A stretch of DNA of 64,000 nucleotides from Actinomycetota bacterium (lineage in GTDB: Bacteria > Actinomycetota > Aquicultoria > Subteraquimicrobiales > UBA9087): NCBI GenBank assembly GCA_030019215.1, contig JASEEZ010000007.1, forward strand, positions 2,521 to 66,520, in the 5' to 3' direction. Below the pieces are notes generated by a model. It saw nothing but the letters and a program-made list of their open reading frames with translations. It had not been told where the DNA came from and searched no databases. Within the stretch, counting starts at the first letter, position 1. Each line of letters starts with the position of its first letter. Made by a program: the position numbers and the translations under genes. Positions 1-64,000 of this stretch are shown here, one piece after another.

Positions 1-1
1 G

Positions 2-382
2 CAGGAAGCGCAGGATGCCTACGGTTATCTTTCCGAGGACGTCCTTGAGGCGATTTCGACGGAGATGTCCGTTCCTTTAAGCCAAATATATGGTGTGACC
101 ACCTTTTACTCTCAGTTCAGACTCCATCCCCATGGTCGGGAGATAATCAAGGTCTGCCACGGCACGGCTTGCTATGTCAGTGGAGCCGAGGGGATCACCA
201 AGGGCATTGCCGAGGAATTGGGCATAAAAGTAGGTGAGACTACCAAGGATAGGTTGTTCACCTTGGAGTCGGTGGCCTGTCTGGGATGCTGCAGTTTGGC
301 CCCGGTGATGATGATTAACAAGGAGACCTATGGGCGCTTGACCTCTGATATTGCCAGAGGAGTGATCAAGAAATATGAGTAA
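2..382 (+). CDS. NuoE/HydC-like [2Fe-2S] NADH dehydrogenase 24-kDa-type subunit; the 5' end lies outside the window
   Basis: The frame is open from the window edge. Cys motifs VCHGTACYVSG and ACLGCCSLAP are present. The stop overlaps the start of the NuoF-like gene. Confidence 0.85.
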   Translation, partial: QEAQDAYGYLSEDVLEAISTEMSVPLSQIYGVTTFYSQFRLHPHGREIIKVCHGTACYVSGAEGITKGIAEELGIKVGETTKDRLFTLESVACLGCCSLAPVMMINKETYGRLTSDIARGVIKKYE

Positions 383-2201
383 AAATGTTAAGAAGCAAGA
401 AGCCGGGAATCAGGGACACGGAACCAGGAAACCATCAGCCCAAATTATAATTGGTCTGGGAACTTGTGGTATCGCTGCTGGAGCATGGGATGTCTGGACA
501 GCTTTTGAAAAGGAACTCAAAAAGAGGAAGGTCAAAGCCGAACTTAAGCAGACTGGCTGTATTGGTCTTTGTTACCGAGAGGTATTGGTGGACGTGGTCA
601 CTCCTCGTGGCAAGATCGCTTATGGAAATGTCACCCCCGCGATGGTTTCCCGCATCGTTAGCAGTCATCTAATTGCCGATAAGCCCATTGAGGATTGGAT
701 CGTGCTCGGCGATGGATATGAGACATCGGATACCGACTTTTTAGCGAGGCAGTACCGAATCGTTCTCAGAAATTGTGGGCAGATAGATCCCGAAGTCATT
801 GAGGAATACTTGGCTACCGGCGGTTATAAGGCTTTAGAAAAGGTTTTACGGGAAGTTCCTCCAGAAGAGGTTATTTCCATCATTAAACAGTCGGGTCTGA
901 GGGGTCGTGGAGGAGCCGGCTTTCCCACCGGCCGTAAGTGGGAGTTTACCCGAAGGGCTCAAGGTGACAAGAAATACATTGTGTGCAACGCGGATGAGGG
1001 GGACCCAGGGGCATTCATGGATAGAAGCGTGCTCGAGGGCGATCCCCATAGCGTTTTGGAGGGGATGCTCATCGCCGGCTACGCAATCGGTGCTGACGAA
1101 GGCTATATTTACGTGCGAGCCGAATATCCCCTGGCCGTCAAGCGTCTTAGGATCGCCATCTCCCAGGCGAGGGAGAAGGGCTTTCTGGGAAAGAGCGTAA
1201 TGGACACCCCCTTCAGTTTTGATATCAAGATAAAGGAGGGAGCAGGTGCCTTCGTCTGCGGAGAGGAGACGGCCCTGATCGCCTCCATTGAGGGCAGGCG
1301 AGGTATGCCTCGTCTTCGACCCCCCTATCCCGCCACTTCAGGTCTGTGGGGCAAGCCAACCTGTATCAACAACGTGGAGACCTTGGCGAACGTCGCCTGG
1401 ATAGTTTCGAATGGGGCGGCTGAGTTCGCCGCTATCGGAACAGAGAAGAGCAAGGGAACGAAAATATTTGCGGTGACAGGGAAGGTCAAGAATAGCGGTT
1501 TAGTTGAGGTGCCGATGGGCACGGCTCTGCGAGAGGTCATCTTCGGTATCTGTGGAGGGATCAAGGACGACGGCGAGTTCAAGGCGGTTCAGATCGGGGG
1601 TCCCTCTGGAGGATGCTTGCCCGCGGAGCTTCTCGATATAACCATCGATTATGAGTCCTTGACCGCCACGGGGGCTATTATGGGCTCCGGGGGGATGGTC
1701 GTGGCCGATCAGTCGACTTGCATGGTTGACCTGGCCAGGTTTTTCTTGGACTTTACTCAGAATGAGTCCTGCGGGAAATGTGTGCCCTGCCGGTTGGGGA
1801 CGAAACGAATGCTGGAGATGCTGACCCGCATCACGCGGGGACGGACTCGCGATGATGATCTGGAGCTTTTGGAGACGCTGGCCAGAGATGTAAAGGTAGC
1901 TTCCCTGTGTGGCCTGGGACAGACAGCACCAAATCCGGTCTTGACGACTTTGAAGTATTTTGGACATGAATATGATGTCCATATCAAGGAGAGAAGGTGC
2001 CGGGCCGGAGTCTGTACTGAGTTGGTTACTTACGCCATCAAAGACAATCTTTGCAAGGGCTGTGGAGTCTGCGTCAAACATTGTCCGGTGGATGCCATCA
2101 GCGGGGCGAGAAAAGAGGTCCACCACATAGACGAGTCGAAGTGCGTGAAGTGCGGGCTTTGTATGGAACATTGCCCCTTCGACGCTATCAACAAAGTCTA
2201 G
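375..2201 (+). CDS. NuoF/HydB-like NAD(P)H-binding flavoprotein with an N-terminal thioredoxin-like 2Fe-2S domain and a C-terminal 2x[4Fe-4S] ferredoxin domain
   Basis: Motifs seen: GRGGAGFPTGRKWEF (FMN/NADH site), ESCGKCVPCRLG, CKGCGVCVKHCP and CVKCGLCMEHCP. Confidence 0.9.
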   Translation: MSKNVKKQEAGNQGHGTRKPSAQIIIGLGTCGIAAGAWDVWTAFEKELKKRKVKAELKQTGCIGLCYREVLVDVVTPRGKIAYGNVTPAMVSRIVSSHLIADKPIEDWIVLGDGYETSDTDFLARQYRIVLRNCGQIDPEVIEEYLATGGYKALEKVLREVPPEEVISIIKQSGLRGRGGAGFPTGRKWEFTRRAQGDKKYIVCNADEGDPGAFMDRSVLEGDPHSVLEGMLIAGYAIGADEGYIYVRAEYPLAVKRLRIAISQAREKGFLGKSVMDTPFSFDIKIKEGAGAFVCGEETALIASIEGRRGMPRLRPPYPATSGLWGKPTCINNVETLANVAWIVSNGAAEFAAIGTEKSKGTKIFAVTGKVKNSGLVEVPMGTALREVIFGICGGIKDDGEFKAVQIGGPSGGCLPAELLDITIDYESLTATGAIMGSGGMVVADQSTCMVDLARFFLDFTQNESCGKCVPCRLGTKRMLEMLTRITRGRTRDDDLELLETLARDVKVASLCGLGQTAPNPVLTTLKYFGHEYDVHIKERRCRAGVCTELVTYAIKDNLCKGCGVCVKHCPVDAISGARKEVHHIDESKCVKCGLCMEHCPFDAINKV

Positions 2202-2220
2202 AGTGAACGGAGTGAGTGAG

Positions 2221-2658
2221 ATGAAGGTCAAGGACATAATGACCAAGGGAGCCGCTTGCATCAGCCCTGAGGCGTCAGCTCGGGAAGCCGCCTCCAAAAT
2301 GAGAGGGGAGAAGATAGGCTCGCTCTTGGTCGTGGACGAAGAAGGCAGGCTGCTCGGTATCGTCACCGACAGGATCATTGCCCTAGATGTCGCGGGGAAG
2401 GGCTTGGATCCACGGAAGACGAAGGTTAAGGATTTTATGGAGGAGAATATAATCTCCGTTTCCCCGGAGATGGATCTGGCGAAGGCCGCCAAGTTGCTGG
2501 AGGAGTTGGAGATCAGGTATTTGCCTGTGGTACGAAACGGTGAGGTTGTTGGTATCCTCTCGGTCTCGGACATCGCCCGCTTTGTTCAGGAATTCATCGA
2601 CTCAATTTTCGTCGAGCTGACCGAGAGGGTCAAAAAGAGGGAGAAAAAAAGAAGGTAG
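2221..2658 (+). CDS. CBS-domain pair protein
   Basis: ATG at 2221. Two CBS-like repeats are visible (VKDIMTKGAACISPE...GSLLVVDEEGRLLGIVTDRI and VKDFMEENIISVSPE...YLPVVRNGEVVGILSVSDI). Confidence 0.8.
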   Translation: MKVKDIMTKGAACISPEASAREAASKMRGEKIGSLLVVDEEGRLLGIVTDRIIALDVAGKGLDPRKTKVKDFMEENIISVSPEMDLAKAAKLLEELEIRYLPVVRNGEVVGILSVSDIARFVQEFIDSIFVELTERVKKREKKRR

Positions 2659-2668
2659 GAGAGCACGT

Positions 2669-5368
2669 ATGGCGCAGGTCAATGTTACTATCGATGGAAG
2701 ACAGATAAAGACGGAGTCCGAGAAGACCGTTCTTGAGGTTGCCAAGGAAAACGGCATCTACATTCCCACTCTCTGTCACGATCCCAGGCTCAAGCCGTAT
2801 GGGGCCTGTCGATTGTGCCTGGTCGAAGTCGAGGGAGCCAAGGAACCGCTTCTGGCCTGCGCCACCCAGGTGGCCGATGGGATGGTGATCGCCACCGACA
2901 CGGTGACCCTCCACGAGATCAGAAAAACCATCGTCGAGCTTTTGCTCTCCAATCACCCTCTCGATTGCCTGGTCTGCGAGAGCACCGGTCAGTGCGAGCT
3001 TCAAGATATAGCCTACAACCTGGGTATAGAGGAGATCCGCTTCGAGGGCGAGAGGCACACCTACACGATCGAGGATTTCAATCCCCTCATCGAACGTGAT
3101 CCGAACAAGTGCATCCTCTGTGGGCGCTGTGTGCGTATCTGCCAGGAGGTTCAACAGGATTTTGTCTACGACTTCGCCGAGCGCGGTTTTGAGACCATCG
3201 TCACCACGCCCTATGACCGCTCTCTCATCAAGACGCTGTGTGAATTTTGCGGTCAGTGTATTTCCACCTGTCCCACCGGGGCGCTGACCGAGAGATTGAG
3301 CAGATTCAAGGGGAGAGTCTGGGAGACGAAGAAGACCAAGACCATCTGTCCCTACTGCGGCTGCGGTTGCCAAATCGAACTCTACTCAAAGAATAGCGAG
3401 GTCGTCCGGGTTGGAACTGAGGTTAAGAGCGGGGTCAATAGCGGCAATCTCTGTGTCAAGGGGCGCTTCGGCTATGACTTCATTAATCATCCAGATAGGC
3501 TCACCGCTCCTCTGGTGAGGAAGGGCAGAAAGCTCAAGAAGGCGAGCTGGGAGGAGGCCCTTGATCTGGTTGCCTTGAAGCTTTCTGAGATCAAGAAAAA
3601 GCATGGGGCGGACTCCATTGCCTTCCTGTCCTCGGCTAAGTGCACAAACGAGGAAAATTACTTGATGCAAAAATTTGCAAGGGCGGTGATTGGCACAAAC
3701 AACATCGATCATTGTGCCCGGTTGTGACACGCCCCCACGGTGGCGGGGCTTTCCGCCGCGTTTGGAAGTGGAGCGATGACCAACACCATTGCCGACATAG
3801 CTCAGGCCAAGGCCATTCTGGTGATGGGCTCGAATACCACGGAGGCCCATCCCATTGTCGCCCTCTCTATCAAGCAGGCCGTCTCCGAGAACGGTGCAAA
3901 ACTGATCGTGATAGATCCCAGGAGGATAAGACTGGTCGACTACGCCCATCTGTGGTTGAGCCAGAAAGCGGGCACGGATGTGGCCGTCTTGAATGGTCTC
4001 ATGAATGTAATCCTCACCGAAGGGCTGGAAGACAAGCAGTTCATTGCCGGCCGAACTGAGGGATTCGGCGAACTCAAGAATGTTCTTGCTAAATACACCC
4101 CCGAATACGTCGAGGAGATATCAGGCATCCCCGCCGATTTACTGAGGGAGGCGGCACGCATCTTCGCTCGGTCCGAGAGGGGCTCCCTTATCTATGCCAT
4201 GGGCATCACCCAGCATACCACCGGCACCGACAACGTCCTTTCAATCGCCAATCTGGCGATGATGACCGGAAACATCGGCAAACCGGGTACGGGGGTGAAT
4301 CCCTTAAGAGGACAGAACAATGTCCAGGGCGCCTGTGATATGGGGGCGCTACCCGGATGCGTCAGCGGTTACCAGAATGTCTGCGATCAGAGGACCATAA
4401 CGAAGTGCAAAGACCTCTGGGGGGCCAAGCTTCCAGAGAAACCCGGCTTGAGTGTGGTCGAGATGTTCGAGGCCGCCCTCAGGGGTGAAGTGAAGGCGAT
4501 GCACATAATGGGTGAGAATCCGATGCTTTCCGATCCCGATCTCGGCCACGTTGAGAAAGCCTTAAGGAAGCTGGATTTTTTGGTTGTCCAGGACATCTTC
4601 TTGACGGAGACAGCCGAGTTCGCCGATGTTGTCCTTCCCGGGGTCACCTTCGCTGAGAGGGATGGCACCTTCACCAATACGGAGCGGCGGGTGCAGAGGG
4701 TTAGAAAGGCCATAGAGCCCGTGGGTGATTCCAGGCCGGATTGGGGGATAATCTGCGAGTTATCTAGGCGAATAGGATATAAGATGGACTACTCCTCCGT
4801 GGGGGAGATAACGGATGAGATAGCTTCATTTACCCCCACCTATGCGGGAATCACCTTTGAACGTGTGAGCAGAGAAGGAGTCCAGTGGCCTTGCCCGAAC
4901 CCCGACCATCCGGGTACTCCCATTCTGCACGCGGAGAAGTTCACGAGAGGTCTGGGTAAGTTTCATCCTGTTGAACACAAACCCCCGGCTGAGGAACCGG
5001 ATGAGGAGTATCCTCTCATTCTGACCACGGGCCGGTATCTCTTCCAGTATCACACGGGCACAATGAGTCGTCACTCGAGGGGTCTTGAGGAGATGTGCCA
5101 CGAGGCCCGGGTCGAGATCAACCCGGCCGATGCGGACAAGCTAAAGGTGAAAGAGGGAGATTGGGTTAAGCTTATCACCAGACGCGGGAAGATCAAAGTT
5201 AAGGCTTGCGTCACTGAGCGTGCTCCCAAGGGCACTGTCTTTATGCCCTTCCACTTCAAGGAATCGCCGGCGAACGTGCTCACCAATCCCGCCCTAGATC
5301 CCGTCTCCAAGATCCCGGAATTAAAGGTTTGTGCGGTGAGAGTGGAAAAAGCCGGGAGTCGTCAGTAA
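2669..5368 (+). CDS. fdhA: Formate dehydrogenase alpha subunit (NuoG-like Fe-S N-terminus plus Mo/W-bis-PGD domain), a selenoprotein with TGA at 3725-3727 read as Sec (residue 353)
   Basis: ORFs 2669..3727 and 3740..5368 are in the same frame. The junction reads [27 protein letters not shown], the conserved Sec/Cys active-site context. selA, selB and tRNA-Sec are present in the window. Confidence 0.85.
3728..3768 (+). promoter_or_regulatory. Candidate bacterial SECIS hairpin immediately 3' of the Sec TGA
   Basis: The sequence CACGCCCCCACGGTGGCGGGGCTTTCCGCCGCG can form GCCCC/GGGGC or GGCGG/CCGCC stems just after the UGA. I did not compute a fold. Confidence 0.5.
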
Positions 5369-5592
5369 AATCTCTAAATCCAAAATCCGAATTTCTAAAT
5401 CCTAATCCTTCGACTTCGCTCAGGATTACCCTGAGTTTACCGAATGGGTAAACAAATCCGAAACCCAAAACTCTAATTTTCCAACTTTGTTTTGAATTTT
5501 GGTTTTGGGGTTTTGCATTTCGTTTACCCCGTACAAAAATCGAAGATTTTCTACGGGGTTTAGAATTTGGTGCTTAGGGTTTTGAAATTCTT
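5369..5592. repeat. Degenerate heptamer array forming a long imperfect palindrome
   Basis: In-register 7-mers on the left (ctaaatc caaaatc cgaattt ctaaatc ctaatcc) and right (ttttgaa ttttggt tttgggg ttttgca tttcgtt). Left arm gggtaaacaaatccgaaaccc pairs with right arm ggggttttgcatttcgtttaccc. Confidence 0.8.
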
Positions 5593-5819
5593 CCTTCTTA
5601 ATTACCCCCTGACTCCCGGTTGCCCACTCCGACTTCCTAGTGTTCGAACCACCAGAAAGGTTTGACGGTTAAACCCAAGGCATTTCCTTCATTGCCCAGA
5701 CCGACTTTGACTCTGTCGATAATTTCGTTTTTTTGTTCGTTTACCACTTTGCATGGCGGTCTCCTTTTCGAGACGAGCTTATTCCTTTACCGCAATCAAA
5801 TCACAAGTGGATGAAATTT

Positions 5820-6428
5820 CTACTTGCCTGCAGTTTTTCCTCCAAATGCTTTTGCCGCGGGGCAGCTAATCTCTCTTTGTTTACAGTATTTGCAGGCGAA
5901 TTGTCCTCTTATCACCGCGTTGCCACCGAAGGAAAGGGCGATGAGAATTGCCAGGAGAACCACGAGAAGCCAGGAAAAGCTCCTCACCAGAAGTATGATC
6001 CCTCCAACGATCGGGAAAATGAAGACCAAAAAATCGGGTAGCATTTTGTACCAGGTGAATTCTTTTTCGGCGAATTTTTTTGGATCACCCTTTTTGAAGA
6101 ACAAAGGAGCCAATTTGCCTTTCCCCAGACCACAAACCTTGCCATAATAGTAGCAGTCCACGCAGCTTCCTTTGAGTACCTCAAACTCAGCCCAGAGGCA
6201 ATAAAGGAGGTAAAGGGCGGCTACCCAGATGCCGAATCCGGCGAGGATATAGGCACCCAGACCGTAGATTGAGACCGCAACCGAGGTGGATAGAAGAACA
6301 ATCCAGGCGGGAAAATTTTCATAACTTTCCAATTTTACCTCCTTCTCAAAATGGGTTCGACTTTGCTTACCCCTTTCCCTTCTTGCGCCTCGCCGGGCTC
6401 CTTTATTGCCTCGGGTAGTTTCCTTCAA
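5820..6428 (-). CDS. Hypothetical membrane protein with Cys clusters
   Basis: 202-aa ORF with about four hydrophobic segments and the motifs CVDCYYYGKVCG and CKYCKQREISCP. Confidence 0.6.
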   Translation of the reverse strand: MKETTRGNKGARRGARRERGKQSRTHFEKEVKLESYENFPAWIVLLSTSVAVSIYGLGAYILAGFGIWVAALYLLYCLWAEFEVLKGSCVDCYYYGKVCGLGKGKLAPLFFKKGDPKKFAEKEFTWYKMLPDFLVFIFPIVGGIILLVRSFSWLLVVLLAILIALSFGGNAVIRGQFACKYCKQREISCPAAKAFGGKTAGK

Positions 6429-6472
6429 GCTTTTCCGAGAAAAGTCCGATGTAAATAAGGAGAGGAATTTTT

Positions 6473-7251
6473 ATGCCCAGAATTTCACTGGTCATTCCGG
6501 CCTACAATGAAGAAAAATACCTTGGAAGAACGCTTGCGAGCGTCCTTGGCGCCGTTGAATTCTATGAGAGAGAGCGTGGCGGGGATGTCGAGGTCATTGT
6601 GGTTGATAACAATTCCACGGATAAGACGGCGGAGGTCGCCAGACGTTTCGGGGTTAGAATCACTCCCTTTAAAGCCAAGAATCAGATGGCCGCGGTGAGG
6701 AATGCGGGAGTGAAGTTAGCGCAGGGAGAAATCCTGACCTTCCTCGATGCCGACAGCCTTGTCAGCAAGAACGTTTTCGTCTGCGTGGATGAGGTCTTGG
6801 GTAGTGGGGAAATCATCGGTGGAGGAGTTGATATTCGCCCCGACAGTTTTCTCGACTCGATTTCAAACTCACTTTCGGGCTGCTCAGGTTCTTGTGCAGG
6901 CGTCTGAAGGTTGGCGGGGGACTATTTTATTTACACCGCAAAACCTTTGAGGCCCTCGGCAGATTTAATGAGACCCTCTGGGCGCTCGAGGATCTAGAAT
7001 TTGCTAAGCGTCTGAGGGACGAGGGAAAGAAACACGGGAAAAAGTTTAGACTTTTAAAGGATGCCTATATCCTTACCTCCACGAGGAAATGGGATAAGAT
7101 AAACGTCTCAAATGCCTACTTTGCGATCTTTAAATTTATCATCCCCATGATCTGGATGGCCCTTTTCGGTCCACGCAAGCGTTTCCTTGAACGTCTCTGT
7201 GACAGGGACTACTGGTACCGCTTCTACTATGATGCAGACGGTCTCCGGTAG
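6473..7251 (+). pseudogene. Family-2 glycosyltransferase split by a frameshift (or an assembly indel)
   Basis: The N-terminal part (SLVIPAYNEEKYL...VVDNNSTD...LDADS) and C-terminal part (GGGLFYLHRKTFEALGRFNETLWALEDLEFAKRL) lie in different frames. The second frame opens at 6832. C4 (6838-6841) and T4 (6847-6850) runs sit at the junction. Confidence 0.7.
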
Positions 7252-7388
7252 GCTATGCCGGGGTCTCATTCTCGCCTATTGCCCTCATTTTCCTCTTGAC
7301 TTTTCGAGGGCAAAACGCTTAACTAGATTAGGCCAGTCACTGATGTCTGGTATCCGCTGGTTTCGGAACTGGAACGGAGGTGTGTGAA

Positions 7389-7904
7389 ATGAAGCTCACT
7401 TTAAGGCAAGCGACCATCGCTGCCGTCCTCGCTGCTCTGATCGTCGTCCTCGATCTCCTGGGAATTGGGCGCATCCCCATGCCCACCGGCGTCGCCGCCA
7501 CTATTCTTCACATTCCCGTGATCATCGGGGGCATCCTGGAGGGTCCCATCGTTGGAGCGCTAGTAGGTTTCCTGTTTGGTCTCTTCAGTTGGCTGAGGCC
7601 GAGCAACCCAATCTTCGCTGATCCCCTGATCGCCTTTCTTCCCCGGATACTTATCGGGATAGTGGCTCACTATGTTTACAGGTCCTTTAAAGGTGAGACG
7701 GTGGGAGCAAGCGTTTCGGCCATTGCCGGGACTTTGACCAACACCGTGGGCGTTTTGGGGTTGATAGCCTACCGGGGATATCTTCCTCTGACGGCGATCT
7801 ATGCCATCGCTATTTCGCACGGCATTCCCGAGATCATCGTCGCCGTTATCATCACTGTTCCCGTAGTCAAAGCCCTAAGGAGGCTCGTTCAACCCCGCGC
7901 ATAG
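7389..7904 (+). CDS. ECF-transporter S-component-like small membrane protein (substrate unknown)
   Basis: About 170 aa with about six hydrophobic helices and a glycine-rich helix (GGILEGPIVGALVGFLFG). Confidence 0.55.
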   Translation: MKLTLRQATIAAVLAALIVVLDLLGIGRIPMPTGVAATILHIPVIIGGILEGPIVGALVGFLFGLFSWLRPSNPIFADPLIAFLPRILIGIVAHYVYRSFKGETVGASVSAIAGTLTNTVGVLGLIAYRGYLPLTAIYAIAISHGIPEIIVAVIITVPVVKALRRLVQPRA

Positions 7905-7975
7905 CGATAGACGGGCGGGTTAAGAAAAAGACCACTGTGGATGTTGGGCCGATCTCAGATGCGAGGGGCGTAAAT

Positions 7976-8881
7976 TTATACGTTCCGAGGCGCTCTTTCC
8001 CTTACCACAATGTTGAAACCCGCGAGAAGAATTAGCAGTCCTCCGAAGAGCGTTAAAATCCCCGGCACTTCTCCGAGAAATATGAGAGCGAAGACGATGG
8101 CGCTCAATGGGTCGAAGTAGGCGAGAACACCCGCGTGTTGTGCCTTGATGTCCTTGAGCCCGCTCAGGTAGAGGAAGGCGGCCAGGGCGGTGTGAACCAC
8201 CCCCAGGATGATGAGGAGAACCCAGGTAGTTGGGCTTATTTCTAAACGACTGAGGAAAAGAAAAGGGCTTAAAAGAAGGACCCCGATGAGGTCTTCGTAG
8301 AACATCATGGTCAGGATGGGCAGATGCTGAAGGAGAACTTTGGAGGCGATGACCAGCAACCCGTAACTTATAGCCGATCCAAGGGCGCAAAGTATTCCAG
8401 CTAGGTGTGAGCCTCCCAGAGCGAAGCCGAAGGGAGAGGCGATCAAGGCCACACCCAGCATCGAAAGTGCCAGGGAGAGGAAGGTCGCTCTCTCCAGAAT
8501 TTCCCTCAGAAAGAGCGAGGCGAAGAGGGCGATGAAGATTGGGGCAGTATAGGTGAGCAGGACGGCATTGGCTATGGTGGTGAGCTTCAAGGCGTAGAAG
8601 AAGAGAGTCCAGTTCAAAGTGAGGCCTATGCCGCAGAAGAGGAGCAGTCCCCGATGCCCCCGAACCCTCAACTGCTTTGCCTTTCCCTTTGCCAGGATTA
8701 AGACGAGGATGGTGATGGCGGCGAAGAGGATGCGCCAGGAGACTATTGCCGGAGCGGAAAGCGGTATTTTTCGAACGAAGACGCCGAGGGATCCCCAGAT
8801 CACCGCGGCGCAGGCGATCTTGAGGTAACCGATTCTGGTCCCCGCCAACGGCGGGGCTGCGGGGTTGGCGGAGGAGCCCAA
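7976..8881 (-). CDS. EamA/DMT-family transporter
   Basis: 301 aa, ten predicted hydrophobic segments, two-fold internal EamA-like repeat. The start is 1 nt after the hypE stop. Confidence 0.75.
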   Translation of the reverse strand: MGSSANPAAPPLAGTRIGYLKIACAAVIWGSLGVFVRKIPLSAPAIVSWRILFAAITILVLILAKGKAKQLRVRGHRGLLLFCGIGLTLNWTLFFYALKLTTIANAVLLTYTAPIFIALFASLFLREILERATFLSLALSMLGVALIASPFGFALGGSHLAGILCALGSAISYGLLVIASKVLLQHLPILTMMFYEDLIGVLLLSPFLFLSRLEISPTTWVLLIILGVVHTALAAFLYLSGLKDIKAQHAGVLAYFDPLSAIVFALIFLGEVPGILTLFGGLLILLAGFNIVVRERAPRNV

Positions 8882-8882
8882 A

Positions 8883-9890
8883 TCAACAGATCCTTGGCAG
8901 TTGTTCTCCCACGAGCATGTCCAGAATTCTCGTGGCCCCGATGATCGTTTTGGCCATCACTTTGCCTTTTGGTTCATCTACAACTTCGCCTATTACGGTG
9001 GCATCTTTTCCATATTTGTTCTCCCGCATGACCGTGACGAGCTTTTCGGTATCCTCGGGGGCAACGATGGCCACCAATTTACCCTCGTTGGCGATGTGGA
9101 AAGGATCGTAGCCCAGCATCTCGCAGGCGCCCAAAATTTCCTCCTTGATGGGCACCAGCTGTTCTTCGATAACGATTCCGACCTGCGACTGGTCGGCGAA
9201 TTCGTTCAAGGTACTGGCTAGCCCTCCCCTGGTTGGATCCCTTAAGCATCTAATCTTCTTGCTTGCCTGGAGTATCTCGGCGACGAGTTGGTTTAAGGGG
9301 GCGCAATCGCTGGCAAGCGTGGTTTTGAACTTCAGGCCTTCGCGGTGGCTCATGACGGCGATTCCGTGATCTCCGATTGTTCCGGAGAGTATCACTTTGT
9401 CCCCTGGTTTGGCGTTTGAGCCCGAGATGTCCGCATCGCCTGGAATGATACCCACCCCGGCGGTGTTTATAAAGAGCTTATCCGCTCCACCCTTCTCCAC
9501 GACCTTGGTATCCCCTGTGACGACTGCGACACCGGCTTCCCTCGCCGCTTCTGCCATGGACTCGAGGATGCCTTCGAGTTCGGTGAAAGGGAGACCCTCC
9601 TCCACGATGAAGGCGGCGCTGATGTATTTTGGGATGGCACCGCTCATGGCCAGGTCATTGACCGTTCCGCAGATGGCCAGTTTGCCGATGTCTCCCCCTG
9701 GGAAAAAGAGCGGGTCGACCACGTAAGTGTCGGTGGTGAAGGCGAGTTTTGCCTCGCCCAGATCGAGGGCGGCCATGTCGTCGAGCTTGGCCAGGATGGG
9801 GTTGTTAAACTTTTTCAGGAAGAGCTGTTTGATCAGGTCGTGCATCAATTTACCGCCACTTCCGTGAGCAAGCAGTATCTTGTCTTCCAC
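8883..9890 (-). CDS. hypE: Hydrogenase maturation protein HypE
   Basis: N-terminal LLAHGSGG, AIR-synthase-like body, C-terminal PRIC motif. Confidence 0.9.
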   Translation of the reverse strand: MEDKILLAHGSGGKLMHDLIKQLFLKKFNNPILAKLDDMAALDLGEAKLAFTTDTYVVDPLFFPGGDIGKLAICGTVNDLAMSGAIPKYISAAFIVEEGLPFTELEGILESMAEAAREAGVAVVTGDTKVVEKGGADKLFINTAGVGIIPGDADISGSNAKPGDKVILSGTIGDHGIAVMSHREGLKFKTTLASDCAPLNQLVAEILQASKKIRCLRDPTRGGLASTLNEFADQSQVGIVIEEQLVPIKEEILGACEMLGYDPFHIANEGKLVAIVAPEDTEKLVTVMRENKYGKDATVIGEVVDEPKGKVMAKTIIGATRILDMLVGEQLPRIC

Positions 9891-10059
9891 TTTCCCTCCA
9901 ATCAGTTGGGAGTTTGTTAGTTGGGAGTCGGGAGTTACTAAAATTAAGAATTTAGAATGAAAATGTAGGATGGTTTAGGGTTTTAAAACCATTTTTAGTT
10001 TTTCATTCTCCACCCTTCACTTACCCATCTGCTATCAGCCATCGGCTATCTGCCACCAG
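9891..10059. repeat. Degenerate heptamer array / imperfect palindrome between hypD and hypE
   Basis: In-register 7-mers: agttggg agtttgt tagttgg gagtcgg on the left and atctgct atcagcc atcggct atctgcc accagct on the right. Centre is gggttttaaaacc. Confidence 0.75.
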
Positions 10060-11139
10060 CTACTTCCCGTATCTGTAGTAAGCGGCGCAGGAGCCCTCCG
10101 AGGAGACCATGCAGGGACCGACCGGCGCCTCGGGCGTACACGCCTTACCGAACAACTTGCACTCGTGAGGAAATTTCACTCCTCGCAGGATCTCGCCACA
10201 ACTGCAGCCCTGGGCTTCTTTGGGCGGTGGGATGTCCACCTTGAAAGTTCGGTCCGCGTCAAAGGCGGCGTACTCTTCCCTCAAGGCGTGTCCGCTTTCG
10301 GGGATGATGCCGATTCCCCTCCAATCGGCGTCGGCTAATTTGAAAACTTTATCCAGTGTTTGCAGGGCGATCTCATTTCCCCGTGGGCGGACGCTCCGAC
10401 TATATTGGATCTCCACGCATGATTCACCGTTTTCGATCTGCTTCGTTAACATCAGGATGGACTGGAGGATGTCCAGGGGCTCGAATCCACCGATGACACA
10501 GGGGATACCTTCCGCGGCGATGGGCTCGTAGGGAAGGCTGCCGATGATCGTCGAAACATGCCCGGGGCAGATGAATCCATCTATCCTTACTTCCCCTAGA
10601 CTGAGGAGAGCGATCATCGCCGGAGGGATGACCTTGTGTCTGACCAGGACGGAATAGTTTTTAAGCCCTCGCCTCTCGGCTTCGATGATGGATAGGGCCA
10701 CGGTGGGGGATGTGGTTTCAAAGCCTACTCCGAAGAAGACCACCTTCTTGTTCGGATTGTTCTCGGCGATCCCCAGGGCGTCGAGCGTGGAGTAGACCAT
10801 GCGGATGTCCACTCCCTCGGCCTTCTCCCTCGCCAGACTAGAGTGTGAGCCGGGCACCTTCATCATATCCCCGAAGGTAGTTAAGATTACCCCCGGCTCC
10901 TGAGCGATAGCGATGGCTTTGTCCAGGTCTCGGTTGGCCGTGACGCAGACCGGGCAGCCTGGTCCAGAGAGAAGAGTTATCTTCTCGGGCAGAACTTGCC
11001 TGATGCCGTTCTTGGAGATGGCTACGGTGTGAGTTCCACACACCTCCATCAGGCTTATCTTTTTGTGGGAGACTTTCCTGATTTCCTCGATGAATTTTTT
11101 GGCCAGGGCAGGGTCTCTGTATTCGCTAAGGTGTCTCAA
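10060..11139 (-). CDS. hypD: Hydrogenase maturation protein HypD
   Basis: Motifs CGTHT, GPGCPVCV, GFETT and CPGHVS. Confidence 0.9.
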   Translation of the reverse strand: MRHLSEYRDPALAKKFIEEIRKVSHKKISLMEVCGTHTVAISKNGIRQVLPEKITLLSGPGCPVCVTANRDLDKAIAIAQEPGVILTTFGDMMKVPGSHSSLAREKAEGVDIRMVYSTLDALGIAENNPNKKVVFFGVGFETTSPTVALSIIEAERRGLKNYSVLVRHKVIPPAMIALLSLGEVRIDGFICPGHVSTIIGSLPYEPIAAEGIPCVIGGFEPLDILQSILMLTKQIENGESCVEIQYSRSVRPRGNEIALQTLDKVFKLADADWRGIGIIPESGHALREEYAAFDADRTFKVDIPPPKEAQGCSCGEILRGVKFPHECKLFGKACTPEAPVGPCMVSSEGSCAAYYRYGK

Positions 11140-11353
11140 CTATCCCCAACTCCTCCCAGAGCTTCAAGGTTTCCCTGGCTGCCTCCTCGTCGATTGTCTG
11201 GATGGCGTAGCCTGCGTGGACCAGAACGTAGTCTCCCTCCTTGGTCTCGGGAGCAAGGTGAAGACCGACTTCTCTGACGATGCCCCCGATTTCCACATCG
11301 GCGATGTCATTTTCCTTTATCTTTATTACTTTTCCGGGAATGGCAAGACACAT
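11126..11353 (-). CDS. hypC: Hydrogenase maturation chaperone HypC
   Basis: N-terminal MCLAIPGKV, 75 aa, overlaps the hypD start. Confidence 0.9.
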   Translation of the reverse strand: MCLAIPGKVIKIKENDIADVEIGGIVREVGLHLAPETKEGDYVLVHAGYAIQTIDEEAARETLKLWEELGIVETP

Positions 11354-11383
11354 AAGACCCGCTCCTTTTGCTGATTTTAAATT

Positions 11384-14300
11384 TTAGAATGGACAGTAGG
11401 GCTCGGGACATCCCCCAGCGTATTCCGAATCGGCGCTCACGTATTCTAGAGTCTCGCCCCTCTCCTTGCCCATGACCGATCCGATGTAGAGTACCTGCTC
11501 TTTTTTGCTGCCGTACCTGTAGACCGTGATTCCCTTGCATCCCAGCTCGTGGGCGAGGAGGTAAGCTTCTCTGACGTCTTCCACGGTGGCGTCGGAGGGG
11601 AAGTTGATGGTCTTGGAGACGGCGTTGTCGGTATGTTTCTGGAAGGCGGCCTGCGTTCTCACATGCCACTGAGGGGAGATCTCAAAGGCGGTTACAAATA
11701 CCCTTCGCATATCCTCCGGAATCTCCTTCAAACCCTCAAGGGGACCTTTCTTTGCCACCTCCATCATCAACTCCGGACTGTATAAATCTCGTTCCTTTGC
11801 CGCCTTTTCAAATAAGGGGTTTACCTCCAATAACCTTGTGCCCTCCATGACATTTCGGACGAAAGAGATGGCAAAGAGGGGTTCGATGCCACTGGAGCAA
11901 CCAGCTATGAGGCTTATTGTGCCCGTGGGGGCGATCGTGGTTAGGGTAGCATTTCGGAGCCTTAAACCGCCGGGTTTATCGTAAATGCTCCCTTTGAAGT
12001 TGGGGAAGAAGCCTCGCTTCTCCGCCAGCTTTACGGAAGCCTCTCTTGCCTTTTCCAAAATCAATTTCATCACCTTTTCGGCGATGCTTAATCCCTCTTT
12101 GGAATCGTAGGGTATGCCCAATTCGATGAGGAAGTCGGCAAAGCCCATAACGCCCAGTCCTATTTTTCTATTTCCTTTGGTCATTTCCTCGATTTCGGGG
12201 AGGGGAAATTTATTGGCATCGATGACGTTGTCCAAGAAGTGCACGGCTATTTCCACGGTCCTTTCCAGCCTCTCCCAATCCACTTGGTGATCCTTGACCA
12301 TCTTTGAGAGGTTGATAGATCCAAGATTGCAACTTTCCCCAGGTAAAAGGGGCTGTTCTCCGCAAGGGTTAGTGCTTTCAATTAGACCCAAGCGAGGTGT
12401 TGGATTGCATCTGTTTATTTCGTCTATGAAGACCATACCGGGGTCGCCCGTGCGCCAGGCCATCGTGGTTATGAGGTCGAAGACGTTTCTGGCCTTGAGT
12501 TTTTTGACCTCTTTCCCAGTGCGCGGGTTTACCAGGGGGTATTCCCTGTCGTGCTTGACAGCGTCCATGAATTCGTCGGTTACGGCGACGGAGAGATTGA
12601 AATTGGTCAGGAAATCCTCCCTGGTTTTGGCCGTTATGAACTCCAGGATGTCGGGATGGTCCACTCTTAGGATGCCCATATTGGCACCGCGTCTCCGGCC
12701 ACCCTGTTTAATGACGTCGGTGGCCACGTCGAAGACGCGCATGAAGGAGACCGGCCCGGAGGCGATGCCCTTAGTCGATCTGACGATATCTCCCTTCGGT
12801 CTCAACTTTGAAAAATCAAATCCCGTACCCCCACCGCTATTATGGGAGATAAAACCGTTTGCTATGTAGGCATGCTTATTGGGAATAGTAAGATCCAAAA
12901 CTTCCCGTCTTCCACTGGGCTTGATTTTCTTCACTTTAGTAAAGAAGAGGTCATTATCGATTAAATTTATAAAAAATGGCGGAATAGGTACCCCTTCCTT
13001 TAATGTTTTTGCTATTACTGAGCGACTTAGCTGTCTCGGCTTTCTATGTCTGTAAAGTATGTCGCGAAGAAAGGGATTAATTCTGCGCTTCTGCATCGGT
13101 GAAAGTGTTTTATACCATTCTCTCAAAGGCCTATGTTGATGGGGGATGATCTCACCTCGAACGAAAATAGATTCTGGATCGATTTTTGCTAACCTCTCTC
13201 TTTTCTTTTTGTCCAAGAACCCCACATTTTTTTGGAAAAGTTTGAAACCCGACTTACTGCATATTGATACTTGATAGATATCCTTTAATGATGAGCAATT
13301 TTTGCTAAATGCTCTTTTGTAGTGAGTTCTGCGTGTCGGAATGCCTAAATAAAGCAAGATTGCTTGGAGCTCCTTTGCTAATTTCTCGGAAGCCGTACTC
13401 AATGTAATGTGACCGTTTTTACGGATGCAGCCGTCTGCGGTGAAAAGTCCACGCAAAAATCCATAAATTGCTCCCACATTGCCCCTTGAAATAATGCTGG
13501 GAATTCGTGCTTCAACTGAAGATGCTTTTTTTATCCTTAGAAAGTCGAACCATTCTTTGATTTGGATGCTCATGACGGTTACTTCCCATGTATTTCTTTT
13601 TGGGTCATCGCAGATGGTCACCGTGCTTTGGCTGCCGAAAAGTATACTTGAAAGCTCCTTAATTCTATCTAAAAGTTCAGGGGCTTTCTTGCTCACAGTA
13701 AATCTAATTCCATCTCGGTGATTGGAGCCATCTCCGATATAGAGACCAATTAGCTCTCCTAGCTCTGCGCTTAACTTGGTTGGCAAAGTGTATTCCCTTG
13801 CTTTAAAGCTGGTCTTATTCCTCCCTCGTTTAGGCTTGAATGGAAAAAGCGGCAATGATACCGAGTTGCCATTCCATATATTAGCTTTTAGAATAAGCCA
13901 GTCTCCTTCTTTGAGTTCGCCAATTTTACGCCAAATATATTTGCCTTCTTCGTCCACCACCATGAGTTTGTGTCTATTTGTTCCAACGACGGTGTAACCA
14001 TGGTCTGTAATCACCTCAAATACTGATTGTTCTCCATTGTGATGAACAGCACTAACTGCAAATTCCCCATCGTTGGTCATTATTGTTGAACCCATCTTAA
14101 CCTGATCCAATCTAGTTAAACCTCCAGAGGTCATCACCAGAGTTTCAGGTACCAGGCATTGGTGAATTAGACCCATCTGCTTGACCGCTTCAAAGATGCT
14201 CTTTAAAGAATCTTCGATCGGGAGCACGAAACAGGCGCTGAGCTGCCCCAGATCCGTTCCGGCGTTCATCAGGGTGGGGGAGTTTGGGAGAAATTCGAGA

Positions 14301-14824
14301 TTGGCCATGAGCCGGTAGAATTCCTCCTCGGTTTTTTGAACATCCGCTTTTTTATCGTAGATGGAGTCGATGGCGGCGATGGCCCTGGCGACGCGGCGGA
14401 ACATCTGGGTGGGGGTCTCGACGACATTCCCGTGTTCGTCCTTGATGAGGTACCTCTTTTCCAGCACTCTGGAGGCATTAACGGTCAACTTGAGTTCATC
14501 CTCCACACCAAAGAATCTCTTGGCGGCTCTTATTTCCGCTCTCTTTTGGCGGTAGAGGATGAAGGCCTTGGCCGCTTTGGCGTAGCCTCTTTTTATGAGG
14601 ACTTCCTCCACCAAGTCCTGGACGTTTTCCACACCGGGAATCCGCCCGGCATATTCTTCCTCGAGGAGGGAGACCACTTCTTTGGCCAGTTCACCGGCAA
14701 TGCTTTTGTCCTTCTCCTCGACGGCCAGGATCGCTTTGTGAATGGCATTGGCGATTTTCCCCTGTTCGAAGGGGACGATCCTTCCATCCCTTTTTCTGAT
14801 CTCAGAGATGGCTGAAGAGGCCAT
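11384..14824 (-). CDS. nrdJ: Class II (adenosylcobalamin-type) ribonucleotide reductase carrying one intein
   Basis: N-terminal ATP-cone-like region, extein junction KQMGLIHQ|[15 protein letters not shown]-terminal Cys pair ([10 protein letters not shown]). Confidence 0.85.
12839..14158 (-). mobile_element. Intein (440 aa, residues 223-662 of NrdJ) with a LAGLIDADG homing-endonuclease domain
   Basis: Starts at Cys (codon 14158-14156, CLVPETLV). Ends FISHN (Asn codon 12841-12839), followed by Ser at +1. LAGLIDADG-like blocks [10 protein letters not shown] and [11 protein letters not shown]. The insert looks more AT-rich than the exteins. Confidence 0.85.
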
Positions 14825-15405
14825 TTTTCTCTCCTTAAAGTAAATCTTCCTAGATATTACTATAATTTATCTAGAGCTTTAAAGCATCCTTTTTCGAACT
14901 AAAGTTCAGGAGGAGTTTTGCTGATCCTAAGTGGAAAGGTGTACAAGTTTGCAGGAATACCGCAAGCGCGCCCAGGATAAAACGGAGGAGGAATGCTTTT
15001 TCGTGGGCGCTAATTACTGCGAGGTCATGGCGACCAGGGCTACGTGGTAGATTTCACGGCGAAATTGGCTATCACCGCTTGACCGAGAGATATTCCGCCA
15101 TCGTTGGCGGGTACTTTTTTGTGTGTCAGGACGTCAAAACCGGCTTCTCTGAGTTTCCTCATCAGTCTGGTCAGGAGATAGGTATTTTGGAAGACCCCAC
15201 CACTTAAGGCCACCCGGTTGAGTCCCTCTTCCCCCCCAATCTTTCGCAGATTTCGGCCGAGAAGTCCACCACGCTGTTGTGAAACTTCGCCGAGATGACC
15301 GAAGGTGAGGTGCCTTTCTCCAGATCTTCAACCACCTCCCTAATGATTGGCTCTGTGTTGATGACCAGGCAAGATTGAGCGTTTGGCACTTCGGGGCTTA
15401 ATCTT

Positions 15406-15440
15406 CCTGTCCCCTGAACCCTGAACCCTGTACCCTGGAT
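15406..15440. repeat. Heptamer tract inside hypF (does not break the reading frame)
   Basis: cctgtcc cctgaac cctgaac cctgtac cctggat; it encodes IQGTGFRVQGTG. Confidence 0.8.
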
Positions 15441-16783
15441 TTTAAAGGGGTAACTCTCTTCGACGCCTTCGTCGGCTATCATCTCGAGCTCGACGGCGGC
15501 CTGCCCCTCGTAATCGATTACGTCCCTTACTCCCAGAAGTGCGGAGACCGCATCGAAAAGCCTCCCGCAGCTTGACGTGATCGGCGAGTTCAAATTTTTA
15601 TCGAGTTGATTTCTCATGATGTTGACCTCATCCTCTTTCAACGATCTGACGAAATCTATTTTTAGCCTTTCGTGATCCCCACCAAAGAGGGAGTAAAGGT
15701 AACTGAAGGCCATTCTGTATGGTCTCTTTATCGCGGCTTCCCCGCCGGGCATTGGAAAATACCTCAGATGCGCGGCCCGTCTAAAATCCATCCAGTCGGC
15801 AATTAAAATTTCTCCTCCCCAGATGGTGTCATCACTACCGTATCCCGTCCCATCGTAGGAGAGCCCAATGACCCTTCCCTCGACGTCATTTTCCGCGGTG
15901 CAACTGGCGATGTGGGCGTGATGGTGTTGAATCCCGATGAGGGGGATATTGTCCAATGATTTGGCAAATTTAGTGGAGAGATATTCGGGGTGAAGGTCGT
16001 GGGCGACTATCTTTGGTTCGATCCTGAACAGTTTCTTGTAAAGACCCAAGGTGGTCTCGAAGTGCTCAAGAGTCTCCAGGTTCTCCATGTCCCCGATGTG
16101 CTGGCTGACGAAGGCGTAAATCCCCTTTGTCAGGCAGAAGGTGTTCTTGAGTTCCGGCCCGACGGCCAGTATTTCTTGGGCTTCAAAGGGCAACCGGATG
16201 GGGAAGGGAGCGAAACTTCTGGCCCGGCGAATCTGTGCCATCTCTTTGCCGATGAGGCGGACAACGGAGTCGTCGTAGCGGGAGTAGATTTCTCTATTGT
16301 GCATGAGGAAATAGTCGGCGATGTGGCCCAATCTTTGCAGAGCCTCCTCATTTTCCATGGCGATCGGTTCCTCACTCATGTTTCCACTGGTCATTACGAG
16401 GGCCATCTTTGATTCTCGGAGGAGAATGTAGTGAAGGGGGGTGTAGGGGAGCATCACCCCTAGATATCTGTTGTTCGGGGTCACCTCCGAGGATATCATT
16501 GACTCTGGCTTCTTGAGGAGCAGGACGACCGGTCTCTGGGGGCTTTTGAGCACCCGTTCTTCCTCCGGAGAAACGAAGCAGTGTCTCTTGATCTCGTCGA
16601 TGTCGTGAATCATTATGGCCAATGGCTTGCCGGGGCGCCTTTTTCTCTTCCTCAGCTCGGTCACCGCCTGATCATTCTCCGCGTCGCAGGCGAGGTGAAA
16701 TCCCCCCAGTCCCTTGATGGCCACTATTCCCCCTTTCTTCAGCAGTTTGATGGTCTCCTGAATGGGATCCTTACACTCGGTTT

Positions 16784-16831
16784 CCTGACCCCTGACCCCT
16801 GACCCCTGACCCCTGACCCCTGACCCCTGAC
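16784..16831. repeat. Near-perfect heptamer tandem repeat (CCTGACC x6 plus a 6-nt partial unit) inside hypF at the frame break
   Basis: Counted directly from the sequence. It encodes VRGQGSGVRGQGSGVR in the upstream frame. Confidence 0.9.
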
Positions 16832-17435
16832 TAGCTCCAGAGATGGCCCGCATTCCGGGCAAGCGTTGGGTTGGGCGTGAAACCTGCGGTTGGCGGGGTC
16901 GTCGTATTCCGTCTGACATTTTGGACACATCTTGAACGCCCTCATCGTCGTCTTCGGGCGATCGTAGGGGATGTCCTCGATGATGGTGAAGCGGGGGCCG
17001 CAGTTCGTGCAGTTGATGAAGGGATAGCGGTACCGTCTATCGGTGGGATCGAAGAGTTCCCGCAGGCACTCATCGCAGATGGAGATGTCGGGCGAGATGA
17101 GAAGGAATTGTTCTTCCTCCTCCGCGCTGTGCTTGATGACAAAGGAGGAGTAGCCCACCAGAGGGAGACTCTTTGTCTCGATGCTTTCTATCTTGGCTAG
17201 GGGTGGCGGTTCGCTCTCGATGTCTTCGAGAAAGGCCTCGATGTCTTTCTCCTCACCCTCTATCTCGATGACCACGCCCTTGGTGGAGTTGAGCACCCAC
17301 CCGGCCAAGTTGTGGTGGTGAGCGAGCTGATAAATGAAGGGCCTGAAACCTACCCCCTGGACTACCCCTTTGATTACTAGCTGGAGTCTTTCGGCCATCT
17401 TGACTCCCCTTAGAGGCAGAGGCGTTGAATTAATG

Positions 17436-17624
17436 CTATTTCTGGGCCAGTATCACCTTGTGTTCCAGTAGCTTGATCTCCTTTACCTCAGCCTCTACGA
17501 ATTTTTGCTCTCCAAAGAGGTCCACCAGGAGAAGCTTGCCTTTCTCGGGTTTTATTGTAATCACGTTATCCATAAAATCTTCGAGCTTACCCTCTTTTTC
17601 AATGTAGACCTTTGCCTCACACAT
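17436..17624 (-). CDS. cooT: CooT-family nickel-binding protein
   Basis: The internal ATG at 17624 gives MCEAKVYIEKEG..., the Cys2 N-terminus typical of CooT, about 62 aa. Confidence 0.6.
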   Translation of the reverse strand: MCEAKVYIEKEGKLEDFMDNVITIKPEKGKLLLVDLFGEQKFVEAEVKEIKLLEHKVILAQK

Positions 17625-18054
17625 CCTTTTTGCCCTCCTCTGGTAAACCAAGCCTTTTTCTTATCAGCTCTATAGTCTCTTCCATGAGATGGGGGAGTGG
17701 AATCTGGGTTACGCCGATCAAATCGATGTGGGGATGAGAGAGGGGAAGGAGAATTTTTTGAGCTGGAGAGGTCGCTATGGCCTCGGCCATGACCGGTGTC
17801 AGCTCCCCCATCATCGAGTTGGGAATCACCGCTGATATTGGTCCGACGATGATGTCGGCGCTTTTCACGGAGAGCCTCACCGCGTTTTCACCGCTGGCTC
17901 CTCGATTTGCGCCAGCCTTCATCATATTATTTGTGGCTATGGCGTTGGTGCCCAGAACCACGACCTCGATATCCCCTGGGAGGCTTTCTCTCAGGCGGCT
18001 GACTATTTGGTGCCCGATGCTCCCGCCCATCCCATCTATTACCACTATGGTCAT
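17617..18054 (-). CDS. DUF3842-like protein
   Basis: MTIVVIDGMGGSIGHQIV... N-terminus, 145 aa. The family call is from memory. Confidence 0.5.
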   Translation of the reverse strand: MTIVVIDGMGGSIGHQIVSRLRESLPGDIEVVVLGTNAIATNNMMKAGANRGASGENAVRLSVKSADIIVGPISAVIPNSMMGELTPVMAEAIATSPAQKILLPLSHPHIDLIGVTQIPLPHLMEETIELIRKRLGLPEEGKKDV

Positions 18055-18245
18055 AACATTCTCCCGATTCCGTTATTAGGAATTAGTTATTCGAAATTAG
18101 TTGACAGTTCACAGATGACAGTTGTCAGCTAGCTTAGAGCCAAGAGCTCAGAGCTTAGAGAAAAAGCTTTTAGCTCTACCCTCTCCGCTCCCTGCTCCCT
18201 GCTCTCTGTCAACTGTGAACTGGTTCCTGGTAGCTGGCAACTGAT
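18055..18245. repeat. Exemplar phase-locked degenerate heptamer array (about 25 consecutive in-register 7-mers) with palindromic halves
   Basis: ttattag gaattag ttattcg aaattag ttgacag ttcacag atgacag ttgtcag ctagctt agagcca agagctc agagctt agagaaa aagcttt tagctct accctct ccgctcc ctgctcc ctgctct ctgtcaa ctgtgaa ctggttc ctggtag ctggcaa ctgattt. Confidence 0.9.
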
Positions 18246-18575
18246 TTACTTAAGCCAGGGAGAGAGTTCCTCAATCACCTTTTTCTTCGGCAAGGCTCCA
18301 ACCAGCCTTTTCTGTTCCTCTCCGTCCTTGAAGAGAATCAGGGTGGGGATGCTCAAGATGTTGTGCTTCACGGCGATCTCTTGATTATCATCCACGTTCA
18401 ACTTGGCTATCTTGATTTTCCCTTCATATTCCTCTGCCAGTTCATCGAGAATGGGTGTGACCATCCGACACGGCGCGCACCAAGCTGCCCAGAAATCGAC
18501 CAACACAGATACTTTCGAGTCTAGAACCTCCTCTTTGAAATTGGTCGCCGAAAGCTGAACAATTTTTTCGCTCAT
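18246..18575 (-). CDS. trxA: Thioredoxin (active site WCAPC)
   Basis: FWAAWCAPCRM motif, 109 aa. Confidence 0.9.
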   Translation of the reverse strand: MSEKIVQLSATNFKEEVLDSKVSVLVDFWAAWCAPCRMVTPILDELAEEYEGKIKIAKLNVDDNQEIAVKHNILSIPTLILFKDGEEQKRLVGALPKKKVIEELSPWLK

Positions 18576-18620
18576 CGATTCACCCCTTTCCCGGAGATAA
18601 TGATGGTCTTGAGGCTGTTC

Positions 18621-19550
18621 TCATTTGAGATGTCCTTCGATATATTTCTGTGCCGAGATGGCCGCTGTTGCCCCTTCTCCGACGGCGACGCTTATTTGTT
18701 TGAGGGGGTTGCATCTCACATCGCCCGCGGCAAAGATGCCAGGAATGGAAGTCATCATGTTTTCGTCGGTCACGATGTAGCCCTCTCTGTCCAGCTTCAA
18801 GAGGTTCCCAAGAAAAGTCGTGTTGGGTTCGGTGCCGATGTAGACGAATATCCCATCGGTCTTAATTTCCCTCTCTTCCCCGCTCTTTTTATTGCGAACG
18901 ATCGCGCCTTCCACCCTCGATTCTCCCAAAATTCTGAGGATTTGTGAATCCCAGACGAAGCCCACCTTTTTGTTGTCAAAGACCCTCTCCTGCAGGATTT
19001 TTGCCGCCCTCAGTTCATCTCGGCGGTGCACGACGAGAATGCTCCTCGCAAATTTGGTTAGAAACAAAACCTCTTCCATGGCGGCATCCCCTCCGCCGAT
19101 CACTAAAAGCTTCTTCCCTTTGAAGAGCGCCCCGTCACAGGTGGCACAGTAGGAAACGCCCCTTCCTTGGAGCTCCCTTTCTCCGGGGACATTTAATTTC
19201 TTGGGACGAGCTCCTGTGGCTATGATAACTGCTTTTGCTGGATACTTCGTGCCCTCGACGGCGATCTCCTTGGCCTCTCCTTTGATTTTGATGGAGGTTG
19301 CCATAGAGGGAGCGGATATTTCCAGCCCGAAGAACCTGGCTTGCCGCTCTATCCTTTCCATAAGCTCCGGGCCGGATATGCCATCCGGGAAACCAGGGTA
19401 ATTTTCAACCAATTCTGTTGTGGCGGCTTGCCCTCCCAGAACTTCCCCCTCAAGGAGCAGGGTTTTTAATCGAGCTCTGGCGGCATAGAGGCCGGCAGTG
19501 AGACCCGCCGGTCCGCCGCCGACGATTATTATGTCGTTAATTCTCTCCAA
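18621..19550 (-). CDS. trxB: Thioredoxin-disulfide reductase
   Basis: GGGPAG, CATCDG and a second dinucleotide motif GGGDAAMEE. Confidence 0.9.
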   Translation of the reverse strand: MERINDIIIVGGGPAGLTAGLYAARARLKTLLLEGEVLGGQAATTELVENYPGFPDGISGPELMERIERQARFFGLEISAPSMATSIKIKGEAKEIAVEGTKYPAKAVIIATGARPKKLNVPGERELQGRGVSYCATCDGALFKGKKLLVIGGGDAAMEEVLFLTKFARSILVVHRRDELRAAKILQERVFDNKKVGFVWDSQILRILGESRVEGAIVRNKKSGEEREIKTDGIFVYIGTEPNTTFLGNLLKLDREGYIVTDENMMTSIPGIFAAGDVRCNPLKQISVAVGEGATAAISAQKYIEGHLK

Positions 19551-19649
19551 GATGCTTACCTCGCGCCTCGATTCTCTCCGGCGCCTGTGGCGTTCTTAAA
19601 TTTGAGCGATACTATTATAACCTTTTCCTGCCCCTTGCCGGGAGATTTT

Positions 19650-20045
19650 TCAAAAGGTGGCGCTGGCGCTGGCCGAAGCCGAGAGGTAGGGTTCCAAGGA
19701 TTCAAAGCGATGGGCGAGGATGGTTTTCTTGGGTGGAACATCTATCCAGACAGTGATGGTGTGGTTTTTTATTTGGAAGTTGGTCAATACGGCACCTCTT
19801 TGCTCGGCAAGTTCTCTGGCCGTTGTCTGGGCCGCCTCTTTGGATAGCACGGAGGCTTTGTAGGAAGAGGCGGCCCCATCGGCGACTGCTTGAGCGATCT
19901 CCGGCGCCCCCCAGCGGGCGAGAGCTATCACCCCAACGTCGTTCGCAAGAACGATGATGATGAGGAGAAACAGAGTTACCTTTAAGACCGTGCCCAGAAT
20001 ATTCAATGTAATAACACCCCCTATCTTGTTTTGAAATATCGCCAA
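19650..20045 (-). CDS. Hypothetical protein with one N-terminal transmembrane helix
   Basis: 131-aa ORF overlapping the stop of the upstream gene. Confidence 0.45.
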   Translation of the reverse strand: MAIFQNKIGGVITLNILGTVLKVTLFLLIIIVLANDVGVIALARWGAPEIAQAVADGAASSYKASVLSKEAAQTTARELAEQRGAVLTNFQIKNHTITVWIDVPPKKTILAHRFESLEPYLSASASASATF

Positions 20046-22030
20046 CCAAGGATGACGCAGGTTATCAACATCAGGACGACGACGATAGAAAGGGCTACTC
20101 TGTTAAAGTAGGTGCTTTTGACTGTTATCATCGATTCCGCCACTTTCCTTTCGCTGCACTTGATCGTCACCTTAATGAGGGAAGAACCCGCTTTTTTTGC
20201 GGTCACGGGGAAGGTGAATACGTTTTCCTCGGGTGAGAGGGTTACGTTCTTTGTGTCACCGGAGGGGAAGAAAAAATCCTCTCCTTCTAGGGCGATGGAG
20301 ATGCTTATCGGATAGCCCGTGGCGTTGTTTATGGTTATGGGAACTTTCCCCCTTTGGCCAGTCAATGTGATTACCTGACTTCGGGGCGTGGTTATTTTGG
20401 CCAATTCGAAATCGATATTTCTTTCGATGTCCGCGGCGAAACTCAACCCCAAGTTTATGAGCTTGGGATCTTTTTCGGTTCCCAGCCAGTCGCTGCTCTG
20501 GGCGATCAGTAAATCCTGCAGGAATCTTTCTTGCAGGGGGTGATCGGGGGAGGCGATTTCGGAGAAGAGCTCAAAGCCAGCTTGGGCGCGTTCTAACTCT
20601 TTCAGATATTCTGTTTCCAGGTAGCCTCCTTCCAGCTCCGTTTCCGCGAGAGTTAGGGGCTTGGTTGGAGGGGCGATTAAGTCGGCGGCCTCTCCAAGGG
20701 TGATCGTTTTTACCCAGGGTATTTGCTCGAGTTTTGCGTACAAGGCTTGCAGTAGTTCCAGATTGGGGTCCCAGGATACATCGTCCGGGGACATGACCGC
20801 GATTTTTTGTTCACCTGCCCGGGTGAGATAGATCTCGGTGAGGGCTCCCAGCAGTCTCTGGCTGGTGGCTTCGGCATCCTGATCCTCAGTCAAAATTTGT
20901 GTGAGAAAATCATCGGCGAAGAAGACCGTCAAGCGGTTGTTTTCGGCATCCTGAACTCGATGGGGCATGTAGATGTCCCCCTCCGTTTCGGGGACGGTCA
21001 GGAAGATGTTTCCTTTCAGTATCGTGTATTTGACCTGGTTCTGGGTGAGATAGGAGAGGGCTTTCGAATTTAAAGTGAGGTTAGGCGGGTAAAGACCCGC
21101 CGGCTCAGGGAGGTTAAAGATGTTAGCGACGACTTCCTTCCCTTTTTTGATTTGAACCAGTCCATCTCGGTCCCACCCTTGGTTGGCGAGGGTGGCGAGG
21201 GAGGGGTAGGCGTAGGGGGCCGGGATTAGTTCAATTTGGCCGTTCTTTACCGTTTTCTCAAATCTTTTTAAGAGCTCAGTTGCATCTTGGGCTTGCCTGG
21301 ACTCCTCCGGTATTTTTTTAACCTTTCCCCCCACCAAAATCTCATAGCCGTCGCTCACATCCTGGATCTGCTGAAGGAGAAGCGGGGTGAAATTCATATT
21401 TACCCGAATGTTGGGGTGTTGGCTGAGGGCGATGATGTGCTGAAAGTAGGGCTCCGGGTTCTGGGGATCTAGACTGCAGTGATCTTGAATATCTTGATCT
21501 AGGAATATGCGCTGTGGATTGAAGTGCGCTCTGTCGTGAAGGTTCCAGGCGATTGCCATCAGTAAAGGGGATGATATTTTTGGGCTCGTCACGCACAGGG
21601 CCGATTTTTGCTCCAGAATGGTTTGTCCTTCTTGGGTTACAGTTGCTAGGACTTGGTAGGCGCCGTCCTCGAGATCAGGGATTTCCCTTTTGATTTTGAA
21701 CTCTGTTTTCCCCGCTGGAAGTGAGGAACGGGACCATGTCTGTCTGAGGAGAGGCTTGCTTTCTTGCTCAGAGGAGGGTTGGGTTTGATTTGGGAGACTA
21801 AGTCGGCCATCTATAGACAATGTTGCCCTAATGTTCTTCATGGATTCGGGCGAGTCGTTATTTAAGGTAAGGGTAATGGTGAACTCTTCCCCGCTCCCGT
21901 AAAAGGGCTTGTCAAAGGAGAGGCGCAGAGAGAGGGGGACCTGAGCAGAGCAAACAATCGAGCCAAGGAGGGCGAAGGCCACCAAGGTTAATATGAGCAA
22001 AGAGAAGATGGGGATATGTTTCGAGCTCAC
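20021..22030 (-). CDS. Large exported, C-terminally anchored protein; the central region is possibly GH57-like
   Basis: Signal-like N-terminus, C-terminal TM (VALSIVVVLMLITCVILGW), and an NFTPLLLQQIQ motif reminiscent of GH57 enzymes. The family assignment is weak. Confidence 0.5.
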   Translation of the reverse strand: MSSKHIPIFSLLILTLVAFALLGSIVCSAQVPLSLRLSFDKPFYGSGEEFTITLTLNNDSPESMKNIRATLSIDGRLSLPNQTQPSSEQESKPLLRQTWSRSSLPAGKTEFKIKREIPDLEDGAYQVLATVTQEGQTILEQKSALCVTSPKISSPLLMAIAWNLHDRAHFNPQRIFLDQDIQDHCSLDPQNPEPYFQHIIALSQHPNIRVNMNFTPLLLQQIQDVSDGYEILVGGKVKKIPEESRQAQDATELLKRFEKTVKNGQIELIPAPYAYPSLATLANQGWDRDGLVQIKKGKEVVANIFNLPEPAGLYPPNLTLNSKALSYLTQNQVKYTILKGNIFLTVPETEGDIYMPHRVQDAENNRLTVFFADDFLTQILTEDQDAEATSQRLLGALTEIYLTRAGEQKIAVMSPDDVSWDPNLELLQALYAKLEQIPWVKTITLGEAADLIAPPTKPLTLAETELEGGYLETEYLKELERAQAGFELFSEIASPDHPLQERFLQDLLIAQSSDWLGTEKDPKLINLGLSFAADIERNIDFELAKITTPRSQVITLTGQRGKVPITINNATGYPISISIALEGEDFFFPSGDTKNVTLSPEENVFTFPVTAKKAGSSLIKVTIKCSERKVAESMITVKSTYFNRVALSIVVVLMLITCVILGWRYFKTR

Positions 22031-22265
22031 TCCAGCCTCCGGATAAGAAGTGCTATTTGACTAAATTTCTACGGGTGGGATTAAAAATCCTTTAAGGGGG
22101 TTTCCGTAGAGGACTGCTTCTCTCTAGCTCCCTTTGGCCAGCCCCGTGTGGCCGAAGGCGAGGAGGCAGAGCAGATCATTGATAGGCTCTCCAGGATATC
22201 GAGTGAATTTGGGACGACAGTAGAGATGGAACAGGGTGAGGGCAGACTGGTATTGAGCGATTGAA

Positions 22266-23048
22266 GTGTTTAAAGGAAACCCCCGTCTCGTGACGAAAAT
22301 AAAGGGTGAGGTGATAAAGTTGATCCGAGGCAAGCTTGCCGCAGCAGTCTTTTTACTGATCACTATTTTAGTCCTTCCAGGCTGCGTCGCTCTTGCCATC
22401 GATACCGAGATAAACCCCGATGGGTCCGGCATCCGCAAGATGGATGTGGCCATCGAGGAGACTCTCGATGAGTTGCTCAAGACCGCCGCCATTCAGCAGG
22501 GTGAGCCGACCTTTGAGGAGCAGATGAAGAAGAATGCGCCGAAGGGCAGCAAGTTTGATACCTATGCGGAAGAGGGCAAGGTTCACTACGCGGTCAGTTT
22601 CAAATTTGAGAATGTAGAGCAACTGAAAAAATTGAGTGAGGCGACAAGTAAGGGTACTCAGGGTTTCAAAACGAGCGGGATAAGGTTGACCAAAAGGGAT
22701 CGCATTCTTTTCGCTGTTTATGATTTTAGCGAGAAGATACCCGCCTCGACCGCGAAGGTAAGCCCAGAGCAGGAAAAGCTGGCCAAGGCCATTTCTCTGA
22801 CCTATAAACTCACTCTGCCCGGGAGAATCATCAAGTCCAATGCGGATAAGATCGAGGAGAATTCTGCGACCTGGCGCATAAGTGCTCTCAAGGGAGGGGA
22901 GGTCCGAGCGAGCTCTCGATATATCCGATGGTGGGTGGTTGGAGTGGTTGCCCTCCTTCTGTTGCTAATCGTAGTGGCTGCGGTCTTCACGGTCCTCAAA
23001 GCAATTTCGAGGAGAAGGGCGAGCCGCTTAAGTTCTACCGAGGAATAG
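22266..23048 (+). CDS. Hypothetical lipoprotein-like protein with a C-terminal TM anchor
   Basis: LVLPGC lipobox-like motif and C-terminal WWVVGVVALLLLLIVVAAVF. Confidence 0.5.
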   Translation: MFKGNPRLVTKIKGEVIKLIRGKLAAAVFLLITILVLPGCVALAIDTEINPDGSGIRKMDVAIEETLDELLKTAAIQQGEPTFEEQMKKNAPKGSKFDTYAEEGKVHYAVSFKFENVEQLKKLSEATSKGTQGFKTSGIRLTKRDRILFAVYDFSEKIPASTAKVSPEQEKLAKAISLTYKLTLPGRIIKSNADKIEENSATWRISALKGGEVRASSRYIRWWVVGVVALLLLLIVVAAVFTVLKAISRRRASRLSSTEE

Positions 23049-23319
23049 GTTTTTGAATCTCAGGGCGTCCTCTGCCATATGGATGTTGTTGAAAAAACCA
23101 TAACTTCCCTGTTTCTCCTCGGTGATTTTAAGGTTTGCCTTTCTATGGGTGGGACTGGAGGGAGGGTGAGTGATGAGTTGCCAGGATTTGGCGGTGAACT
23201 CGAAGTCGGCCGGCACTTCTTCTTGCCACTTCCTGGCCGTTTCAAGGCGAGGAGGGTTGTAGCTCGTAGTATGCCCGCTTTGCCATCGGAAAGCCGCAAC
23301 AGCCGATTTTTAAGACCAT
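23028..23319 (-). pseudogene. Truncated, frameshifted DUF72-family remnant
   Basis: MVLKIGCCGFPMAKRAYYE in one frame and LETARKWQEEVPADFEFTAKSWQLITH in another. Only about 95 of roughly 250 aa expected remain, and it runs into the convergent gene. Confidence 0.5.
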
Positions 23320-23396
23320 TTCGCTCCTCGCCGCTTTTATTATATCCCAAACTGGTATAGAATTAATTTGTAGATCTCGGTGGGGAGGTGAGTTGG

Positions 23397-23630
23397 ATGG
23401 TCAGGGCATATGTGCTGGTAACGGCGGAGGCTGGCAAAGCGGGAGATGTGGTCAAGAGCATCTCCGGGATAGCCGGGGTGAAATCCGTTCATGCCGTCAC
23501 CGGGCCATACGATGCCGTCGCTTTCGTCGAGGCATCTGACTTCAACGCCATCGGAGAATTAGTCGTAGCAAAGATCCAGAAAATCGAGGGAGTTTCTCGC
23601 ACTCTCACCTGCATCGTCGTTGAGCTATAA
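23397..23630 (+). CDS. Stand-alone Lrp/AsnC ligand-binding (RAM) domain protein
   Basis: MVRAYVLVTAEAGK...VKSVHAVTGPYDAVAFVEA pattern. Confidence 0.7.
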   Translation: MVRAYVLVTAEAGKAGDVVKSISGIAGVKSVHAVTGPYDAVAFVEASDFNAIGELVVAKIQKIEGVSRTLTCIVVEL

Positions 23631-23716
23631 GGGGAAACTGCCGGCATTTAGTGCTATAATTAAATAAAGGGGATTGGGAGCCAGGGCGGTTGTGCTGAGA
23701 CTGTCCCGAGGAGGCG

Positions 23717-23953
23717 ATGAAGGTGTCTCGCAACGTAGGGGTGGTTGACAGAGCACTGAGAGCCATCTTGGGAATCCTTGTGATCGGCTATGTGGCTTTA
23801 AGCTATGCGACGCTCGCTTCATTTTGGATGGTCATTTTGGGAATAGTTGGCCTCTTCCTTTTGATCACCGGGGTTGTTGGTTTCTGTCCGCTCTATGCTC
23901 TGCTCAAAATCGATTCACTGGCGTTCAAATTCCACCGACATAAGATTGCTTAA
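23717..23953 (+). CDS. DUF2892 (YgaP-like) small membrane protein
   Basis: NVGVVDRALRAILG...GFCPLYALLKI. Confidence 0.7.
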   Translation: MKVSRNVGVVDRALRAILGILVIGYVALSYATLASFWMVILGIVGLFLLITGVVGFCPLYALLKIDSLAFKFHRHKIA

Positions 23954-24005
23954 AGCACTAATTGCGGCAAAAGATCCTACTCCAGCATGACCGCTTCCGA
24001 TTTAA

Positions 24006-25646
24006 TTAACCCAGTCCCCCTCTTATAGTCCCCAGCTTGAGCATCCACTCTTTGACCAGGTCATATTCGGTTCTTTCGTCGCTCAGTATTTCCTTGCCCT
24101 CCAGCCCAACGATGTTCTTAAGCATCGGCTTCATCGTTTCCAGAATGGTTGCGTAGAATTTATCCTCTTTAGATCGAGGCCCTGGTATGATGCCCGTGTT
24201 TTCCCGGATGAATTTTAGATCCTCATCCACCTGGGAGATGACGGAGGGCGGAAGGAATTCGCTCGCATTTTTCAGGTTCACAAAGCGGCAGGCGAAGTTC
24301 AGATCACTTTTCAGCCCCACGTAGTAGTCGAGGAATTTTTTCAAAGCGCTTTTTCCGTATCTCTCTCTGACCTCTTCGATACCTCTCCCCGTGCCGATTA
24401 TCTCCGGGGGTAGCCCGATGTTGTAGAGAGCGGCCGTGTAGGAGATGGCCCTTGGAAGCTCGGCGGCCTTCTTTGGTTGCAGTTTCCGGAGTTCTTTGGC
24501 CAAATCGCCGTCCGTGATTAGGTCGGCCAGGTCTTGGGGATGGGGCAGGTCGCGGGCGTAGCCCACCTCGCTTATCCGGGCCAGGCGATCCCGCTGCTGG
24601 GGGATAAGGTCAGAGATCTTGCACATCGGCTCGATCATGGCTTGAAAGGACCGCAGGTAGTGCCCGACGAAGATGCCGATAATGTTGAGAAGCAGGCCCT
24701 GGGTTTCGTCGTCCAATTGCAGGGGAGGCGTGGATGGTAGCCGTTCCTTTAAGATTGCTACCAGCTTCCGCGTTTTGTCGTAGCCGTGGTCGTACCTCAT
24801 GGCGGATTGGACGGTTAGTGTCCTTGCGCCACTATACTCTCTCAGTGTGTTTTCCACGTTTTCCAGGGTGAAGTGTCCCCTGAAAGGCAGGGTTCCTCCC
24901 CCTACGATGGGGGCGATCGCGATGCCGCTTTTCTCCTGGATTCGATAACCCTGGGCGAGAGCTATCTTATTTGCGAGAATCGCCGGAACCATTCCATATG
25001 AAAGGGCGAGATCTGAGCGTCCCAGCATGAAGCGAAGTCTCTTGGTGGTGAGCCCCATATCTCGGCAGCCGTCCAGGTAGCTCCCGAGAATGGACTCCAC
25101 CTCAAGGATCTGGGGAATCGTTTCCACGAGAGGGATCAGTTGAATAGTGTTGGGGTCCTTGCTCAGCCCAAATTCTTTGTGAGCCAGGTTGATGATGTCG
25201 ATTATCCTTTCCCGTACCGAGAGGAGCTCTTCGGTTCCGGTGCACATGGGTAGGATGACCTCGCGGACGGCGTAGGTTTGGGATTGTTTCCAGGCGTGGT
25301 AGTTGGATTCCACGATGGACATCAAGGCCATCAGTTGCCTGAACACCCCCTCCTCTCTTCCACTGGGAATTCGGGGGGTGACGAAAACCTCCCTTCCTGC
25401 GATTATCCCCTTGCTCAATATTCCTAAAACTATCTGGGAGGTCTGGAGGTAGGGGGTTAGTTTGCCCTCGAAGTCGACCATAGCCTCTTCCAGGCCCAGC
25501 CCTTCCGGGGGCGGAGTGAGGGAGAGGATGGCCTCCTGGGGTTCTTCCTGAACGGGGACATACCTGCAGGCGTCCGGGTGTTGTGTCATCAGGGCGGAGG
25601 GAATCTTCAAATTTTCCATGGTTTGCTCCTTGCTTAAGCTATCCAA
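24006..25646 (-). CDS. ppcA: Archaeal-type phosphoenolpyruvate carboxylase
   Basis: About 540 aa with the N-terminal IPSALMTQHPD motif. The true start may be the internal ATG at 25619. Confidence 0.7.
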   Translation of the reverse strand: MDSLSKEQTMENLKIPSALMTQHPDACRYVPVQEEPQEAILSLTPPPEGLGLEEAMVDFEGKLTPYLQTSQIVLGILSKGIIAGREVFVTPRIPSGREEGVFRQLMALMSIVESNYHAWKQSQTYAVREVILPMCTGTEELLSVRERIIDIINLAHKEFGLSKDPNTIQLIPLVETIPQILEVESILGSYLDGCRDMGLTTKRLRFMLGRSDLALSYGMVPAILANKIALAQGYRIQEKSGIAIAPIVGGGTLPFRGHFTLENVENTLREYSGARTLTVQSAMRYDHGYDKTRKLVAILKERLPSTPPLQLDDETQGLLLNIIGIFVGHYLRSFQAMIEPMCKISDLIPQQRDRLARISEVGYARDLPHPQDLADLITDGDLAKELRKLQPKKAAELPRAISYTAALYNIGLPPEIIGTGRGIEEVRERYGKSALKKFLDYYVGLKSDLNFACRFVNLKNASEFLPPSVISQVDEDLKFIRENTGIIPGPRSKEDKFYATILETMKPMLKNIVGLEGKEILSDERTEYDLVKEWMLKLGTIRGGLG

Positions 25647-25771
25647 TTGAGTCTTTTGCGACGAGAACCATCCACAATCTTCTGGGTTTAATTATACTAT
25701 GATGTATAGCTATGGGGGGTTTCAGTTTCGATAAAGCTTCGTCCCGCCATTTCTTAAATCCCTTAAAAGAC

Positions 25772-26197
25772 CTAGCCTTTTGGTGTCCACTCACGCCCTT
25801 CGTCGATGACGTGAATCACTTGCCAACCTCTCCTCTGCAGGTTATTGCCGATAAATCGGCGGTGGCACCTCCAGGGTAGCTTCTCGGCACACATTACGGC
25901 CACCAGTTCTTTTTCGGCTAGCTTTTCGAGCATTTCGATGCCCTCTTTGAATCGTTCGCTCGAGGTATATTTCTCGTATCCTCCAGATTGGTATCCACCG
26001 AGTTCCTGACCGAGGTAGATGTAATTGATACCGGCTTTTTCTAGGGCGCCCGCCAGGTTCTCTTGCTTGAAGTGGTCGAATTTACTAGTGAGAAACCTCC
26101 TCGCATCGACAAGAGCCTGGATGCGATACATTTTTAAGAGGTTGAGAAACTCATCCCAGGTTCGGTTGCTCGAACCCACGGTGAAGATCTTTTTCAT
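25772..26197 (-). CDS. DUF488-family protein
   Basis: FTVGSSNRTWDEFLNLLKMYRIQALVDARRF and a CHRRFI motif. Confidence 0.7.
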   Translation of the reverse strand: MKKIFTVGSSNRTWDEFLNLLKMYRIQALVDARRFLTSKFDHFKQENLAGALEKAGINYIYLGQELGGYQSGGYEKYTSSERFKEGIEMLEKLAEKELVAVMCAEKLPWRCHRRFIGNNLQRRGWQVIHVIDEGREWTPKG

Positions 26198-26679
26198 ACC
26201 TTAATTATTTTGCCCTTGATTTTCTCATCGGCCTCAAGGATACCCACGTAATTTTGGGAGGCAAAGATTTTATCCGTGGCACTACCGGGGTTGAAGAGAA
26301 GGACACCATCGATGATCTTATTGAACGGCTCATGGGTGTGGCCGAAGACTATGCAGTCCACTCCCGAGAACTCCCCCTTGATCCTTTCGATCAACCCGGT
26401 GGGTGGACCCCAGCCATGGGCGAGGCCGATCTTGAAGCGATCTGTCTCAATCACGGTTTTCGAGGGCAGAGCTTCTCTGACTCCCGGCGGATCCATATTC
26501 CCGCAGACCGCAATGGTTTTGGCGATGCCCCTCAGTGTCTCGAGGACATCCGGTATGACCAGATCCCCGGCGTGTAGAATGAGGTCGACGCCCTGAAAAT
26601 GTTTTGAGGCAATCCCTTTAATCTCTCGGAGATCATCCGGCGTGCGGATGTGGGTGTCGGAGATTGCTCCAATCCTCAT
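26194..26679 (-). CDS. YfcE/MJ0936-type metallophosphoesterase
   Basis: ISDTH, GDL, GNMD and GHTH motifs. Confidence 0.85.
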
Positions 26680-29069
26680 GAGACTCTTTCTTTTTCTGAG
26701 GACTTTTCCAGCTTTTCTCTCTCACCCACTGGCAGAGAAGGCGAAAGGGCTACCTTCAGCACCTCGTCCATGTGGCTCACGAAGGTGAAGTCCAGTTCCT
26801 TTCGAACGTGTTCCGGGACAAGCTCTAAATCCTTCTCATTTTCTTCGGGGAGGATGACTTTCTTGATGCCTGCTCTGTGGGCGGCCAGCACCTTTTCCTT
26901 GATTCCCCCCACCGGGAGGGCATGACCTCTGAGGGTTATCTCCCCGGTCATACAGACATCCTTCCGCACCGGACATTTGGTTAAAGTGGAGATAAGGGCC
27001 GTAGCCATGGTTATTCCCGCCGATGGACCATCTTTGGGAATGGCTCCCGCCGGCACGTGGATGTGGACGTCGTAGACGCTATAGAAATCCTCATCTATGC
27101 CGAGTTGCCGGGCGCGTGAACGAGCGTAGCTCACCGCCGCCTGGGCTGATTCCTGCATAATCTCTCCAAGGTGACCGGTGAGAGTGAGCTTGCCCCTTCC
27201 TTTCATGATGGTGGCCTCGACCGATATTATGTCTCCTCCGACTTCTGTCCAGGCCACGCCGGTGGCCACGCCGACTTCATCCTTCTCTTCAGCTAGACCA
27301 TAGCGGAACTGGGGTGGACCCAGGAACTCATGGATGTTATCCGGGGCGATTTTGATCTTTCCCGTCTCGCCCTCCACCACTTTCCTGGCCACCTGCCGGC
27401 AGATGGTGGCTATCTTTCTCTCGAGATTTCTTACCCCGGCTTCCCTGGTGTGTTCCCGAATTATCTTTCTCAGGGCCGCCTCACCGATGGTGAGTCGCTC
27501 CTCGCTCAGCCCGTGAGCTTCCAGCTGTTTGGGGATGAGGAACTGCTGGGCGATCTTCACCTTCTCTTCCTCGGTGTAGCCGGGGAAGTGTATGACCTCC
27601 ATCCTGTCTTTGAGGGCGGGGGGTATGGTATCCAGGATGTTTGCGGTGGTGATGAACATCACTTTGGACAAGTCGAACGGCACTTCAAGATAGTGGTCGC
27701 TGAAAGCGTAGTTTTGTTCCGGATCAAGCATCTCCAGTAAGGCGGCGGAGGGATCCCCTCGAAAGTCGGCACCTATCTTGTCGATCTCGTCCATCATGAA
27801 GACGGGATTTTTCGATTTCACCTGGGAGATGGACTGGATTACCCTACCGGGTAGTGCCCCGACGTAGGTGCGACGATGTCCGCGGATCTCTGCTTCGTCC
27901 CTCACTCCACCTAGGGATATCCGGATGAATTTTCGCCCCAGGGATCTAGCGATGGATTTGCCGATGGAAGTCTTGCCCGTGCCCGGCGGGCCAACAAAAC
28001 AGAGGATCGGGCCTCTCATCTTTTTTGCTAGCTTGTGAACGGCCAGGAATTCCAAGACGCGCTCCTTAACCTTATTTAATCCGTAATGATCCTCATCGAG
28101 AATTTTGGCTGCCTCCTTGAGGTCGAGCTTTTCTTTATCCTCCTTCGCCCATGGCAAACCGATCAGCCAGTCGAGATAGGTTCGAATGACAGACACCTCG
28201 GCGGCGGCCGGTGGCATCCTCTCTAATCTATCCAGCTCTTTGAGGGCCTTTTCCTCGACCTCTTCGGGCATTTGTGCCTCTTTGATCTTAGCTTTAAGCT
28301 CTTCGATCTCGGCGGCCTGTTCATCGACCATCCCCAGTTCTTGCTGGATGGCTTTCAACTGCTCTCTCAGGAAATACTCCTTCTGAGTTTTACTCATCTG
28401 CTCCTTTACCCGAGATTGAATCTTGCTCCCGATCTCGAGGATCTCCAACTCTTTACCGAGGAAGGCGCTCACCTTCTCCAGCCTTTTTTGAGGGCTGATG
28501 GCCTCCAGAATTTCCTGTCTTCCCTCCGTTTTCAGACTAAGGTGGAAGGCGATGAAGTCGGCCAACCTTCCCGGTTCCTCAATGTTGATGGCGGCCAGGA
28601 GGACCTCTTGGGGGATGGGCTTACCCAGCCGAGCGCACTTCTCGAACTGGGTCACCAGATGCCTCATGAGGGCCTCGATCTCCAGGGTTTTTTCCTCTTC
28701 CCCCTCCTCAACCTCCACTCTTACCTTGAAGAAGGGCTCTGTCTGGATGAAATCCTTGATTCTGACTCTGGTCAGTCCTTCCACCAATGCCTTAGCGGTG
28801 CCATCGGGGAGTTTGAGCTCTTGCATGACCGTGGCGGTGCAGCCCACGGTGAAGAGGTCTTCGGGTTGAGGTTCCTGGATATCGGCCTCCTCTTGGGCCG
28901 CTAGCACCACGATGTGATCTTGGCGCATGGCTTCTTCAAGAGCCTTTATCGACCTTTCTCTCCCCACGAATAGGGGAATAACTAGGTGGGGAAAAACCAC
29001 CAGGTCTCTGAGGGGAATCAACGGAATTTCCTCTGGAATTTTTAGTCTTTCCTCAGTTTTGTCTGCCAT
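26676..29069 (-). CDS. lon: ATP-dependent Lon protease
   Basis: LON N-domain, Walker [10 protein letters not shown], protease motif PKDGPSAG. Confidence 0.95.
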
Positions 29070-29271
29070 CCCTTCTCTCCTGGTCGCAAATCGATTAAAA
29101 GATTCTTCAGCTTACCTTGCAATCCTTTTATTTAATCGAATTTCTTTGATTCAAGGATAATTTATTTAGAGTAGAAAGTCGAGAGTGGCAAGCAGTGTGA
29201 AATGTGTTGCTGGTGGAATTGAAGGAGGGTTTGTAGTAAGCTTATTCCAATCTGTGGGGACCATTCTCGGG

Positions 29272-30726
29272 ATGGCGACACCCGATTTTCAGGGAGGGGA
29301 TATCTTGTCCGGCAAAAAGGAGTATCTGCGCCAGCTTTCCGCGGTCGATGAGATCCTCCAGTTGGAGGAGATTCGAAGTTTGATTGGTACTCATCCCCGC
29401 CAGGTTGTGGTGGACGCCGTCCGCACCGTTCTAGAGGAGCTGAGGCGAACCATTCTATCCTCAAAGGATTCCGCTGAGCTGGCTGATCTGGAGCTTGAAC
29501 CTAAAGACCTGGTTCCTTTGATCATTGATTTGGTTCGAGAAGTGATGCACCCTCATTTGAAGAGGGTTATCAATGCCACGGGGGTGGTCATTCACACCAA
29601 CCTTGGTCGGTCGATCCTGGCCCCCGAGGCGGTTGATGCTCTTGTGACTGTAGCTGAAGGTTACTCAAATTTGGAGTTCGATTTGAAGTTGGGTGAGAGG
29701 GGTTCACGCCATGATCATGTTGAGGACTTGCTTTGCACTCTGACGGGTGCAGAGGCAGCGGCGGTAGTCAATAACAACGCCGGTGCTGTTCTTCTGGCCC
29801 TGGCCACGCTGGCCTCAGGCAAAGAGGTGGTGGTCTCGAGAGGAGAGCTAGTGGAAATCGGTGGTTCCTTCAGGATCCCCGACGTGATGCGCCAGAGCGG
29901 AGCGATCCTGAGGGAGGTGGGTACGACCAACAAAACCTATCTCAGGGATTATCGAGGAGCCATAGGGGAAGAGACCGCTCTTCTTCTCAAGGTTCACACG
30001 AGCAACTTCAGGGTGGTTGGATTCGCGGCTGAGGTCAGTCTGGAGGAGCTGGTAGTTCTGGGTGGGGAGTACAACGTGCCCGTCATGAACGACCTGGGTA
30101 GTGGTGTTTTCGTTGATCTCTCTCAATATGGACTCTCTCATGAGCCTACCGTTCAGGAGGCCCTCAAGGCTGGGGCTGACGTGGTGACCTTCAGTGGCGA
30201 TAAACTTCTGGGAGCTCCCCAAGCCGGGATAATCTTGGGAAAAAGAGAGTTCGTGGAAAAGATAAAGAAGCACCCCCTGGCCCGTGCCCTAAGAGTGGAC
30301 AAGCTCACCTTGGCTGGCCTGGAGGCCACTCTCAGGCTCTATCTGGACCCGGCCCTGGCGATCGAGCGTGTTCCCACGCTGGAAATGATACTGGCTCCCC
30401 TTGCCAATCTTGAGAAAAGAGCTCATCGGCTCGGTGAGGAGCTGAAAAAGAAGGTTGGAAAAACCTTCGATGTGAAGGTCGAGAAGGAGATATCACGGGT
30501 TGGGGGAGGGGCTCTGCCTCTGGAGGAACTTCCTACTTATGTGGTTGGCTTGACCTCCGCGGAGTTTTCCGCCGTGGAATTGGCGGGCAAACTGAGATTG
30601 TCGGAGCCGCCCATTGTAGCTCGATTAAAAGAGGACAAGGTGTTGCTTGATATGCGAACCGTTCGAGATGAAGAAATCCCCGGAATAACCTCCGCCTTTG
30701 AGGGAATTGCCCAGCCACGAAAATGA
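29272..30726 (+). CDS. selA: L-seryl-tRNA(Sec) selenium transferase
   Basis: LRQLSAVDEIL N-terminus and the PLP-lysine context FSGDKLLGAPQAGII. The start is taken at ATG 29272. Confidence 0.9.
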   Translation: MATPDFQGGDILSGKKEYLRQLSAVDEILQLEEIRSLIGTHPRQVVVDAVRTVLEELRRTILSSKDSAELADLELEPKDLVPLIIDLVREVMHPHLKRVINATGVVIHTNLGRSILAPEAVDALVTVAEGYSNLEFDLKLGERGSRHDHVEDLLCTLTGAEAAAVVNNNAGAVLLALATLASGKEVVVSRGELVEIGGSFRIPDVMRQSGAILREVGTTNKTYLRDYRGAIGEETALLLKVHTSNFRVVGFAAEVSLEELVVLGGEYNVPVMNDLGSGVFVDLSQYGLSHEPTVQEALKAGADVVTFSGDKLLGAPQAGIILGKREFVEKIKKHPLARALRVDKLTLAGLEATLRLYLDPALAIERVPTLEMILAPLANLEKRAHRLGEELKKKVGKTFDVKVEKEISRVGGGALPLEELPTYVVGLTSAEFSAVELAGKLRLSEPPIVARLKEDKVLLDMRTVRDEEIPGITSAFEGIAQPRK

Positions 30727-30739
30727 TCCTGATGGGGTG

Positions 30740-32647
30740 ATGTTTTTGAAGCATGTCATCGTCGGCACCGCTGGTCACATCGATCACGGAAAGACCACTT
30801 TGATCAAGGCCCTCACGGGAGTCGACACCGATCGTTTGAAGGAGGAGAAAAAGCGGGGCATCTCTATCGAATTGGGCTTCGCCGAGTTTAGGCTTCCCAG
30901 CGGGCAGATCGCTGGAGTGGTCGATGTCCCGGGCCACGAACGCTTTGTCAAGAATATGCTGGCCGGAGCCACGGGGATTGATCTATTGCTCCTGGTTGTG
31001 GCCGCCGACGATGGAGTAATGCCTCAAACGAAAGAACACTTGGCCATAGCCGATCTCCTGGGCGTGAAGAGAGCCGTGGTGGCTTTGACCAAGGCTGATC
31101 TGGTCGAGGAGGAGTGGCTGAAGATCGTCGAGGATGATGTGCGATCGGTACTTAAGGGAACTCTTTTTGAGGGAGCCTCGATAGTCCCCGTCTCCCCGCT
31201 CGCGGGATTCGGACTGGAGAAGTTGGTGGCCGAGATAGACGAAGCCGTTCGGGAAGTTCTCCCGAAGGATACGGATGCCCCCTACCGTCTCCCCATCGAC
31301 CGCGTCTTTATCTTAAAGGGCATCGGAACGGTGGTCACTGGAACTCTCTGGTCGGGGGAGATTCGTCCTGAGATGCAGGTTAGGCTTCTCCCCAGGGACC
31401 TCTCCGCCAGGGTGAGGAGCGTTCAAGTTCATGGACACCGCGTAGAGAAAGCATCGGCTGGGCAGCGGGTGGCTCTCAACCTGGTCGGCGTCGGTTCGGG
31501 CGAGATAGAGAGGGGTGATGTTGTTCTTCCCCCACGGTATCTATCGCCGAGCCGGATGTTTGATGCCAAACTCCAACTCTTAACCGATGCGTCAAAACCG
31601 CTGAAGAGTGGAGCGAGGGTCCGCGTTCACCATGGAACCCAGGAAGTTATGGGGAGGATCATTTTGGTCGATGCCCAGGAGATTCCTCCAGGGGAGAGCA
31701 CCTACGTCCAAATCCGTCTGGAGAAGCCGATAGTCCCCAAATTCAATGATAGGTTCATCATCAGAAGCTACTCCCCAATCCACACCATAGGGGGGGGGAG
31801 AGTTCTAGACAGCCATCCCTTTAAGCACAGGCGTTTCTCCCCAGAGACCGTGGAGAGGATGAGGATATTGGAGAAGGGGGATCCGGTGGAGATGGTCGAG
31901 CTGATTTTCGCCGAGGCCAAGCTCCATCCCCTGGATGAGAAAGCTATCGCCGCTCGCTCTGGGTTGTCGGAAGAGGTGGTTGAGGAGGCTCTCGCCACGC
32001 TAGTTCGGGATAGGGCAATCTGCTCTCTAAAGGGAGGGGGGCTCTTCGTTTCCGCGACGGGCTACGATAAGATAAAGTCGGATGTCGTTGCTTTCCTTGA
32101 GAAATATCATGTGGAGAGTCCCTTGAGCACCGGGGCCAAGAAGGAGATGGTCAGGGCCAAAGTTCTCCCGAGCCTTTCGTCTGGGCTGGCCGATATTATC
32201 TTCGCCGATCTGCTTGCCTCGGGCGCTATTTCCCAGAAAGGGGATGCTCTCCGTCATCCTCTGGTTGCGACCGAACCAAGTCCGGCGCATAGGGAGATGT
32301 GTGATAAAATAAAAAAGCTGCTGTTCGAGCAAAGATTTGCCCCTCCGCTTTTGAGTGAGGTGAGCGACCTTTTGGGGATCACTCAGGAGGAAGCCAGGGA
32401 GTATTTGAGGATGCTCTTCTCCCAAGGGGAAGTCGTGAGAGTAAGACACGATCTCTATTTTCACGGTGCCATTTTTGAGGAGATCAAAGATAAGGTGGTG
32501 AACTTCCTGGAGAAGAGGGGAAAAATAGGTCCGGGGGAGTTTAAGGAATTGCTGGGGATAAGTCGCAAGTACGCTTTACCCCTTCTGGAATATTTAGATG
32601 CCCGGCGCATCACGCGAAGGGTTGGAAACGATAGAGTGCTGCGGTAG
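30740..32647 (+). CDS. selB: Selenocysteine-specific elongation factor
   Basis: [25 protein letters not shown]-like TKAD and C-terminal winged-helix repeats. The start is taken at ATG 30740. Confidence 0.9.
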
Positions 32648-32865
32648 CGAAAGTGAAAAAGCAGATGGCTGATGGCAGATAGCAAACGGCAGATAGCTGG
32701 TTGCAGATAGTTTGAGCTATTAGCCATCGAGCGAACGTTAGTGAGCGAGCCATAAGCCATACGCCATCGAGTGAGCGAGAGCGAACGAGCTACGAACGAG
32801 CTATATGCTATCGAGGCCGCGAGGCCAAGCCATTAGCTAGTGGCTGGAAGCTGTCAACTGAATGT
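32648..32865. repeat. Degenerate heptamer array between selB and tRNA-Sec
   Basis: cagatgg ctgatgg cagatag caaacgg cagatag ctggttg cagatag ... catcgag cgaacgt tagtgag cgagcca taagcca tacgcca tcgagtg ... ctagtgg ctggaag ctgtcaa. Confidence 0.85.
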
Positions 32866-32962
32866 GGGGGTGGATCGGTCCTGGTGGATCGCCTGGTCTT
32901 CAAAACCACGGTGGGGTGCGAAGAGCATCCTGGGTGGGTTCGATTCCCACACACTCCCGCCA
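32866..32962 (+). tRNA. selC: tRNA-Sec (anticodon UCA)
   Basis: Hand fold: 6-bp D stem cggtcc/ggatcg with a 4-nt loop; anticodon loop cuUCAaa; 6-bp variable stem gggtgc/gcatcc; T arm gtggg-ttcgatt-cccac; long acceptor stem; G73; encoded CCA. One mismatch each in the acceptor and anticodon stems. Confidence 0.8.
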
Positions 32963-32996
32963 AATTATTCTTTCTTATCTTCGCCCAACCACCGTT

Positions 32997-33307
32997 TCAT
33001 CTGCGCTCTTTCTCCGTATTTCTCGGACCACTCCTTGAAGTGTTTTTCTTTCTGGTAGCAGTGAAATTGACCTCGCAGTGGTTGCAGATGATGGCCCTTT
33101 TGGAGTGGTGAAGAGGACAATCTTTTGTTAAATCAAAGCAGTTTTTCTTCTGGAGGTAGGCGGGACAGTCGAGGCGAAATCTCTCCTCACACCCTCCACC
33201 TCCCAGCAGGGACGGGAGGCTTTGAAGGCTGGACAGACCGTCATCACTCCCATGGAGCACCTGTGGATTACGGCACAGATTGGTATATTTTCCCACTTAG
33301 CTTCCAA
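32997..33307 (-). CDS. Cys-rich small protein, copy 1; a twin-CW-like N-part and a CxxC-rich C-part lie in two frames (-1 shift needed near 33192-33194)
   Basis: See the finding at 32997-34884. The upstream frame gives ICAVIHRCSMGVMTVCPAFKASRPCWEVEG and the downstream frame gives CEERFRLDCPAYLQKKNCFDLTKDCPLHH...ICNHCEV. Confidence 0.5.
33071..33283. repeat. 213-bp direct repeat, copy 1 (209/213 identical to 34639-34851)
   Basis: Aligned by eye. All four differences fall within a 9-nt window. Confidence 0.9.
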
Positions 33308-33465
33308 GATACGATCACCGTCCCAAGTTTTTTACAATAAAGTGGAAGGATGGACAAGTGAGCATAAAGGTTCTAACTAGTTTTGCCGATATACCTTGAA
33401 GGGTTTTTACGGTGTTCGTCGAATAATTTTCCCAGAAGGTTAATCGGAGAAAAAGGGAGGTCGAG

Positions 33466-34524
33466 ATGAAAAAAGTTTTAACGCTCGTCGTCTTGATCGG
33501 TTTGTTTCTTCTGCAGACCGTTCCGGCTATGGCAGTGGAGACCGTGGCCACGGAGAACTTCGAGACCTGGATCAACGCACAGGTGGTCAGCGGTTGGACC
33601 AGTGCGACCTCGGGCGATGGTGGGGAGTTCAGCCAGATTTACGCCTGTGGCCAGGGGGTCTCCTGTGGAGGAGATGGAACCAACTATAAATGCGTTTACC
33701 GGGATGTAACGGCCAGAGCCCCCTATTTTTACACCGCCACCGTGGAGGCCAAGTCAAACTCCATGAATGTGAACGGTCAGGTTGATGGCAGTTATGTCCA
33801 TGTTCATCTGCAGTTCAGGGATTCGGCCGGTAACGTCCTGAAGACCTCCTACACCGATGGGTCCGATCTTTCCCCCATCATCTGGAACACCCTCCAGGTC
33901 AATGGGTACGCTCCCAACGGGACAGCCGAGGTTAGGGCGATTCTCCAGGTGGTTGGCGGTGCCGGTGGTGGGACTGTCTTCAAGAACTTCAATCTCTATG
34001 AAGGCTCCTACGCTGATAGTGCTTTGACCACATTGCTGGTGGGACAGAATCTTACCAGGAGTACTGAGTGGGGCAATTCAAATATCGCCCAGGGTTGGGG
34101 TAGTTATTCCCACGGTGGTGGCCCTGGTGACTACACCAAGGTGGCCACAGGTGGCTCGGCTCAAGGGATATCCTGTGGTGGAGCTAGCACCAACTTCAAG
34201 CAGATCAGCAAGACATTTACGGCCTCCGCCGGCTATAGCTATGATGCCTCCGTAGAGGCCATATCCAACTGCACGAATGCCAGTGGAGAGATTGATCACA
34301 CTCTGGTGCGGATTTACATGGAGTTTTTGGATTCCTCCAGTAATGTTTTAGCTACACACATTATGGATGGGAAGCAGTGTGGTATCGAGCCCGCCAGGAC
34401 ATACAGTTTGAGGGCGCAGGCTGTTTCTCCGACGGGAACAACCCAGGTTAGGGTAACTTTGAAGGTTTTTGGTTGTTCTGCGGGGGGAGCGGTCTTCGAC
34501 AACTTTACCTTGACCAAATATTGA
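33466..34524 (+). CDS. Secreted protein with two tandem beta-sandwich (CBM/galactose-binding-like) repeats
   Basis: Signal peptide MKKVLTLVVLIGLFLLQTVPAMA. Two repeats of about 150 aa share GxSCGG..TN(Y/F)K...(Y/F)..(T/S)VEA(K/I)SN...G..D...V.(V/I).(L/M).F.DS.(G/S)NVL...VF.NF.L. Confidence 0.7.
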   Translation: MKKVLTLVVLIGLFLLQTVPAMAVETVATENFETWINAQVVSGWTSATSGDGGEFSQIYACGQGVSCGGDGTNYKCVYRDVTARAPYFYTATVEAKSNSMNVNGQVDGSYVHVHLQFRDSAGNVLKTSYTDGSDLSPIIWNTLQVNGYAPNGTAEVRAILQVVGGAGGGTVFKNFNLYEGSYADSALTTLLVGQNLTRSTEWGNSNIAQGWGSYSHGGGPGDYTKVATGGSAQGISCGGASTNFKQISKTFTASAGYSYDASVEAISNCTNASGEIDHTLVRIYMEFLDSSSNVLATHIMDGKQCGIEPARTYSLRAQAVSPTGTTQVRVTLKVFGCSAGGAVFDNFTLTKY

Positions 34525-34554
34525 TGCTAAGTCGCTGCAAGATTGAGGGTTGCA

Positions 34555-34583
34555 ATCAAACCCCGCCAATGGCGGGGTTTGAT
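34555..34583. terminator. Bidirectional intrinsic terminator
   Basis: atcaaaccccgcc-aat-ggcggggtttgat forms a 13-bp stem with A/T-rich flanks on both sides, lying between convergent genes. Confidence 0.7.
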
Positions 34584-34884
34584 TATTTCATCCACTTCTT
34601 AGCCCGTCTCTCGCTCTCGTACTGGTGATATTGACACACCTCGCAGTGGTTGCAGATGATGGCCCTTTTGGAGTGGTGAAGAGGACAATCTTTCGTCAGC
34701 TCAAAGCAGTTTTTCTTCTGGAGGTAGGCGGGACAGTCGAGGCGAAATCTCTCCTCACACCCTCCACCTCCCAGCAGGGACGGGAGGCTTTGAAGGCTGG
34801 ACAGACCGTCATCACTCCCATGGAGCACCTGTGGATTACGGCACAGATTGGAATCTGCCTCTCATCATTTGCCAACGTTACCAC
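34583..34884 (-). CDS. Cys-rich small protein, copy 2 (same two-frame organisation; shift near 34760-34762)
   Basis: ORFs 34696..34884 and 34583..34828 overlap in different frames. Joined, they read ...ICAVIHRCSMGVMTVCPAFKASRPCWEVEG|CEERFRLDCPAYLQKKNCFELTKDCPLHHSKRAIICNHCEVCQYHQ... Confidence 0.5.
34639..34851. repeat. 213-bp direct repeat, copy 2
   Basis: See copy 1 at 33071-33283. Confidence 0.9.
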
Positions 34885-34963
34885 CCCTCGCGCTCGCTAG
34901 TGAATTTATCACAACTTATCTTGAGGGGCAATACAATATATTTTATGGATGATAGGGCGGTGC

Positions 34964-34992
34964 TTGACAGTGTTTGCACCATTATTTAGCAT
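34964..34992 (+). promoter_or_regulatory. Sigma-70-like promoter for the moaA leader
   Basis: TTGACA (34964-34969), 17-nt spacer, TAGCAT (34987-34992). Confidence 0.45.
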
Positions 34993-35099
34993 AACACTCA
35001 ATCATTGCAAAGGAGTTGCGGAGGATAAATTAAGTCGAACGTGATTTAGTGATGCAACGAAATGAAGGAGAACGAGAGGGTTTGCCGAAATAAGTAAAA

Positions 35100-35265
35100 G
35101 ATACATCTCCGACCCGGAGCCCCTAAGCCTGAAGGGATTTCGTGGTTCTATCAAAAAGCAAGATGACGGATTCCGAGTAGCCGTAGGCGGGGTATGGGGC
35201 GAGGGCGATAGGGCCAGAAGAGGGGAAACCCCCTGTGCCTCCCGTGTTTGGAAAGGAGAGGGTGA
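35100..35265 (+). promoter_or_regulatory. Candidate molybdenum-cofactor (Moco) riboswitch
   Basis: It lies upstream of moaA. It contains CCGAG...GCC, GCCTCCC (35237-35243) and GGAAAGGAG (35250-35258), elements I recall as conserved in the Moco RNA motif. A terminator hairpin follows. I ran no covariance-model test. Confidence 0.45.
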
Positions 35266-35271
35266 GCCGCT

Positions 35272-35297
35272 TCTTTTGCCGGGGGCGGCGTTTTTAT
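35272..35297 (+). terminator. Leader terminator / expression platform upstream of moaA
   Basis: gccgc-ttcttttgccgggg-gcggc followed by gttttta. Confidence 0.45.
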
Positions 35298-35312
35298 TCG
35301 GCGGGGACGAAG

Positions 35313-36284
35313 ATGCCCGATTTGGTCGATCCATTTAACCGAAAGATAGATTATCTGCGTCTCTCCATCACCGACAGGTGTAACCTTCGCTGCATTTATT
35401 GCATGCCCCTCAAGGGAATGACCTGGAAATCTCACGATGAAATTCTGACTTATGAAGAGATAGCCCTCTTTGCAAGGCATGCTGTCAAAGCCGGCATCTC
35501 AAAGATCAGGCTGACGGGGGGAGAGCCTTTGATCCGTCGGGACGTGGTTGGCTTAGTGGGCGATCTTTGTACCATCCCAGATGTGAAGGACATATCCCTC
35601 ACGACAAACGGTCTGCTTTTGGCGGATTACGTTGACGATCTCGTCAAGGCGGGTTTGAGAAGGGTAAACATAAGCATCGATTCACTCAAGCCCGAGGTTT
35701 ACCGCCGCATCACCCGGGGCGGCGATGTCGAAAGGGTCCTCGAGGGGTTGGAGGCTGCCCTGGAAGCCCCCCTTCATCCCGTCAAAGTGAACGTGGTTGT
35801 TCTGCGAGGGGTAAATGATGACCTCGAGGATTTTGTTGAGTTTGCCTACAACTACCCCATCCACGTGAGGTTCATCGAGCACATGCCCTTTAATGAAGAG
35901 ATCGGCCAGGACTATTTTGTATCTTGCTCTGAGATGAGGAGAAGGATGGAGAGTTTTGGTGAATTCGAGGAGACTCTCTCCCCTCCGGGGGCTGGTCCAG
36001 CTAGATATTTAAAGTTTAAGGGAGCGCTGGGGACCCTCGGTTTCATCAGTCCAATGAGTGGTCACTTCTGTTCCCGGTGCAACAGACTCCGCCTGACCGC
36101 GGACGGGAAGCTCAGAACCTGTCTCTTCTCCGATGAGGAGGTCGACGTGCGTGAGGTTCTCAGAAGGGGGGCTGGTGAGGGGGAAGTGGTGAAGTTGATC
36201 GGGGAAACCCTGGCCAAGAAACCAAGGGACCGTTTTTCTGCTCGGAGGAAATTTCAACGGAGGATGTTTCAGATTGGAGGTTGA
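35313..36284 (+). CDS. moaA: GTP 3',8-cyclase MoaA (radical SAM)
   Basis: MPDLVDPFNRKIDYLRLSITDRCNLRCIYCMP and the C-terminal cluster CSRCNRLRLTADGKLRTC. Confidence 0.9.
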   Translation: MPDLVDPFNRKIDYLRLSITDRCNLRCIYCMPLKGMTWKSHDEILTYEEIALFARHAVKAGISKIRLTGGEPLIRRDVVGLVGDLCTIPDVKDISLTTNGLLLADYVDDLVKAGLRRVNISIDSLKPEVYRRITRGGDVERVLEGLEAALEAPLHPVKVNVVVLRGVNDDLEDFVEFAYNYPIHVRFIEHMPFNEEIGQDYFVSCSEMRRRMESFGEFEETLSPPGAGPARYLKFKGALGTLGFISPMSGHFCSRCNRLRLTADGKLRTCLFSDEEVDVREVLRRGAGEGEVVKLIGETLAKKPRDRFSARRKFQRRMFQIGG

Positions 36285-36287
36285 GAT

Positions 36288-36343
36288 ATGTCGGATGTCG
36301 GATTTATCCTGGGCGAAGTCGAAGGATGTCGGATGTCGGATGG
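36288..36343. repeat. Heptamer tract at the moaA-moaC junction
   Basis: atgtcgg atgtcgg atttatc ctgggcg aagtcga aggatgt cggatgt cggatgg. Confidence 0.75.
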
Positions 36344-36833
36344 GGGAAGAAAATCAGATACCGAGCTCACGCATTTTGATGAGCGGGGCGGGGCGAGGAT
36401 GGTCGATGTGAGCGGGAAGGAGCCCACCCATCGGGAAGCGGTCGCCAGGGCGATCGTCAAGATGAAATCTCAGACACTGGAGATGATCAGAACCGGCGGG
36501 GTAAAGAAGGGAGACGTGCTTGCCGTGGCCCAGGTGGCGGGAGTGATGGCTGCCAAGAAGGCTTCCGAGCTCATCCCCCTGTGTCATCCCATCGGCATCT
36601 CCGGAGTAAACATCAATTTCAATCTGGATGAGGAAGAGGCGAACATCGAGATTGAAGCCGCTGTCAAAACCATGGATAGAACCGGTGTTGAGATGGAGGC
36701 ACTGGTTGCTTGCTCTATTGCTGCCTTAACCATCTATGATATGTGTAAATCTGTGGACAGGGCCATGACCGTAAGCGAAGTTCGCTTGGTGCGGAAGAGC
36801 GGTGGGGAGAGTGGCGAGTTCGTGCGCAAATGA
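36333..36833 (+). CDS. moaC: Cyclic pyranopterin monophosphate synthase MoaC
   Basis: ELTHFDERGGARMVDVSGKEPTHREAVA. The start is ambiguous (36288 or 36333) because ATGs are generated by the repeat. Confidence 0.85.
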   Translation: MSDGGRKSDTELTHFDERGGARMVDVSGKEPTHREAVARAIVKMKSQTLEMIRTGGVKKGDVLAVAQVAGVMAAKKASELIPLCHPIGISGVNINFNLDEEEANIEIEAAVKTMDRTGVEMEALVACSIAALTIYDMCKSVDRAMTVSEVRLVRKSGGESGEFVRK

Positions 36834-36846
36834 TTGGTGATTTAGG

Positions 36847-37911
36847 ATGAAATTGATTGGAAAAGGTAGCTGGGGAGAAGAGGTAGTAGATGTTCAGAGA
36901 AAGCTAGCCACGCTTGGCTACAGTTTGGGTTCGGCGGGTTTGGATGGAATCTTTGCAGAGGAGACCGAGTGCGCTGTGAAAAGGTTTCAACGAGATCGCG
37001 GACTGCCCGTCAGCGGGGTGGTAGATGAGGGAACTTGGCAGGGGTTGGTGGAAGCGACCTACAAGCTGGGTGACCGCCCCCTCTACCTTAGGGCTCCCTT
37101 TCTAAGAGGTGAAGATGTGAAGAAACTTCAGAGTTGGCTCAATACTTTGGGGTTTAATACGGGAGCCGTAGATGGCATCTTCGGGCCACTGACGGAAAGG
37201 GCGGTGCGGGAGTTCCAAAGAAATATCGGGCTCCCCAGCGACGGGATAGTCGGCGACTCCAGCCTCGATGCCCTTCATAATCTCAGGAATGTTCTGGAGT
37301 CTAATGCCCGCGTGGAGTTCCCGGAGAGGCGGACCTCTTCCATCTCCCTCTTTAAGGGGAGGAAGGTTGTGGTTGATATCGGTCACGGCCACCCAGATCC
37401 GGGCGCCGTCGGCCCCACTGGATTAAAAGAGAGTGAGATCTGCGAGGATTTGGGTTTGCGTTTCGGGAACCTATTGGAGTTATTAGGGGCCCATGTCCTA
37501 TATGTCCGGGAGAGAGAGTCCATTGATCTTTCCGAGCGAGCTAGAATCGCCAACGATGCTCAGGCGGACGTATTCGTGAGTTTTCACCTCAACGGCTCCT
37601 CGAAAACAGAGGCGGCGGGCACCAGTGCCTATTACTTTGCCAGTGGGAATCGGTACTCGCGGAAGGGAAAAAGATTGGCGGAGCTCATTCAAAGGGAACT
37701 CCTCTTCTCCTTAAACAGAAAGGATAACAAGGTTCGGGGCAAAAACTTCACGGTCTTGAGGACAACTAGAATGCCCGCCGTTCTTGTAGAACCGGTGTTT
37801 ATAACCAACCCCGAAGAGGAAAGATTGCTGAGGGAGGAAGCTTTTCGCCAGAAGATCGCCGTGGCCGTCTTCGATGGAGTTCAGGGATATTTGCGGGGGT
37901 GTGAGCGATGA
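36847..37911 (+). CDS. N-acetylmuramoyl-L-alanine amidase with two PG_binding_1 domains
   Basis: Two repeats of the type LGYSLGSAGLDGIFAEETECAVKRFQRDRGLPVSGVVD, plus Amidase_3-like VVVDIGHGHPDPGA...FVSFHLN. Confidence 0.85.
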   Translation: MKLIGKGSWGEEVVDVQRKLATLGYSLGSAGLDGIFAEETECAVKRFQRDRGLPVSGVVDEGTWQGLVEATYKLGDRPLYLRAPFLRGEDVKKLQSWLNTLGFNTGAVDGIFGPLTERAVREFQRNIGLPSDGIVGDSSLDALHNLRNVLESNARVEFPERRTSSISLFKGRKVVVDIGHGHPDPGAVGPTGLKESEICEDLGLRFGNLLELLGAHVLYVRERESIDLSERARIANDAQADVFVSFHLNGSSKTEAAGTSAYYFASGNRYSRKGKRLAELIQRELLFSLNRKDNKVRGKNFTVLRTTRMPAVLVEPVFITNPEEERLLREEAFRQKIAVAVFDGVQGYLRGCER

Positions 37912-38318
37912 AATTATTTTCCAATACCCTCGGATTTCGTACGGGGGCTCATATCGAGTTGGTCAATATCACCCCCGATGTCTCGCGGCTGGTGGCGAAG
38001 AGTGGCGTGAGGGAGGGGATTGCTCTCGTTTACTCCCCTCATACCACCACGGCTTTAATTATCAATGAGAATGAGCCTCGTCTGTTGAACGATTTAAGAG
38101 AAGCCATCAAGGATCTAATCCCCTGGGATAAGGCCTACGAGCACAACTTGATCGACGATAATGCCCCCTCCCACATAGTGGGGGCTTTTCTGGGGAACAG
38201 CCTGGCGTTGCCGATCACCCGGGGCAAAATCGAGCTGGGTACCTGGCAGAGCATCTTTTTGGTCGAACTCGACGGCTCTCGCTCAAGGGAGATCAAGGTA
38301 AAGATCGTCGGAGAGTGA
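37908..38318 (+). CDS. YjbQ/UPF0047-family protein
   Basis: 136 aa with HTTTALIINENEP...NAPSH motifs. Confidence 0.75.
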   Translation: MKLFSNTLGFRTGAHIELVNITPDVSRLVAKSGVREGIALVYSPHTTTALIINENEPRLLNDLREAIKDLIPWDKAYEHNLIDDNAPSHIVGAFLGNSLALPITRGKIELGTWQSIFLVELDGSRSREIKVKIVGE

Positions 38319-38321
38319 TCC

Positions 38322-39374
38322 TTGAAGGGCTCATCCATTACCTTAGTCTATCATCCCTTTTATCTCGAGCATGATCCCGGCCGCGGTCACCCAGAGAGGC
38401 CCGCTCGTTTGACTGCCATTTGCGATCTATTGGAGGGCCACGGGATTTTCTCCCGGGTTGAGCTGGTCAACCCGGACGAGGCGCCCACCGAGTTAATCAC
38501 CGCGGTTCATGATCCAGAGTATGTGAGGACCGTTGCGGAGATGGCCTCCCGTGGTGGCGGGTATCTGGATGTGGATACCGGCCTCTCGCGGGCTTCCTTC
38601 AGAGCCGCTCGGCTGGCGGTGGGAGGGGTGATTTTGGCGGTCAAGAGAGCCTTTTCTCAAGGAAAGGGCGCTTTCTGTCTGGTGAGACCGCCTGGTCATC
38701 ATGCCACTTCTAGTAGAGGAATGGGTTTTTGCCTCTTCAACAATTTGGCCATCGGGGCGCGATATGCGCTCGATGTGTTGGGGGCGAAAAGGGTGTTCAT
38801 TTTGGATTGGGATGCCCATCACGGCAATGGCATCCAGGATATCTTCTACGACACCCCTCTCGTGCTCTATCTCTCTCTTCATCAATATCCCCTCTACCCC
38901 GGTACCGGTTATCTAAACGAGGTTGGTGCCAATTCGGGTGAAGGTTTCACCGTGAATATCCCCCTTCCATCAGGGGCGGGAGACAATGTCTATCTGAAGG
39001 CTTTTGATGAGATCGTATTCCCCCTCGTCGGTCAGTTTGAACCCGATCTGATTATGGTTGCTGCCGGCTACGATGGGCACTTTGCCGATCCATTGGCCGG
39101 GTTGAATTTGACGGTGCGAGGTTATGCAGAGATGGCGAAAAGAGTACGGCAACTGGCTCACGATTTCTGCGAGAATCGTCTCGTCTTCTCCCTGGAGGGC
39201 GGCTACGATTTGGGGGCTCTTTCTCGGAGTGTCCTGGCTACCATCGGCGAGCTGGCCAACTTGGGTCTGGAAATTGAGGATCCCTGCAAGCCTCCCCCCG
39301 ATCTCCCGGTCAGCGAGATCCAACGGATTCTGGCCCCCATCGAGACTGCGCAGCGAAGATATTGGAAGCTTTAG
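38322..39374 (+). CDS. Histone-deacetylase-family (AcuC/Aph-like) deacetylase
   Basis: RPPGHHA and DWDAHHGNG motifs. Confidence 0.85.
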   Translation: MKGSSITLVYHPFYLEHDPGRGHPERPARLTAICDLLEGHGIFSRVELVNPDEAPTELITAVHDPEYVRTVAEMASRGGGYLDVDTGLSRASFRAARLAVGGVILAVKRAFSQGKGAFCLVRPPGHHATSSRGMGFCLFNNLAIGARYALDVLGAKRVFILDWDAHHGNGIQDIFYDTPLVLYLSLHQYPLYPGTGYLNEVGANSGEGFTVNIPLPSGAGDNVYLKAFDEIVFPLVGQFEPDLIMVAAGYDGHFADPLAGLNLTVRGYAEMAKRVRQLAHDFCENRLVFSLEGGYDLGALSRSVLATIGELANLGLEIEDPCKPPPDLPVSEIQRILAPIETAQRRYWKL

Positions 39375-39468
39375 TTCAAGAATAGTATAATCAAAAGCGG
39401 TCGGCAGTCGGTAGTCGATGGTTTTGGTTGTTGGTTTTACCATCGACCATAAACCATTAGCTGATTTT
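39375..39468. repeat. Heptamer array upstream of tRNA-Pro
   Basis: agcggtc ggcagtc ggtagtc gatggtt ttggttg ttggttt taccatc gaccata aaccatt agctgat. Confidence 0.8.
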
Positions 39469-39546
39469 CGGGATGTGGCTCAGCTTGGTTAGAGCGCCGT
39501 CTTCGGGAGGCGGAGGTCGGCGGTTCAAATCCGCCCATCCCGACCA
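39469..39546 (+). tRNA. tRNA-Pro (anticodon CGG)
   Basis: Cloverleaf folded by hand: acceptor cgggatg/catcccg (C1-G72), D arm gctc/gagc, anticodon loop uuCGGga with G37, T arm ggcgg-ttcaaat-ccgcc, encoded CCA. Confidence 0.9.
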
Positions 39547-39626
39547 CTTAGCGGATAGCTGATGGCAGATGGCTTTTACTATCAGCTATCGAGCGAACGA
39601 GCCATAAACCATTAGCTGATTTCTCC
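39547..39626. repeat. Heptamer array downstream of tRNA-Pro
   Basis: gatagct gatggca gatggct ... tcagcta tcgagcg aacgagc cataaac cattagc. It shares words with 32648-32865. Confidence 0.8.
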
Positions 39627-40553
39627 TTGCTCTGGTATAATACCTCTGTCTTTTTGTCCCCGAGACCGTTCAGAGGTATGATAATGGAGCCAAGGGTTCA
39701 TCTTCGCAATTGTTTGTTGATCTTCATCACCCTTGCCTTTGCTTCCCTCATCATCTACTTTGCCGGGAATGTCCATATGTACTGGTTTCTCTACGCCGTT
39801 CCCCTGTTGATCGCCGCCGGTGCCTATGGGGTTTATGGAACTCTGGTGGTGGGGGGAGTAAGCGTGGGGCTGATAGCTTACTGGGTTTTGCAGGGCTTTT
39901 ATCCGGGAACGATTGCGCAGAGCCCCGTAAATCTGAAAGATGAGATACTTCTTGGCATGGGCACTTTCCTGGCCGCTGCTTTCATCCTCGGGTATCTCTC
40001 GGATAAGGGGAGAAAACAAAGGACGATGCTCGAGCGTCTTTCCATCCACGATAGTTTGACCGGTCTCCACAATTACGGCTACTTCACGGGTACCCTTCGG
40101 GATGAGATCAAGAGAGCCGAAAGATACGAGACGCCTCTCTCCTTCATCATGATGGATATAGACTATTTCAAAGAATACAACGATATCTTCGGGCATGAGA
40201 AGGGCAACAAGGTCCTGAAGAGAATTGCTCAGGTTTTAGTCAAGGGCGTGAGGGAGATAGACACCGTGGCCCGCTATGGGGGAGAGGAGTTTGCGATAGT
40301 TCTGCCCAGTGTGGGAAAGAAGGAGGCGGTTCTGGTGGCCGAGCGTCTTCGTGAAAAGGTGGCGACTCTGGAGTTCGAGGGAGATAAGGATCATCCGGTT
40401 GTCAAGAGGACCATCAGTGCCGGGGTGGCTTCCTATCCCCGGGATGCCAAGAGTGATACGGAGCTGATTGTTGTGGCTGACCATGCCCTTTATCTGGCTA
40501 AGAGGGAAGGCAGGAACAAGGTTTGTGGTTATGAGGCGGCCAAACAAGCATAA
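39627..40553 (+). CDS. Membrane-anchored diguanylate cyclase (GGDEF)
   Basis: N-terminal TM segments, RYGGEEF active-site motif, HDSLTGLHN. Confidence 0.85.
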   Translation: MLWYNTSVFLSPRPFRGMIMEPRVHLRNCLLIFITLAFASLIIYFAGNVHMYWFLYAVPLLIAAGAYGVYGTLVVGGVSVGLIAYWVLQGFYPGTIAQSPVNLKDEILLGMGTFLAAAFILGYLSDKGRKQRTMLERLSIHDSLTGLHNYGYFTGTLRDEIKRAERYETPLSFIMMDIDYFKEYNDIFGHEKGNKVLKRIAQVLVKGVREIDTVARYGGEEFAIVLPSVGKKEAVLVAERLREKVATLEFEGDKDHPVVKRTISAGVASYPRDAKSDTELIVVADHALYLAKREGRNKVCGYEAAKQA

Positions 40554-40743
40554 ATCGTTCAGAGAATTTTTGAGAAAAAGAAGGGGAAAAGAGGTTTATT
40601 GGAGAATAGCAAAACGATAATTAATCCTTATGCAGTTTAAGATGGCTTTTATGGGGGCGGTCGCGGCCCTTAAATTTAAATAGTATTGCGTCATTATTCA
40701 CAATCTTGGTAGGAAGAGTGATATAATTTCTGGGGTAATCTCG

Positions 40744-41247
40744 ATGATTTTACCTTACAAGACTTTAAAAACGGCCATCTTTCTCTGGTTTTTCTGGGTG
40801 GCGCTCACCTCGAGTTGGGGTGCGTTTAATCTTCTGCTGGGGGCGGCTTGCTGCTTGGTCGTCGCCGTGTTTGCTCATCGACTGTTGCGGGAACAACTCG
40901 TCGGAAGGTCGTGGACGCTGCGCACCCTGGCCAGGATGTTGTTTTACATACCGGCCTTGGCTTTTGAGATAGTCAAGGCGAATGTGGATGTGGCTTCCCG
41001 CGTTCTTTCCCCCAGTCTCCCCATAAATCCGGCGATCATAAAGTTCAGGCCCCATCTGTCCGATAGCGTTCCCCGGACGGTTTTGGCCAACTCCATCACC
41101 CTCACCCCGGGTACGCTGACGGTGGACATCGATGAAGAGGGCAACTATTACATCCACTGTTTGGCGGACAAGCATGCCGAAGATCTCCTGGCTGGCGGGC
41201 TTGAGAGGTCGGTTATCTGGATTTTTGAGGAGGAGAAAGCCCGTTGA
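40744..41247 (+). CDS. mrpE: Mrp/Mnh antiporter-type subunit E
   Basis: Size, two N-terminal TMs, position as first gene of the Mrp-like operon, ITLTPGTLTVDI motif. Confidence 0.7.
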   Translation: MILPYKTLKTAIFLWFFWVALTSSWGAFNLLLGAACCLVVAVFAHRLLREQLVGRSWTLRTLARMLFYIPALAFEIVKANVDVASRVLSPSLPINPAIIKFRPHLSDSVPRTVLANSITLTPGTLTVDIDEEGNYYIHCLADKHAEDLLAGGLERSVIWIFEEEKAR

Positions 41248-41513
41248 CTACCTTTTTTCTCGTTGCTAGCCTGATCATCGTGGCCAACGCCTTTATCTGC
41301 CTTTACCGGGCGGTTAAGGGACCCACTCTTCCCGACAGGATATTAGCGGTGAACGTCGTGGGGAGTAAGACGCTGGTGGTGTTGGTCCTCATAGCTTATG
41401 TTTTTGGGCAGAGCATGTATCTTGATACTGCCTTCATATACGGTCTTTTGCTTTTCGTGGTCACCGTTGCTACAGCCAGGTATCTGGAGACGGGGGGGTT
41501 GATCGGTGTTTGA
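41244..41513 (+). CDS. mrpF: Mrp/Mnh subunit F
   Basis: 89 aa, three TMs, overlaps its neighbours. Confidence 0.7.
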   Translation: MTTFFLVASLIIVANAFICLYRAVKGPTLPDRILAVNVVGSKTLVVLVLIAYVFGQSMYLDTAFIYGLLLFVVTVATARYLETGGLIGV

Positions 41514-41859
41514 AATAGTTTTGAACTCCATCACCATAATCCTTTGTTGTATAGGTATCTTCTTCTTTGTGGTGGGGACGGTGGGCCTTCTTCGCCTCCC
41601 TGATGCCTTTAGCCGACTCCATGCCACCACGAAGTGTGATACCCTTGGGGCTGGTTCGATTCTGGTTGGTCTGGCCGTCTATGAGCGGGGGAATTTCGAT
41701 TCGGCCAAGCTCCTCATATTAGCTTTCTTGGTATTGGTGACGAGTTCCACGACCGGACACGCGCTGGCCCGAGCCGCTTTCAAAGCGGGCCTGAAGCCCT
41801 GGCGCAAGGAACAGCCATCTTTTCCGGAGGAGGGGAGCGAAGGTGCTGTGGAGGCTTGA
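41506..41859 (+). CDS. mrpG: Mrp/Mnh subunit G
   Basis: LLRLPDAFSRLHATTKCDTLG motif. Confidence 0.8.
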   Translation: MFEIVLNSITIILCCIGIFFFVVGTVGLLRLPDAFSRLHATTKCDTLGAGSILVGLAVYERGNFDSAKLLILAFLVLVTSSTTGHALARAAFKAGLKPWRKEQPSFPEEGSEGAVEA

Positions 41860-42085
41860 CATCATCCTCTTGTTGTTTTTGGTGGCCACGGCTCTGGGCG
41901 TTTACGTGACCAAAGATCTCATGGCTGCCTCCATCATCTTTTCGGCTTACAGTTTGACGATGGCCATAGTCTGGCAGCAGCTCAGTGCGCCCGACCTGGC
42001 CTTGACCGAGGCAGCTGTGGGGGCCGGGGTTACGACGGTTCTTTTCCTCATAACCATAAGTAAGACGGTGCGGAGGGAGGATTAG
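41843..42085 (+). CDS. DUF4040/MbhD-like small membrane subunit (MrpA C-terminal / MrpB-associated domain)
   Basis: 80 aa, three TMs, APDLALTEAAVGAG motif. Confidence 0.6.
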   Translation: MLWRLDIILLLFLVATALGVYVTKDLMAASIIFSAYSLTMAIVWQQLSAPDLALTEAAVGAGVTTVLFLITISKTVRRED

Positions 42086-42819
42086 TGAGAAAATTCCTGA
42101 TCTTTCTGTGCCTGGCGATTTGCTGGGTGGTTTTCCTCTCCGCTGTTGTGGAGATGCCCCCCTTTGGCGATCCCGCTAATATAACCAACAGGCATGTGGT
42201 CCCCCGTTATCTAGAGGAGGGGGTTGAAGAGGGAGGTGCTTCCAATATCGTCACGGGGATCATCCTAAATTACAGGGGATACGACACGATGGGGGAGGTG
42301 ACGGTGATATTCACTGCCCTCGCCGGGGTTCTGGCCGTTCTCAAGAGGGAGGACGTTAAGACCAGCACGACGATGGTGGCCACCTCGCCCGTCGGGCCCA
42401 GCCTCATCGTGACCACCGTTGTAAAGTTGCTCATTCCCTTCATCGTGCTTTTTGCGGTCTATACGATTCTCCATGGGGATGTATCGCCGGGTGGCGGTTT
42501 TCAGGGCGGGGCCGTTTTTGGAGCAAGCATGATACACTACACTTTGATTTTTGGACTGCTGACTTACATGCGAAAGATACGCCTTGCCGTGAAGGTTCCT
42601 CTGGAAAGCGCGGCCATCCTCTCCTTTGCCATAGCGGGTTTCATCGGTCTTTTCTTCGGGCAGAAATTCCTGACTTTTCTGATGCCGGCCCTTTCGCACG
42701 AGGCACAGTACCTCCTTCGCCATGCGATGTTGTTGTTGATAGAAGTGGGCATCGGCGTGGCCACGGGGATAATATTTGGTTCGATATTCGCCTCTCTGGA
42801 AAAGGTGGAGCGGATATGA
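42085..42819 (+). CDS. mrpB: Mrp/Mnh subunit B-like
   Basis: NIVTGIILNYRGYDTMGEVTVIF motif. Confidence 0.7.
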   Translation: MRKFLIFLCLAICWVVFLSAVVEMPPFGDPANITNRHVVPRYLEEGVEEGGASNIVTGIILNYRGYDTMGEVTVIFTALAGVLAVLKREDVKTSTTMVATSPVGPSLIVTTVVKLLIPFIVLFAVYTILHGDVSPGGGFQGGAVFGASMIHYTLIFGLLTYMRKIRLAVKVPLESAAILSFAIAGFIGLFFGQKFLTFLMPALSHEAQYLLRHAMLLLIEVGIGVATGIIFGSIFASLEKVERI

Positions 42820-43181
42820 TAGTTCAGAAGCTGGGGGCAAACTTCAATTATGTCATCGCCACCTTGCTTTTTTGCATCGGTCTTTTCACCGTCATAACCA
42901 AGCCCAATTTGATCAAGAAGTTCATGGGCTTAAACATCATGGAGGCCTCGGTTTTCCTCTTCATCGTCTCCGTTGGTGCGGTGAGAGAGGGAAGCGCCCC
43001 CATAGTTGTCAAGGGCATGGAGAAAGGCGTTCAGTTTGTGAATCCTCTTCCCCAGGCCCTGATACTCACGGGCATTGTGGTTGCCGTGAGCACAACCGCT
43101 CTGGCTCTGGCACTGATGATCAAGCTTTACGAGCAGTGCGGAACCCTTGATGCCGATGAATTGAAGGGAATGGAGGAATAG
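42816..43181 (+). CDS. mrpC: Mrp/Mnh subunit C (NuoK-like)
   Basis: 121 aa, three TMs, LNIMEASVFLF and LTGIVVAVSTTALALAL. Confidence 0.8.
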   Translation: MIVQKLGANFNYVIATLLFCIGLFTVITKPNLIKKFMGLNIMEASVFLFIVSVGAVREGSAPIVVKGMEKGVQFVNPLPQALILTGIVVAVSTTALALALMIKLYEQCGTLDADELKGMEE

Positions 43182-43182
43182 A

Positions 43183-44664
43183 TTGGCTGGCGTTTCTGGG
43201 CATTTTCCCATCTTGATCGTGGTGGTCCCCCTGGTGGGGGCGGCTTTAACTCCCTTGATCGGGCACTGGAGGAGAAGGCTCTGCATGCCCTGGGCTGCTT
43301 TGGTGATGCTCTTTACCTTCGCGATGACGGCCTTCCTCGGCGTCCGCCTCTCCCTTCATGGCCCCATCGGTTACCATTTGGGAAGTTGGGAGCCGCCCTT
43401 CGGGATAGAGATCTACTTCGATTACGTCGCCGCTCTGACCTTCGTCATAGCCCTTTTTGGTTTTCTCGTGATTATCTTCTCCAAGAGGTATGTGGAAAAG
43501 GAGTTGGAGGAGGCCAAGATATCAACCTATTACACTCTGATCCTCCTCATCCTGGCCGGGATGATCGGTTTTGTGGTCACGGGGGATATGTTCAATCTCT
43601 TCGTCTTCCTGGAGATAATTTCCCTTAGCGGTTATGCCCTCATCGCCATCGGTGGGGAAAAACTCACGGCCATGGCCGCTTTCAAATATCTTCTGGTGGG
43701 GGCGATATCATCTTTGTGTGTGCTTCTGGGGGTAGCCTTCCTTTATTCGATAACGGGCACGCTGAACATGAGAGATATATCCCACATGTTGACCTTGACC
43801 GACGCGACCAGGGTAGCCAGTGTGGCCCTCGCCCTTTTCATAGTGGGTTTCGCCGTGAAGGCAGCCATGTTTCCCCTGCACATCTGGCTTCCGGATGCCC
43901 ACGCTCTGGCCCCCTCACCGGTCAGCGCCCTCCTTTCCGGTCTAGTTGTGAAGACCGGCATAGTGGGCATGATAAGGGTGCTCTTCAACGTTTACAGGAT
44001 CAATGGACCTCTGAATTACGGCCCGGTTCTCAATATCATGGCCTGGCTGGCCGGAATAACCATAATCCTCGGGGCATTCTTTGCCTTCTTCCAGAATGAT
44101 ATCAAGATGATGTTTGCCTACTCCACAATCTCCAATATAGGCTATATCGTTATGGGTTTGAGTCTGGCTTCCTATTTCGGCATCGTTGGTGGTCTAATTC
44201 ACGTCTTCAACCATGCATTGATAAAGACCACCCTCTTCCTCTGCGCCGGAGCGATTATCTACAAGACTGGTTATCGCAAGTTGGCCGATCTCCAGGGAAT
44301 TGGGAAAAAGATGCCCATCACCATGGGGGCGATTGTCATAGCTGCTGTTTCCATAGTGGGAATTCCACCCACCGCCGGATTCATCTGTAAATGGTTCATT
44401 ATTTTAGGGGCGATCGAGGCCGGCAAACCAGTTCTGGCGGGGATGCTCCTTCTCGGGAGCCTGTTTATCGTCGCCTACTATGTCAAGATAATAAACGCGG
44501 CTTTCTTCAGGGAACCTGTGCATGAAATCACCGAGGTTGATGAAGCTCCGGCTTCCATGCTTATTCCCATCGTGATACTGGCCATCGGTTGCTTGCTCAT
44601 GGGCGTCTTTGCCTACGCTCCCTTGGCATTCATAAGACCGGCGGTGACGGGATTTCTGAGATAG
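43183..44664 (+). CDS. mrpD: MrpD/NuoN-like antiporter subunit, paralogue 1
   Basis: WLPDAHALAPSPVSALLSG and HVFNHALIKTTLFL motifs. Confidence 0.85.
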   Translation: MAGVSGHFPILIVVVPLVGAALTPLIGHWRRRLCMPWAALVMLFTFAMTAFLGVRLSLHGPIGYHLGSWEPPFGIEIYFDYVAALTFVIALFGFLVIIFSKRYVEKELEEAKISTYYTLILLILAGMIGFVVTGDMFNLFVFLEIISLSGYALIAIGGEKLTAMAAFKYLLVGAISSLCVLLGVAFLYSITGTLNMRDISHMLTLTDATRVASVALALFIVGFAVKAAMFPLHIWLPDAHALAPSPVSALLSGLVVKTGIVGMIRVLFNVYRINGPLNYGPVLNIMAWLAGITIILGAFFAFFQNDIKMMFAYSTISNIGYIVMGLSLASYFGIVGGLIHVFNHALIKTTLFLCAGAIIYKTGYRKLADLQGIGKKMPITMGAIVIAAVSIVGIPPTAGFICKWFIILGAIEAGKPVLAGMLLLGSLFIVAYYVKIINAAFFREPVHEITEVDEAPASMLIPIVILAIGCLLMGVFAYAPLAFIRPAVTGFLR

Positions 44665-44673
44665 GAGGATGTA

Positions 44674-46173
44674 ATGGAGGTTTATGATATAAGACCCCTT
44701 TTGGCGCCACTGATCTCCCTGGTGTGCGCGGTTCTCATTTTCTGGCTGGGGGACAACACTTTTCTGCGGAGGTTGTTCAGTATCTCCTCCAGCGTGCTAA
44801 AGTGGATGATAGTCATGTCCATGTTCCCGGCCTCTCTTAGGGGAGTAGTCTACGTCACTGAGCTACTTCCCTTCGCTCGGGGTATAGGGTTTATCTTGCG
44901 GGTCGATGCCCTGGGGATGTTCTTCGCCGTGCTGTCTTCCACTTTGTGGATCATAACCACGGTCTACGCCATTGGATACATGGAGGGAGAGCACGCCCGG
45001 AAGAGATTCTTTGCCTTCTTTGCCATTTGTGTGTCCACCACGGTGGGTGTGGCCTTTGCCGGCAATCTCTTCACCCTGTTCGTCTTCTATGAGATGCTTA
45101 CGATCGCCACTTATCCTTTGGTCATACACGAGGAAACTCCCGATGCCATGAAAGCGGGTAGAAAGTACCTCGTCTACACCCTGACGGGAGGCAGTCTGAT
45201 ACTCTTTGCCACGGCTATGACCTTCTATTTGGCTGGGACTGTCACCTTGAGTGAGAACGGGATACTTTCCCTTCAACACGGTGTCAACACCCTCTTCTTC
45301 CTTTTTGTCCTGTTCATTATGGGCTTCGGGGTCAAGGCGGCGATAATGCCCCTCCATGGATGGTTGCCCAGTGCCATGGTCGCCCCGACTCCGGTGAGCG
45401 CCCTTCTCCACGCCGTCGCTGTGGTCAAGGCCGGGGTCTTCGGTATTACACGGATTGTTTACAATGTCTTCGGGTTCCATTTAATAAAACAACTCGTCGT
45501 TCACTTTTCGGGGGTTGCCATCTCCGCTGGTAGTTTGCTGGCCCTGGCGGCGGCGATAACCATCATCGGCGGCTCTTTGATGGCTCTTTTGCAGGACGAT
45601 TTCAAAAAGAGGCTGGCCTATTCAACGATAAGTCAGTTATCCTATATCGTTCTGGGGGTGGCCCTGCTCGCACCAAGCGGGGCGATGGGTGGCATAGTGC
45701 ACCTCGCCAACCAGGCATTCATGAAGATCACCATGTTCTTTGTGGCCGGGGCCATCGCCAAAAAGACCGGGAAGAAATACATTAGCCAGCTCCACGGTAT
45801 CGGATTCAAGATGCCCATAACCCTGGCCACTTTCACGGTGGCCTCTCTGGGGATGATTGGGCTCCCCCCACTGGCTGGTTTCATAACCAAGTGGTATATA
45901 TGTCTTGGAGCTCTTGAGGCCAAGCAAGCTGTTTTTGTCGCAATCATGCTCATCAGTTCATTTTTGAATGCGGCCTATTTCCTGCCCATAGTCTACCGGG
46001 GCTATTTCGTCAAGCCGGTTGACGGGGATACGGCTGTTAGTGAGGCTCACTGGACGCTGTTGGCGCCCTGCATCATCTGTGCCCTCTACGTCATTGCCCT
46101 GGGTTTATTCGCCGATCTTCCCTTCGTACCACTGGCTCTGGCGCGGGAGGCAATGACTACTTTTCTGAGATGA
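44674..46173 (+). CDS. mrpD: MrpD/NuoM-like antiporter subunit, paralogue 2
   Basis: WLPSAMVAPTPVSALLHA and HLANQAFMKITMFF. Confidence 0.85.
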   Translation: MEVYDIRPLLAPLISLVCAVLIFWLGDNTFLRRLFSISSSVLKWMIVMSMFPASLRGVVYVTELLPFARGIGFILRVDALGMFFAVLSSTLWIITTVYAIGYMEGEHARKRFFAFFAICVSTTVGVAFAGNLFTLFVFYEMLTIATYPLVIHEETPDAMKAGRKYLVYTLTGGSLILFATAMTFYLAGTVTLSENGILSLQHGVNTLFFLFVLFIMGFGVKAAIMPLHGWLPSAMVAPTPVSALLHAVAVVKAGVFGITRIVYNVFGFHLIKQLVVHFSGVAISAGSLLALAAAITIIGGSLMALLQDDFKKRLAYSTISQLSYIVLGVALLAPSGAMGGIVHLANQAFMKITMFFVAGAIAKKTGKKYISQLHGIGFKMPITLATFTVASLGMIGLPPLAGFITKWYICLGALEAKQAVFVAIMLISSFLNAAYFLPIVYRGYFVKPVDGDTAVSEAHWTLLAPCIICALYVIALGLFADLPFVPLALAREAMTTFLR

Positions 46174-46204
46174 GAGTCGATCGTTTGACTGGGAGGCGAG
46201 AGTC

Positions 46205-47731
46205 ATGATTAAAGAAGTGGTCTCGGTATTGCCCGTTCTGGTGGTGGGCATCCCCCTTGCCTTTACCATCGCTATCTTTGCGATCGGGAGCGGGGCCGAT
46301 GCACTGCGGAACAGGTTGAGTGTCCTGTGTGTTGCTCTGACTTTCCTGGTTACACTCTTGATGCTTCCCGATTCCCTGAAAGGGACGGTCTTCATCTACA
46401 AGCTGATGGTGATAATCCCCGGAATCTGGTTCTACTTCAGGGTTGATCAACTTGGCTTGCTCTATGCCGTAACCGCTACGGCACTCTGGCTTTTGGCCAC
46501 GGTATCCTCCGTGGGCTATATGGAGGGAGAACATGCCAAAAGGCGTTACTTCTGTTTTCTGTTGCTCTGCCTGGCCTGGACGGTTGGCGTCACCTTAGCT
46601 GGCAATCTGTTCACGCTGTTCATTTTCTATGAGCTCTTCTCTATCTCTACGTATCCGTTGATCGTTCACGAAGAGACACCGGAGGCGTTGGCGGCGGGCA
46701 AGAAGTACATGATCTATATCTTGCTCGGGGCAGCTTTCGTCCTCTTCTCCGTGGTGTACACCTACTTTTTGGCTGGCTCCATGGATTTTGTCGAGGGGGG
46801 TATAATGTCGATGAAGCTGGGAAAGACGGCTTTGACTGTCCTCTTCTGGAGTTTCGTCTTGGGCTTCGGGGTCAAGGCGGCGATAATGCCCCTTCACGGT
46901 TGGGTCCCGGATGCTCACCCGATCGCCCCCTCACCCTTTAGCGCCATCCTCTCGGGGATCATGGTGGCCGTTGGCGCTTTCGGGATCATGCGGGGTATGT
47001 TCAGCATAATCGGCGCACACATCGTGGGTGAGTTGGGGGTGGGAATGCCCCTGGCCTACATAATTTGTTTCACCATCATCATCTCTTCAATAATTGCCCT
47101 CACCCAGGATAATCTAAAGAGGAGGTTGGCTTATTCCACCATTGGCCAGATGGGCTACATAATCTTGGGCATCGCCCTGCTTACTCCCTATGGTCTCTGG
47201 GGAGGAATGATCCACGTCGCCAACCATGCTTTCATGAAGGGAACACTCTTTCTCTGTGCGGGTACGATCATAAAACGGTTGGGTTTGAGGAATATCAGCG
47301 AGATGAGAGGCATCGCCAAGAAACTCCCCTGGACGATGGGAGCGTTCACCGTGGCCGCTCTGGGGATGATCGGTCTTCCGCCGACGGCCGGTTTCATAAG
47401 CAAGTGGTATCTTTGCCTGGGTTCGCTCGAGGTGGAGAAGCTGATCTTCGTGATCGTTTTGCTCATAAGCTCTCTCTTGGGCGCAGCCTATTTCCTGCCC
47501 ATCGTTTACACCGCCTTTTTCCAAAAACCTCTCGAGGAGATGATCGCCGAGGGGACGGGCGAGGCACATGCGGAGGAAGCCCCGCCGGCGGGGGAAAGGG
47601 AGGCTCCCTGGAGCCTGCTTGCTCCTGTTCTCGCGGGAGCCCTTGGTGTTATAATTTTGGGTATATGCGCTGAGGTCCATGGCTTGCCTCTCTCGGCAGC
47701 CAGGTTCGCTACTCAATGGTTTCTGAGGTGA
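46205..47731 (+). CDS. mrpD: MrpD/NuoM-like antiporter subunit, paralogue 3
   Basis: WVPDAHPIAPSPFSAILSG and HVANHAFMKGTLFL. Confidence 0.85.
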   Translation: MIKEVVSVLPVLVVGIPLAFTIAIFAIGSGADALRNRLSVLCVALTFLVTLLMLPDSLKGTVFIYKLMVIIPGIWFYFRVDQLGLLYAVTATALWLLATVSSVGYMEGEHAKRRYFCFLLLCLAWTVGVTLAGNLFTLFIFYELFSISTYPLIVHEETPEALAAGKKYMIYILLGAAFVLFSVVYTYFLAGSMDFVEGGIMSMKLGKTALTVLFWSFVLGFGVKAAIMPLHGWVPDAHPIAPSPFSAILSGIMVAVGAFGIMRGMFSIIGAHIVGELGVGMPLAYIICFTIIISSIIALTQDNLKRRLAYSTIGQMGYIILGIALLTPYGLWGGMIHVANHAFMKGTLFLCAGTIIKRLGLRNISEMRGIAKKLPWTMGAFTVAALGMIGLPPTAGFISKWYLCLGSLEVEKLIFVIVLLISSLLGAAYFLPIVYTAFFQKPLEEMIAEGTGEAHAEEAPPAGEREAPWSLLAPVLAGALGVIILGICAEVHGLPLSAARFATQWFLR

Positions 47732-48373
47732 GTGTGGGTGGGTGATCTTTCTCGAAGGAAGCTTTCAAGGAGGGTCGATCAAAGATTGACCCGATGGGGA
47801 TTGGTTTTAATTCTGGCCGTTTTGGTGATCTTTAACGTTACTTTCTTCGCTTTTGCGGTGGAGGAGGCCCATGTTAAGCATGAGGCGCAGCACATTGAGC
47901 ACGAATTGGAACACGCGGAACATGAGGAACATGAAGCCGAGCACGGGGCCGCTCCCTGGCCCTATTATCTGCAATGGGGTTTGCTTTTGTTCACATTTGG
48001 GGTTGGCCTGAACTACGCGCTGAGGGTCCGCAGGTTGAGGAAGTTGGAGAAAAAACCGGATGCCTTGAAGTTGGCGGCCGAGAAATTGCGAGAGACCATC
48101 CCCAAGAAGATCGTTGAATGGATGCCCCCCACCCTAAGACCAATACTCATACCGAAACACGAAGGGTTGGCCTATCTATTCACCGCTCTTGTGGTTGTTA
48201 TTTTTGCTCTGGGTTATCACCCTTCGATGGAGGGTTATCACGAACCCCCCATTTTGGTTCTTCCGAAGTTTATCCTTCTGGGTGTAAGCGGTCTTTTAGT
48301 CATGCTCTACGGTGTCCTCGGTAGGCTTGCTCACGAGGAACACGGAGGACACGCCCCCGTTCGGGGACATTAA
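47732..48373 (+). CDS. Hypothetical His/Glu-rich membrane protein embedded in the Mrp-like operon
   Basis: 213-aa ORF, about four TMs, HVKHEAQHIEHELEHAEHEEHEAEHG stretch, C-terminal HEEHGGHAPVRGH. Confidence 0.5.
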   Translation: MWVGDLSRRKLSRRVDQRLTRWGLVLILAVLVIFNVTFFAFAVEEAHVKHEAQHIEHELEHAEHEEHEAEHGAAPWPYYLQWGLLLFTFGVGLNYALRVRRLRKLEKKPDALKLAAEKLRETIPKKIVEWMPPTLRPILIPKHEGLAYLFTALVVVIFALGYHPSMEGYHEPPILVLPKFILLGVSGLLVMLYGVLGRLAHEEHGGHAPVRGH

Positions 48374-48431
48374 GCGATTTCGAACGTTAACTTTAATGGG
48401 ATTTGTCCTTTACTGAAGGAGAAATTTTCGA

Positions 48432-51050
48432 GTGGTTCACCTAGAGGCTGCAGGACCATTAACGGTGGAGGTAAGCAAGTATGCTCTGCTTCCCTTCTTA
48501 GCTATTTTGGCCCCGATTTGCGGAGCAGTTTTAGCCCTCATTACTGGTCGGAGTGAGAGAGCAAGAAATACGGTGGTCGTTCTTTGCACCGCGATCACCT
48601 TTGCGCTCATCCTGGCGATGTATCAGCCTGTTATCCAGGGTGTCCACATTGGCGAGCATCTGTACAAGGGCATTGAGTTTACCCTCAAAGGTATCTTAGG
48701 CGCCGGTTTCAAGGTGGACCCGGTCGGGTTAATAATTGCCCTTATTACAAGCTTTCTGTGGCTGGTCTCCTCCGTCTATGCCGTCAGCTACATGTCCAAG
48801 GAGCATGCCCGCACCAGATATGCGGTTTTCTCCCTCCTCACCCTCGCCGTCGATCTGGGTGTTCTCCTGGCCAGGGACTGGTTTTCCCTGTTCGTCTTCT
48901 TCGAGATGCTCGGTCTTTTCTCCACCGTCTTGGTTTTACATGAGGAGACGCCGGAGGCGTTGGATGCGGCCAAGCTCTATTTCTGGTTCTGTATCATCGG
49001 TGGGCTCATCCTTTTGGCCGGGGTTCTTCTTCTCTACGCCTACACCGGTCAGCTTGAAGTCAGGCCCCTGGCCGATTTGATCAATAAGATCCCCTTCGGG
49101 ATGCGTTATGTCATAGCCAGCTTGATGATAGTTGGCTTTGGTGCAAAGGCTGGCATATGGCTTCTACACGTCTGGCTTCCCGAAGCTCACCCAATTGCAC
49201 CCACCCCCGCCAGTGCTTTGCTCTCAGGTGTGATGATCAAGGTCGGGGCCTACGGAATCTTGAGGACGGTAAACACCCTCTTTGCCCCCATCACCGTGGA
49301 AGTTTCCCACGAGGTCGGTCAAGCCGCCGCCCGTGTGGCCGAGTGGACCACCCTCACCGGCTTGGGATATGCCCTGATCTGGATAGGGGTGATCACCATG
49401 TTCCTCGGCGTGGTCAACGCCCTCCTTTCGGCCAACTGCAAGCGGATGCTCGCTTACCACAGCGTTTCCCAGATGGGCTATATCATCTTTGGCCTGGGCT
49501 GTGCGGCTTATTTGGGGAAAGAGGGAGCCATGGGATTGGCGGGAGGGGTCTACCATCTCTTCAATCATGCTCTGTTCAAAGCGGCCTTATTCTTATCCGT
49601 TGGAGCCGTTTATTATAGGACTCACGAGTTGGACATGTATAAGCTGGGTGGTTTATGGAGGAACATGCCCTTCACCGCCATAGCTTGCTTGATCGCAGTC
49701 TGTGGTATTTCCGGGCTTCCCGGCTTCAACGGGTTTGCCAGCAAAACCCTCCTTCATCACTCCATCCTGGAGGCTTTCGAATATTCCTCTCATTACTCTT
49801 TGGCTCATCGGCCCGATATGCTACTCCTGGTGGCGGAGGTATTCTTCATGCTCACCGCCTTCGGAACATTCTGTTCCAATGTGAAGATGTGGCTGTTCGT
49901 CTTCGTCTGGAAGAGACCGGAGAAGTTCAAGGATGTGAAGCCCGAACCTTTCCCCATGAGGGTGGCTCTCTTTGCTCTTTCCTTTGCCATCTTATTCATC
50001 GGCTTGAAGCCCAATTGGATGCTGGAAAAATTCATCGGACCTGCCCTCGCCCTTTTTGGATTCGATATCTCCTCCCATGCGTACCATGTAATCTACAATG
50101 TTCATGCCGTGGATGCCATTCGCTCTTCCATTCCTCTTTTATACGATCCGCGCACCCTGTCTATCTTCGGCAGCCCGGAGGTTTTACACAACTTGCTGGC
50201 GGGCGGCATGGTTGTTCTCGGTGGAGGGATGTACTTCGTATTGGGCTATAGATTTGGTTGGTTCCATGTTCATCCTCCGGAATGGGTGTCCACTAAATTT
50301 TGGTATCTCCTCCTGGTTAAATTGTTTTGGACAATACCCCGAGGCGTTGACGGATTCAGGTTGTGGGTCAGGGGACAGGCGGCCTCCTATGTTTTGGGTG
50401 CTGAGAGGACTGAAGAGGAGATGGCTCTCAAGATGGCCAAGGTTCTGGCCGAGCAGAAATTGCCACCTGATAAGCTCAAGATAATAGAGCGGGGAGCAAT
50501 TAAACTGGCGGAGACCCCGGAGAAACTTACGCAGGAGGAGAAGTTCTGGCTTGAAAAGGCGTTCATCAAGGTTGAAGAGGTTCTGGCCACCAGAGGTGCC
50601 AAGGTCAGGATAGAACTGGGAAGAGTGGCCGCTGCCGCGGCCAGGCTGGAGGAGCTTTTAAGGGAGGAGAGATTCGAACCCTTGCTTGAAAGAACGGGAA
50701 AGGCGGCCGCCACCGCGGCCAGGCTGAGGGATCTTTTAAAGGAGGAGAGATTCGAACCCTTGCTTGAAAGAACCATGGCGGGCTATCAAGGGGCTGAGGT
50801 TGGCTATCGAGCCGTGGTGACCGCCGCCATAGGGAAGTTTTTCACCTGGGTGAGGAAGATGGTCCTGGCGGCGACCCTTGTTCTTTCCGAGGAAAGATTC
50901 GGTGGGGTAGAGCAGGCCATCTATAGTGCCTTGGATGTGGCCGATACTCGGAGGGCAATTCGTTCTTATACGAGGGATATATATGCCAATGTTACGGTGT
51001 TCATATTGATGTTTGTTTTGCTGGCCGCGTGCTTGATTTACGTGCAGTAA
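48432..51050 (+). CDS. mrpA: MrpA/NuoL-like antiporter subunit with a long C-terminal extension
   Basis: WLPEAHPIAPTPASALLSG and HLFNHALFKAALFL. Beyond about residue 500 there are extra TMs and a charged helical region with a tandem duplication. Confidence 0.75.
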   Translation: MVHLEAAGPLTVEVSKYALLPFLAILAPICGAVLALITGRSERARNTVVVLCTAITFALILAMYQPVIQGVHIGEHLYKGIEFTLKGILGAGFKVDPVGLIIALITSFLWLVSSVYAVSYMSKEHARTRYAVFSLLTLAVDLGVLLARDWFSLFVFFEMLGLFSTVLVLHEETPEALDAAKLYFWFCIIGGLILLAGVLLLYAYTGQLEVRPLADLINKIPFGMRYVIASLMIVGFGAKAGIWLLHVWLPEAHPIAPTPASALLSGVMIKVGAYGILRTVNTLFAPITVEVSHEVGQAAARVAEWTTLTGLGYALIWIGVITMFLGVVNALLSANCKRMLAYHSVSQMGYIIFGLGCAAYLGKEGAMGLAGGVYHLFNHALFKAALFLSVGAVYYRTHELDMYKLGGLWRNMPFTAIACLIAVCGISGLPGFNGFASKTLLHHSILEAFEYSSHYSLAHRPDMLLLVAEVFFMLTAFGTFCSNVKMWLFVFVWKRPEKFKDVKPEPFPMRVALFALSFAILFIGLKPNWMLEKFIGPALALFGFDISSHAYHVIYNVHAVDAIRSSIPLLYDPRTLSIFGSPEVLHNLLAGGMVVLGGGMYFVLGYRFGWFHVHPPEWVSTKFWYLLLVKLFWTIPRGVDGFRLWVRGQAASYVLGAERTEEEMALKMAKVLAEQKLPPDKLKIIERGAIKLAETPEKLTQEEKFWLEKAFIKVEEVLATRGAKVRIELGRVAAAAARLEELLREERFEPLLERTGKAAATAARLRDLLKEERFEPLLERTMAGYQGAEVGYRAVVTAAIGKFFTWVRKMVLAATLVLSEERFGGVEQAIYSALDVADTRRAIRSYTRDIYANVTVFILMFVLLAACLIYVQ
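50635..50773. repeat. 78-nt-period tandem duplication inside the mrpA-like gene
   Basis: Core ccgcggccaggctg..cttttaa.ggaggagagattcgaacccttgcttgaaagaac occurs at 50635-50695 and 50713-50773. It encodes AARLEELLREERFEPLLERT / AARLRDLLKEERFEPLLERT. Confidence 0.9.
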
Positions 51051-51116
51051 TTTTGTTGTTCGGGAAGGATTTTTCTTACTCCTCCTCGAATTTAACGTGA
51101 AAAGGGAGGTCTTGAG

Positions 51117-51380
51117 ATGTATACTCAAAAGACAAAAATGAGAGTGGTTATTTGCACTTCCCTGTACAGGGTGGAGGGGGATATGTACCTTGTGCCTGGC
51201 AGCAGGCTGACGGACATCGTGAATGTCAAGACCAAGGATTTCTTCCCCATCACCGATGCCAAGATTCTTTCCCCCATCGAGGACGAGGTGCTGTACACGC
51301 TCGATTTTGTGGCTGTCAACAGGGAAGAGATCATTATGATATTTCCTCTCGAGCAAGCCGCCGCGAACCCGGCCGATTAA
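51117..51380 (+). CDS. Hypothetical small protein (87 aa)
   Basis: Good RBS (aagggagg, 8 nt upstream of the ATG). I recognise no family. Confidence 0.5.
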   Translation: MYTQKTKMRVVICTSLYRVEGDMYLVPGSRLTDIVNVKTKDFFPITDAKILSPIEDEVLYTLDFVAVNREEIIMIFPLEQAAANPAD

Positions 51381-51539
51381 GAGCGGGATAGGCTATTCGC
51401 CAATGGGCCGGCTCCCCGCCTTTAGGATTCAGGTGCCTTCCTAGTCGAGTTCCTCTGAGACTTCGTAGGAGTCCCTCCCGAAGAAACCATCTTTTTCGAG
51501 CACAAGCAGAAACTATCAAATGTATGGACAACTGAACAC

Positions 51540-51568
51540 TTGACCAATGTAGAGTTGCTCGCTACAAT
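51540..51568 (+). promoter_or_regulatory. Sigma-70-like promoter
   Basis: TTGACC (51540-51545), 17-nt spacer, TACAAT (51563-51568). Confidence 0.55.
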
Positions 51569-51617
51569 TAGAGGCTATACTGCGGTATAATCTGATTAGA
51601 GAAAGGAGCGGAGGTAA

Positions 51618-51887
51618 GTGAGAAAGAAGAGCGGTGAGGAGAGCAAGGCGAACTATTTGAGGGTGCCCATCACGATGCCCGGGGAAATGTTTGGCTATCT
51701 TGAGGATTTGAGCCTGAAGGCGAAGGTTTCAGGCGGCCGCAAGCTGGCGAACACGACTATTATGAGAGCTTGCATTAAGGCCCTCATGAAGCTGGATGTG
51801 GATGTTACCGGTGTTCGGGATGAGGCTGAACTCACGGAGAGGATAATGGAAGCAAGGGCTAAATACACCGCTGGTAAAAGGAAGTGA
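51618..51887 (+). CDS. Small putative ribbon-helix-helix-like DNA-binding protein, paralogue 1
   Basis: GTG start with RBS aaaggagcggagg. LRVPITMPGEMFGYLEDLS (beta strand plus helix) pattern. Paralogous to the next gene. Confidence 0.55.
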   Translation: MRKKSGEESKANYLRVPITMPGEMFGYLEDLSLKAKVSGGRKLANTTIMRACIKALMKLDVDVTGVRDEAELTERIMEARAKYTAGKRK

Positions 51888-51918
51888 GCGAGAGCGGCAC
51901 TGCAGTGTAAAGTGGCCC

Positions 51919-51947
51919 TTGACCAAATGCGCATGACCTAATATAAT
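51919..51947 (+). promoter_or_regulatory. Sigma-70-like promoter
   Basis: TTGACC (51919-51924), 17-nt spacer, TATAAT (51942-51947). It has the same cTTGACCAA -35 context as the promoter at 51540. Confidence 0.55.
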
Positions 51948-52005
51948 TTAGCCTGTTGTTTGTTGGGGTTACTTAATTATGAATTGTGCGAGGTGGTCGA
52001 GGCCC

Positions 52006-52254
52006 ATGGATAAAGAGAGAAATTTGGCCGGGTCAGTTTCACTGCAGCGGGTTTCAACTTTCCTAGACGATCAACAGATTAAGTTTCTCGATGGTTTATC
52101 TCGGCGGATGAAGTTCAGTGGAGGATGCAAGTTGCCGAGGACAAAGATTCTTCGAGCTATGCTTTCGGCATTCATGGAGATGCAGGTGGACGTGTCGAAA
52201 GTTGGAGACGAGGGCGAACTCAAGGAGAGGATTCTCAAAGCCGTTCGGCGCTGA
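52006..52254 (+). CDS. Small putative ribbon-helix-helix-like protein, paralogue 2
   Basis: Aligns with paralogue 1: R(V)..........L..LS...K.SGG.KL..T.I.RA...A.M...VDV..V.DE.EL.ERI. The start is taken at the internal ATG 52006; the ORF opens at 51979. Confidence 0.5.
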   Translation: MDKERNLAGSVSLQRVSTFLDDQQIKFLDGLSRRMKFSGGCKLPRTKILRAMLSAFMEMQVDVSKVGDEGELKERILKAVRR

Positions 52255-52269
52255 GGGGGTGAGGAGAAG

Positions 52270-52464
52270 TTGCAGAATTGTTGGAGTTTAAAGGGTTGTC
52301 CTGCCAGTTACTACCTCAACTGTACGGCTTATGAGAAGAGAGTGAGTTGTTGGGAGATCAAGGATGGTTGCCTTTGCCGTGTCCACGAAAGTTGCGAAGA
52401 CTGTCCAATTTACATCAAGCATCTGGCCGATATTAAGCAGAGTAAGAAGAAGGAGCCCTCCTAG
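52270..52464 (+). CDS. Small Cys-rich protein with twin CW motifs (two-CW-domain-like)
   Basis: MQNCWSLKGCPASYYLNCTAYEKRVSCWEIKDGCLCRVHESCEDCPIY, with a TTG start. The family name is recalled from memory and not verified. Confidence 0.5.
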   Translation: MQNCWSLKGCPASYYLNCTAYEKRVSCWEIKDGCLCRVHESCEDCPIYIKHLADIKQSKKKEPS

Positions 52465-52494
52465 GTAGGTTTCGGCGGAGCGATATTGTTTTGA

Positions 52495-52527
52495 GGGTCC
52501 CCATCGTTGGTGGGGGCCCTTTTATTT
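52495..52527 (+). terminator. Intrinsic terminator
   Basis: gggtcccca-tcgttgg-tgggggccc followed by ttttattt. Confidence 0.65.
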
Positions 52528-52551
52528 GTTCCCGCCCTGCTATCGGCGGGG

Positions 52552-52749
52552 AAAGCGCAAAGAGAACCTCAGGAGTCTAGGGGTCCAGGGGTCAAGGATT
52601 CGAGTGTTTTTTAAGATTTTCACTTGAACCCTTGACTCCTCGAATCCTCTATAATCAACTCCTTTGGATGAGAACAAGATCAATTACAAGATCAATTATG
52701 TCTATTTACTAAAAATGGAGAAGAGCTTAAGATTAAAAAGGGAATTATT
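52552..52749. repeat. Heptamer-hairpin element plus conserved tail, copy A (paralogous to 57578-57768)
   Basis: Shared head aaagcgcaaagagaac. Arms are built of ggggtca/aggattc units and their complements. Shared tail aacaagat..a...ttta...actaaaaatgg.gaaga runs into the next start codon. Confidence 0.8.
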
Positions 52750-53850
52750 GTGATTCGGGTATCGGCGGTTACCGGAGTCCAGGATGTGTTGAATCTCAGA
52801 GAAAGCTGGGATGGTCTTCTCGAAACCAGCGGTGGGACCGTTTTCCAGAGTTGGGAGTGGCAGAGGGTTTGGTGGGAGCATTACGGGCGGGGCAAGCGCC
52901 CTTTCATTTTACTCGTTTACGAAGATGAGAAACTTATGGGCATCGCTCCTTTCTTCGTTTCTCTCTCCCATCTGGGCTTGCCTCTTAAGGTCATTTCATT
53001 CTTGGGCAGCGGTCCCTCGGACTACGGGGATCTTCTTCTCCACCCTTCCCGGAGGTTCGAGGCGCTAGAGGCCATCATGGGTTATCTCCAGACATGTGAG
53101 GATTGGGATGCCATTGACCTTCAGGAGATTCCCTCAAATTCTGCTAATTTTCGAATACTGAGGGAGTCATATTGCGGGGGAGATTTGGAGATTCAAGAAT
53201 TTACGCAGGATGTTTCCTTTGCCCTTTCCCTGCCGGGTAGCTGGGATGGATTCTTGCAGTCTCTTGATAGAAAGTTTCGCTGGAATATCCTTTACTACGC
53301 TCGCCGGCTTCGTCGGGATCATGAGACACAAGTGCACCGAGCGAGAAGTGTAGAAGAAGTGGATCGAGGAATGTCCGACCTCTTTCTTCTTCATCGGAGG
53401 AGACAGAGAGAGAAAGGGTTGCCCACCCCCATTCTCAGCAGGAGGTATAGGGGTTTTCACCGGGAGGTGGCTCACCAATTTTTCAGGCGCGGCTGGCTTG
53501 CTCTCTATTCTCTATGCGTCGATGGGGAAGTGGTTTCCGCTCTTTATGGTTTTGAACATGGTGATCGCTTCTACTACTATCTGGGAGGGTTTGATCCTTT
53601 CTGGGGGAGATTGAGCGTGGCCACGATTCTCATAGCTGATGTTATTAAAGAGGCGATCGAGAAAGGATTTAAAACTTTTGATTTTCTGCGGGGCGAGGAG
53701 AGCTACAAAGTGCGGTGGGGGGCCGTTCCAAGACAAAATATTCGCCTCATCATCACCAGGGAGCGCTCCAAATCCAGCCTACTCAGGGCGATCTTAGAGC
53801 GGGAAAACGTAGTCGTTCGGGAGATTAAACAGAAACTCCGAAAGCCTTAA
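52750..53850 (+). CDS. GNAT-fold acyltransferase of the FemAB/CelD (BioF2-like) type
   Basis: 366 aa with FQSWEWQRVWWEHYG N-terminal signature and YYYLGGFDP...DFLRGEESYKVRWG C-terminal signature. Confidence 0.65.
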   Translation: MIRVSAVTGVQDVLNLRESWDGLLETSGGTVFQSWEWQRVWWEHYGRGKRPFILLVYEDEKLMGIAPFFVSLSHLGLPLKVISFLGSGPSDYGDLLLHPSRRFEALEAIMGYLQTCEDWDAIDLQEIPSNSANFRILRESYCGGDLEIQEFTQDVSFALSLPGSWDGFLQSLDRKFRWNILYYARRLRRDHETQVHRARSVEEVDRGMSDLFLLHRRRQREKGLPTPILSRRYRGFHREVAHQFFRRGWLALYSLCVDGEVVSALYGFEHGDRFYYYLGGFDPFWGRLSVATILIADVIKEAIEKGFKTFDFLRGEESYKVRWGAVPRQNIRLIITRERSKSSLLRAILERENVVVREIKQKLRKP

Positions 53851-53857
53851 TGTCCAC

Positions 53858-54736
53858 TCACCGGGAGGCCACCACCAGATTGTTATTCACCTCTTTTATC
53901 TCAGGGATGGTCCGGGCGATCTGGCCGATGGTATCCCGTTGCTCCACGTTATCCACCAGGCCGTCGAGAAAGACGATGCCATCAACCACGGAGATTTTAA
54001 CGTCGATCAAATTCAGATGACCCCTCTTGTCCAGGGCTGACCAGATCTTCTTTTCCAGGACTTCGTCCTCGCTGGAGGGAATGGTTCCAACTTCCAAGAG
54101 ATTTTTCACTCCTCGGACTCCGAACACCCCGCTGGCGATCCTTCCCGCTTTTTCCTTCTGTCGTGGGCTGGGAACCCAACCCTTGAGTGTTATCACTCCG
54201 TCTTTGCAAGGGGCCCCGATGAACTCGGCATGGACCTCCTTGTCCTCGTGCAAGGCCAGTTCAACGGCATTGGTGAACGTCACATCCTGAGTGTCCTTTC
54301 CGAGCCCTATCCTTAGATGACTGATTGCTCTCTTGATTCCCTTGATGTCGCTGACTATCTCCAGGACTCTTTCCTCCATTGCCCGTGAATCCACGTTCCC
54401 ACCAAGGATAACCACTCCCTTTGATATACGCTTCGCCCCGACCCTGCTGGCGAGGGACGGATCCGTGGCTAAAACTGTCCTGACCCGCTTTGCTAAATCG
54501 ATTTCTGTTGGGACCCCATCGGTCTCGATGGCGATGTCGCTTTCAACCGCTTCAAATTCGGAGATTTGACGGGCGATATCCTCGGCGAGCTGTTTTTCTT
54601 CGCGAGTATGAACCACGCCCGAAAGGCGGATCTTTCCTTGTCGGATGCCCACATCAATCCTCCCCTTTATCGATGGCTCTAGGGCAATTTCGGCATCGAT
54701 TTTGGATATGATCAGGTTGTTATCCCTTCCCAACAT
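53858..54736 (-). CDS. Multi-BON-domain protein
   Basis: Four repeats of the type I.V....G.V.L.G.V....E...A..IA..I.G(V/I)..V.N.L.V. Confidence 0.7.
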   Translation of the reverse strand: MLGRDNNLIISKIDAEIALEPSIKGRIDVGIRQGKIRLSGVVHTREEKQLAEDIARQISEFEAVESDIAIETDGVPTEIDLAKRVRTVLATDPSLASRVGAKRISKGVVILGGNVDSRAMEERVLEIVSDIKGIKRAISHLRIGLGKDTQDVTFTNAVELALHEDKEVHAEFIGAPCKDGVITLKGWVPSPRQKEKAGRIASGVFGVRGVKNLLEVGTIPSSEDEVLEKKIWSALDKRGHLNLIDVKISVVDGIVFLDGLVDNVEQRDTIGQIARTIPEIKEVNNNLVVASR

Positions 54737-54819
54737 CTATCCCACCAATCTAATTATATCCGGTAATTCTGAGTCTTCCAGCGGCATCGCCACAGATGGA
54801 AAATTCATTACAATAATAA

Positions 54820-55068
54820 AACTTTTGCGTTTTTAAGCTATGAGTAAACGATTAATTTTGGCAAAGGCTAGACCCCCGAAAACACGCAGTTGTCCGCCCC
54901 AGCGAGGCGCCCACTGCTCGGCTCTCGGCCTCGCTCCCCGCCTACGGCGGGGCCGTGCCCGCTCGGCCTCCGAGACGGTTTTCTTGTGGCCTAACCTTTG
55001 CCCTAAGCCAAATCTCAAGTGTTTGGCGTGAATGAGTGAAGTTTTCTTTTCTAAGAACGCAAAAGTTC
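54820..55068. other. GC-rich structured island bounded by nested inverted repeats (candidate ncRNA or MITE-like element)
   Basis: Outer inverted repeat acttttgcgtt / aacgcaaaagt. Inner pairs ggcaaagg / cctttgcc and gaaaac / gttttc. The core holds agcgaggc/gcctcgct and ccccgcc-tac-ggcgggg hairpins. The flanks are AT-rich. Confidence 0.4.
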
Positions 55069-55164
55069 AAACGATAAGTTAAATTATATTAGAGGATTTT
55101 TTGGGGGATTGGAGAAAATTTGATTTGTCGTGTAGATTTAAAGCTGCGGTAAAGGAGATTTGGG

Positions 55165-55545
55165 ATGGGAGAAAAGATACTTGTAGTCGATGACGAACCC
55201 GGTATCGTTAAGTTGGTTTCGGTTGTCCTTGCAAGGGAAGGTTACGAGGTCATTGGGGCCTTCGATGGGGAAGAAGCACTCAAGAGGCTAGCTGAGGAGG
55301 AGCCGGATTTGGTGGTACTTGACATCTCCATGCCCGGGATGGATGGTTGGGAGGTCTGTACCCGAATTAAGGAGAACCCGAAGCACAAAGACATTCCCGT
55401 GATCATGCTCACCGCCCTCGGACATTTATCGGAGGAGTTTAGGGGCCTGAAGATGGGAGCCGTAAAGTACATTGTAAAGCCATTTAACGCCAAGGATCTG
55501 GTAGTGGCGGTGGATAAGGTTTTAGGCAAAACCAAGAAGAAATGA
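55165..55545 (+). CDS. Stand-alone response-regulator receiver (CheY-like)
   Basis: ILVVDDEP, LVVLDISMPGMDG and VKPF motifs. Confidence 0.9.
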   Translation: MGEKILVVDDEPGIVKLVSVVLAREGYEVIGAFDGEEALKRLAEEEPDLVVLDISMPGMDGWEVCTRIKENPKHKDIPVIMLTALGHLSEEFRGLKMGAVKYIVKPFNAKDLVVAVDKVLGKTKKK

Positions 55546-55584
55546 TACCGGTTTAATAGTCGAGCCTCGGGCGACAAAAGAAAA

Positions 55585-55610
55585 ACCCCCCGATAAAATC
55601 GGGGGGTTTT
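55585..55610 (+). terminator. Intrinsic terminator
   Basis: ccccccgat-aaa-atcgggggg followed by tttt. Confidence 0.75.
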
Positions 55611-55862
55611 CACATCCCGAGCAACTTTCGGGACTCTTACTCTTTCGCCCCCGATGAAATCGGGGGGTACTTGATGCGCAAGGTTGCCTAACGGCTGCTC
55701 GGGACAAAGTTAACCTATCATTCCCCTAAATTCTTGTCAAGGGAATTTCGAAAATTTTAAGAAATTTTTAGGGAGAGAAAGTTTTCGGCTTATCCGGGAT
55801 GCGTTAAAATGGTGAGCGGTTGTGTTGTTTGAGGATATTCTGTATGGGAGGATGGAGGAGAG

Positions 55863-56501
55863 ATGGATTTGGGAGAGATTTCCGCAAAGATTAGACGAGA
55901 AATGGATGCCAAGGATACAGCGAGAGAGGGTGCCCTAACTCAGTCTCGCCGGGCGATCAGGGCCTCCTCCAATGCCATTCGAGCTATCCACCGTGGCGAA
56001 TATAAAAGCGCGGGGGAGTTTCTGGCGGAGGCCAGGATGGCCCTGGACGAGTGCGAGAATTTACTCGGGTGTCACCCCAGCATCTATCACGCCGGGTTTG
56101 TTCGGGATGCACAAAAAGAATACGTCGAGGCCATGATCACTCTGGTTTTAATCTGCGGTGAGCCGTTGCCCGATCCCGATGAGCTGAGGGTTGGCTATGT
56201 TTCTTATCTTAATGGGCTTGCCGAGACCATCGGCGAACTGAGAAGACACATTTTGGATATTACAAGGGAGGATCGCCTCGAGCAGGGGGAGAATCTACTC
56301 AAGGCCATGGATGATATCTACTATGTTTTGGTTTCCTTCGACTATCCCGATGCCGTAACCCCGGGCTTGCGGCGAGCTACGGATGTGGCGAGGGCTATAA
56401 TGGAAAAAACCCGGGGCGATTTGACTACCGCTATTCGCCAGAAAGAGTTGAAGGAGACCATGGGGAAGCTGGAAGAGCGATTAAAGAAAAAGAAGGAATG
56501 A
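55863..56501 (+). CDS. Translin-family protein
   Basis: All-helical, 212 aa, with SYLNGLAETIGELRR matching the translin/TRAX DYLLG..DLTGELMR block. Confidence 0.6.
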   Translation: MDLGEISAKIRREMDAKDTAREGALTQSRRAIRASSNAIRAIHRGEYKSAGEFLAEARMALDECENLLGCHPSIYHAGFVRDAQKEYVEAMITLVLICGEPLPDPDELRVGYVSYLNGLAETIGELRRHILDITREDRLEQGENLLKAMDDIYYVLVSFDYPDAVTPGLRRATDVARAIMEKTRGDLTTAIRQKELKETMGKLEERLKKKKE

Positions 56502-56529
56502 GTTGTAGGGGCAATGGAGTCGTTCACAG

Positions 56530-57279
56530 GTGAGATATAAGGCAATCTTCTTTGATGTGGGAAATACCCTTCTTTATCCCTATCCTTCAGTGGGGGCGGT
56601 TTGCGCTGAGGTATTGGCGAGCCATGGCTACAATGTTCCCTTGGATCGGTTGGCGGAGGCGCTCTCCCGCGCTGATGAGTATTATGAGGAGAAGTATAGG
56701 GAGGATGATACCTTCTGGCTCACTGAAGAACGAGCTATCTCTCTCTGGATGGATCTGTACGCCCTGGTTATGGTGAAGGTGGGGCTGTCGGCGGAACCCC
56801 ATCTATCCGCCGGTGGCGGGGGAGGTGAGAGTGAAGCTTCCCGGATGGCCAGAGAGATCTATGATGAGTTTGGGCATTCGGAGCGATGGAGAACCTATCC
56901 CGATGTCCTTCCCGTTTTGCGGGAGCTTAAGGAGAGGGGCTTTATCCTGGGCATCATCTCCAACTGGGATACACGGCTTCCCTCGCTGTGCGTGGAGCTT
57001 GGGTTCTCTTCCCTCCTGTCCTTCGTCATCGCCTCGGCGGCGGTGGGGAGCCTAAAACCACAACTCCGGATATTTGAGTTAGGACTGCGACGAGCTGGCG
57101 TCGGGGCATCGGAGGCCATTCATGTGGGAGATCACTACTATGCCGATGTTATGGGAGCGAGGTGTGCGGGTATCACCCCCATTCTGATAGATCGCGAAAA
57201 AAGGGGTATTAAGTCCGACTGTCCGGTCATCGAGAGCTTGGATGAACTCCTCTCGTGCAATTTGTTGCGGACCGGCTGA
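56530..57279 (+). CDS. HAD-superfamily hydrolase
   Basis: FFDVGNTL, ISNWD and VGDHYYADVMGA motifs. Confidence 0.85.
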   Translation: MRYKAIFFDVGNTLLYPYPSVGAVCAEVLASHGYNVPLDRLAEALSRADEYYEEKYREDDTFWLTEERAISLWMDLYALVMVKVGLSAEPHLSAGGGGGESEASRMAREIYDEFGHSERWRTYPDVLPVLRELKERGFILGIISNWDTRLPSLCVELGFSSLLSFVIASAAVGSLKPQLRIFELGLRRAGVGASEAIHVGDHYYADVMGARCAGITPILIDREKRGIKSDCPVIESLDELLSCNLLRTG

Positions 57280-57412
57280 TAGTTCAGCCCAAGGGAAGAA
57301 TTATCTTTTGAAGGCAACCTGCTTCGTCCTTCGTAAATTGCAAACTTCAGTTGTATTATTAACAAGATGGGTTGACACTATGGTCGGGGTGAAGTGCTCC
57401 GAAAACACCCCG

Positions 57413-57438
57413 CAAACCCCGCCGACGGCGGGGTTTTT
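57413..57438 (+). terminator. Intrinsic terminator-like hairpin
   Basis: aaaccccgcc-gac-ggcggggttttt. Confidence 0.55.
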
Positions 57439-57577
57439 CTTTACCTGGGTGAAAGGTCTGCCTGTCGGCGGATGGGAGAATCTCTGTAGGATTGACTGGA
57501 GAAGGTTTCTTCCCTATATTAAGCTTATAATTGTGGTTCTTTTCCAGAAATAATGGGTAGAAACCACTATGGTAAGT

Positions 57578-57768
57578 AAAGCGCAAAGAGAACTTTAGGA
57601 TTCAGGGATTCTAGGAGTCAAGGGGTCAAGTGAAAATCTTAGAAAAATACAACACTCAAATCCTCGAATCCTCGACTCCTCGAATCCTTCTATGAGCAAC
57701 TCTTTTGAGAAAAGAACAAGATTAAAAGTTTACCCACTAAAAATGGGGAAGAACTACAATTATTAGCG
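57578..57768. repeat. Heptamer-hairpin element plus conserved tail, copy B
   Basis: See copy A at 52552-52749. Arms are aggattc agggatt ctaggag tcaaggg gtcaagt and aatcctc gaatcctc gactcct cgaatcc. Confidence 0.8.
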
Positions 57769-58242
57769 ATGGATGGGTGGTATCCTTTGAATATCGAGCA
57801 AGAGTTGACGGAAGGTTGGGAAAAAGCTGAGGAGCTCGAACAGAAATTGATCAACAAGACCGAGAGTCTGGAGGAGCAACTCGTTTTTCTTAAAGCTCAA
57901 GTGGATGAGTTGGCTACGAAATTGGAGCGTGAGTCCAAGAAGTCAATTCGGGTGGAGCTTCTGGCCAGGCTGTGTCTTCTCTCCGAGCTTTACTCAGTCA
58001 CCGATTTCGATCGCATGATCGAGATCAGAGAAAGGTTTCAGGAACTTTTGCCCGGGCATTTCGGTGAATATCTTGCTCACTTGAAGACCCTCTCCTGGCA
58101 TGTCTCCTGGTCGGGTTGTCTGAGTTGCCGTCACTTTCTGGGTCGGTGCAATTTGAATTTAACCCCTGTGGAGGTGCCTGGCGACGAACATCGTCTGGAG
58201 AAGACTTGCCCCTCGTGGGTAAGGAGGTCAAGAAAGGTCTAA
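57769..58242 (+). CDS. Hypothetical protein with an N-terminal coiled coil and a C-terminal Cys cluster
   Basis: 157-aa ORF with CLSCRHFLGRC...EKTCPSW. Confidence 0.45.
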   Translation: MDGWYPLNIEQELTEGWEKAEELEQKLINKTESLEEQLVFLKAQVDELATKLERESKKSIRVELLARLCLLSELYSVTDFDRMIEIRERFQELLPGHFGEYLAHLKTLSWHVSWSGCLSCRHFLGRCNLNLTPVEVPGDEHRLEKTCPSWVRRSRKV

Positions 58243-58258
58243 AGGGGCGCTGGATGGA

Positions 58259-58513
58259 TTAGGTCTCTTCCGCGCAGGGCTCAGAACAGGTCGAAGGACA
58301 TGCTGGCTGGGACTCGGCCGTTGCCCCCTTGGGTTTATTGCAGTAGTCGGTTTTGTGAAAGCCGGAGCCCTTGAAGATTATCCTCACGGGGTAAAATACC
58401 CTTTCAATGTTCCCCCCACAGCTTTTACAGGTTGTGGGGGAGGGGTCATTCACCCGCTGAAGGATCTCAAAAGTATCTTTGCATTTTTTGCACCTATATC
58501 CATAAATGGGCAT
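58259..58513 (-). CDS. FmdB-family zinc-ribbon protein
   Basis: MPIYGYRCKKCKDTFEILQ...CKSCGG. Confidence 0.8.
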   Translation of the reverse strand: MPIYGYRCKKCKDTFEILQRVNDPSPTTCKSCGGNIERVFYPVRIIFKGSGFHKTDYCNKPKGATAESQPACPSTCSEPCAEET

Positions 58514-58625
58514 TTATCCTCCCGGGACGTTTAAGGATAGACGTTTAAGGATAGATTTTACCCGCCATTTTTCGTTTGTCAAGAAAGCTCTTGTAGATGA
58601 AATTCTTGCGGGACGGACGGCGGGG

Positions 58626-61019
58626 TTATTCCAGGCTGAGGTGGCTTAAGCCGCTTTCGTCTTCCCGAACGGTTATCACGTGCTCCATGGATTCCTTTAC
58701 GTCTTCGACGTGGGTTATCAAAAAGATCTGCCTGAACTGATTGGAGAGTTTGGCCAGAGCTCGCATTATGTTGTTCTTGCGAAGGGAGTCTTGGCTGCCG
58801 AATATCTCATCCAGCACAATAAAGCCAAAATCGGTGCCACTTCTCTCGGTCATGAGTTGGGAGATTGCCAGGCGAAGGCACAGATTGGCTAGATCCTTTT
58901 CCCCACCCGAGAATCGCTCGATTGAGAACCTTTCACCGTCGTCGTAAAGATAAACCTCGTAATCGTCGTCCAGTTCCATCTCTAAGTATTTACCATCGGT
59001 CAGTTGGCGAAGCAGCTCGCTGGCTTTTTGCGAAAGAGCGGGGCAGATGCTTCCAATGAGATACTTTCTGAAATCGGCGAAGATGGATTTAAGCTGGTCA
59101 AGATATTGTCGCTCTTTGGTCAGGTCTCCTATCTCCTTTCGCTTTTTCTTGCATTCATCGATGTTTTTTTTGAGATTTTCTATGGCTAAAGAAGAGATTT
59201 CGCATTTGTGCTGGATGTCCTTGGCCATAAGTTGGGCTTGGTGATGCTCCTTTTGGCTGACCTCGTAATCTTGCTGCAGTTGTTCGTACTTTTCCTGGGA
59301 GAAAGCGAGCTTCTGGCCGGTTTTTTTAATTTCATCCAATTCCACCTCAAGGTCTTTAATTTTCTGCCTTGCGGTACTTATGCTCGATTCAACTTCTGGC
59401 AGTCTTTCTAGGGCTGCCCTAATCTTTAGAACCTCGTCCCTCTTTACCGAGAGGTCTTCCAACCGTTTTGTGAGCTTAAGGTGTTTTTGCTCATCGTATG
59501 GGACAATCTTGGTTTCCTTGAGGCGTCTTTCCAGCTGGTCGATTTCGGACTGGTTTTGTTTCATCATTTTTTTGAGGAACTTCAGTTCCTGATTTTTGTC
59601 GCGGAGCGAACTTCTCTTCTCCTCCAATTTTTCCTGTTTCCCCTTCGCTTCGGCGATGGTTTTGGCCAGACCTTCCTCATCTCGGCCTAGTCTTTTGAGC
59701 GCCGCTGTGTTTTGGGCCATTTTAGCCTGGCTAGTCCTTATTTCCTCCTCGAAGTGGTTCTTTATGGCTTGAAAATCTTCACCTAGTGGCCGGAAGCAGG
59801 TGGGGCATTTGCTTTCTGGGCCAAGTTTGTCGATTTCATCTCGGTGTTTGGTTATCTTCGTGAGTTCGCCTTGGAGGTTGTCGAGGGAGGTTTTCAGGTG
59901 TTGTTTTTTCGTCTTGAGTTTTTCCGACTTTGCCTGTTGCGAGAGAAGGGATGTCCCCAGTTTTTCGAGACTGCTCTCAACACCCCCGAGTTCGCCCACC
60001 GCTTTTTCGAGGCTTTTTGTTTTCGACAGATTTTGCTCGACGGTTTTGGTGAGAACGTCCCGGCGCGCAGTCAGCTCCTCCAGCAGCTTCCGCTGATTCT
60101 TGATGCATTCCCAGTCGTCACATTCTCTCTTGACCCGTTCATATTGAGTCACCATCGGTTCGAGCTCTTTCAGCCCGCTCTTTCGCTGCAAAAGGTTCTT
60201 TTGTTCGGCGAAGTGTTGCTCGAGACTATTTTTAGCTCCATTTAACTCGCTTTTTTTGACGGTGTATCTCTGGACCAAGTTGGTGTGTTTTTCCTTCTTA
60301 CTCTGCTCCTTCTCGAAACTTCCCTTGAGCTTTTCATATTTTCGGGAAAGCCTTTTTTCCATCTCCAGTTGAGCTGTAAGCTTCTTCTCGAGCTCGCCTT
60401 TGTTGACCTCTTCGGTTTTGAGTTCGGCTTCCAAGGCATTTATATCGGCCAGAGATGCCCGGAGGGTTTTGGTGCGGGTATCGATGTCTCTGACCCCCTG
60501 CCGTAACAACTCGATGGCTTTGTCGATGTCGTCGATGCCGAGCATTCGGATGATTAAATTCTTGCGATCCGCAGGCTGGAGATCTGAAAGGGCATTTAGC
60601 TCCTTCTGTTTGGCGAAGAAGCTGGTGAAGAAGGCTTCTCTATCCATACCCAGCAGTCTGGTTGCGTATTCCAAGGTGGCTTGAGTTCCCCTGGCCACTG
60701 GTTTCTTGTCTGCATGGATGGCGGCATCGGAGGAAAGACTAGTCCCTCTCATTTCGCGAATGATCTGGTAGTGAGTGTCGGCGATTTCCATATTCAGGAT
60801 CACCTGGCATATCTCCCTCAGCGAGGACCCTTGCCTCTTGATGTGCTCTTTGGTTGTGCGAGCGGCTGGATTGCCGTAGAGGGCCCAGGCAATGGCCTCC
60901 ATCAATGATGACTTCCCGGCGCCATTTGGTCCCACGATGCCGATCAGTCCGTCTGGGAAGTCGGCCGATTCATCCGAATATTTACGGTAGTTTTTTACTT
61001 CCAGGCCAACTAACCTCAT
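58626..61019 (-). CDS. rad50: Rad50/SbcC-type SMC-like ATPase with a zinc hook
   Basis: Walker A GPNGAGKSS, long coiled coil, hook CPTC, signature FSGGEKD, Walker B FIVLDEIF. Confidence 0.85.
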   Translation of the reverse strand: MRLVGLEVKNYRKYSDESADFPDGLIGIVGPNGAGKSSLMEAIAWALYGNPAARTTKEHIKRQGSSLREICQVILNMEIADTHYQIIREMRGTSLSSDAAIHADKKPVARGTQATLEYATRLLGMDREAFFTSFFAKQKELNALSDLQPADRKNLIIRMLGIDDIDKAIELLRQGVRDIDTRTKTLRASLADINALEAELKTEEVNKGELEKKLTAQLEMEKRLSRKYEKLKGSFEKEQSKKEKHTNLVQRYTVKKSELNGAKNSLEQHFAEQKNLLQRKSGLKELEPMVTQYERVKRECDDWECIKNQRKLLEELTARRDVLTKTVEQNLSKTKSLEKAVGELGGVESSLEKLGTSLLSQQAKSEKLKTKKQHLKTSLDNLQGELTKITKHRDEIDKLGPESKCPTCFRPLGEDFQAIKNHFEEEIRTSQAKMAQNTAALKRLGRDEEGLAKTIAEAKGKQEKLEEKRSSLRDKNQELKFLKKMMKQNQSEIDQLERRLKETKIVPYDEQKHLKLTKRLEDLSVKRDEVLKIRAALERLPEVESSISTARQKIKDLEVELDEIKKTGQKLAFSQEKYEQLQQDYEVSQKEHHQAQLMAKDIQHKCEISSLAIENLKKNIDECKKKRKEIGDLTKERQYLDQLKSIFADFRKYLIGSICPALSQKASELLRQLTDGKYLEMELDDDYEVYLYDDGERFSIERFSGGEKDLANLCLRLAISQLMTERSGTDFGFIVLDEIFGSQDSLRKNNIMRALAKLSNQFRQIFLITHVEDVKESMEHVITVREDESGLSHLSLE

Positions 61020-61060
61020 CCTTCAACTCCGTTCAGGATGACCCTGAGTACGTCGAAGGG

Positions 61061-62242
61061 TCATTCTTCCTCACCGGCTTTCCGGAGATACTTCAGACCC
61101 AACTCGAGCAGTTTTTCTTTGTCTTTTTCTACAATTGTCTTGGACATGAACTCGCGGAACTCATCCGGTAGATTCCCGATTGACTTTGCCCCGATGTCCA
61201 TCGGGGTGATTTGCTCCTCTCCATCTTTGTTATATCTAATCTCGAAGTGGAGGGCGGGGACGGTGAGAGTTCCGAGGCGTGCGAAATCAAGGGCATTGTA
61301 AGTGGGTGTGGAGATATTATTCACGGTCAGACGAACTATCGCCCCGCCAACGGCGGGGTTAATTACCCTTTCGATCGCCTGCATGGCGGAGTCGGCATCC
61401 ATTCCTTGGGCGTTGATTTCCGGCAGGTCTATCATCGGGCGGATTTCGAGGGGGTGGAAGTTGACCTCTTTCTCGGACAGATCCACCTCCAGGAAGCCTT
61501 TTTCCTGCCCAACCTCGTTGAAGGTCAATCTCTCCGTGGAGCCGACATAGTAGGCATTTTCCTGGACCTGGGTGCATTTGTGGTAGTGGCCCAGCGCTAT
61601 GTAGTCGAGCTCTGGTTTCAGGTAAGCGGTGGGCACTTCTTGTTCATTGAACTCGCCCATGGAGAATTCTTTTACCCCGGCGATGGCGGCATGGAGCATG
61701 AGGACGTTGTACCCCTGAGCACTCAGAGTGCTGAGTGCTCGGTTGAGTTGGGCCAGATTGGCCTCGAAATCTGCTTTGGTAAGACATTGGGGAATAGCGT
61801 GGATGGTCAAATCCCCCCGATGTATCGGGGGGCTGGAGCCCCGCCGGTGGCGGGGCGAAGCTTTGATGGAAATGGTCTCATATCTTCCTTTGTAGACCGG
61901 AAAGAAGTTGGGGAAGAGGGTGAAAAGCTGAAAGACACTGCCCGTATCGCGCATCCTCGGCATCGAGTGATTTCCCGCGATGATTACCACGGGTATCCCG
62001 ACCGTGCTCAGGCGGAGGAGCTGCTCTAGTGCCAGGGATAGGGAGCGGTTGCTGGGTCTCACGCTGTCGAAAAGGTCCCCGGTGTGGAGGACCACATCTG
62101 GGGAAATTTCCAGGATTTTATCTATAGCCTGCTTGAAGACGGCGAAGATATCGGCCTCACGCTGATTGATCCCCAATTCGGGATCGAGACTGCGATAGGC
62201 GGTATATCCTAGATGTGTATCCGAGATGTGGACCACTCTCAT
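61061..62242 (-). CDS. mre11: Mre11/SbcD-type nuclease
   Basis: VHISDTHLG, GDLFD, GNHS and GHYH motifs. Confidence 0.85.
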   Translation of the reverse strand: MRVVHISDTHLGYTAYRSLDPELGINQREADIFAVFKQAIDKILEISPDVVLHTGDLFDSVRPSNRSLSLALEQLLRLSTVGIPVVIIAGNHSMPRMRDTGSVFQLFTLFPNFFPVYKGRYETISIKASPRHRRGSSPPIHRGDLTIHAIPQCLTKADFEANLAQLNRALSTLSAQGYNVLMLHAAIAGVKEFSMGEFNEQEVPTAYLKPELDYIALGHYHKCTQVQENAYYVGSTERLTFNEVGQEKGFLEVDLSEKEVNFHPLEIRPMIDLPEINAQGMDADSAMQAIERVINPAVGGAIVRLTVNNISTPTYNALDFARLGTLTVPALHFEIRYNKDGEEQITPMDIGAKSIGNLPDEFREFMSKTIVEKDKEKLLELGLKYLRKAGEEE

Positions 62243-63838
62243 TTAAAAGAATCCCTCGTCCGTTTCGATTTTTTGATCTCCGACTTCCGACTTCCGATCC
62301 CCGACTGTTTTTTTGATCCAGTCCTCGTAGAGATGGATCTTGGCCGGAATGGCGAAGGGCGTCTCAGGGGAGGTGATCAGGGCTTCTCCTGCCATCAGGG
62401 TCTGTATCTCCTTTCCCAACGAGGAGATGTCCTGCTTGGCGGAGCTCTTGAGGATGGCTCTATCCCCTTCATCAGCTAGCCCCAGGATGAATAAAGTGTT
62501 GAATTGGGATAGCAGTTCCTCGTCGATGAGCTTCGGTTGCTGAGTAATGGCGCAAAGGCCGGTTTTAAACTTTCTTCCCTCCCTGGTAATTTGGGCGAAT
62601 ATGCCCAGATTGCCCTCGTTCCCCTTTCCCAGAACCCTCTGGGCCTCCTCGAGCACGATTAATGCGGGAAGGACCTTTTTGAATTTGGCCGGGTTTTGGT
62701 AGGTCTCCTTGTTCATCTCAAACACGGCACGGGTAATGACGGCACTGGTTAATAGCTCCTCATCCTGGCGCATGTTCGAGGTGTCTATTAGCACCAGCTT
62801 TCCCTCGCGGAGGTCCTTGATGACATTTCTGGTGATGGAGATGGAGGCATCGGCATGGACGAAAGGAAGCCTCACGATGTGTTCGGCGCGCCTTTTCAGA
62901 ACCGACAGAGTACCCTGGTGGAAGGCGGTGGCGCCGATTCTGGATGATATCTCTTCGATCTCTTCGCTGGCCAGGGCGGTCAACCACCCCAGACGGTAGC
63001 GGTGAGTTATGGCATAGAGGGCCTCCATTTGAGGTCCGGAGAAGTCGTAAATTTGCCGAAGATCCTCAATGCGGATCTCCTGGGAACTTATTTTCAATTG
63101 ATTGTAGGGGCCCGAAAGTTTCCTTGAGCTGTAGACTCGCAGTCTCTCCGGAGCCCCCGGTGCATCCTTAAGGCCCTTACGTGCGGGGTCTCCCCCGCCA
63201 TCGTAGTATTCGCCGTGGGGATCGAGGATGAGAAGACTGTATTTTCCGGTCTCCATCACAGCCGCAGCCAATGTCTTCATTAAATTGCTCTTTCCCATGC
63301 CTGTAGTAGCGAAGACCCCAATGTGATAAGGGAAAAGGTCACCCTTTATGCCCACGGGAAAGTCCAATACCCCCTCGCCGCTGCGCAAGCTTCCGATCGT
63401 TATGTCCCCGAGGTATTCCTTCAAGAACTCAAAGTCCTGGATAGTGGGTGGGGTCACGCGCGAAAAGTGAGAGGGGATGGTCTTCGGTTTGTGAAATTTA
63501 CCGTTTTTTACGTAACCCAAGGGGATACACTGTCTCGTCTTGTAAAGCCGGCGTTCCTTGTCGTGGAGGGCGAAGGGTTGTTCGATTGTGTCCATGAGCA
63601 TCATGTTTCCCGCCGTTCGAATAGGCCATTCGGGGTTGCTCGCCTCCACGCCGTATTTTATGTCCACCACTCGCAGGAGGAACCTCACTCCTCTTTCCAC
63701 ATCCTCGGCTACGAGGATGTCTCCCAGAAAGAGGTCTTCGGAGTAGAACGACCTGAACTCGATCTCCAATACGCTTTTCCCGGTTAGTCGACCCTTATAC
63801 ACGGTATCTCCTTGCTTCTTGTCTCTGGCCCCTGGCAA
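62243..63838 (-). CDS. herA: HerA-type (FtsK/HerA superfamily) hexameric ATPase/helicase
   Basis: HAS-barrel-like N-terminus, Walker A TTGMGKSN, Walker B LIVLEEAQ. Its stop abuts the mre11 start. Confidence 0.75.
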   Translation of the reverse strand: MPGARDKKQGDTVYKGRLTGKSVLEIEFRSFYSEDLFLGDILVAEDVERGVRFLLRVVDIKYGVEASNPEWPIRTAGNMMLMDTIEQPFALHDKERRLYKTRQCIPLGYVKNGKFHKPKTIPSHFSRVTPPTIQDFEFLKEYLGDITIGSLRSGEGVLDFPVGIKGDLFPYHIGVFATTGMGKSNLMKTLAAAVMETGKYSLLILDPHGEYYDGGGDPARKGLKDAPGAPERLRVYSSRKLSGPYNQLKISSQEIRIEDLRQIYDFSGPQMEALYAITHRYRLGWLTALASEEIEEISSRIGATAFHQGTLSVLKRRAEHIVRLPFVHADASISITRNVIKDLREGKLVLIDTSNMRQDEELLTSAVITRAVFEMNKETYQNPAKFKKVLPALIVLEEAQRVLGKGNEGNLGIFAQITREGRKFKTGLCAITQQPKLIDEELLSQFNTLFILGLADEGDRAILKSSAKQDISSLGKEIQTLMAGEALITSPETPFAIPAKIHLYEDWIKKTVGDRKSEVGDQKIETDEGFF

Positions 63839-63850
63839 CTGTCAACTACT

Positions 63851-64000
63851 TATTCGCTCACGTCCAGCAGTTCATGAAAGTCTGCGAAGAGTGTCTCCCA
63901 TTCCTCCATCCGAACACCCTCTTCAAGGGCAAAGCTTTGAAGGCGGTAGTAAAAGTCTTCTATCTGGGCGGGCTCGATCCTTACCCTGTTGTGGATCGCC
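63851..64000 (-). CDS. 3' end of an upstream gene in the same operon (NurA would be expected by analogy; I could not confirm it)
   Basis: Open frame to the window edge, with the stop 12 nt before the herA start. Only 49 residues are visible. Confidence 0.4.

Follow-up and report, generated by a model that had tools for sequence, protein, structure and literature searches.

A drifting heptanucleotide repeat array with fold-back symmetry in the trxA/DUF3842 spacer of a Candidatus Aquicultoria-like actinobacterium

By analysing periodicity, pairing, and assembly support of a 64 kb stretch of genomic DNA (the window) we could show that the spacer between trxA and the DUF3842 gene is a real example of a known bacterial class, the heptamer simple-sequence repeats, and not a new kind of element. 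The 191 nt spacer (18055–18245) is wholly occupied by an array of ~25 periodic 7 nt units. The host is a Candidatus Aquicultoria-like actinobacterium, and we infer the function of the array only by comparison with better known systems. On balance we think it probable that the spacer is a heptanucleotide array of the STRR or long simple-sequence repeat (long SSR) class in two inverted blocks, which originated by slippage, was folded back by template switching, gives rise to a hairpin, and has in-gene counterparts that switch the reading frame.

Results

The array in the trxA/DUF3842 spacer

The spacer extends from the DUF3842 start codon ATG (reverse complement of 18052–18054) to the trxA stop codon TAA (reverse complement of 18246–18248), and the genes trxB, trxA, DUF3842, cooT, and hypF all lie on one strand (Table 1). 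Over the whole spacer the identity at lag 7 is 0.59 compared to 0.25 ± 0.033 in shuffled sequences (z 10.6). At lags 7, 14, 21, 28, 35, and 42 the identity declines from 0.59 over 0.52, 0.44, 0.35, and 0.28 to 0.25, so that the baseline of 0.25 is reached by lag 42, and all lags not divisible by 7 are found at 0.16–0.32. This decay along the multiples of seven on an otherwise flat background indicates that the units stand in a single register and that their consensus drifts gradually. TRF reports four blocks with a period of 7 or 14. In the unit table neighbouring 7-mers from 18078 on are mostly alike in at least 4 of 7 bases with a few steps at 3/7, and breaks (1/7 bases alike) are seen at 18092→18099 and at the hairpin apex 18155→18162. 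The preliminary description had read the spacer as about 25 drifting 7-mers in one register, and the lag-7 excess, the stepwise decay, and the unit table all agree with this reading. The first ~16 nt are without periodicity and contain the ribosome-binding site GGGAG of the DUF3842 gene; a perfect duplication of CCCTGCT is located within the array.

A coding function of the spacer was rejected as stop codons are present in all six frames. Neither the window nor 2 Mb of loci yielded a second copy of the array, a blastn search of the spacer against plasmids gave no match, and no covariance model of Rfam matched the region 17950–18350 at E ≤ 1. At the gathering threshold the matches of Rfam in the whole window are limited to tRNA-Sec, tRNA-Pro, and the Moco riboswitch.

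Table 1. Positions of the repeat arrays and of the genes next to the main array (window coordinates)
Feature	Position	Strand	Evidence and remarks
Fold-back heptamer array directly after the stop of a formate-dehydrogenase-like gene, convergent genes	5369..5592	.	lag-7 z 4.1; fold z −6.7 on +
Two direct heptamer/14-mer arrays occupying the hypD-hypE spacer	9891..10059	.	lag-7 z 6.5; not fold-back
Perfect (CCTGACC)x6.9 array, also written (CCCTGAC)x7, inside hypF	16784..16831	-	TRF, 100% match
cooT (CooT), next after the DUF3842 gene, followed by hypF	17436-17651
DUF3842 gene, downstream of the main array	17617..18054	-	Pfam PF12953, E 1e-51
Main heptamer array	18055..18245	.	lag-7 identity, symmetry centres, RNA MFE; long imperfect fold-back
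Block A, four nnATTAG-type units (period 7/14), outside the main stem	18071..18098	.	TRF period 14 at 18072-18102; unit table
Left arm, 9 units, AGTTGAC-type drifting to TTAGAGC-type	18099..18161	.	TRF period 7 at 18099-18128 and 18131-18160; unit table; pairing
Apex (aaaaagc) and right arm, 12 units, GCTCCCT-type drifting to CTGNNAA-type, complementary to left arm	18162..18245	.	TRF period 7 at 18187-18208; unit table; symmetry analysis
trxA (thioredoxin), upstream of the main array in direction of transcription	18246..18575	-	Pfam PF00085, E 5e-32
Heptamer/14-mer arrays from selB stop to tRNA-Sec	32648..32865	.	TRF; z14 4.1; tRNA-Sec at 32866-32962
Fold-back heptamer array, deacetylase gene to tRNA-Pro	39375..39468	.	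fold z −4.3; spanned by Logan contig, no mismatch
Fold-back heptamer array, tRNA-Pro to start of GGDEF gene	39547..39626	.	fold z −3.1
Octamer (GGGGTCNA-type) fold-back element upstream of GNAT gene	52552..52749	+	TRF period 8; fold z −3.9
Second octamer fold-back copy, apex inverted relative to 52552-52749	57578..57768	+	z8 4.6; symmetry centres 4 nt apart

Fold-back symmetry

The right half of the spacer had been described as the reverse complement of the left half at the level of the units, and the pairs TTGACAG/CTGTCAA, TTCACAG/CTGTGAA, and AGAGCT/AGCTCT indeed occur without mismatch. Symmetry is best around 18160, 18163.5, 18167, and 18170.5, and at each of these centres 53–67% of 60–85 ungapped pairs are complementary (z 7.8). 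The spacing of 3.5 nt between the centres equals register shifts of 7 nt; thus, the arms are able to pair in at least four registers. The sense RNA folds with a minimum free energy (MFE) of −71.2 kcal/mol (z −4.3); for the fold of the DNA, z is −4.8. A fold z of −2.5 or lower on at least one strand is reached by 7/9 array regions of the window as compared to 3/24 heptamer arrays of other taxa. The sense strand has the better fold in six of the nine regions, which is not significant, and in the pairing of the arrays G·U pairs are no commoner than A·C pairs on the sense strand. The lack of a G·U excess means that there is no positive sign of selection on an RNA hairpin, and the arrays may be without function.

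Further arrays in the window

When all 26 spacers that are 90 nt or longer were compared with shuffled sequences, five had a lag-7 excess (z > 3). The excess over shuffles, which had been proposed as a check, is thus present in the window, where the lag-7 identity is 0.287 in intergenic and 0.241 in coding DNA. A recurrence of the architecture at further loci had also been claimed. It holds as to the period at 9891–10059 (z 6.5), 39375–39626 (5.2), 5369–5819 (4.1), and 32648–32996 (3.3; 4.1 at lag 14); two of the claimed loci, however, are built of octamers, and one heptamer locus is not a fold-back. The latter, 9891–10059, consists of two unrelated direct arrays with a fold z of −0.3 to −0.6. 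Short versions inside genes, which had been claimed as well, were detected by TRF at 15412–15437, 16784–16831, 36288–36342, and 62279–62297.

All eight spacer arrays begin at a stop codon and are found in co-directional or convergent spacers, and in several cases (9891, 18055, 39626) no more than a few bases separate the end of the array from a start codon or ribosome-binding site. Three of them (32648–32865, 39375–39468, and 39547–39626) adjoin the genes of tRNA-Sec or tRNA-Pro. The stretches 32689–32737 and 39551–39599 are 80% identical, and an exact repeat of 21 nt is common to 39447–39467 and 39602–39622. When the heptamer words of the arrays in the window were compared, none recurred between arrays and none was dominant; thus, what is conserved is the period, not the sequence. 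Similar words have no consistent orientation with respect to transcription. Regular runs of three to four G are confined to the octamer arrays and the array inside hypF. The motif CCATTAGCTGATTT was tried as a shared terminal motif or end of a mobile element and was not enriched (5 matches, 5.5 expected).

The two octamer loci have a period of 8 and not 7 and are paralogous copies of one element of ~190 nt (75% identity in the alignment). The segment 52607–52647 is the reverse complement of 57606–57646 at 92.7%. This inversion of the hairpin loop between two paralogues points to slippage and template switching at the level of the DNA.

The array inside hypF

The perfect array in hypF divides the gene into two open reading frames (16739–17398 and 15204–16928) between which the Pfam domains are split. 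A gain of one unit or a loss of two would restore a single frame of 733 or 726 amino acids, respectively. The array sits in a variable linker between domains and has the hallmark of a contingency locus, a unit within an open reading frame that is not a multiple of three, so that the copy number sets the frame. Among the roles that had been considered for the arrays, the slippage-prone contingency tract is therefore supported by this locus. The frameshift could also be a miscount of the assembly; the Logan contig begins inside the array and thus does not confirm its copy number. Annotators of apparent pseudogenes of this kind should weigh both a phase-variable gene and a miscounted repeat.

Assembly support

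Over 16802–18097, 18135–21575, and 34822–39590 the window is matched without a difference by Logan contigs of run SRR23186780, and the last of these intervals spans the array 39375–39468. A second assembler thereby recovers the entire array 39375–39468 and 154 nt of the main array (191 nt) with no mismatch, whereas the 37 nt in the middle of the main array (18098–18134) are without independent support. That the arrays are artefacts of the assembly is hardly conceivable to us. The short-read contigs of the same run do break within three arrays, and these breaks, together with the unsupported central stretch, would speak for an artefact. On the contrary, the recovered sequence agrees base by base, the arrays are imperfect and so do not represent collapsed k-mer loops, and relatives as well as other phyla have comparable arrays in their own, independent MAGs and metagenome contigs. 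The arrays break short-read assemblies of this lineage and enlarge operon junctions that are otherwise compact.

Relatives

The best relatives are MAGs of Actinomycetota, among them Candidatus Oleimmundimicrobium of the class Candidatus Aquicultoria with an identity of 80%, which confirms that the gene content is not cyanobacterial. In ~50 relatives the gap from trxA to the DUF3842 gene has a median of ~20 nt compared to 191 nt here. The main array is absent from the orthologous spacer of these relatives and is thus lineage-specific. Likewise, the gap from hypD to hypE measures 18–106 nt in relatives and 169 nt here. In two relatives (L084 and L086) heptamer arrays are seen at spacers other than trxA-DUF3842, and the long trxA-DUF3842 spacers (276 nt) of two further ones, L090 and L092, are without periodicity. 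A search for close strains among genomes and metagenome contigs found nothing above 80% identity, matches to HypF reached at most 62% identity, and look-ups of the exact proteins (DUF3842, trxA, HypD, and the deacetylase) returned the single run SRR23186780. Instability of the unit number is hinted at indirectly by the frame of hypF, the breaks of the contigs, and the differing positions of the arrays in relatives.

Discussion

The preliminary description named the STRR-type heptamer repeats as the closest known case, and this is the right neighbourhood. Mazel and coworkers reportedly described in 1990 such heptanucleotide repeats of cyanobacteria, which occur in tandem at many intergenic sites of one genome. 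The STRRs have few fixed unit sequences, for example CAACAGT for STRR3, and belong to heterocystous cyanobacteria. In the strict sense the arrays of the window are not STRRs, as the host belongs to the actinobacteria and no heptamer word dominates. The unit that comes closest is CAACTGT, yet its likeness to STRR3 does not exceed chance when rotations and both strands are considered, and we estimate that any likeness of the units to STRR1–3 or to the repeat TAACTGA is within chance (14 rotations or orientations, ~12 unit families). The REP and BIME elements of enterobacteria and pseudomonads are imperfect intercistronic or 3′ palindromes which form hairpins in the mRNA. The main array resembles them as an imperfect palindrome in an operon with a potential mRNA hairpin; REPs, however, have conserved units of 20–40 nt mobilized by RAYT transposases and are without a tandem periodicity of 7 nt. 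We agree that the array is not a classical REP, as no second copy of it was detected in the window or 2 Mb of loci and only two partly similar pairs of arrays exist in the window, and that it is not a CRISPR, as the period is 7 nt and there are no repeats of 24–48 nt with unique spacers.

Heptanucleotides are reported to be the most abundant class of long SSRs in most genomes rich in them, including three actinobacteria (Mrazek, Guo & Shah 2007, as summarized in PMC4679880), and slippage of the polymerase in 7 nt steps was proposed as the cause. The arrays described here share with these repeats the tandem 7 nt units, the mostly non-coding location, and a sporadic phylogenetic spread that includes Actinobacteria, and in the window head-to-tail copies beyond chance (lag-7 z 10.6 for the main array) are found at many, mostly non-coding loci. 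Thus, the view that the spacer is not a simple microsatellite has to be corrected: it belongs to the simple-sequence repeats, namely the heptanucleotide long SSRs. The work of 2007 is a statistical survey that reportedly describes neither fold-back nor drifting consensus and reportedly did not sample the Candidatus Aquicultoria-like lineage.

According to the preliminary description, STRRs are not described as drifting palindromic arrays. Inverted heptamer pairs able to form hairpins have already been published for Xanthomonas (PMC4692102). In Xanthomonas (GGGAATC) and Nostoc (GGGGA(C/T)T), intergenic heptamers occur in 2–26 perfect or heterogeneous units, the arrays are mostly transcribed and vary in length among related species, and each Xanthomonas genome has 70–75 convergent inverted pairs capable of forming stem–loops (Rehm et al. 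2015; PMC4692102). As judged from its symmetry centres and folds, the main array is such a pair, with convergent heptamer arrays close together on opposite strands. Xanthomonas and Nostoc, in contrast, have one G-rich unit family per genome with G-quadruplexes and largely conserved positions between species (PMC4692102), whereas the units here vary in sequence, mostly have no tendency to form G4, and are missing from the orthologous sites of relatives; the main array with its units AGTTGAC, TTAGAGC, GCTCCCT, and CTGNNAA is neither of the GGGAATC nor of the G-quadruplex type. The direct repeats with the unit TAACTGA in Beggiatoaceae, Cyanobacteria, and Bacteroidetes (MacGregor 2015; PMC4679880) are also intergenic heptamers and often lie immediately 5′ of start codons, yet they have a single conserved unit with 2–6 copies per set, and indirect (inverted) sets amount to 1/170. 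The only heptamer repeat experimentally dissected as working through an RNA hairpin and RNase III is (ATCTTTC)n in the 5′-UTR of Haemophilus influenzae hmw1A, where the transcribed hairpin is cut by RNase III and the repeat number sets expression (PMC12721329). That hairpin pairs the repeat with a non-repeat G-rich stretch and lies in the 5′-UTR of a single adhesin-linked locus, whereas in the window both arms are arrays and are intercistronic or beside tRNA genes.

We suggest that slipped-strand mispairing in steps of 7 or 14 nt makes and resizes such arrays in dispensable DNA and that point mutations later diverge distant units; slippage steps together with point mutation would give one fixed register with a drifting consensus. 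Polymerase slippage and the over-representation of heptamers are already in print (PMC4679880; PMC4692102). The inverted layout may arise and persist by template switching or recombination between the arms at the DNA level, comparable to the correction of quasipalindromes, and selection on one RNA strand would be unnecessary for it. The partial copies at dispersed sites (32689–32737 and 39551–39599; the octamer pair) imply that slippage in place is not the whole story. As trxB-trxA-DUF3842-cooT-hypF are on the same strand and relatives have a gap of ~20 nt, the array is probably transcribed. By analogy, the transcript would hold an imperfect intercistronic hairpin of ~150 nt which might act like a REP or the hmw1A hairpin as substrate of RNase III or barrier to exonucleases and would uncouple trx from hyp expression. 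A changed unit number or pairing register would then give heritable tuning, and copies inside genes such as hypF would act as frameshift switches. A long transcript hairpin is compatible with our data as role of the main array.

Could the arrays instead be copies of a mobile or dispersed palindromic element which contains heptamers and inserts in spacers, similar to REP, REPIN, or MITE elements or to the small dispersed repeats of cyanobacteria? We consider this rather unlikely. The main array does resemble an insertion of ~170 nt relative to the ~50 relatives, the 80% identical stretches, the exact 21 nt repeat, and the two octamer elements look like copies, and the breaks of the Logan contigs at 18097, 18135, and 39590, positions at which the window contains no repeated 31-mer, could mean copies elsewhere in the genome. 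However, the main array is single-copy in the window and in 2 Mb of loci, the arrays share neither termini nor terminal inverted repeats nor target-site duplications, their unit vocabularies are unlike, and no transposase or RAYT-like domain was detected by Pfam in the ~50 of 63 window ORFs that were scanned. Growth in place, in addition, predicts that units become smoothly less similar the farther they lie apart, as is observed.

The two remaining readings concern what the arrays do. A factor-independent terminator or insulator between trxBA and the hyp genes appears quite improbable. It would agree with the long stable stem and with the array 5369–5592 between convergent genes, and terminators without U-tract have been proposed in Actinomycetota, which is contested. 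The canonical intrinsic form, one of the roles suggested previously, is unsupported, as a consensus scan found no stem with T-run anywhere in 18055–18245 and the hairpin is followed by a block of mixed A and T without a U-run. Moreover, DUF3842, cooT, and hypF would need their own promoter, and a scan for sigma-70-like promoters detected none inside 18055–18245, while the gene gaps of 0–40 nt in relatives suggest co-transcription. Tandem sites at which a regulator would bind the DNA or RNA in a sequence-specific manner are similarly improbable in our view. Such sites have been proposed for TAACTGA in Beggiatoaceae and for heptamers upstream of recF and recO in Nostoc (PMC4679880; bioRxiv 10.1101/2022.06.06.494920), and the arrays ending close to start codons or ribosome-binding sites would agree with them. 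On the contrary, the arrays have no word in common, and within one array the consensus changes, which makes a single reader protein unlikely and disfavours the protein-binding array proposed earlier; similar words are also inconsistently oriented relative to transcription, and relatives have the same operon without arrays.

Returning to arrays grown by slippage and template switching, a further proposal, unlikely as it is, would be that a sequence-independent molecular ruler sets the 7 nt phase, for example the step of a replicative or repair polymerase when slipping or template-switching on hairpins, and that the arrays are self-propagating "slippery hairpins". If this were true, pairing register and unit number would be heritable rheostats for cistron ratios and the processing of tRNA flanks, and the genome would offer a clean natural test case for the preference of bacterial long SSRs for heptamers. 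The question why heptamers dominate has been open since 2007, and an effect of heptamer arrays is experimentally established for one locus only, Haemophilus hmw1A. The genome described here offers arrays with a fixed period of 7 nt and free unit sequence, in the form of multi-register hairpins in operons and beside tRNA genes. A period kept while the unit sequence is free argues for a mechanistic cause at the level of the polymerase rather than for a binding motif, and the arrays provide loci at which such a cause is testable. In 2 Mb of unrelated loci, 7 is the commonest tandem period not divisible by three.

Structure of the array between trxA and the DUF3842 gene

The main array (18055–18245) is exactly the noncoding gap between two minus-strand genes, the stop codon of trxA bordering it on one side and the start codon of the DUF3842 gene on the other. 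No open frame runs through the spacer (stops in all six frames), and its Rfam search yielded no match even at E ≤ 1. Scans for consensus promoters and consensus intrinsic terminators within 18055–18245 were likewise negative; thus the preliminary suggestion of a hairpin terminator finds no backing in the features of intrinsic terminators. An independent assembly (Logan contigs of run SRR23186780) supports the array in all but its central 37 nt (18098–18134).

The tandem-repeat caller TRF reports four blocks of period 7 or 14 in the spacer. Over its whole length the lag-7 identity, that is the fraction of matching bases 7 nt apart, is 0.59 (shuffled sequences 0.25 ± 0.033, z 10.6), and at lags 14, 21, 28, 35 and 42 the values are 0.52, 0.44, 0.35, 0.28 and 0.25; all lags which are not multiples of 7 give 0.16–0.32. 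The units stand in one common register, and their similarity drops smoothly with distance and reaches background after about six units. This decay puts numbers to the preliminary description of phase-locked, drifting heptamers. From 18078 on, neighbouring 7-mers mostly match at four or more of seven bases, and 1/7 matches occur only at the boundary of blocks A and B (18092→18099) and at the hairpin apex (18155→18162). The first ∼16 nt are nonperiodic and are the ribosome-binding site region of the DUF3842 gene.

The three reverse-complement word pairs named in the preliminary description are exact. In an ungapped symmetry scan the best centres are found at 18160, 18163.5, 18167 and 18170.5, a spacing of 3.5 nt that equals pairing-register shifts of 7 nt, with 53–67% complementarity over 60–85 positions at each centre (z 7.8). 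Folding of the minus-strand (sense) RNA gives a single long, imperfect hairpin of ∼150 nt (−71.2 kcal/mol, z −4.3), and a DNA fold of the plus strand has z −4.8, in agreement with the fold-back claimed previously. Given the fold and the inverted complementarity in several registers, the main array is a "slippery" hairpin of two inverted heptamer arrays.

Genes and heptamer arrays (window positions, except for L084 and L086, which are actinobacterial metagenome contigs)
Feature	Position	Strand	Remarks
trxB	18621–19550	same as trxA	upstream neighbour
trxA	18246–18575	minus	Pfam thioredoxin, E 5e-32
DUF3842 gene	17617–18054	minus	Pfam E 1e-51
cooT	17436–17651	same as trxA	downstream neighbour; hypF also downstream
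hypF, N-terminal ORF	16739–17398	minus	acylphosphatase, zinc fingers
hypF, C-terminal ORF	15204–16928	minus	YrdC and Kae1-like domains
Heptamer array	9891–10059		lag-7 z 6.5
Heptamer array spacer	39375–39626		lag-7 z 5.2
Heptamer array spacer	5369–5819		lag-7 z 4.1
Heptamer array spacer	32648–32996		lag-7 z 3.3; lag-14 z 4.1
L084, drifting heptamer arrays	3145–3207, 7739–7802, 9483–9561
L086, drifting heptamer arrays	18309–18424, 20176–20341

Further arrays in the window

The lag-7 comparison proposed in the preliminary description gives an intergenic excess in the 64-kb window: pooled intergenic DNA has identities of 0.287, 0.282 and 0.282 at lags 7, 14 and 21 (∼0.26 at adjacent lags) versus 0.241 for coding DNA at lag 7. 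Recurrence of the heptamer architecture was upheld for the four further regions in the table, all with a lag-7 excess, but 52552–52749 and 57578–57768 turned out to be octameric (TRF period 8; z8 4.6 for 57578–57768; symmetry centres 4 nt apart). Moreover, the region 9891–10059 consists of two unrelated direct arrays without a common fold (z −0.3 to −0.6), contrary to the fold-back assigned to it. A fold z of −2.5 or lower on at least one strand is reached by seven of nine array regions and missed by most non-array spacers. The eight spacer arrays all begin at the upstream stop codon, and their spacers are co-directional or convergent; none sits in a divergent (promoter) spacer, of which the window has four or five, at such numbers only a trend.

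The two octamer arrays are paralogous copies of one ∼190-nt element (75% identical), located upstream of a GNAT gene and of an unknown 157-aa gene. Common to both are the 5′ block AAAGCGCAAAGAGAAC and a conserved 3′ block. The octamer array forms a hairpin in each copy, and the hairpin apex is flipped between the two: 52607–52647 is the reverse complement of 57606–57646 (92.7%). Such an inversion would result if the inverted arms recombine or if template switching occurs between them.

Two tRNA genes are flanked by arrays, tRNA-Sec (32866–32962) by 32648–32865 and tRNA-Pro (39469–39546) by 39375–39468 and 39547–39626. A 49-nt segment is 80% identical between an array of tRNA-Sec and one of tRNA-Pro (32689–32737 and 39551–39599), and an exact 21-nt repeat flanks tRNA-Pro (39447–39467 and 39602–39622, CCATAAACCATTAGCTGATTT region). 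Some arrays are thus partly dispersed copies, which suggests that duplication or conversion between arrays also happens. A second copy of the main array is absent from the window and the loci compared, and the ∼50 of 63 window ORFs scanned are devoid of transposase domains. Short-read contigs of the second assembly end inside three arrays (18097, 18135 and 39590), with no 31-mer repeated within the window at these breaks, which are compatible with population polymorphism, copies elsewhere in the genome or coverage loss at hairpins.

At the start of moaC (36288–36342), ATGTCGG ×2.3, with the start codon inside, and GGATGTC ×2.7 are a miniature in-gene form of the same repeat type. Upstream of moaA–moaC, at 35095–35274, lies a molybdenum-cofactor riboswitch (Rfam RF01055, 40.4 bits).

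The hypF array

The clearest of the perfect runs, (CCTGACC)×6.9 at 16784–16831, lies in hypF and coincides exactly with the break of this gene into two overlapping ORFs, so that the frame is shifted by the same repeat type as in the arrays. One unit more or two fewer would give a single HypF ORF of 733 or 726 aa. In the restored frame the array codes for (RGQGSGV)n within the variable linker that joins the second zinc finger to the YrdC domain, and the linker length equals that of the closest relative. The array has the hallmarks of an SSR frameshift switch, which makes hypF a candidate phase-variable hydrogenase-maturation gene, and the proposed role as slippage-prone contingency tract gains support here, where copy number sets the frame. 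Alternatively, the break is a repeat-count error of the assembly; the second assembly starts inside the array and is compatible with both readings.

Relatives and other taxa

The closest relatives of the DUF3842 protein are from Actinomycetota MAGs, in line with the noncyanobacterial gene content noted before: identity is 80% to Candidatus Oleimmundimicrobium americanum (class Candidatus Aquicultoria) and 74% to G04_MAG_00047, and the genome, metagenome and protein collections searched hold none nearer than 80%. Where the gene order is shared (∼50 relatives), the gap from trxA to the DUF3842 gene has a median of ∼20 nt (range −8 to 105, apart from two nonperiodic gaps of 276 nt) versus 191 nt here. 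Similarly, the hypD–hypE gap is 18–106 nt in relatives versus 169 nt in the window. Thus the arrays are lineage-specific additions to otherwise compact operon junctions, and the 7-periodic, drifting, multi-register fold-back array that fills the trxA–DUF3842 junction is absent from relatives. The contigs L084 and L086 (68–70% identity) do have heptamer arrays, but in other spacers, one of them between trxB and trxA of L084; none is present in the compared loci L003, L004 and L083.

Unrelated Chloroflexota and Treponema loci also contain heptamer arrays. Among tandem periods not divisible by 3, period 7 is the most frequent in 2.05 Mb of unrelated loci, with 28 regions versus 1–9 each for periods 4, 5, 8, 10 and 11. 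At equal threshold the array density is ∼5-fold higher in the window (8 per 64 kb versus 51 per 2.05 Mb), and the window is unusual for the frequency of fold-back, which is rare elsewhere (3 of 24 arrays with fold z ≤ −2.9). Drifting units are also seen in several Chloroflexota loci (L133, L151, L043 and L067); L067 has a fold-back of (GTAACGA)n and (TCGTTAC)n, and L133 carries one unit in opposite orientations 3.6 kb apart.

Relation to known repeats

The classical STRR repeats occur in Nostoc. STRR in the strict sense implies fixed units and a cyanobacterial host, and the window arrays have neither; they also lack the defining features of CRISPR and REP/REPIN elements, as held in the preliminary description. 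They do show those of heptamer SSRs, and the view that they are no simple microsatellite has to be given up. Heptanucleotide repeats are described as the most abundant class of long SSRs in most prokaryotic genomes rich in SSRs, including three Actinobacteria (Mrazek 2007, cited in PMC4679880), and TAACTGA repeats adjoin start codons in Beggiatoaceae (PMC4679880). For Xanthomonas ∼185 intergenic (GGGANTN)n arrays per genome are reported, mostly transcribed and differing in length between species, of which 70–75 form convergent inverted pairs with stem–loop potential; GGGGA(C/T)T arrays are reported for Nostoc (PMC4692102). The window arrays share the inverted-pair arrangement and lack the G-quadruplex unit of the Xanthomonas type. 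New here are the host lineage, the combination of heterogeneous units with a fixed period, the high share of fold-back arrays and the location in operon junctions and tRNA flanks, all of them matters of degree.

Origin and possible function

There is no dominant heptamer word in the noncoding DNA of the window, and the consensus shifts within single arrays. Free sequence combined with a fixed period argues against one sequence-specific binding protein, and hence against the protein-binding array considered previously, and favours an origin in the machinery of replication or repair, which has already been proposed for heptamer SSRs generally (PMC4679880; PMC4692102). Among the non-Watson–Crick stem positions G·U is not above A·C on the transcribed strand (2–9 G·U versus 4–7 A·C in the main array); together with the inverted octamer apex, this makes the fold-back look like a DNA-level product. 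We suggest that the arrays lengthen and shorten through 7-nt slippage and that template switching between the arms would create and homogenise their inverted organisation.

The main array is probably also transcribed. Cotranscribed with trxBA-DUF3842-cooT-hypF, it would form a ∼150-nt imperfect double-stranded RNA, which would be processed by RNase III or block exonucleases and thereby uncouple the trx section of the message from the hyp section; this effect would vary with the number of units and the register in which they pair. Among tested systems the 5′-UTR of Haemophilus influenzae hmw1A comes closest, where the transcribed (ATCTTTC)n forms a long hairpin cut by RNase III and repeat-number change is reported to need hairpin, transcription and RNase III, all three (PMC12721329). 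As the missing G·U excess gives no sign of selection at the RNA level, a purely mutational by-product without function is a live possibility under this model as well.

The segments 58626–62242 and 62243–63838 contain genes for SbcC-like and SbcD-like (metallophosphoesterase) proteins and for a HerA-type helicase. SbcCD cleaves DNA hairpins, and as a speculation it could account for the fold-back arrays being imperfect and not perfect palindromes.

Other features of the window

A formate-dehydrogenase-like molybdopterin oxidoreductase (ORFs 2669–3727 and 3740–5368) has an in-frame TGA at 3725–3727 in the motif CARL-U-HAPT, and selA and selB (29185–32647) as well as tRNA-Sec are present in the window, which makes a selenoprotein, and not a split gene, the most likely reading. 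Just downstream of tRNA-Sec a 217-nt direct repeat (33070–33286 and 34638–34854, 98% identical) brackets ∼1.35 kb including a 352-aa ORF without Pfam match. The arrangement could reflect a small insertion at the tRNA gene, or a small duplication there; one Logan contig ends inside the second repeat copy. The minus-strand gene at 11384–14824 codes for a class-II-like ribonucleotide reductase with an intein that includes a LAGLIDADG homing-endonuclease domain. Finally, a 78-nt tandem duplication (50612–50773; 2.1 copies, 88% identical) is located in the C-terminal part of the gene for an 872-aa Mrp/Nuo-type antiporter-like subunit.

Follow-up and report, generated by a model that had tools for sequence, protein, structure and literature searches.

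Genes and repeats at the locus

The window (the whole 64,000-nt stretch of Actinomycetota DNA that we analyzed) carries two minus-strand copies of a small Cys-rich gene, one beside a selenocysteine tRNA gene (tRNA-SeC) and the other beyond a plus-strand gene for a secreted protein. The end of a Cys-rich gene directly adjoins tRNA-SeC in every relative (L001, L002, L004, L008, L010 and L011), providing a synteny anchor. The features of the locus, together with a distant paralogue, are as follows.

30698-32647: selB, upstream of tRNA-SeC
32866..32962, plus strand: tRNA-SeC, downstream of selB (ARAGORN; Rfam RF01852, 74.9 bits)
32965..33307, minus strand: copy 1, the paralogue at the presumed ancestral position, an apparent pseudogene in three frames (tblastn, ortholog-like ends), made up of an N-part (33191-33307), a middle (33069-33194) and a 3' remnant (32965-33069)
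33066..33071, minus strand: second lesion, copy 1 only, GAGGT|CAA against GAGGTGTGTCAA in copy 2 and L001
33070..33286, minus strand: repeat tract of copy 1, presumed recipient of gene conversion, 209/213 identical to copy 2
33192..33196, minus strand: deletion junction of copy 1, GAGGG microhomology, 97 nt absent
33466..34524, plus strand: secreted protein, intact, 352 aa, two CBM-like beta-sandwich repeats (ORF, self-comparison, AF2, Foldseek)
34553..34585: perfect 14-bp hairpin, AATCAAACCCCGCC-AATG-GCGGGGTTTGATT, between the convergent secreted-protein gene and copy 2
34583..34884, minus strand: copy 2, the second paralogue, orthologue of the intact 129-aa protein P0001 of L001 (tblastn frames -2 and -1)
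34638..34854, minus strand: repeat tract of copy 2, presumed donor of gene conversion
34760..34764, minus strand: deletion junction of copy 2, GAGGG
52270..52464, plus strand: single-module paralogue, intact, 64 aa, 8 Cys, two CW motifs, with which the original prediction had compared the two copies

A repeat search of the window returned two direct-repeat tracts of 217 nt with 98% identity (33070-33286 and 34638-34854), one on either side of the secreted-protein gene. The 213-bp repeat described in the original prediction was thereby recovered, as a core with 209 identical positions within a tract of 213-217 nt. Its four differences (33132/33131/33129/33126 in copy 1, 34700/34699/34697/34694 in copy 2) read, as had been stated, as GAT/GAG (D/E), TTA/CTG (L/L) and ACA/ACG (T/T) in the downstream frame of the minus strand. 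This clustering had been taken to mean that the frame is coding and under selection; it fits a coding frame, which homology had already established, but is uninformative about present-day selection. Three of the differences between the copies are synonymous and one is conservative.

Each copy is read as two overlapping minus-strand ORFs, 33128-33307 and 32997-33296 in copy 1, and 34696-34884 and 34583-34828 in copy 2, where the start codon is probably the TTG at 34875. Queried by tblastn with the intact homologues P0002 and P0003, copy 1 was matched in frames -1, -3 and -2 successively, revealing another frame change, missed by the original prediction, at the repeat's 3' border. At this site copy 1 has lost 4 nt from a (GT)3 run, leaving (GT)1, and both the sequence and tblastn indicate that the frame changes again. 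The N-terminus (MEAKWENIPICAV) and C-terminus (QFHCYQKEKHFKEW) of copy 1 are ortholog-like.

The 14-bp hairpin at 34553..34585 is kept in L001 and L011. From its sequence and position it is likely to be a bidirectional terminator, and a terminator consensus scan did not call it. Promoter scans likewise contributed nothing decisive.

The frame change compared with intact homologues

Four intact homologues, P0001 (129 aa), P0002 (133 aa), P0003 (136 aa) and an ORF of L010 (131 aa), are all encoded in a single frame, which counts against the programmed frameshifting that had been suggested for the window copies. These proteins hold 32 extra residues exactly at the position of the frame change, TCCASEHRDELCSDCKVYKLFIKKEKCWEVRG or equivalents, between ...PCWEVEG and CEERF...; 19 of the 32, including five Cys, are invariant among P0001, P0002 and P0003. 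The loss of these 32 codons from the shift site in both copies had also been overlooked.

We compared the deletion site at the nucleotide level with one related contig, L001, which is ~90% identical to the window (91-92% in BLAST segments) and collinear with it except for a 97-nt gap at 34760-34764. GAGGG flanks both sides of the gap, and the junction sequence TGGGAGGTGGAGGGTGTGAGG is present in both copies (33192-33196 and 34760-34764), with six equivalent placements of the GAGGG junction (tract offsets 87-92). Copy 2 is 100% identical to P0001 over residues 1-39 and 88% identical over residues 71-129. After removal of the 97 nt, L001 matched each window copy at 203 of 214 positions, and seven substitutions relative to L001 are common to copy 1 and copy 2. 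A genuine -1 change, equal to one missing base, does take place at the proposed GGG run (33192-33194 and 34760-34762); the comparison with L001 replaces the supposed 1-nt lesion of the G run with a 97-nt deletion.

We propose that the intact product is a small cytoplasmic Cys-rich protein of ~130 aa with two tandem 'two-CW-like' modules of 8 Cys each. The single 97-nt deletion would have arisen by misaligned pairing, through replication slippage or unequal recombination, between imperfect direct repeats coding for the two CWEVxG motifs, TGCTGGGAGGT-G-GAGGG and TGCTGGGAGGT-CA-GAGGG. One of these repeats is a base longer than the other, and a crossover in the distal GAGGG would produce a deletion of 96+1 nt, so that 32 conserved codons would be lost and the rest of the gene put out of frame. 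Because the DNA repeats of the CWEVxG motif are one base out of register, recombination between the motifs breaks the frame. The deletion ends in short direct repeats, as in known microhomology deletions, and the locus is a clear-cut instance in nature of a repeat at the codon level serving as a deletion substrate.

Relative to intact close orthologues, both copies carry a disrupting lesion that removes conserved residues (the 97-nt deletion), to which copy 1 adds its 4-nt frameshift. Both copies therefore appear to be recent pseudogenes, with a presumed loss of function, and the -1 frame change is best read from these alignments as a deletion scar, not as a recoding signal. The downstream frame of copy 2 has a dN/dS of 0.12 against L001 over 58 codons. 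This low value and the mild differences between the copies are expected with a recent lesion, and would also fit continued translation.

Programmed -1 frameshifting, or another form of recoding, at GAG-GGT in both copies would yield a product made of half of module 1 and one complete module. The same shift is found in both copies, directly downstream of the Shine-Dalgarno-like GGAGGTGGAGGG, the downstream frame has the low dN/dS given above, and against the 52270 protein the fusion gives an alignment over one complete module (E 6e-8). On the other side, no X XXY YYZ slippery heptamer is present at or near the junction, where the zero frame reads TGG GAG GTG GAG GGT GTG, and the downstream structure is non-significant (-31.9 kcal/mol for 96 nt from the site, z = -1.4, 17/200 shuffles folding as well). 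The two-frame architecture is not conserved among the four single-frame homologues, and the shift site was created by the 97-nt deletion and is not an inherited conserved signal. Copy 1 would in addition require a second, unrelated shift, and recoding models explain no such pair. The GGAGGTGGAGGG string itself, which had been presented as a Shine-Dalgarno-like element, consists of plain W-E-V-E-G codons that are in frame in the intact L001 gene. We consequently give programmed recoding very little credence. The -1 frameshifting of dnaX and of IS elements likewise involves two overlapping frames offset by -1 and an upstream Shine-Dalgarno-like string; the window copies differ from it in having no slippery heptamer, significant downstream structure or conservation, and in that their site is a deletion junction.

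A more specific version strikes us as highly improbable, namely that both copies tolerate the scar through a non-canonical -1 slippage in the P site on GAG-GGT, with help from the internal Shine-Dalgarno-like GGAGGTGGAGGG. If it were true, recoding would rescue a fresh domain-collapsing deletion and yield a new two-CW-like protein with a single module, the second CW of module 1 taking the place of the first CW of module 2. We also considered selenocysteine recoding, prompted by the adjacent selB and tRNA-SeC, and rejected it, as the homologues are ordinary single ORFs and the only nearby TGA lies in the third, unused frame.

The 23-nt sequence upstream of the junction had no exact match in the genome contig collection or in the metagenome contig collection, no other two-frame example turned up in the three collections searched, and protein-pattern scans returned three known orthologous loci and nothing further.

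The two ORFs of each copy could alternatively be separate functional small genes, encoding a Cys-rich N-terminal peptide of 59-62 aa and a downstream protein of 81-99 aa. Both ORFs are indeed open, and the 59-aa ORF is annotated as a gene at source (P0004). However, GTG is the only start available to the downstream ORF, which has no Shine-Dalgarno-like sequence, the tail of the N-terminal ORF is out of frame and without homologues, each piece lacks some of the family's invariant Cys, and no homologue is divided in this way, leaving the two-gene arrangement a very poor prospect.

History of the two paralogues

Copy 1 lies 2 nt from tRNA-SeC, where L002, L004, L008 and L010 have their single orthologous gene, and the ends of copy 1 outside the repeat tract are ortholog-like. 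In L001 and L011, all that is left of copy 1 is a 3' remnant, and copy 2 is either intact or represented by its end. As both contigs share the duplication, it is older than the strain split (dS ~0.34-0.45 for the window against L001 and L011). Copy 1 would thus represent the ancestral gene beside tRNA-SeC and selB, and copy 2 a second paralogue, separated from it by an acquired gene whose product is the secreted tandem-CBM-like protein. With 4/213 differences and seven shared derived substitutions, the window copies have, judged from the alignments, undergone concerted evolution. Identity is 209/213 inside the tract, and the flanks are unalignable or alignable only after an indel, as is characteristic of a gene-conversion tract.

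Taken together, we think it likely that the window holds two paralogues of a rare tandem Cys-rich family, both inactivated by one deletion that was spread by gene conversion, and that recoding is not involved. A conversion tract of ~214 nt would have copied the scar into the other paralogue, with copy 2 the most likely donor and copy 1 the recipient, and the 4 nt of the (GT)3 run would have been lost from copy 1 after or before conversion. Among the three explanations offered in the original prediction, a lesion spread by gene conversion is thus favored, given the 97-nt deletion between GAGGG microhomologies relative to L001, and a programmed frameshift or a homopolymer miscall is much less likely. 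The tufA and tufB genes of Salmonella are an example of concerted evolution of paralogues by gene conversion. The window copies resemble that case in their near-identical tract, divergent flanks and paralogues that predate the strain split; they differ in that the tract carries an inactivating lesion, so that a defect was spread where function is normally preserved. The finding is overall an ordinary one, and the recoding alternative is of low probability. Its main value is as a correction, in that apparent programmed recoding in duplicated genes is here attributed to a deletion scar spread by conversion, and catalogues of "recoded" genes are spared a false positive.

Gene conversion would be unnecessary if the deletion had come first and part of copy 2 had then been copied to the site beside tRNA-SeC. 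The tract is short and has sharp borders, and it is absent from the copy 1 position in L001 and L011, whose L001-like state could be ancestral. This order of events is quite unlikely, however, as copy 1 has ~70 nt of unique 5' sequence coding for an ortholog-like N-terminus (KW-NIP) and, in its syntenic place, an ortholog-like 3' end, an outcome that is hard to reach by a partial copy into a remnant.

We weighed the possibility of a sequencing or assembly artefact, either a true GGGG (an in-frame 96-nt deletion with an undercall) or a strain-mosaic or consensus haplotype imposed on both copies, in which case one or both of the real genes would be intact. The copies are identical around the junction, and an anomalous stretch of 195 nt, centered on the junction, is perfectly identical between the window and L001, which could come from a strain-mosaic assembly. 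On the other hand, one 97-nt deletion at a 5-nt microhomology in the L001 allele predicts the junction exactly with no added error, collapse of 11+5-nt repeats is not an error that a k-mer assembler can make, the assembly kept the copies apart, as seen from their four internal differences, and a run of three G offers little opportunity for a miscall. Neighboring genes are full-length; SelB (649 aa), SelA (513) and Lon (797) are comparable in length to their relatives (637, 470 and 792, respectively), suggesting that indel errors are not rampant in the window. There is in our estimate a small chance that an artefact underlies the junction. The assembly consensus may nevertheless overstate the likeness of the copies, or an intact allele may coexist in the population.

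The Cys-rich family and the secreted protein

The likeness of the N-part to the 52270 protein, noted in the original prediction, is weak when taken alone (E 7e-4) and becomes clear through the intact homologue (E 1e-5); the 52270 protein is homologous to both modules of P0001 (E 2e-8 and 1e-5). The continuation proposed for that alignment, GCLCRVHESCEDCPIY against GCEERFRLDCPAY, does align (E 8e-5) but is the weaker register. A better one places CWEVEG-CEERFRLDCPAY on the start of the 52270 protein, CWSLKGCPASYYLNCTAY (E 6e-8), and the true continuation of module 1, TCCASEHRDELCSDCKVY, falls in the deleted segment. The scar is 'almost' a clean domain collapse, as the hypothetical fusion would recreate one complete module.

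The two-CW pattern is present in the 52270 protein, with CW at residues 4-5 and 26-27 and six further Cys. P0001 has CA and CW in module 1 and CW and CF in module 2, and the deletion disrupts this pattern in the window copies. These proteins resemble the uncharacterised NCBIfam family NF045718, 'two-CW domain-containing protein', in the arrangement CW-x4-C-x7-C-x-A-Y/F-x5-CWE-...-C-x2-C-x-V/I-Y, with ~8 Cys in ~50 aa. They differ from it in that the intact proteins carry two modules in tandem, with CA in place of the first CW and CF in place of the fourth. The remote relatives P0022, P0025 and P0026 match NF045718 (E 1e-4 to 1e-3, 19-22 bits), and the family profile matches these three NF045718-like proteins at E 1e-4 to 8e-4. 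P0001 scored 10.9 bits (E 0.46) against the curated NF045718 cut-off of 35 bits, and the fused window sequences, ORF A, ORF B and the 52270 protein had no match to NF045718 at E<=1. Profile scans, which had been suggested as a check, gave nothing usable in Pfam or NCBIfam for the fused sequence, both ORFs or the 52270 protein; the homologues had no Pfam match and only sub-threshold matches to NF045718.

The family is very rare, with nine matches among 1.84 billion representatives, and a word-based search with the 52270 protein returned a single match, 89% identical. The predicted structure of the intact homologue (pLDDT 75.6) had no PDB relative by Foldseek fold match, nor did its sequence profile, and the term 'two-CW domain' was absent from the literature searched. 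On the basis of these searches we regard the family as a very rare, uncharacterised Cys-rich one whose tandem form appears to lie beside tRNA-SeC/selB in Ca. Aquicultoria-type Actinomycetota. Nothing ties it to selenium metabolism beyond the conserved gene order among related genomes. Such a rare Cys-rich family might merit biochemical study.

The protein encoded between the two copies has a signal-peptide-like start, and its halves are 40% identical (E 2e-35). Its AF2 model (pLDDT 82) matched the tandem CBM22 structure 4xup in Foldseek (E 7e-8), as well as CBM4 (2y64, 1gui) and CBM16 (2zex) at E ~3e-4 to 6e-4, with a TM (target) of 0.5-0.57; no Pfam or NCBIfam family scored above threshold. 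The model thus points to a tandem CBM-like beta-sandwich protein. It shares two consecutive beta-sandwich domains with the tandem CBM22 of Paenibacillus Xyn10C (4xup) and with CBM4/CBM16 (Foldseek E 7e-8 to 3e-4), but is only 10-13% identical to them and has no attached catalytic domain. We evaluated the order Cys-rich, secreted, Cys-rich as a conserved system and rejected it, as the orthologous loci have no secreted-protein gene. Homologues of the secreted protein elsewhere have no Cys-rich neighbors, and the three-gene layout is therefore lineage-specific. The secreted-protein gene has a dN/dS of 0.07 against L001 and L011, a value indicating strong purifying selection.

The two copies, their intact homologues and the 97-nt deletion

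We located the two copies of the Cys-rich gene and the features discussed with them at the following positions.

Features of the locus and of the related gene further along
32965-33307, minus strand: copy 1 of the Cys-rich gene, by tRNA-SeC
33070-33286 and 34638-34854: direct repeat inside the two copies, 217 nt, 98% identity
33466-34524: secreted-protein gene between the copies, intact, 352 aa, with a signal-peptide-like N-terminus
34583-34884, minus strand: copy 2 of the Cys-rich gene
35235-36284: moaA, divergent from copy 2
36288-36833: moaC, divergent from copy 2
52270-52464, plus strand: gene for a 64-aa Cys-rich protein with two CW motifs (the 52270 protein)

The 213-nt core of the repeat carries exactly four mismatches, at 33132, 33131, 33129 and 33126 in copy 1 (34700, 34699, 34697 and 34694 in copy 2), and either copy contains two overlapping minus-strand ORFs offset by -1. 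The original prediction described the repeat, the gene that it flanks and the two frames accurately, since the repeat coordinates, the four mismatches, both ORFs and the intact intervening gene were all recovered. In the downstream frame the mismatches read GAT/GAG, TTA/CTG and ACA/ACG, a pattern that had been taken as a sign of coding and selection. The bias towards synonymous changes stems from the frame's past as coding sequence and not from any current function; conversion most probably left the cluster behind as a patch, or introduced it.

A search with the fused protein, the hypothetical -1 frameshift product joining both frames of one copy, returned three clusters of intact proteins (P0001, 129 aa; P0002, 133 aa; P0003, 136 aa), and the related contig L010 encodes a fourth of 131 aa. 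All four are single-frame, which argues against a programmed frameshift, the first of the options originally offered. About 32 residues found in all four are absent from the window; in P0001 they are TCCASEHRDELCSDCKVYKLFIKKEKCWEVRG and sit exactly between ...PCWEVEG and CEERFRLDCPAY..., the frame-change point of the window. All three of P0001-P0003 have the same residue at 19 of those 32 positions, among them five Cys and the second CW. Because the 52270 protein matches both halves of P0001 (residues 64-99, E 2e-8; residues 11-57, E 1e-5), the intact proteins each consist of a pair of ‘two-CW-like’ modules in tandem, with 8 Cys per module.

P0001 derives from L001, a 2.6-kb metagenome contig collinear with window 35401-32861 (91-92% identity in BLAST segments, about 90% over the whole alignment). 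Exactly 97 nt of L001 are missing from the window, and L001 minus these 97 nt is identical to each window copy at 203/214 positions. The deletion has six equivalent placements, giving a 5-nt GAGGG microhomology. The CW motifs of L001 correspond to a pair of imperfect direct repeats in the DNA, TGCTGGGAGGT-G-GAGGG and TGCTGGGAGGT-CA-GAGGG, spaced by 96 nt at their start and 97 nt at GAGGG; slippage or crossover in the distal GAGGG would yield precisely the window sequence and, with it, the frame change. The ‘SD-like string’ proposed as a frameshift element consists merely of W-E-V-E-G codons, in frame in the intact allele. This repeat-mediated deletion of 97 nt is the lesion itself, and a conserved third of the protein went with it.

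A homopolymer miscall had also been suggested. The junction is explained without any additional base-calling error, assemblers and base-callers do not generate a 97-nt deletion at 5-nt microhomology, and the neighbouring genes (SelA, SelB, Lon, MoaA, MoaC and an ORF matching the PEP carboxylase of relatives) are full length compared with relatives. A consensus or strain-mosaic assembly may nevertheless exaggerate the likeness of the two copies. Window ~34725-34920 and L001 501-792 share 195 perfectly identical nucleotides centred on the deletion junction (97-nt gap ignored); no other identical run exceeds 75 nt, against a mean divergence of about 10%, and the 5’ coding part of copy 2 has no differences from L001 in 38 codons despite a dS of 0.34-0.45 in neighbouring genes. 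Assembly mosaicism could produce such a block, as could recent inter-strain recombination or nucleotide-level constraint.

Ancestry of the copies and probable gene conversion

Matches by tblastn fall in two frames for copy 2 and in three for copy 1. Copy 1 alone has the second frame change, at the repeat's 3’ border, where GAGGTCAATTT replaces the GAGGTGTGTCAA of copy 2 and L001, a loss of 4 nt from a (GT)3 run. Past this loss, copy 1 reads on in another frame (QFHCYQKEKHFKEW...KKE*), like the C-termini of orthologs, and stops 2 nt from tRNA-SeC; the single orthologous gene in four related contigs (L002, L004, L008 and L010) likewise ends beside tRNA-SeC and selB. Outside the tract, its N-terminus (MEAKWENIP) is closer to those of orthologs (KDKWDNIP, EKNAWGNIP) than is the ANDERQIP of copy 2. 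This position and the ortholog-like termini mark copy 1 as the ancestral gene and copy 2 as a paralogue across the secreted-protein gene.

The related contigs L001 and L011 keep only a ~100-nt 3’ remnant of copy 1, with ~42 nt of unrelated sequence in place of window 33064-33355. Since both hold the remnant, the two-copy arrangement is older than the strain split, for which dS in the neighbouring secreted gene is 0.34-0.45. The window copies, differing at 4/213 positions, have seven substitutions relative to L001 in common, and the flanks of the tracts are unalignable or alignable only with an indel. A near-identical tract with divergent flanks in old duplicates is the signature of recent gene conversion. 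We infer copy 2 as the donor, since the tract is 94.9% identical to L001 copy 2, a distance about equal to that of the rest of the locus. Of the three original options, the second, an inherited lesion that gene conversion spread, is thus the best supported, with the correction that the lesion is the repeat-mediated deletion, plus a further frameshift in copy 1.

The remnant is identical in the two strains (L001 2161-2300, L011 158-300), and one possible reading of it is an ORF of 37 aa (MPQRHRYQREKHF...KKE*) starting in the 42-nt filler; the remnant's dN/dS against the window, 0.27, comes from 32 codons, a number too small for interpretation.

Recoding or decay

If programmed recoding read through the scar, the fused product would restore one complete module, the one feature in favour of recoding. 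In the better register, positions 37-67 of the fused product pair with positions 4-34 of the 52270 protein (E 6e-8); the alignment to this protein originally proposed is in a weaker register (E 8e-5). Against recoding, the two-frame layout occurs in no homologue, copy 1 would require a second, unrelated shift, no X XXY YYZ heptamer was found at the site, and the downstream fold is not distinguishable from shuffles (z -1.4). The dN/dS of 0.12 between the copy 2 downstream frame and L001 (58 codons) is read as a recent lesion and leaves recoding a small residual probability. The case is best read as ordinary decay of genes from a Cys-rich family that is rare and uncharacterised.

The Cys-rich family and the neighbourhood

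When 1.84 billion representatives were searched with a profile, nine matched at E<=1e-3, so the family is rare; its relatives are from Ca. Oleimmundimicrobium, placed in class Ca. Aquicultoria, and Actinomycetota MAGs. The remote matches carry the module CW-x4-C-x7-CPAY-x5-CWE-...-C-x2-C-x-VY and score 19-22 bits against NCBIfam NF045718 (‘two-CW domain’), below threshold, and P0001 scores 10.9 bits (cut-off 35). We found no Pfam model, no sequence relative in the PDB, no PDB fold relative of an AF2 model (pLDDT 75.6) and no literature on the family. With 8 Cys per module, it is putatively metal-binding (Zn or Fe-S). Directly before the single-module gene at 52270-52464 are two paralogous small plus-strand ORFs (51618-51887, 89 aa; 51979-52254, 91 aa; 45% identical, E 7e-17) that match no Pfam family, and after it is a GNAT-like acetyltransferase (Acetyltransf_6, 52750-53850).

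The secreted gene is under strong purifying selection (dN/dS 0.07). Its protein has 14 homologues, shows 40% identity between its two halves (E 2e-35) and is modelled (pLDDT 82) as two beta-sandwiches resembling tandem CBM22, CBM4 and CBM16. No Cys-rich gene neighbours its homologues in contigs L006 and L007, and the secreted gene is missing from the orthologous Cys-rich loci; the Cys-rich/secreted/Cys-rich layout, originally noted as unrecognised, is therefore not a system but an accident of duplication or insertion specific to this lineage. A small TusA-family gene lies near the homologues in these two unrelated contigs (L006 7101-7334, L007 5232-5459), which may be coincidence.

The secreted gene and copy 2 converge on a perfect GC-rich hairpin of 14 bp (34553-34585), which is kept in L001 and L011 and was not called by a simple terminator scan. 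The moaA and moaC genes are preceded by a riboswitch for Moco, the molybdenum/tungsten cofactor (RF01055, 35095-35274, plus strand, 40.4 bits), and the moaA/moaC junction (36277-36349) contains short tandem GGATGTCGGAT-like units (repeat families D4 and D5).
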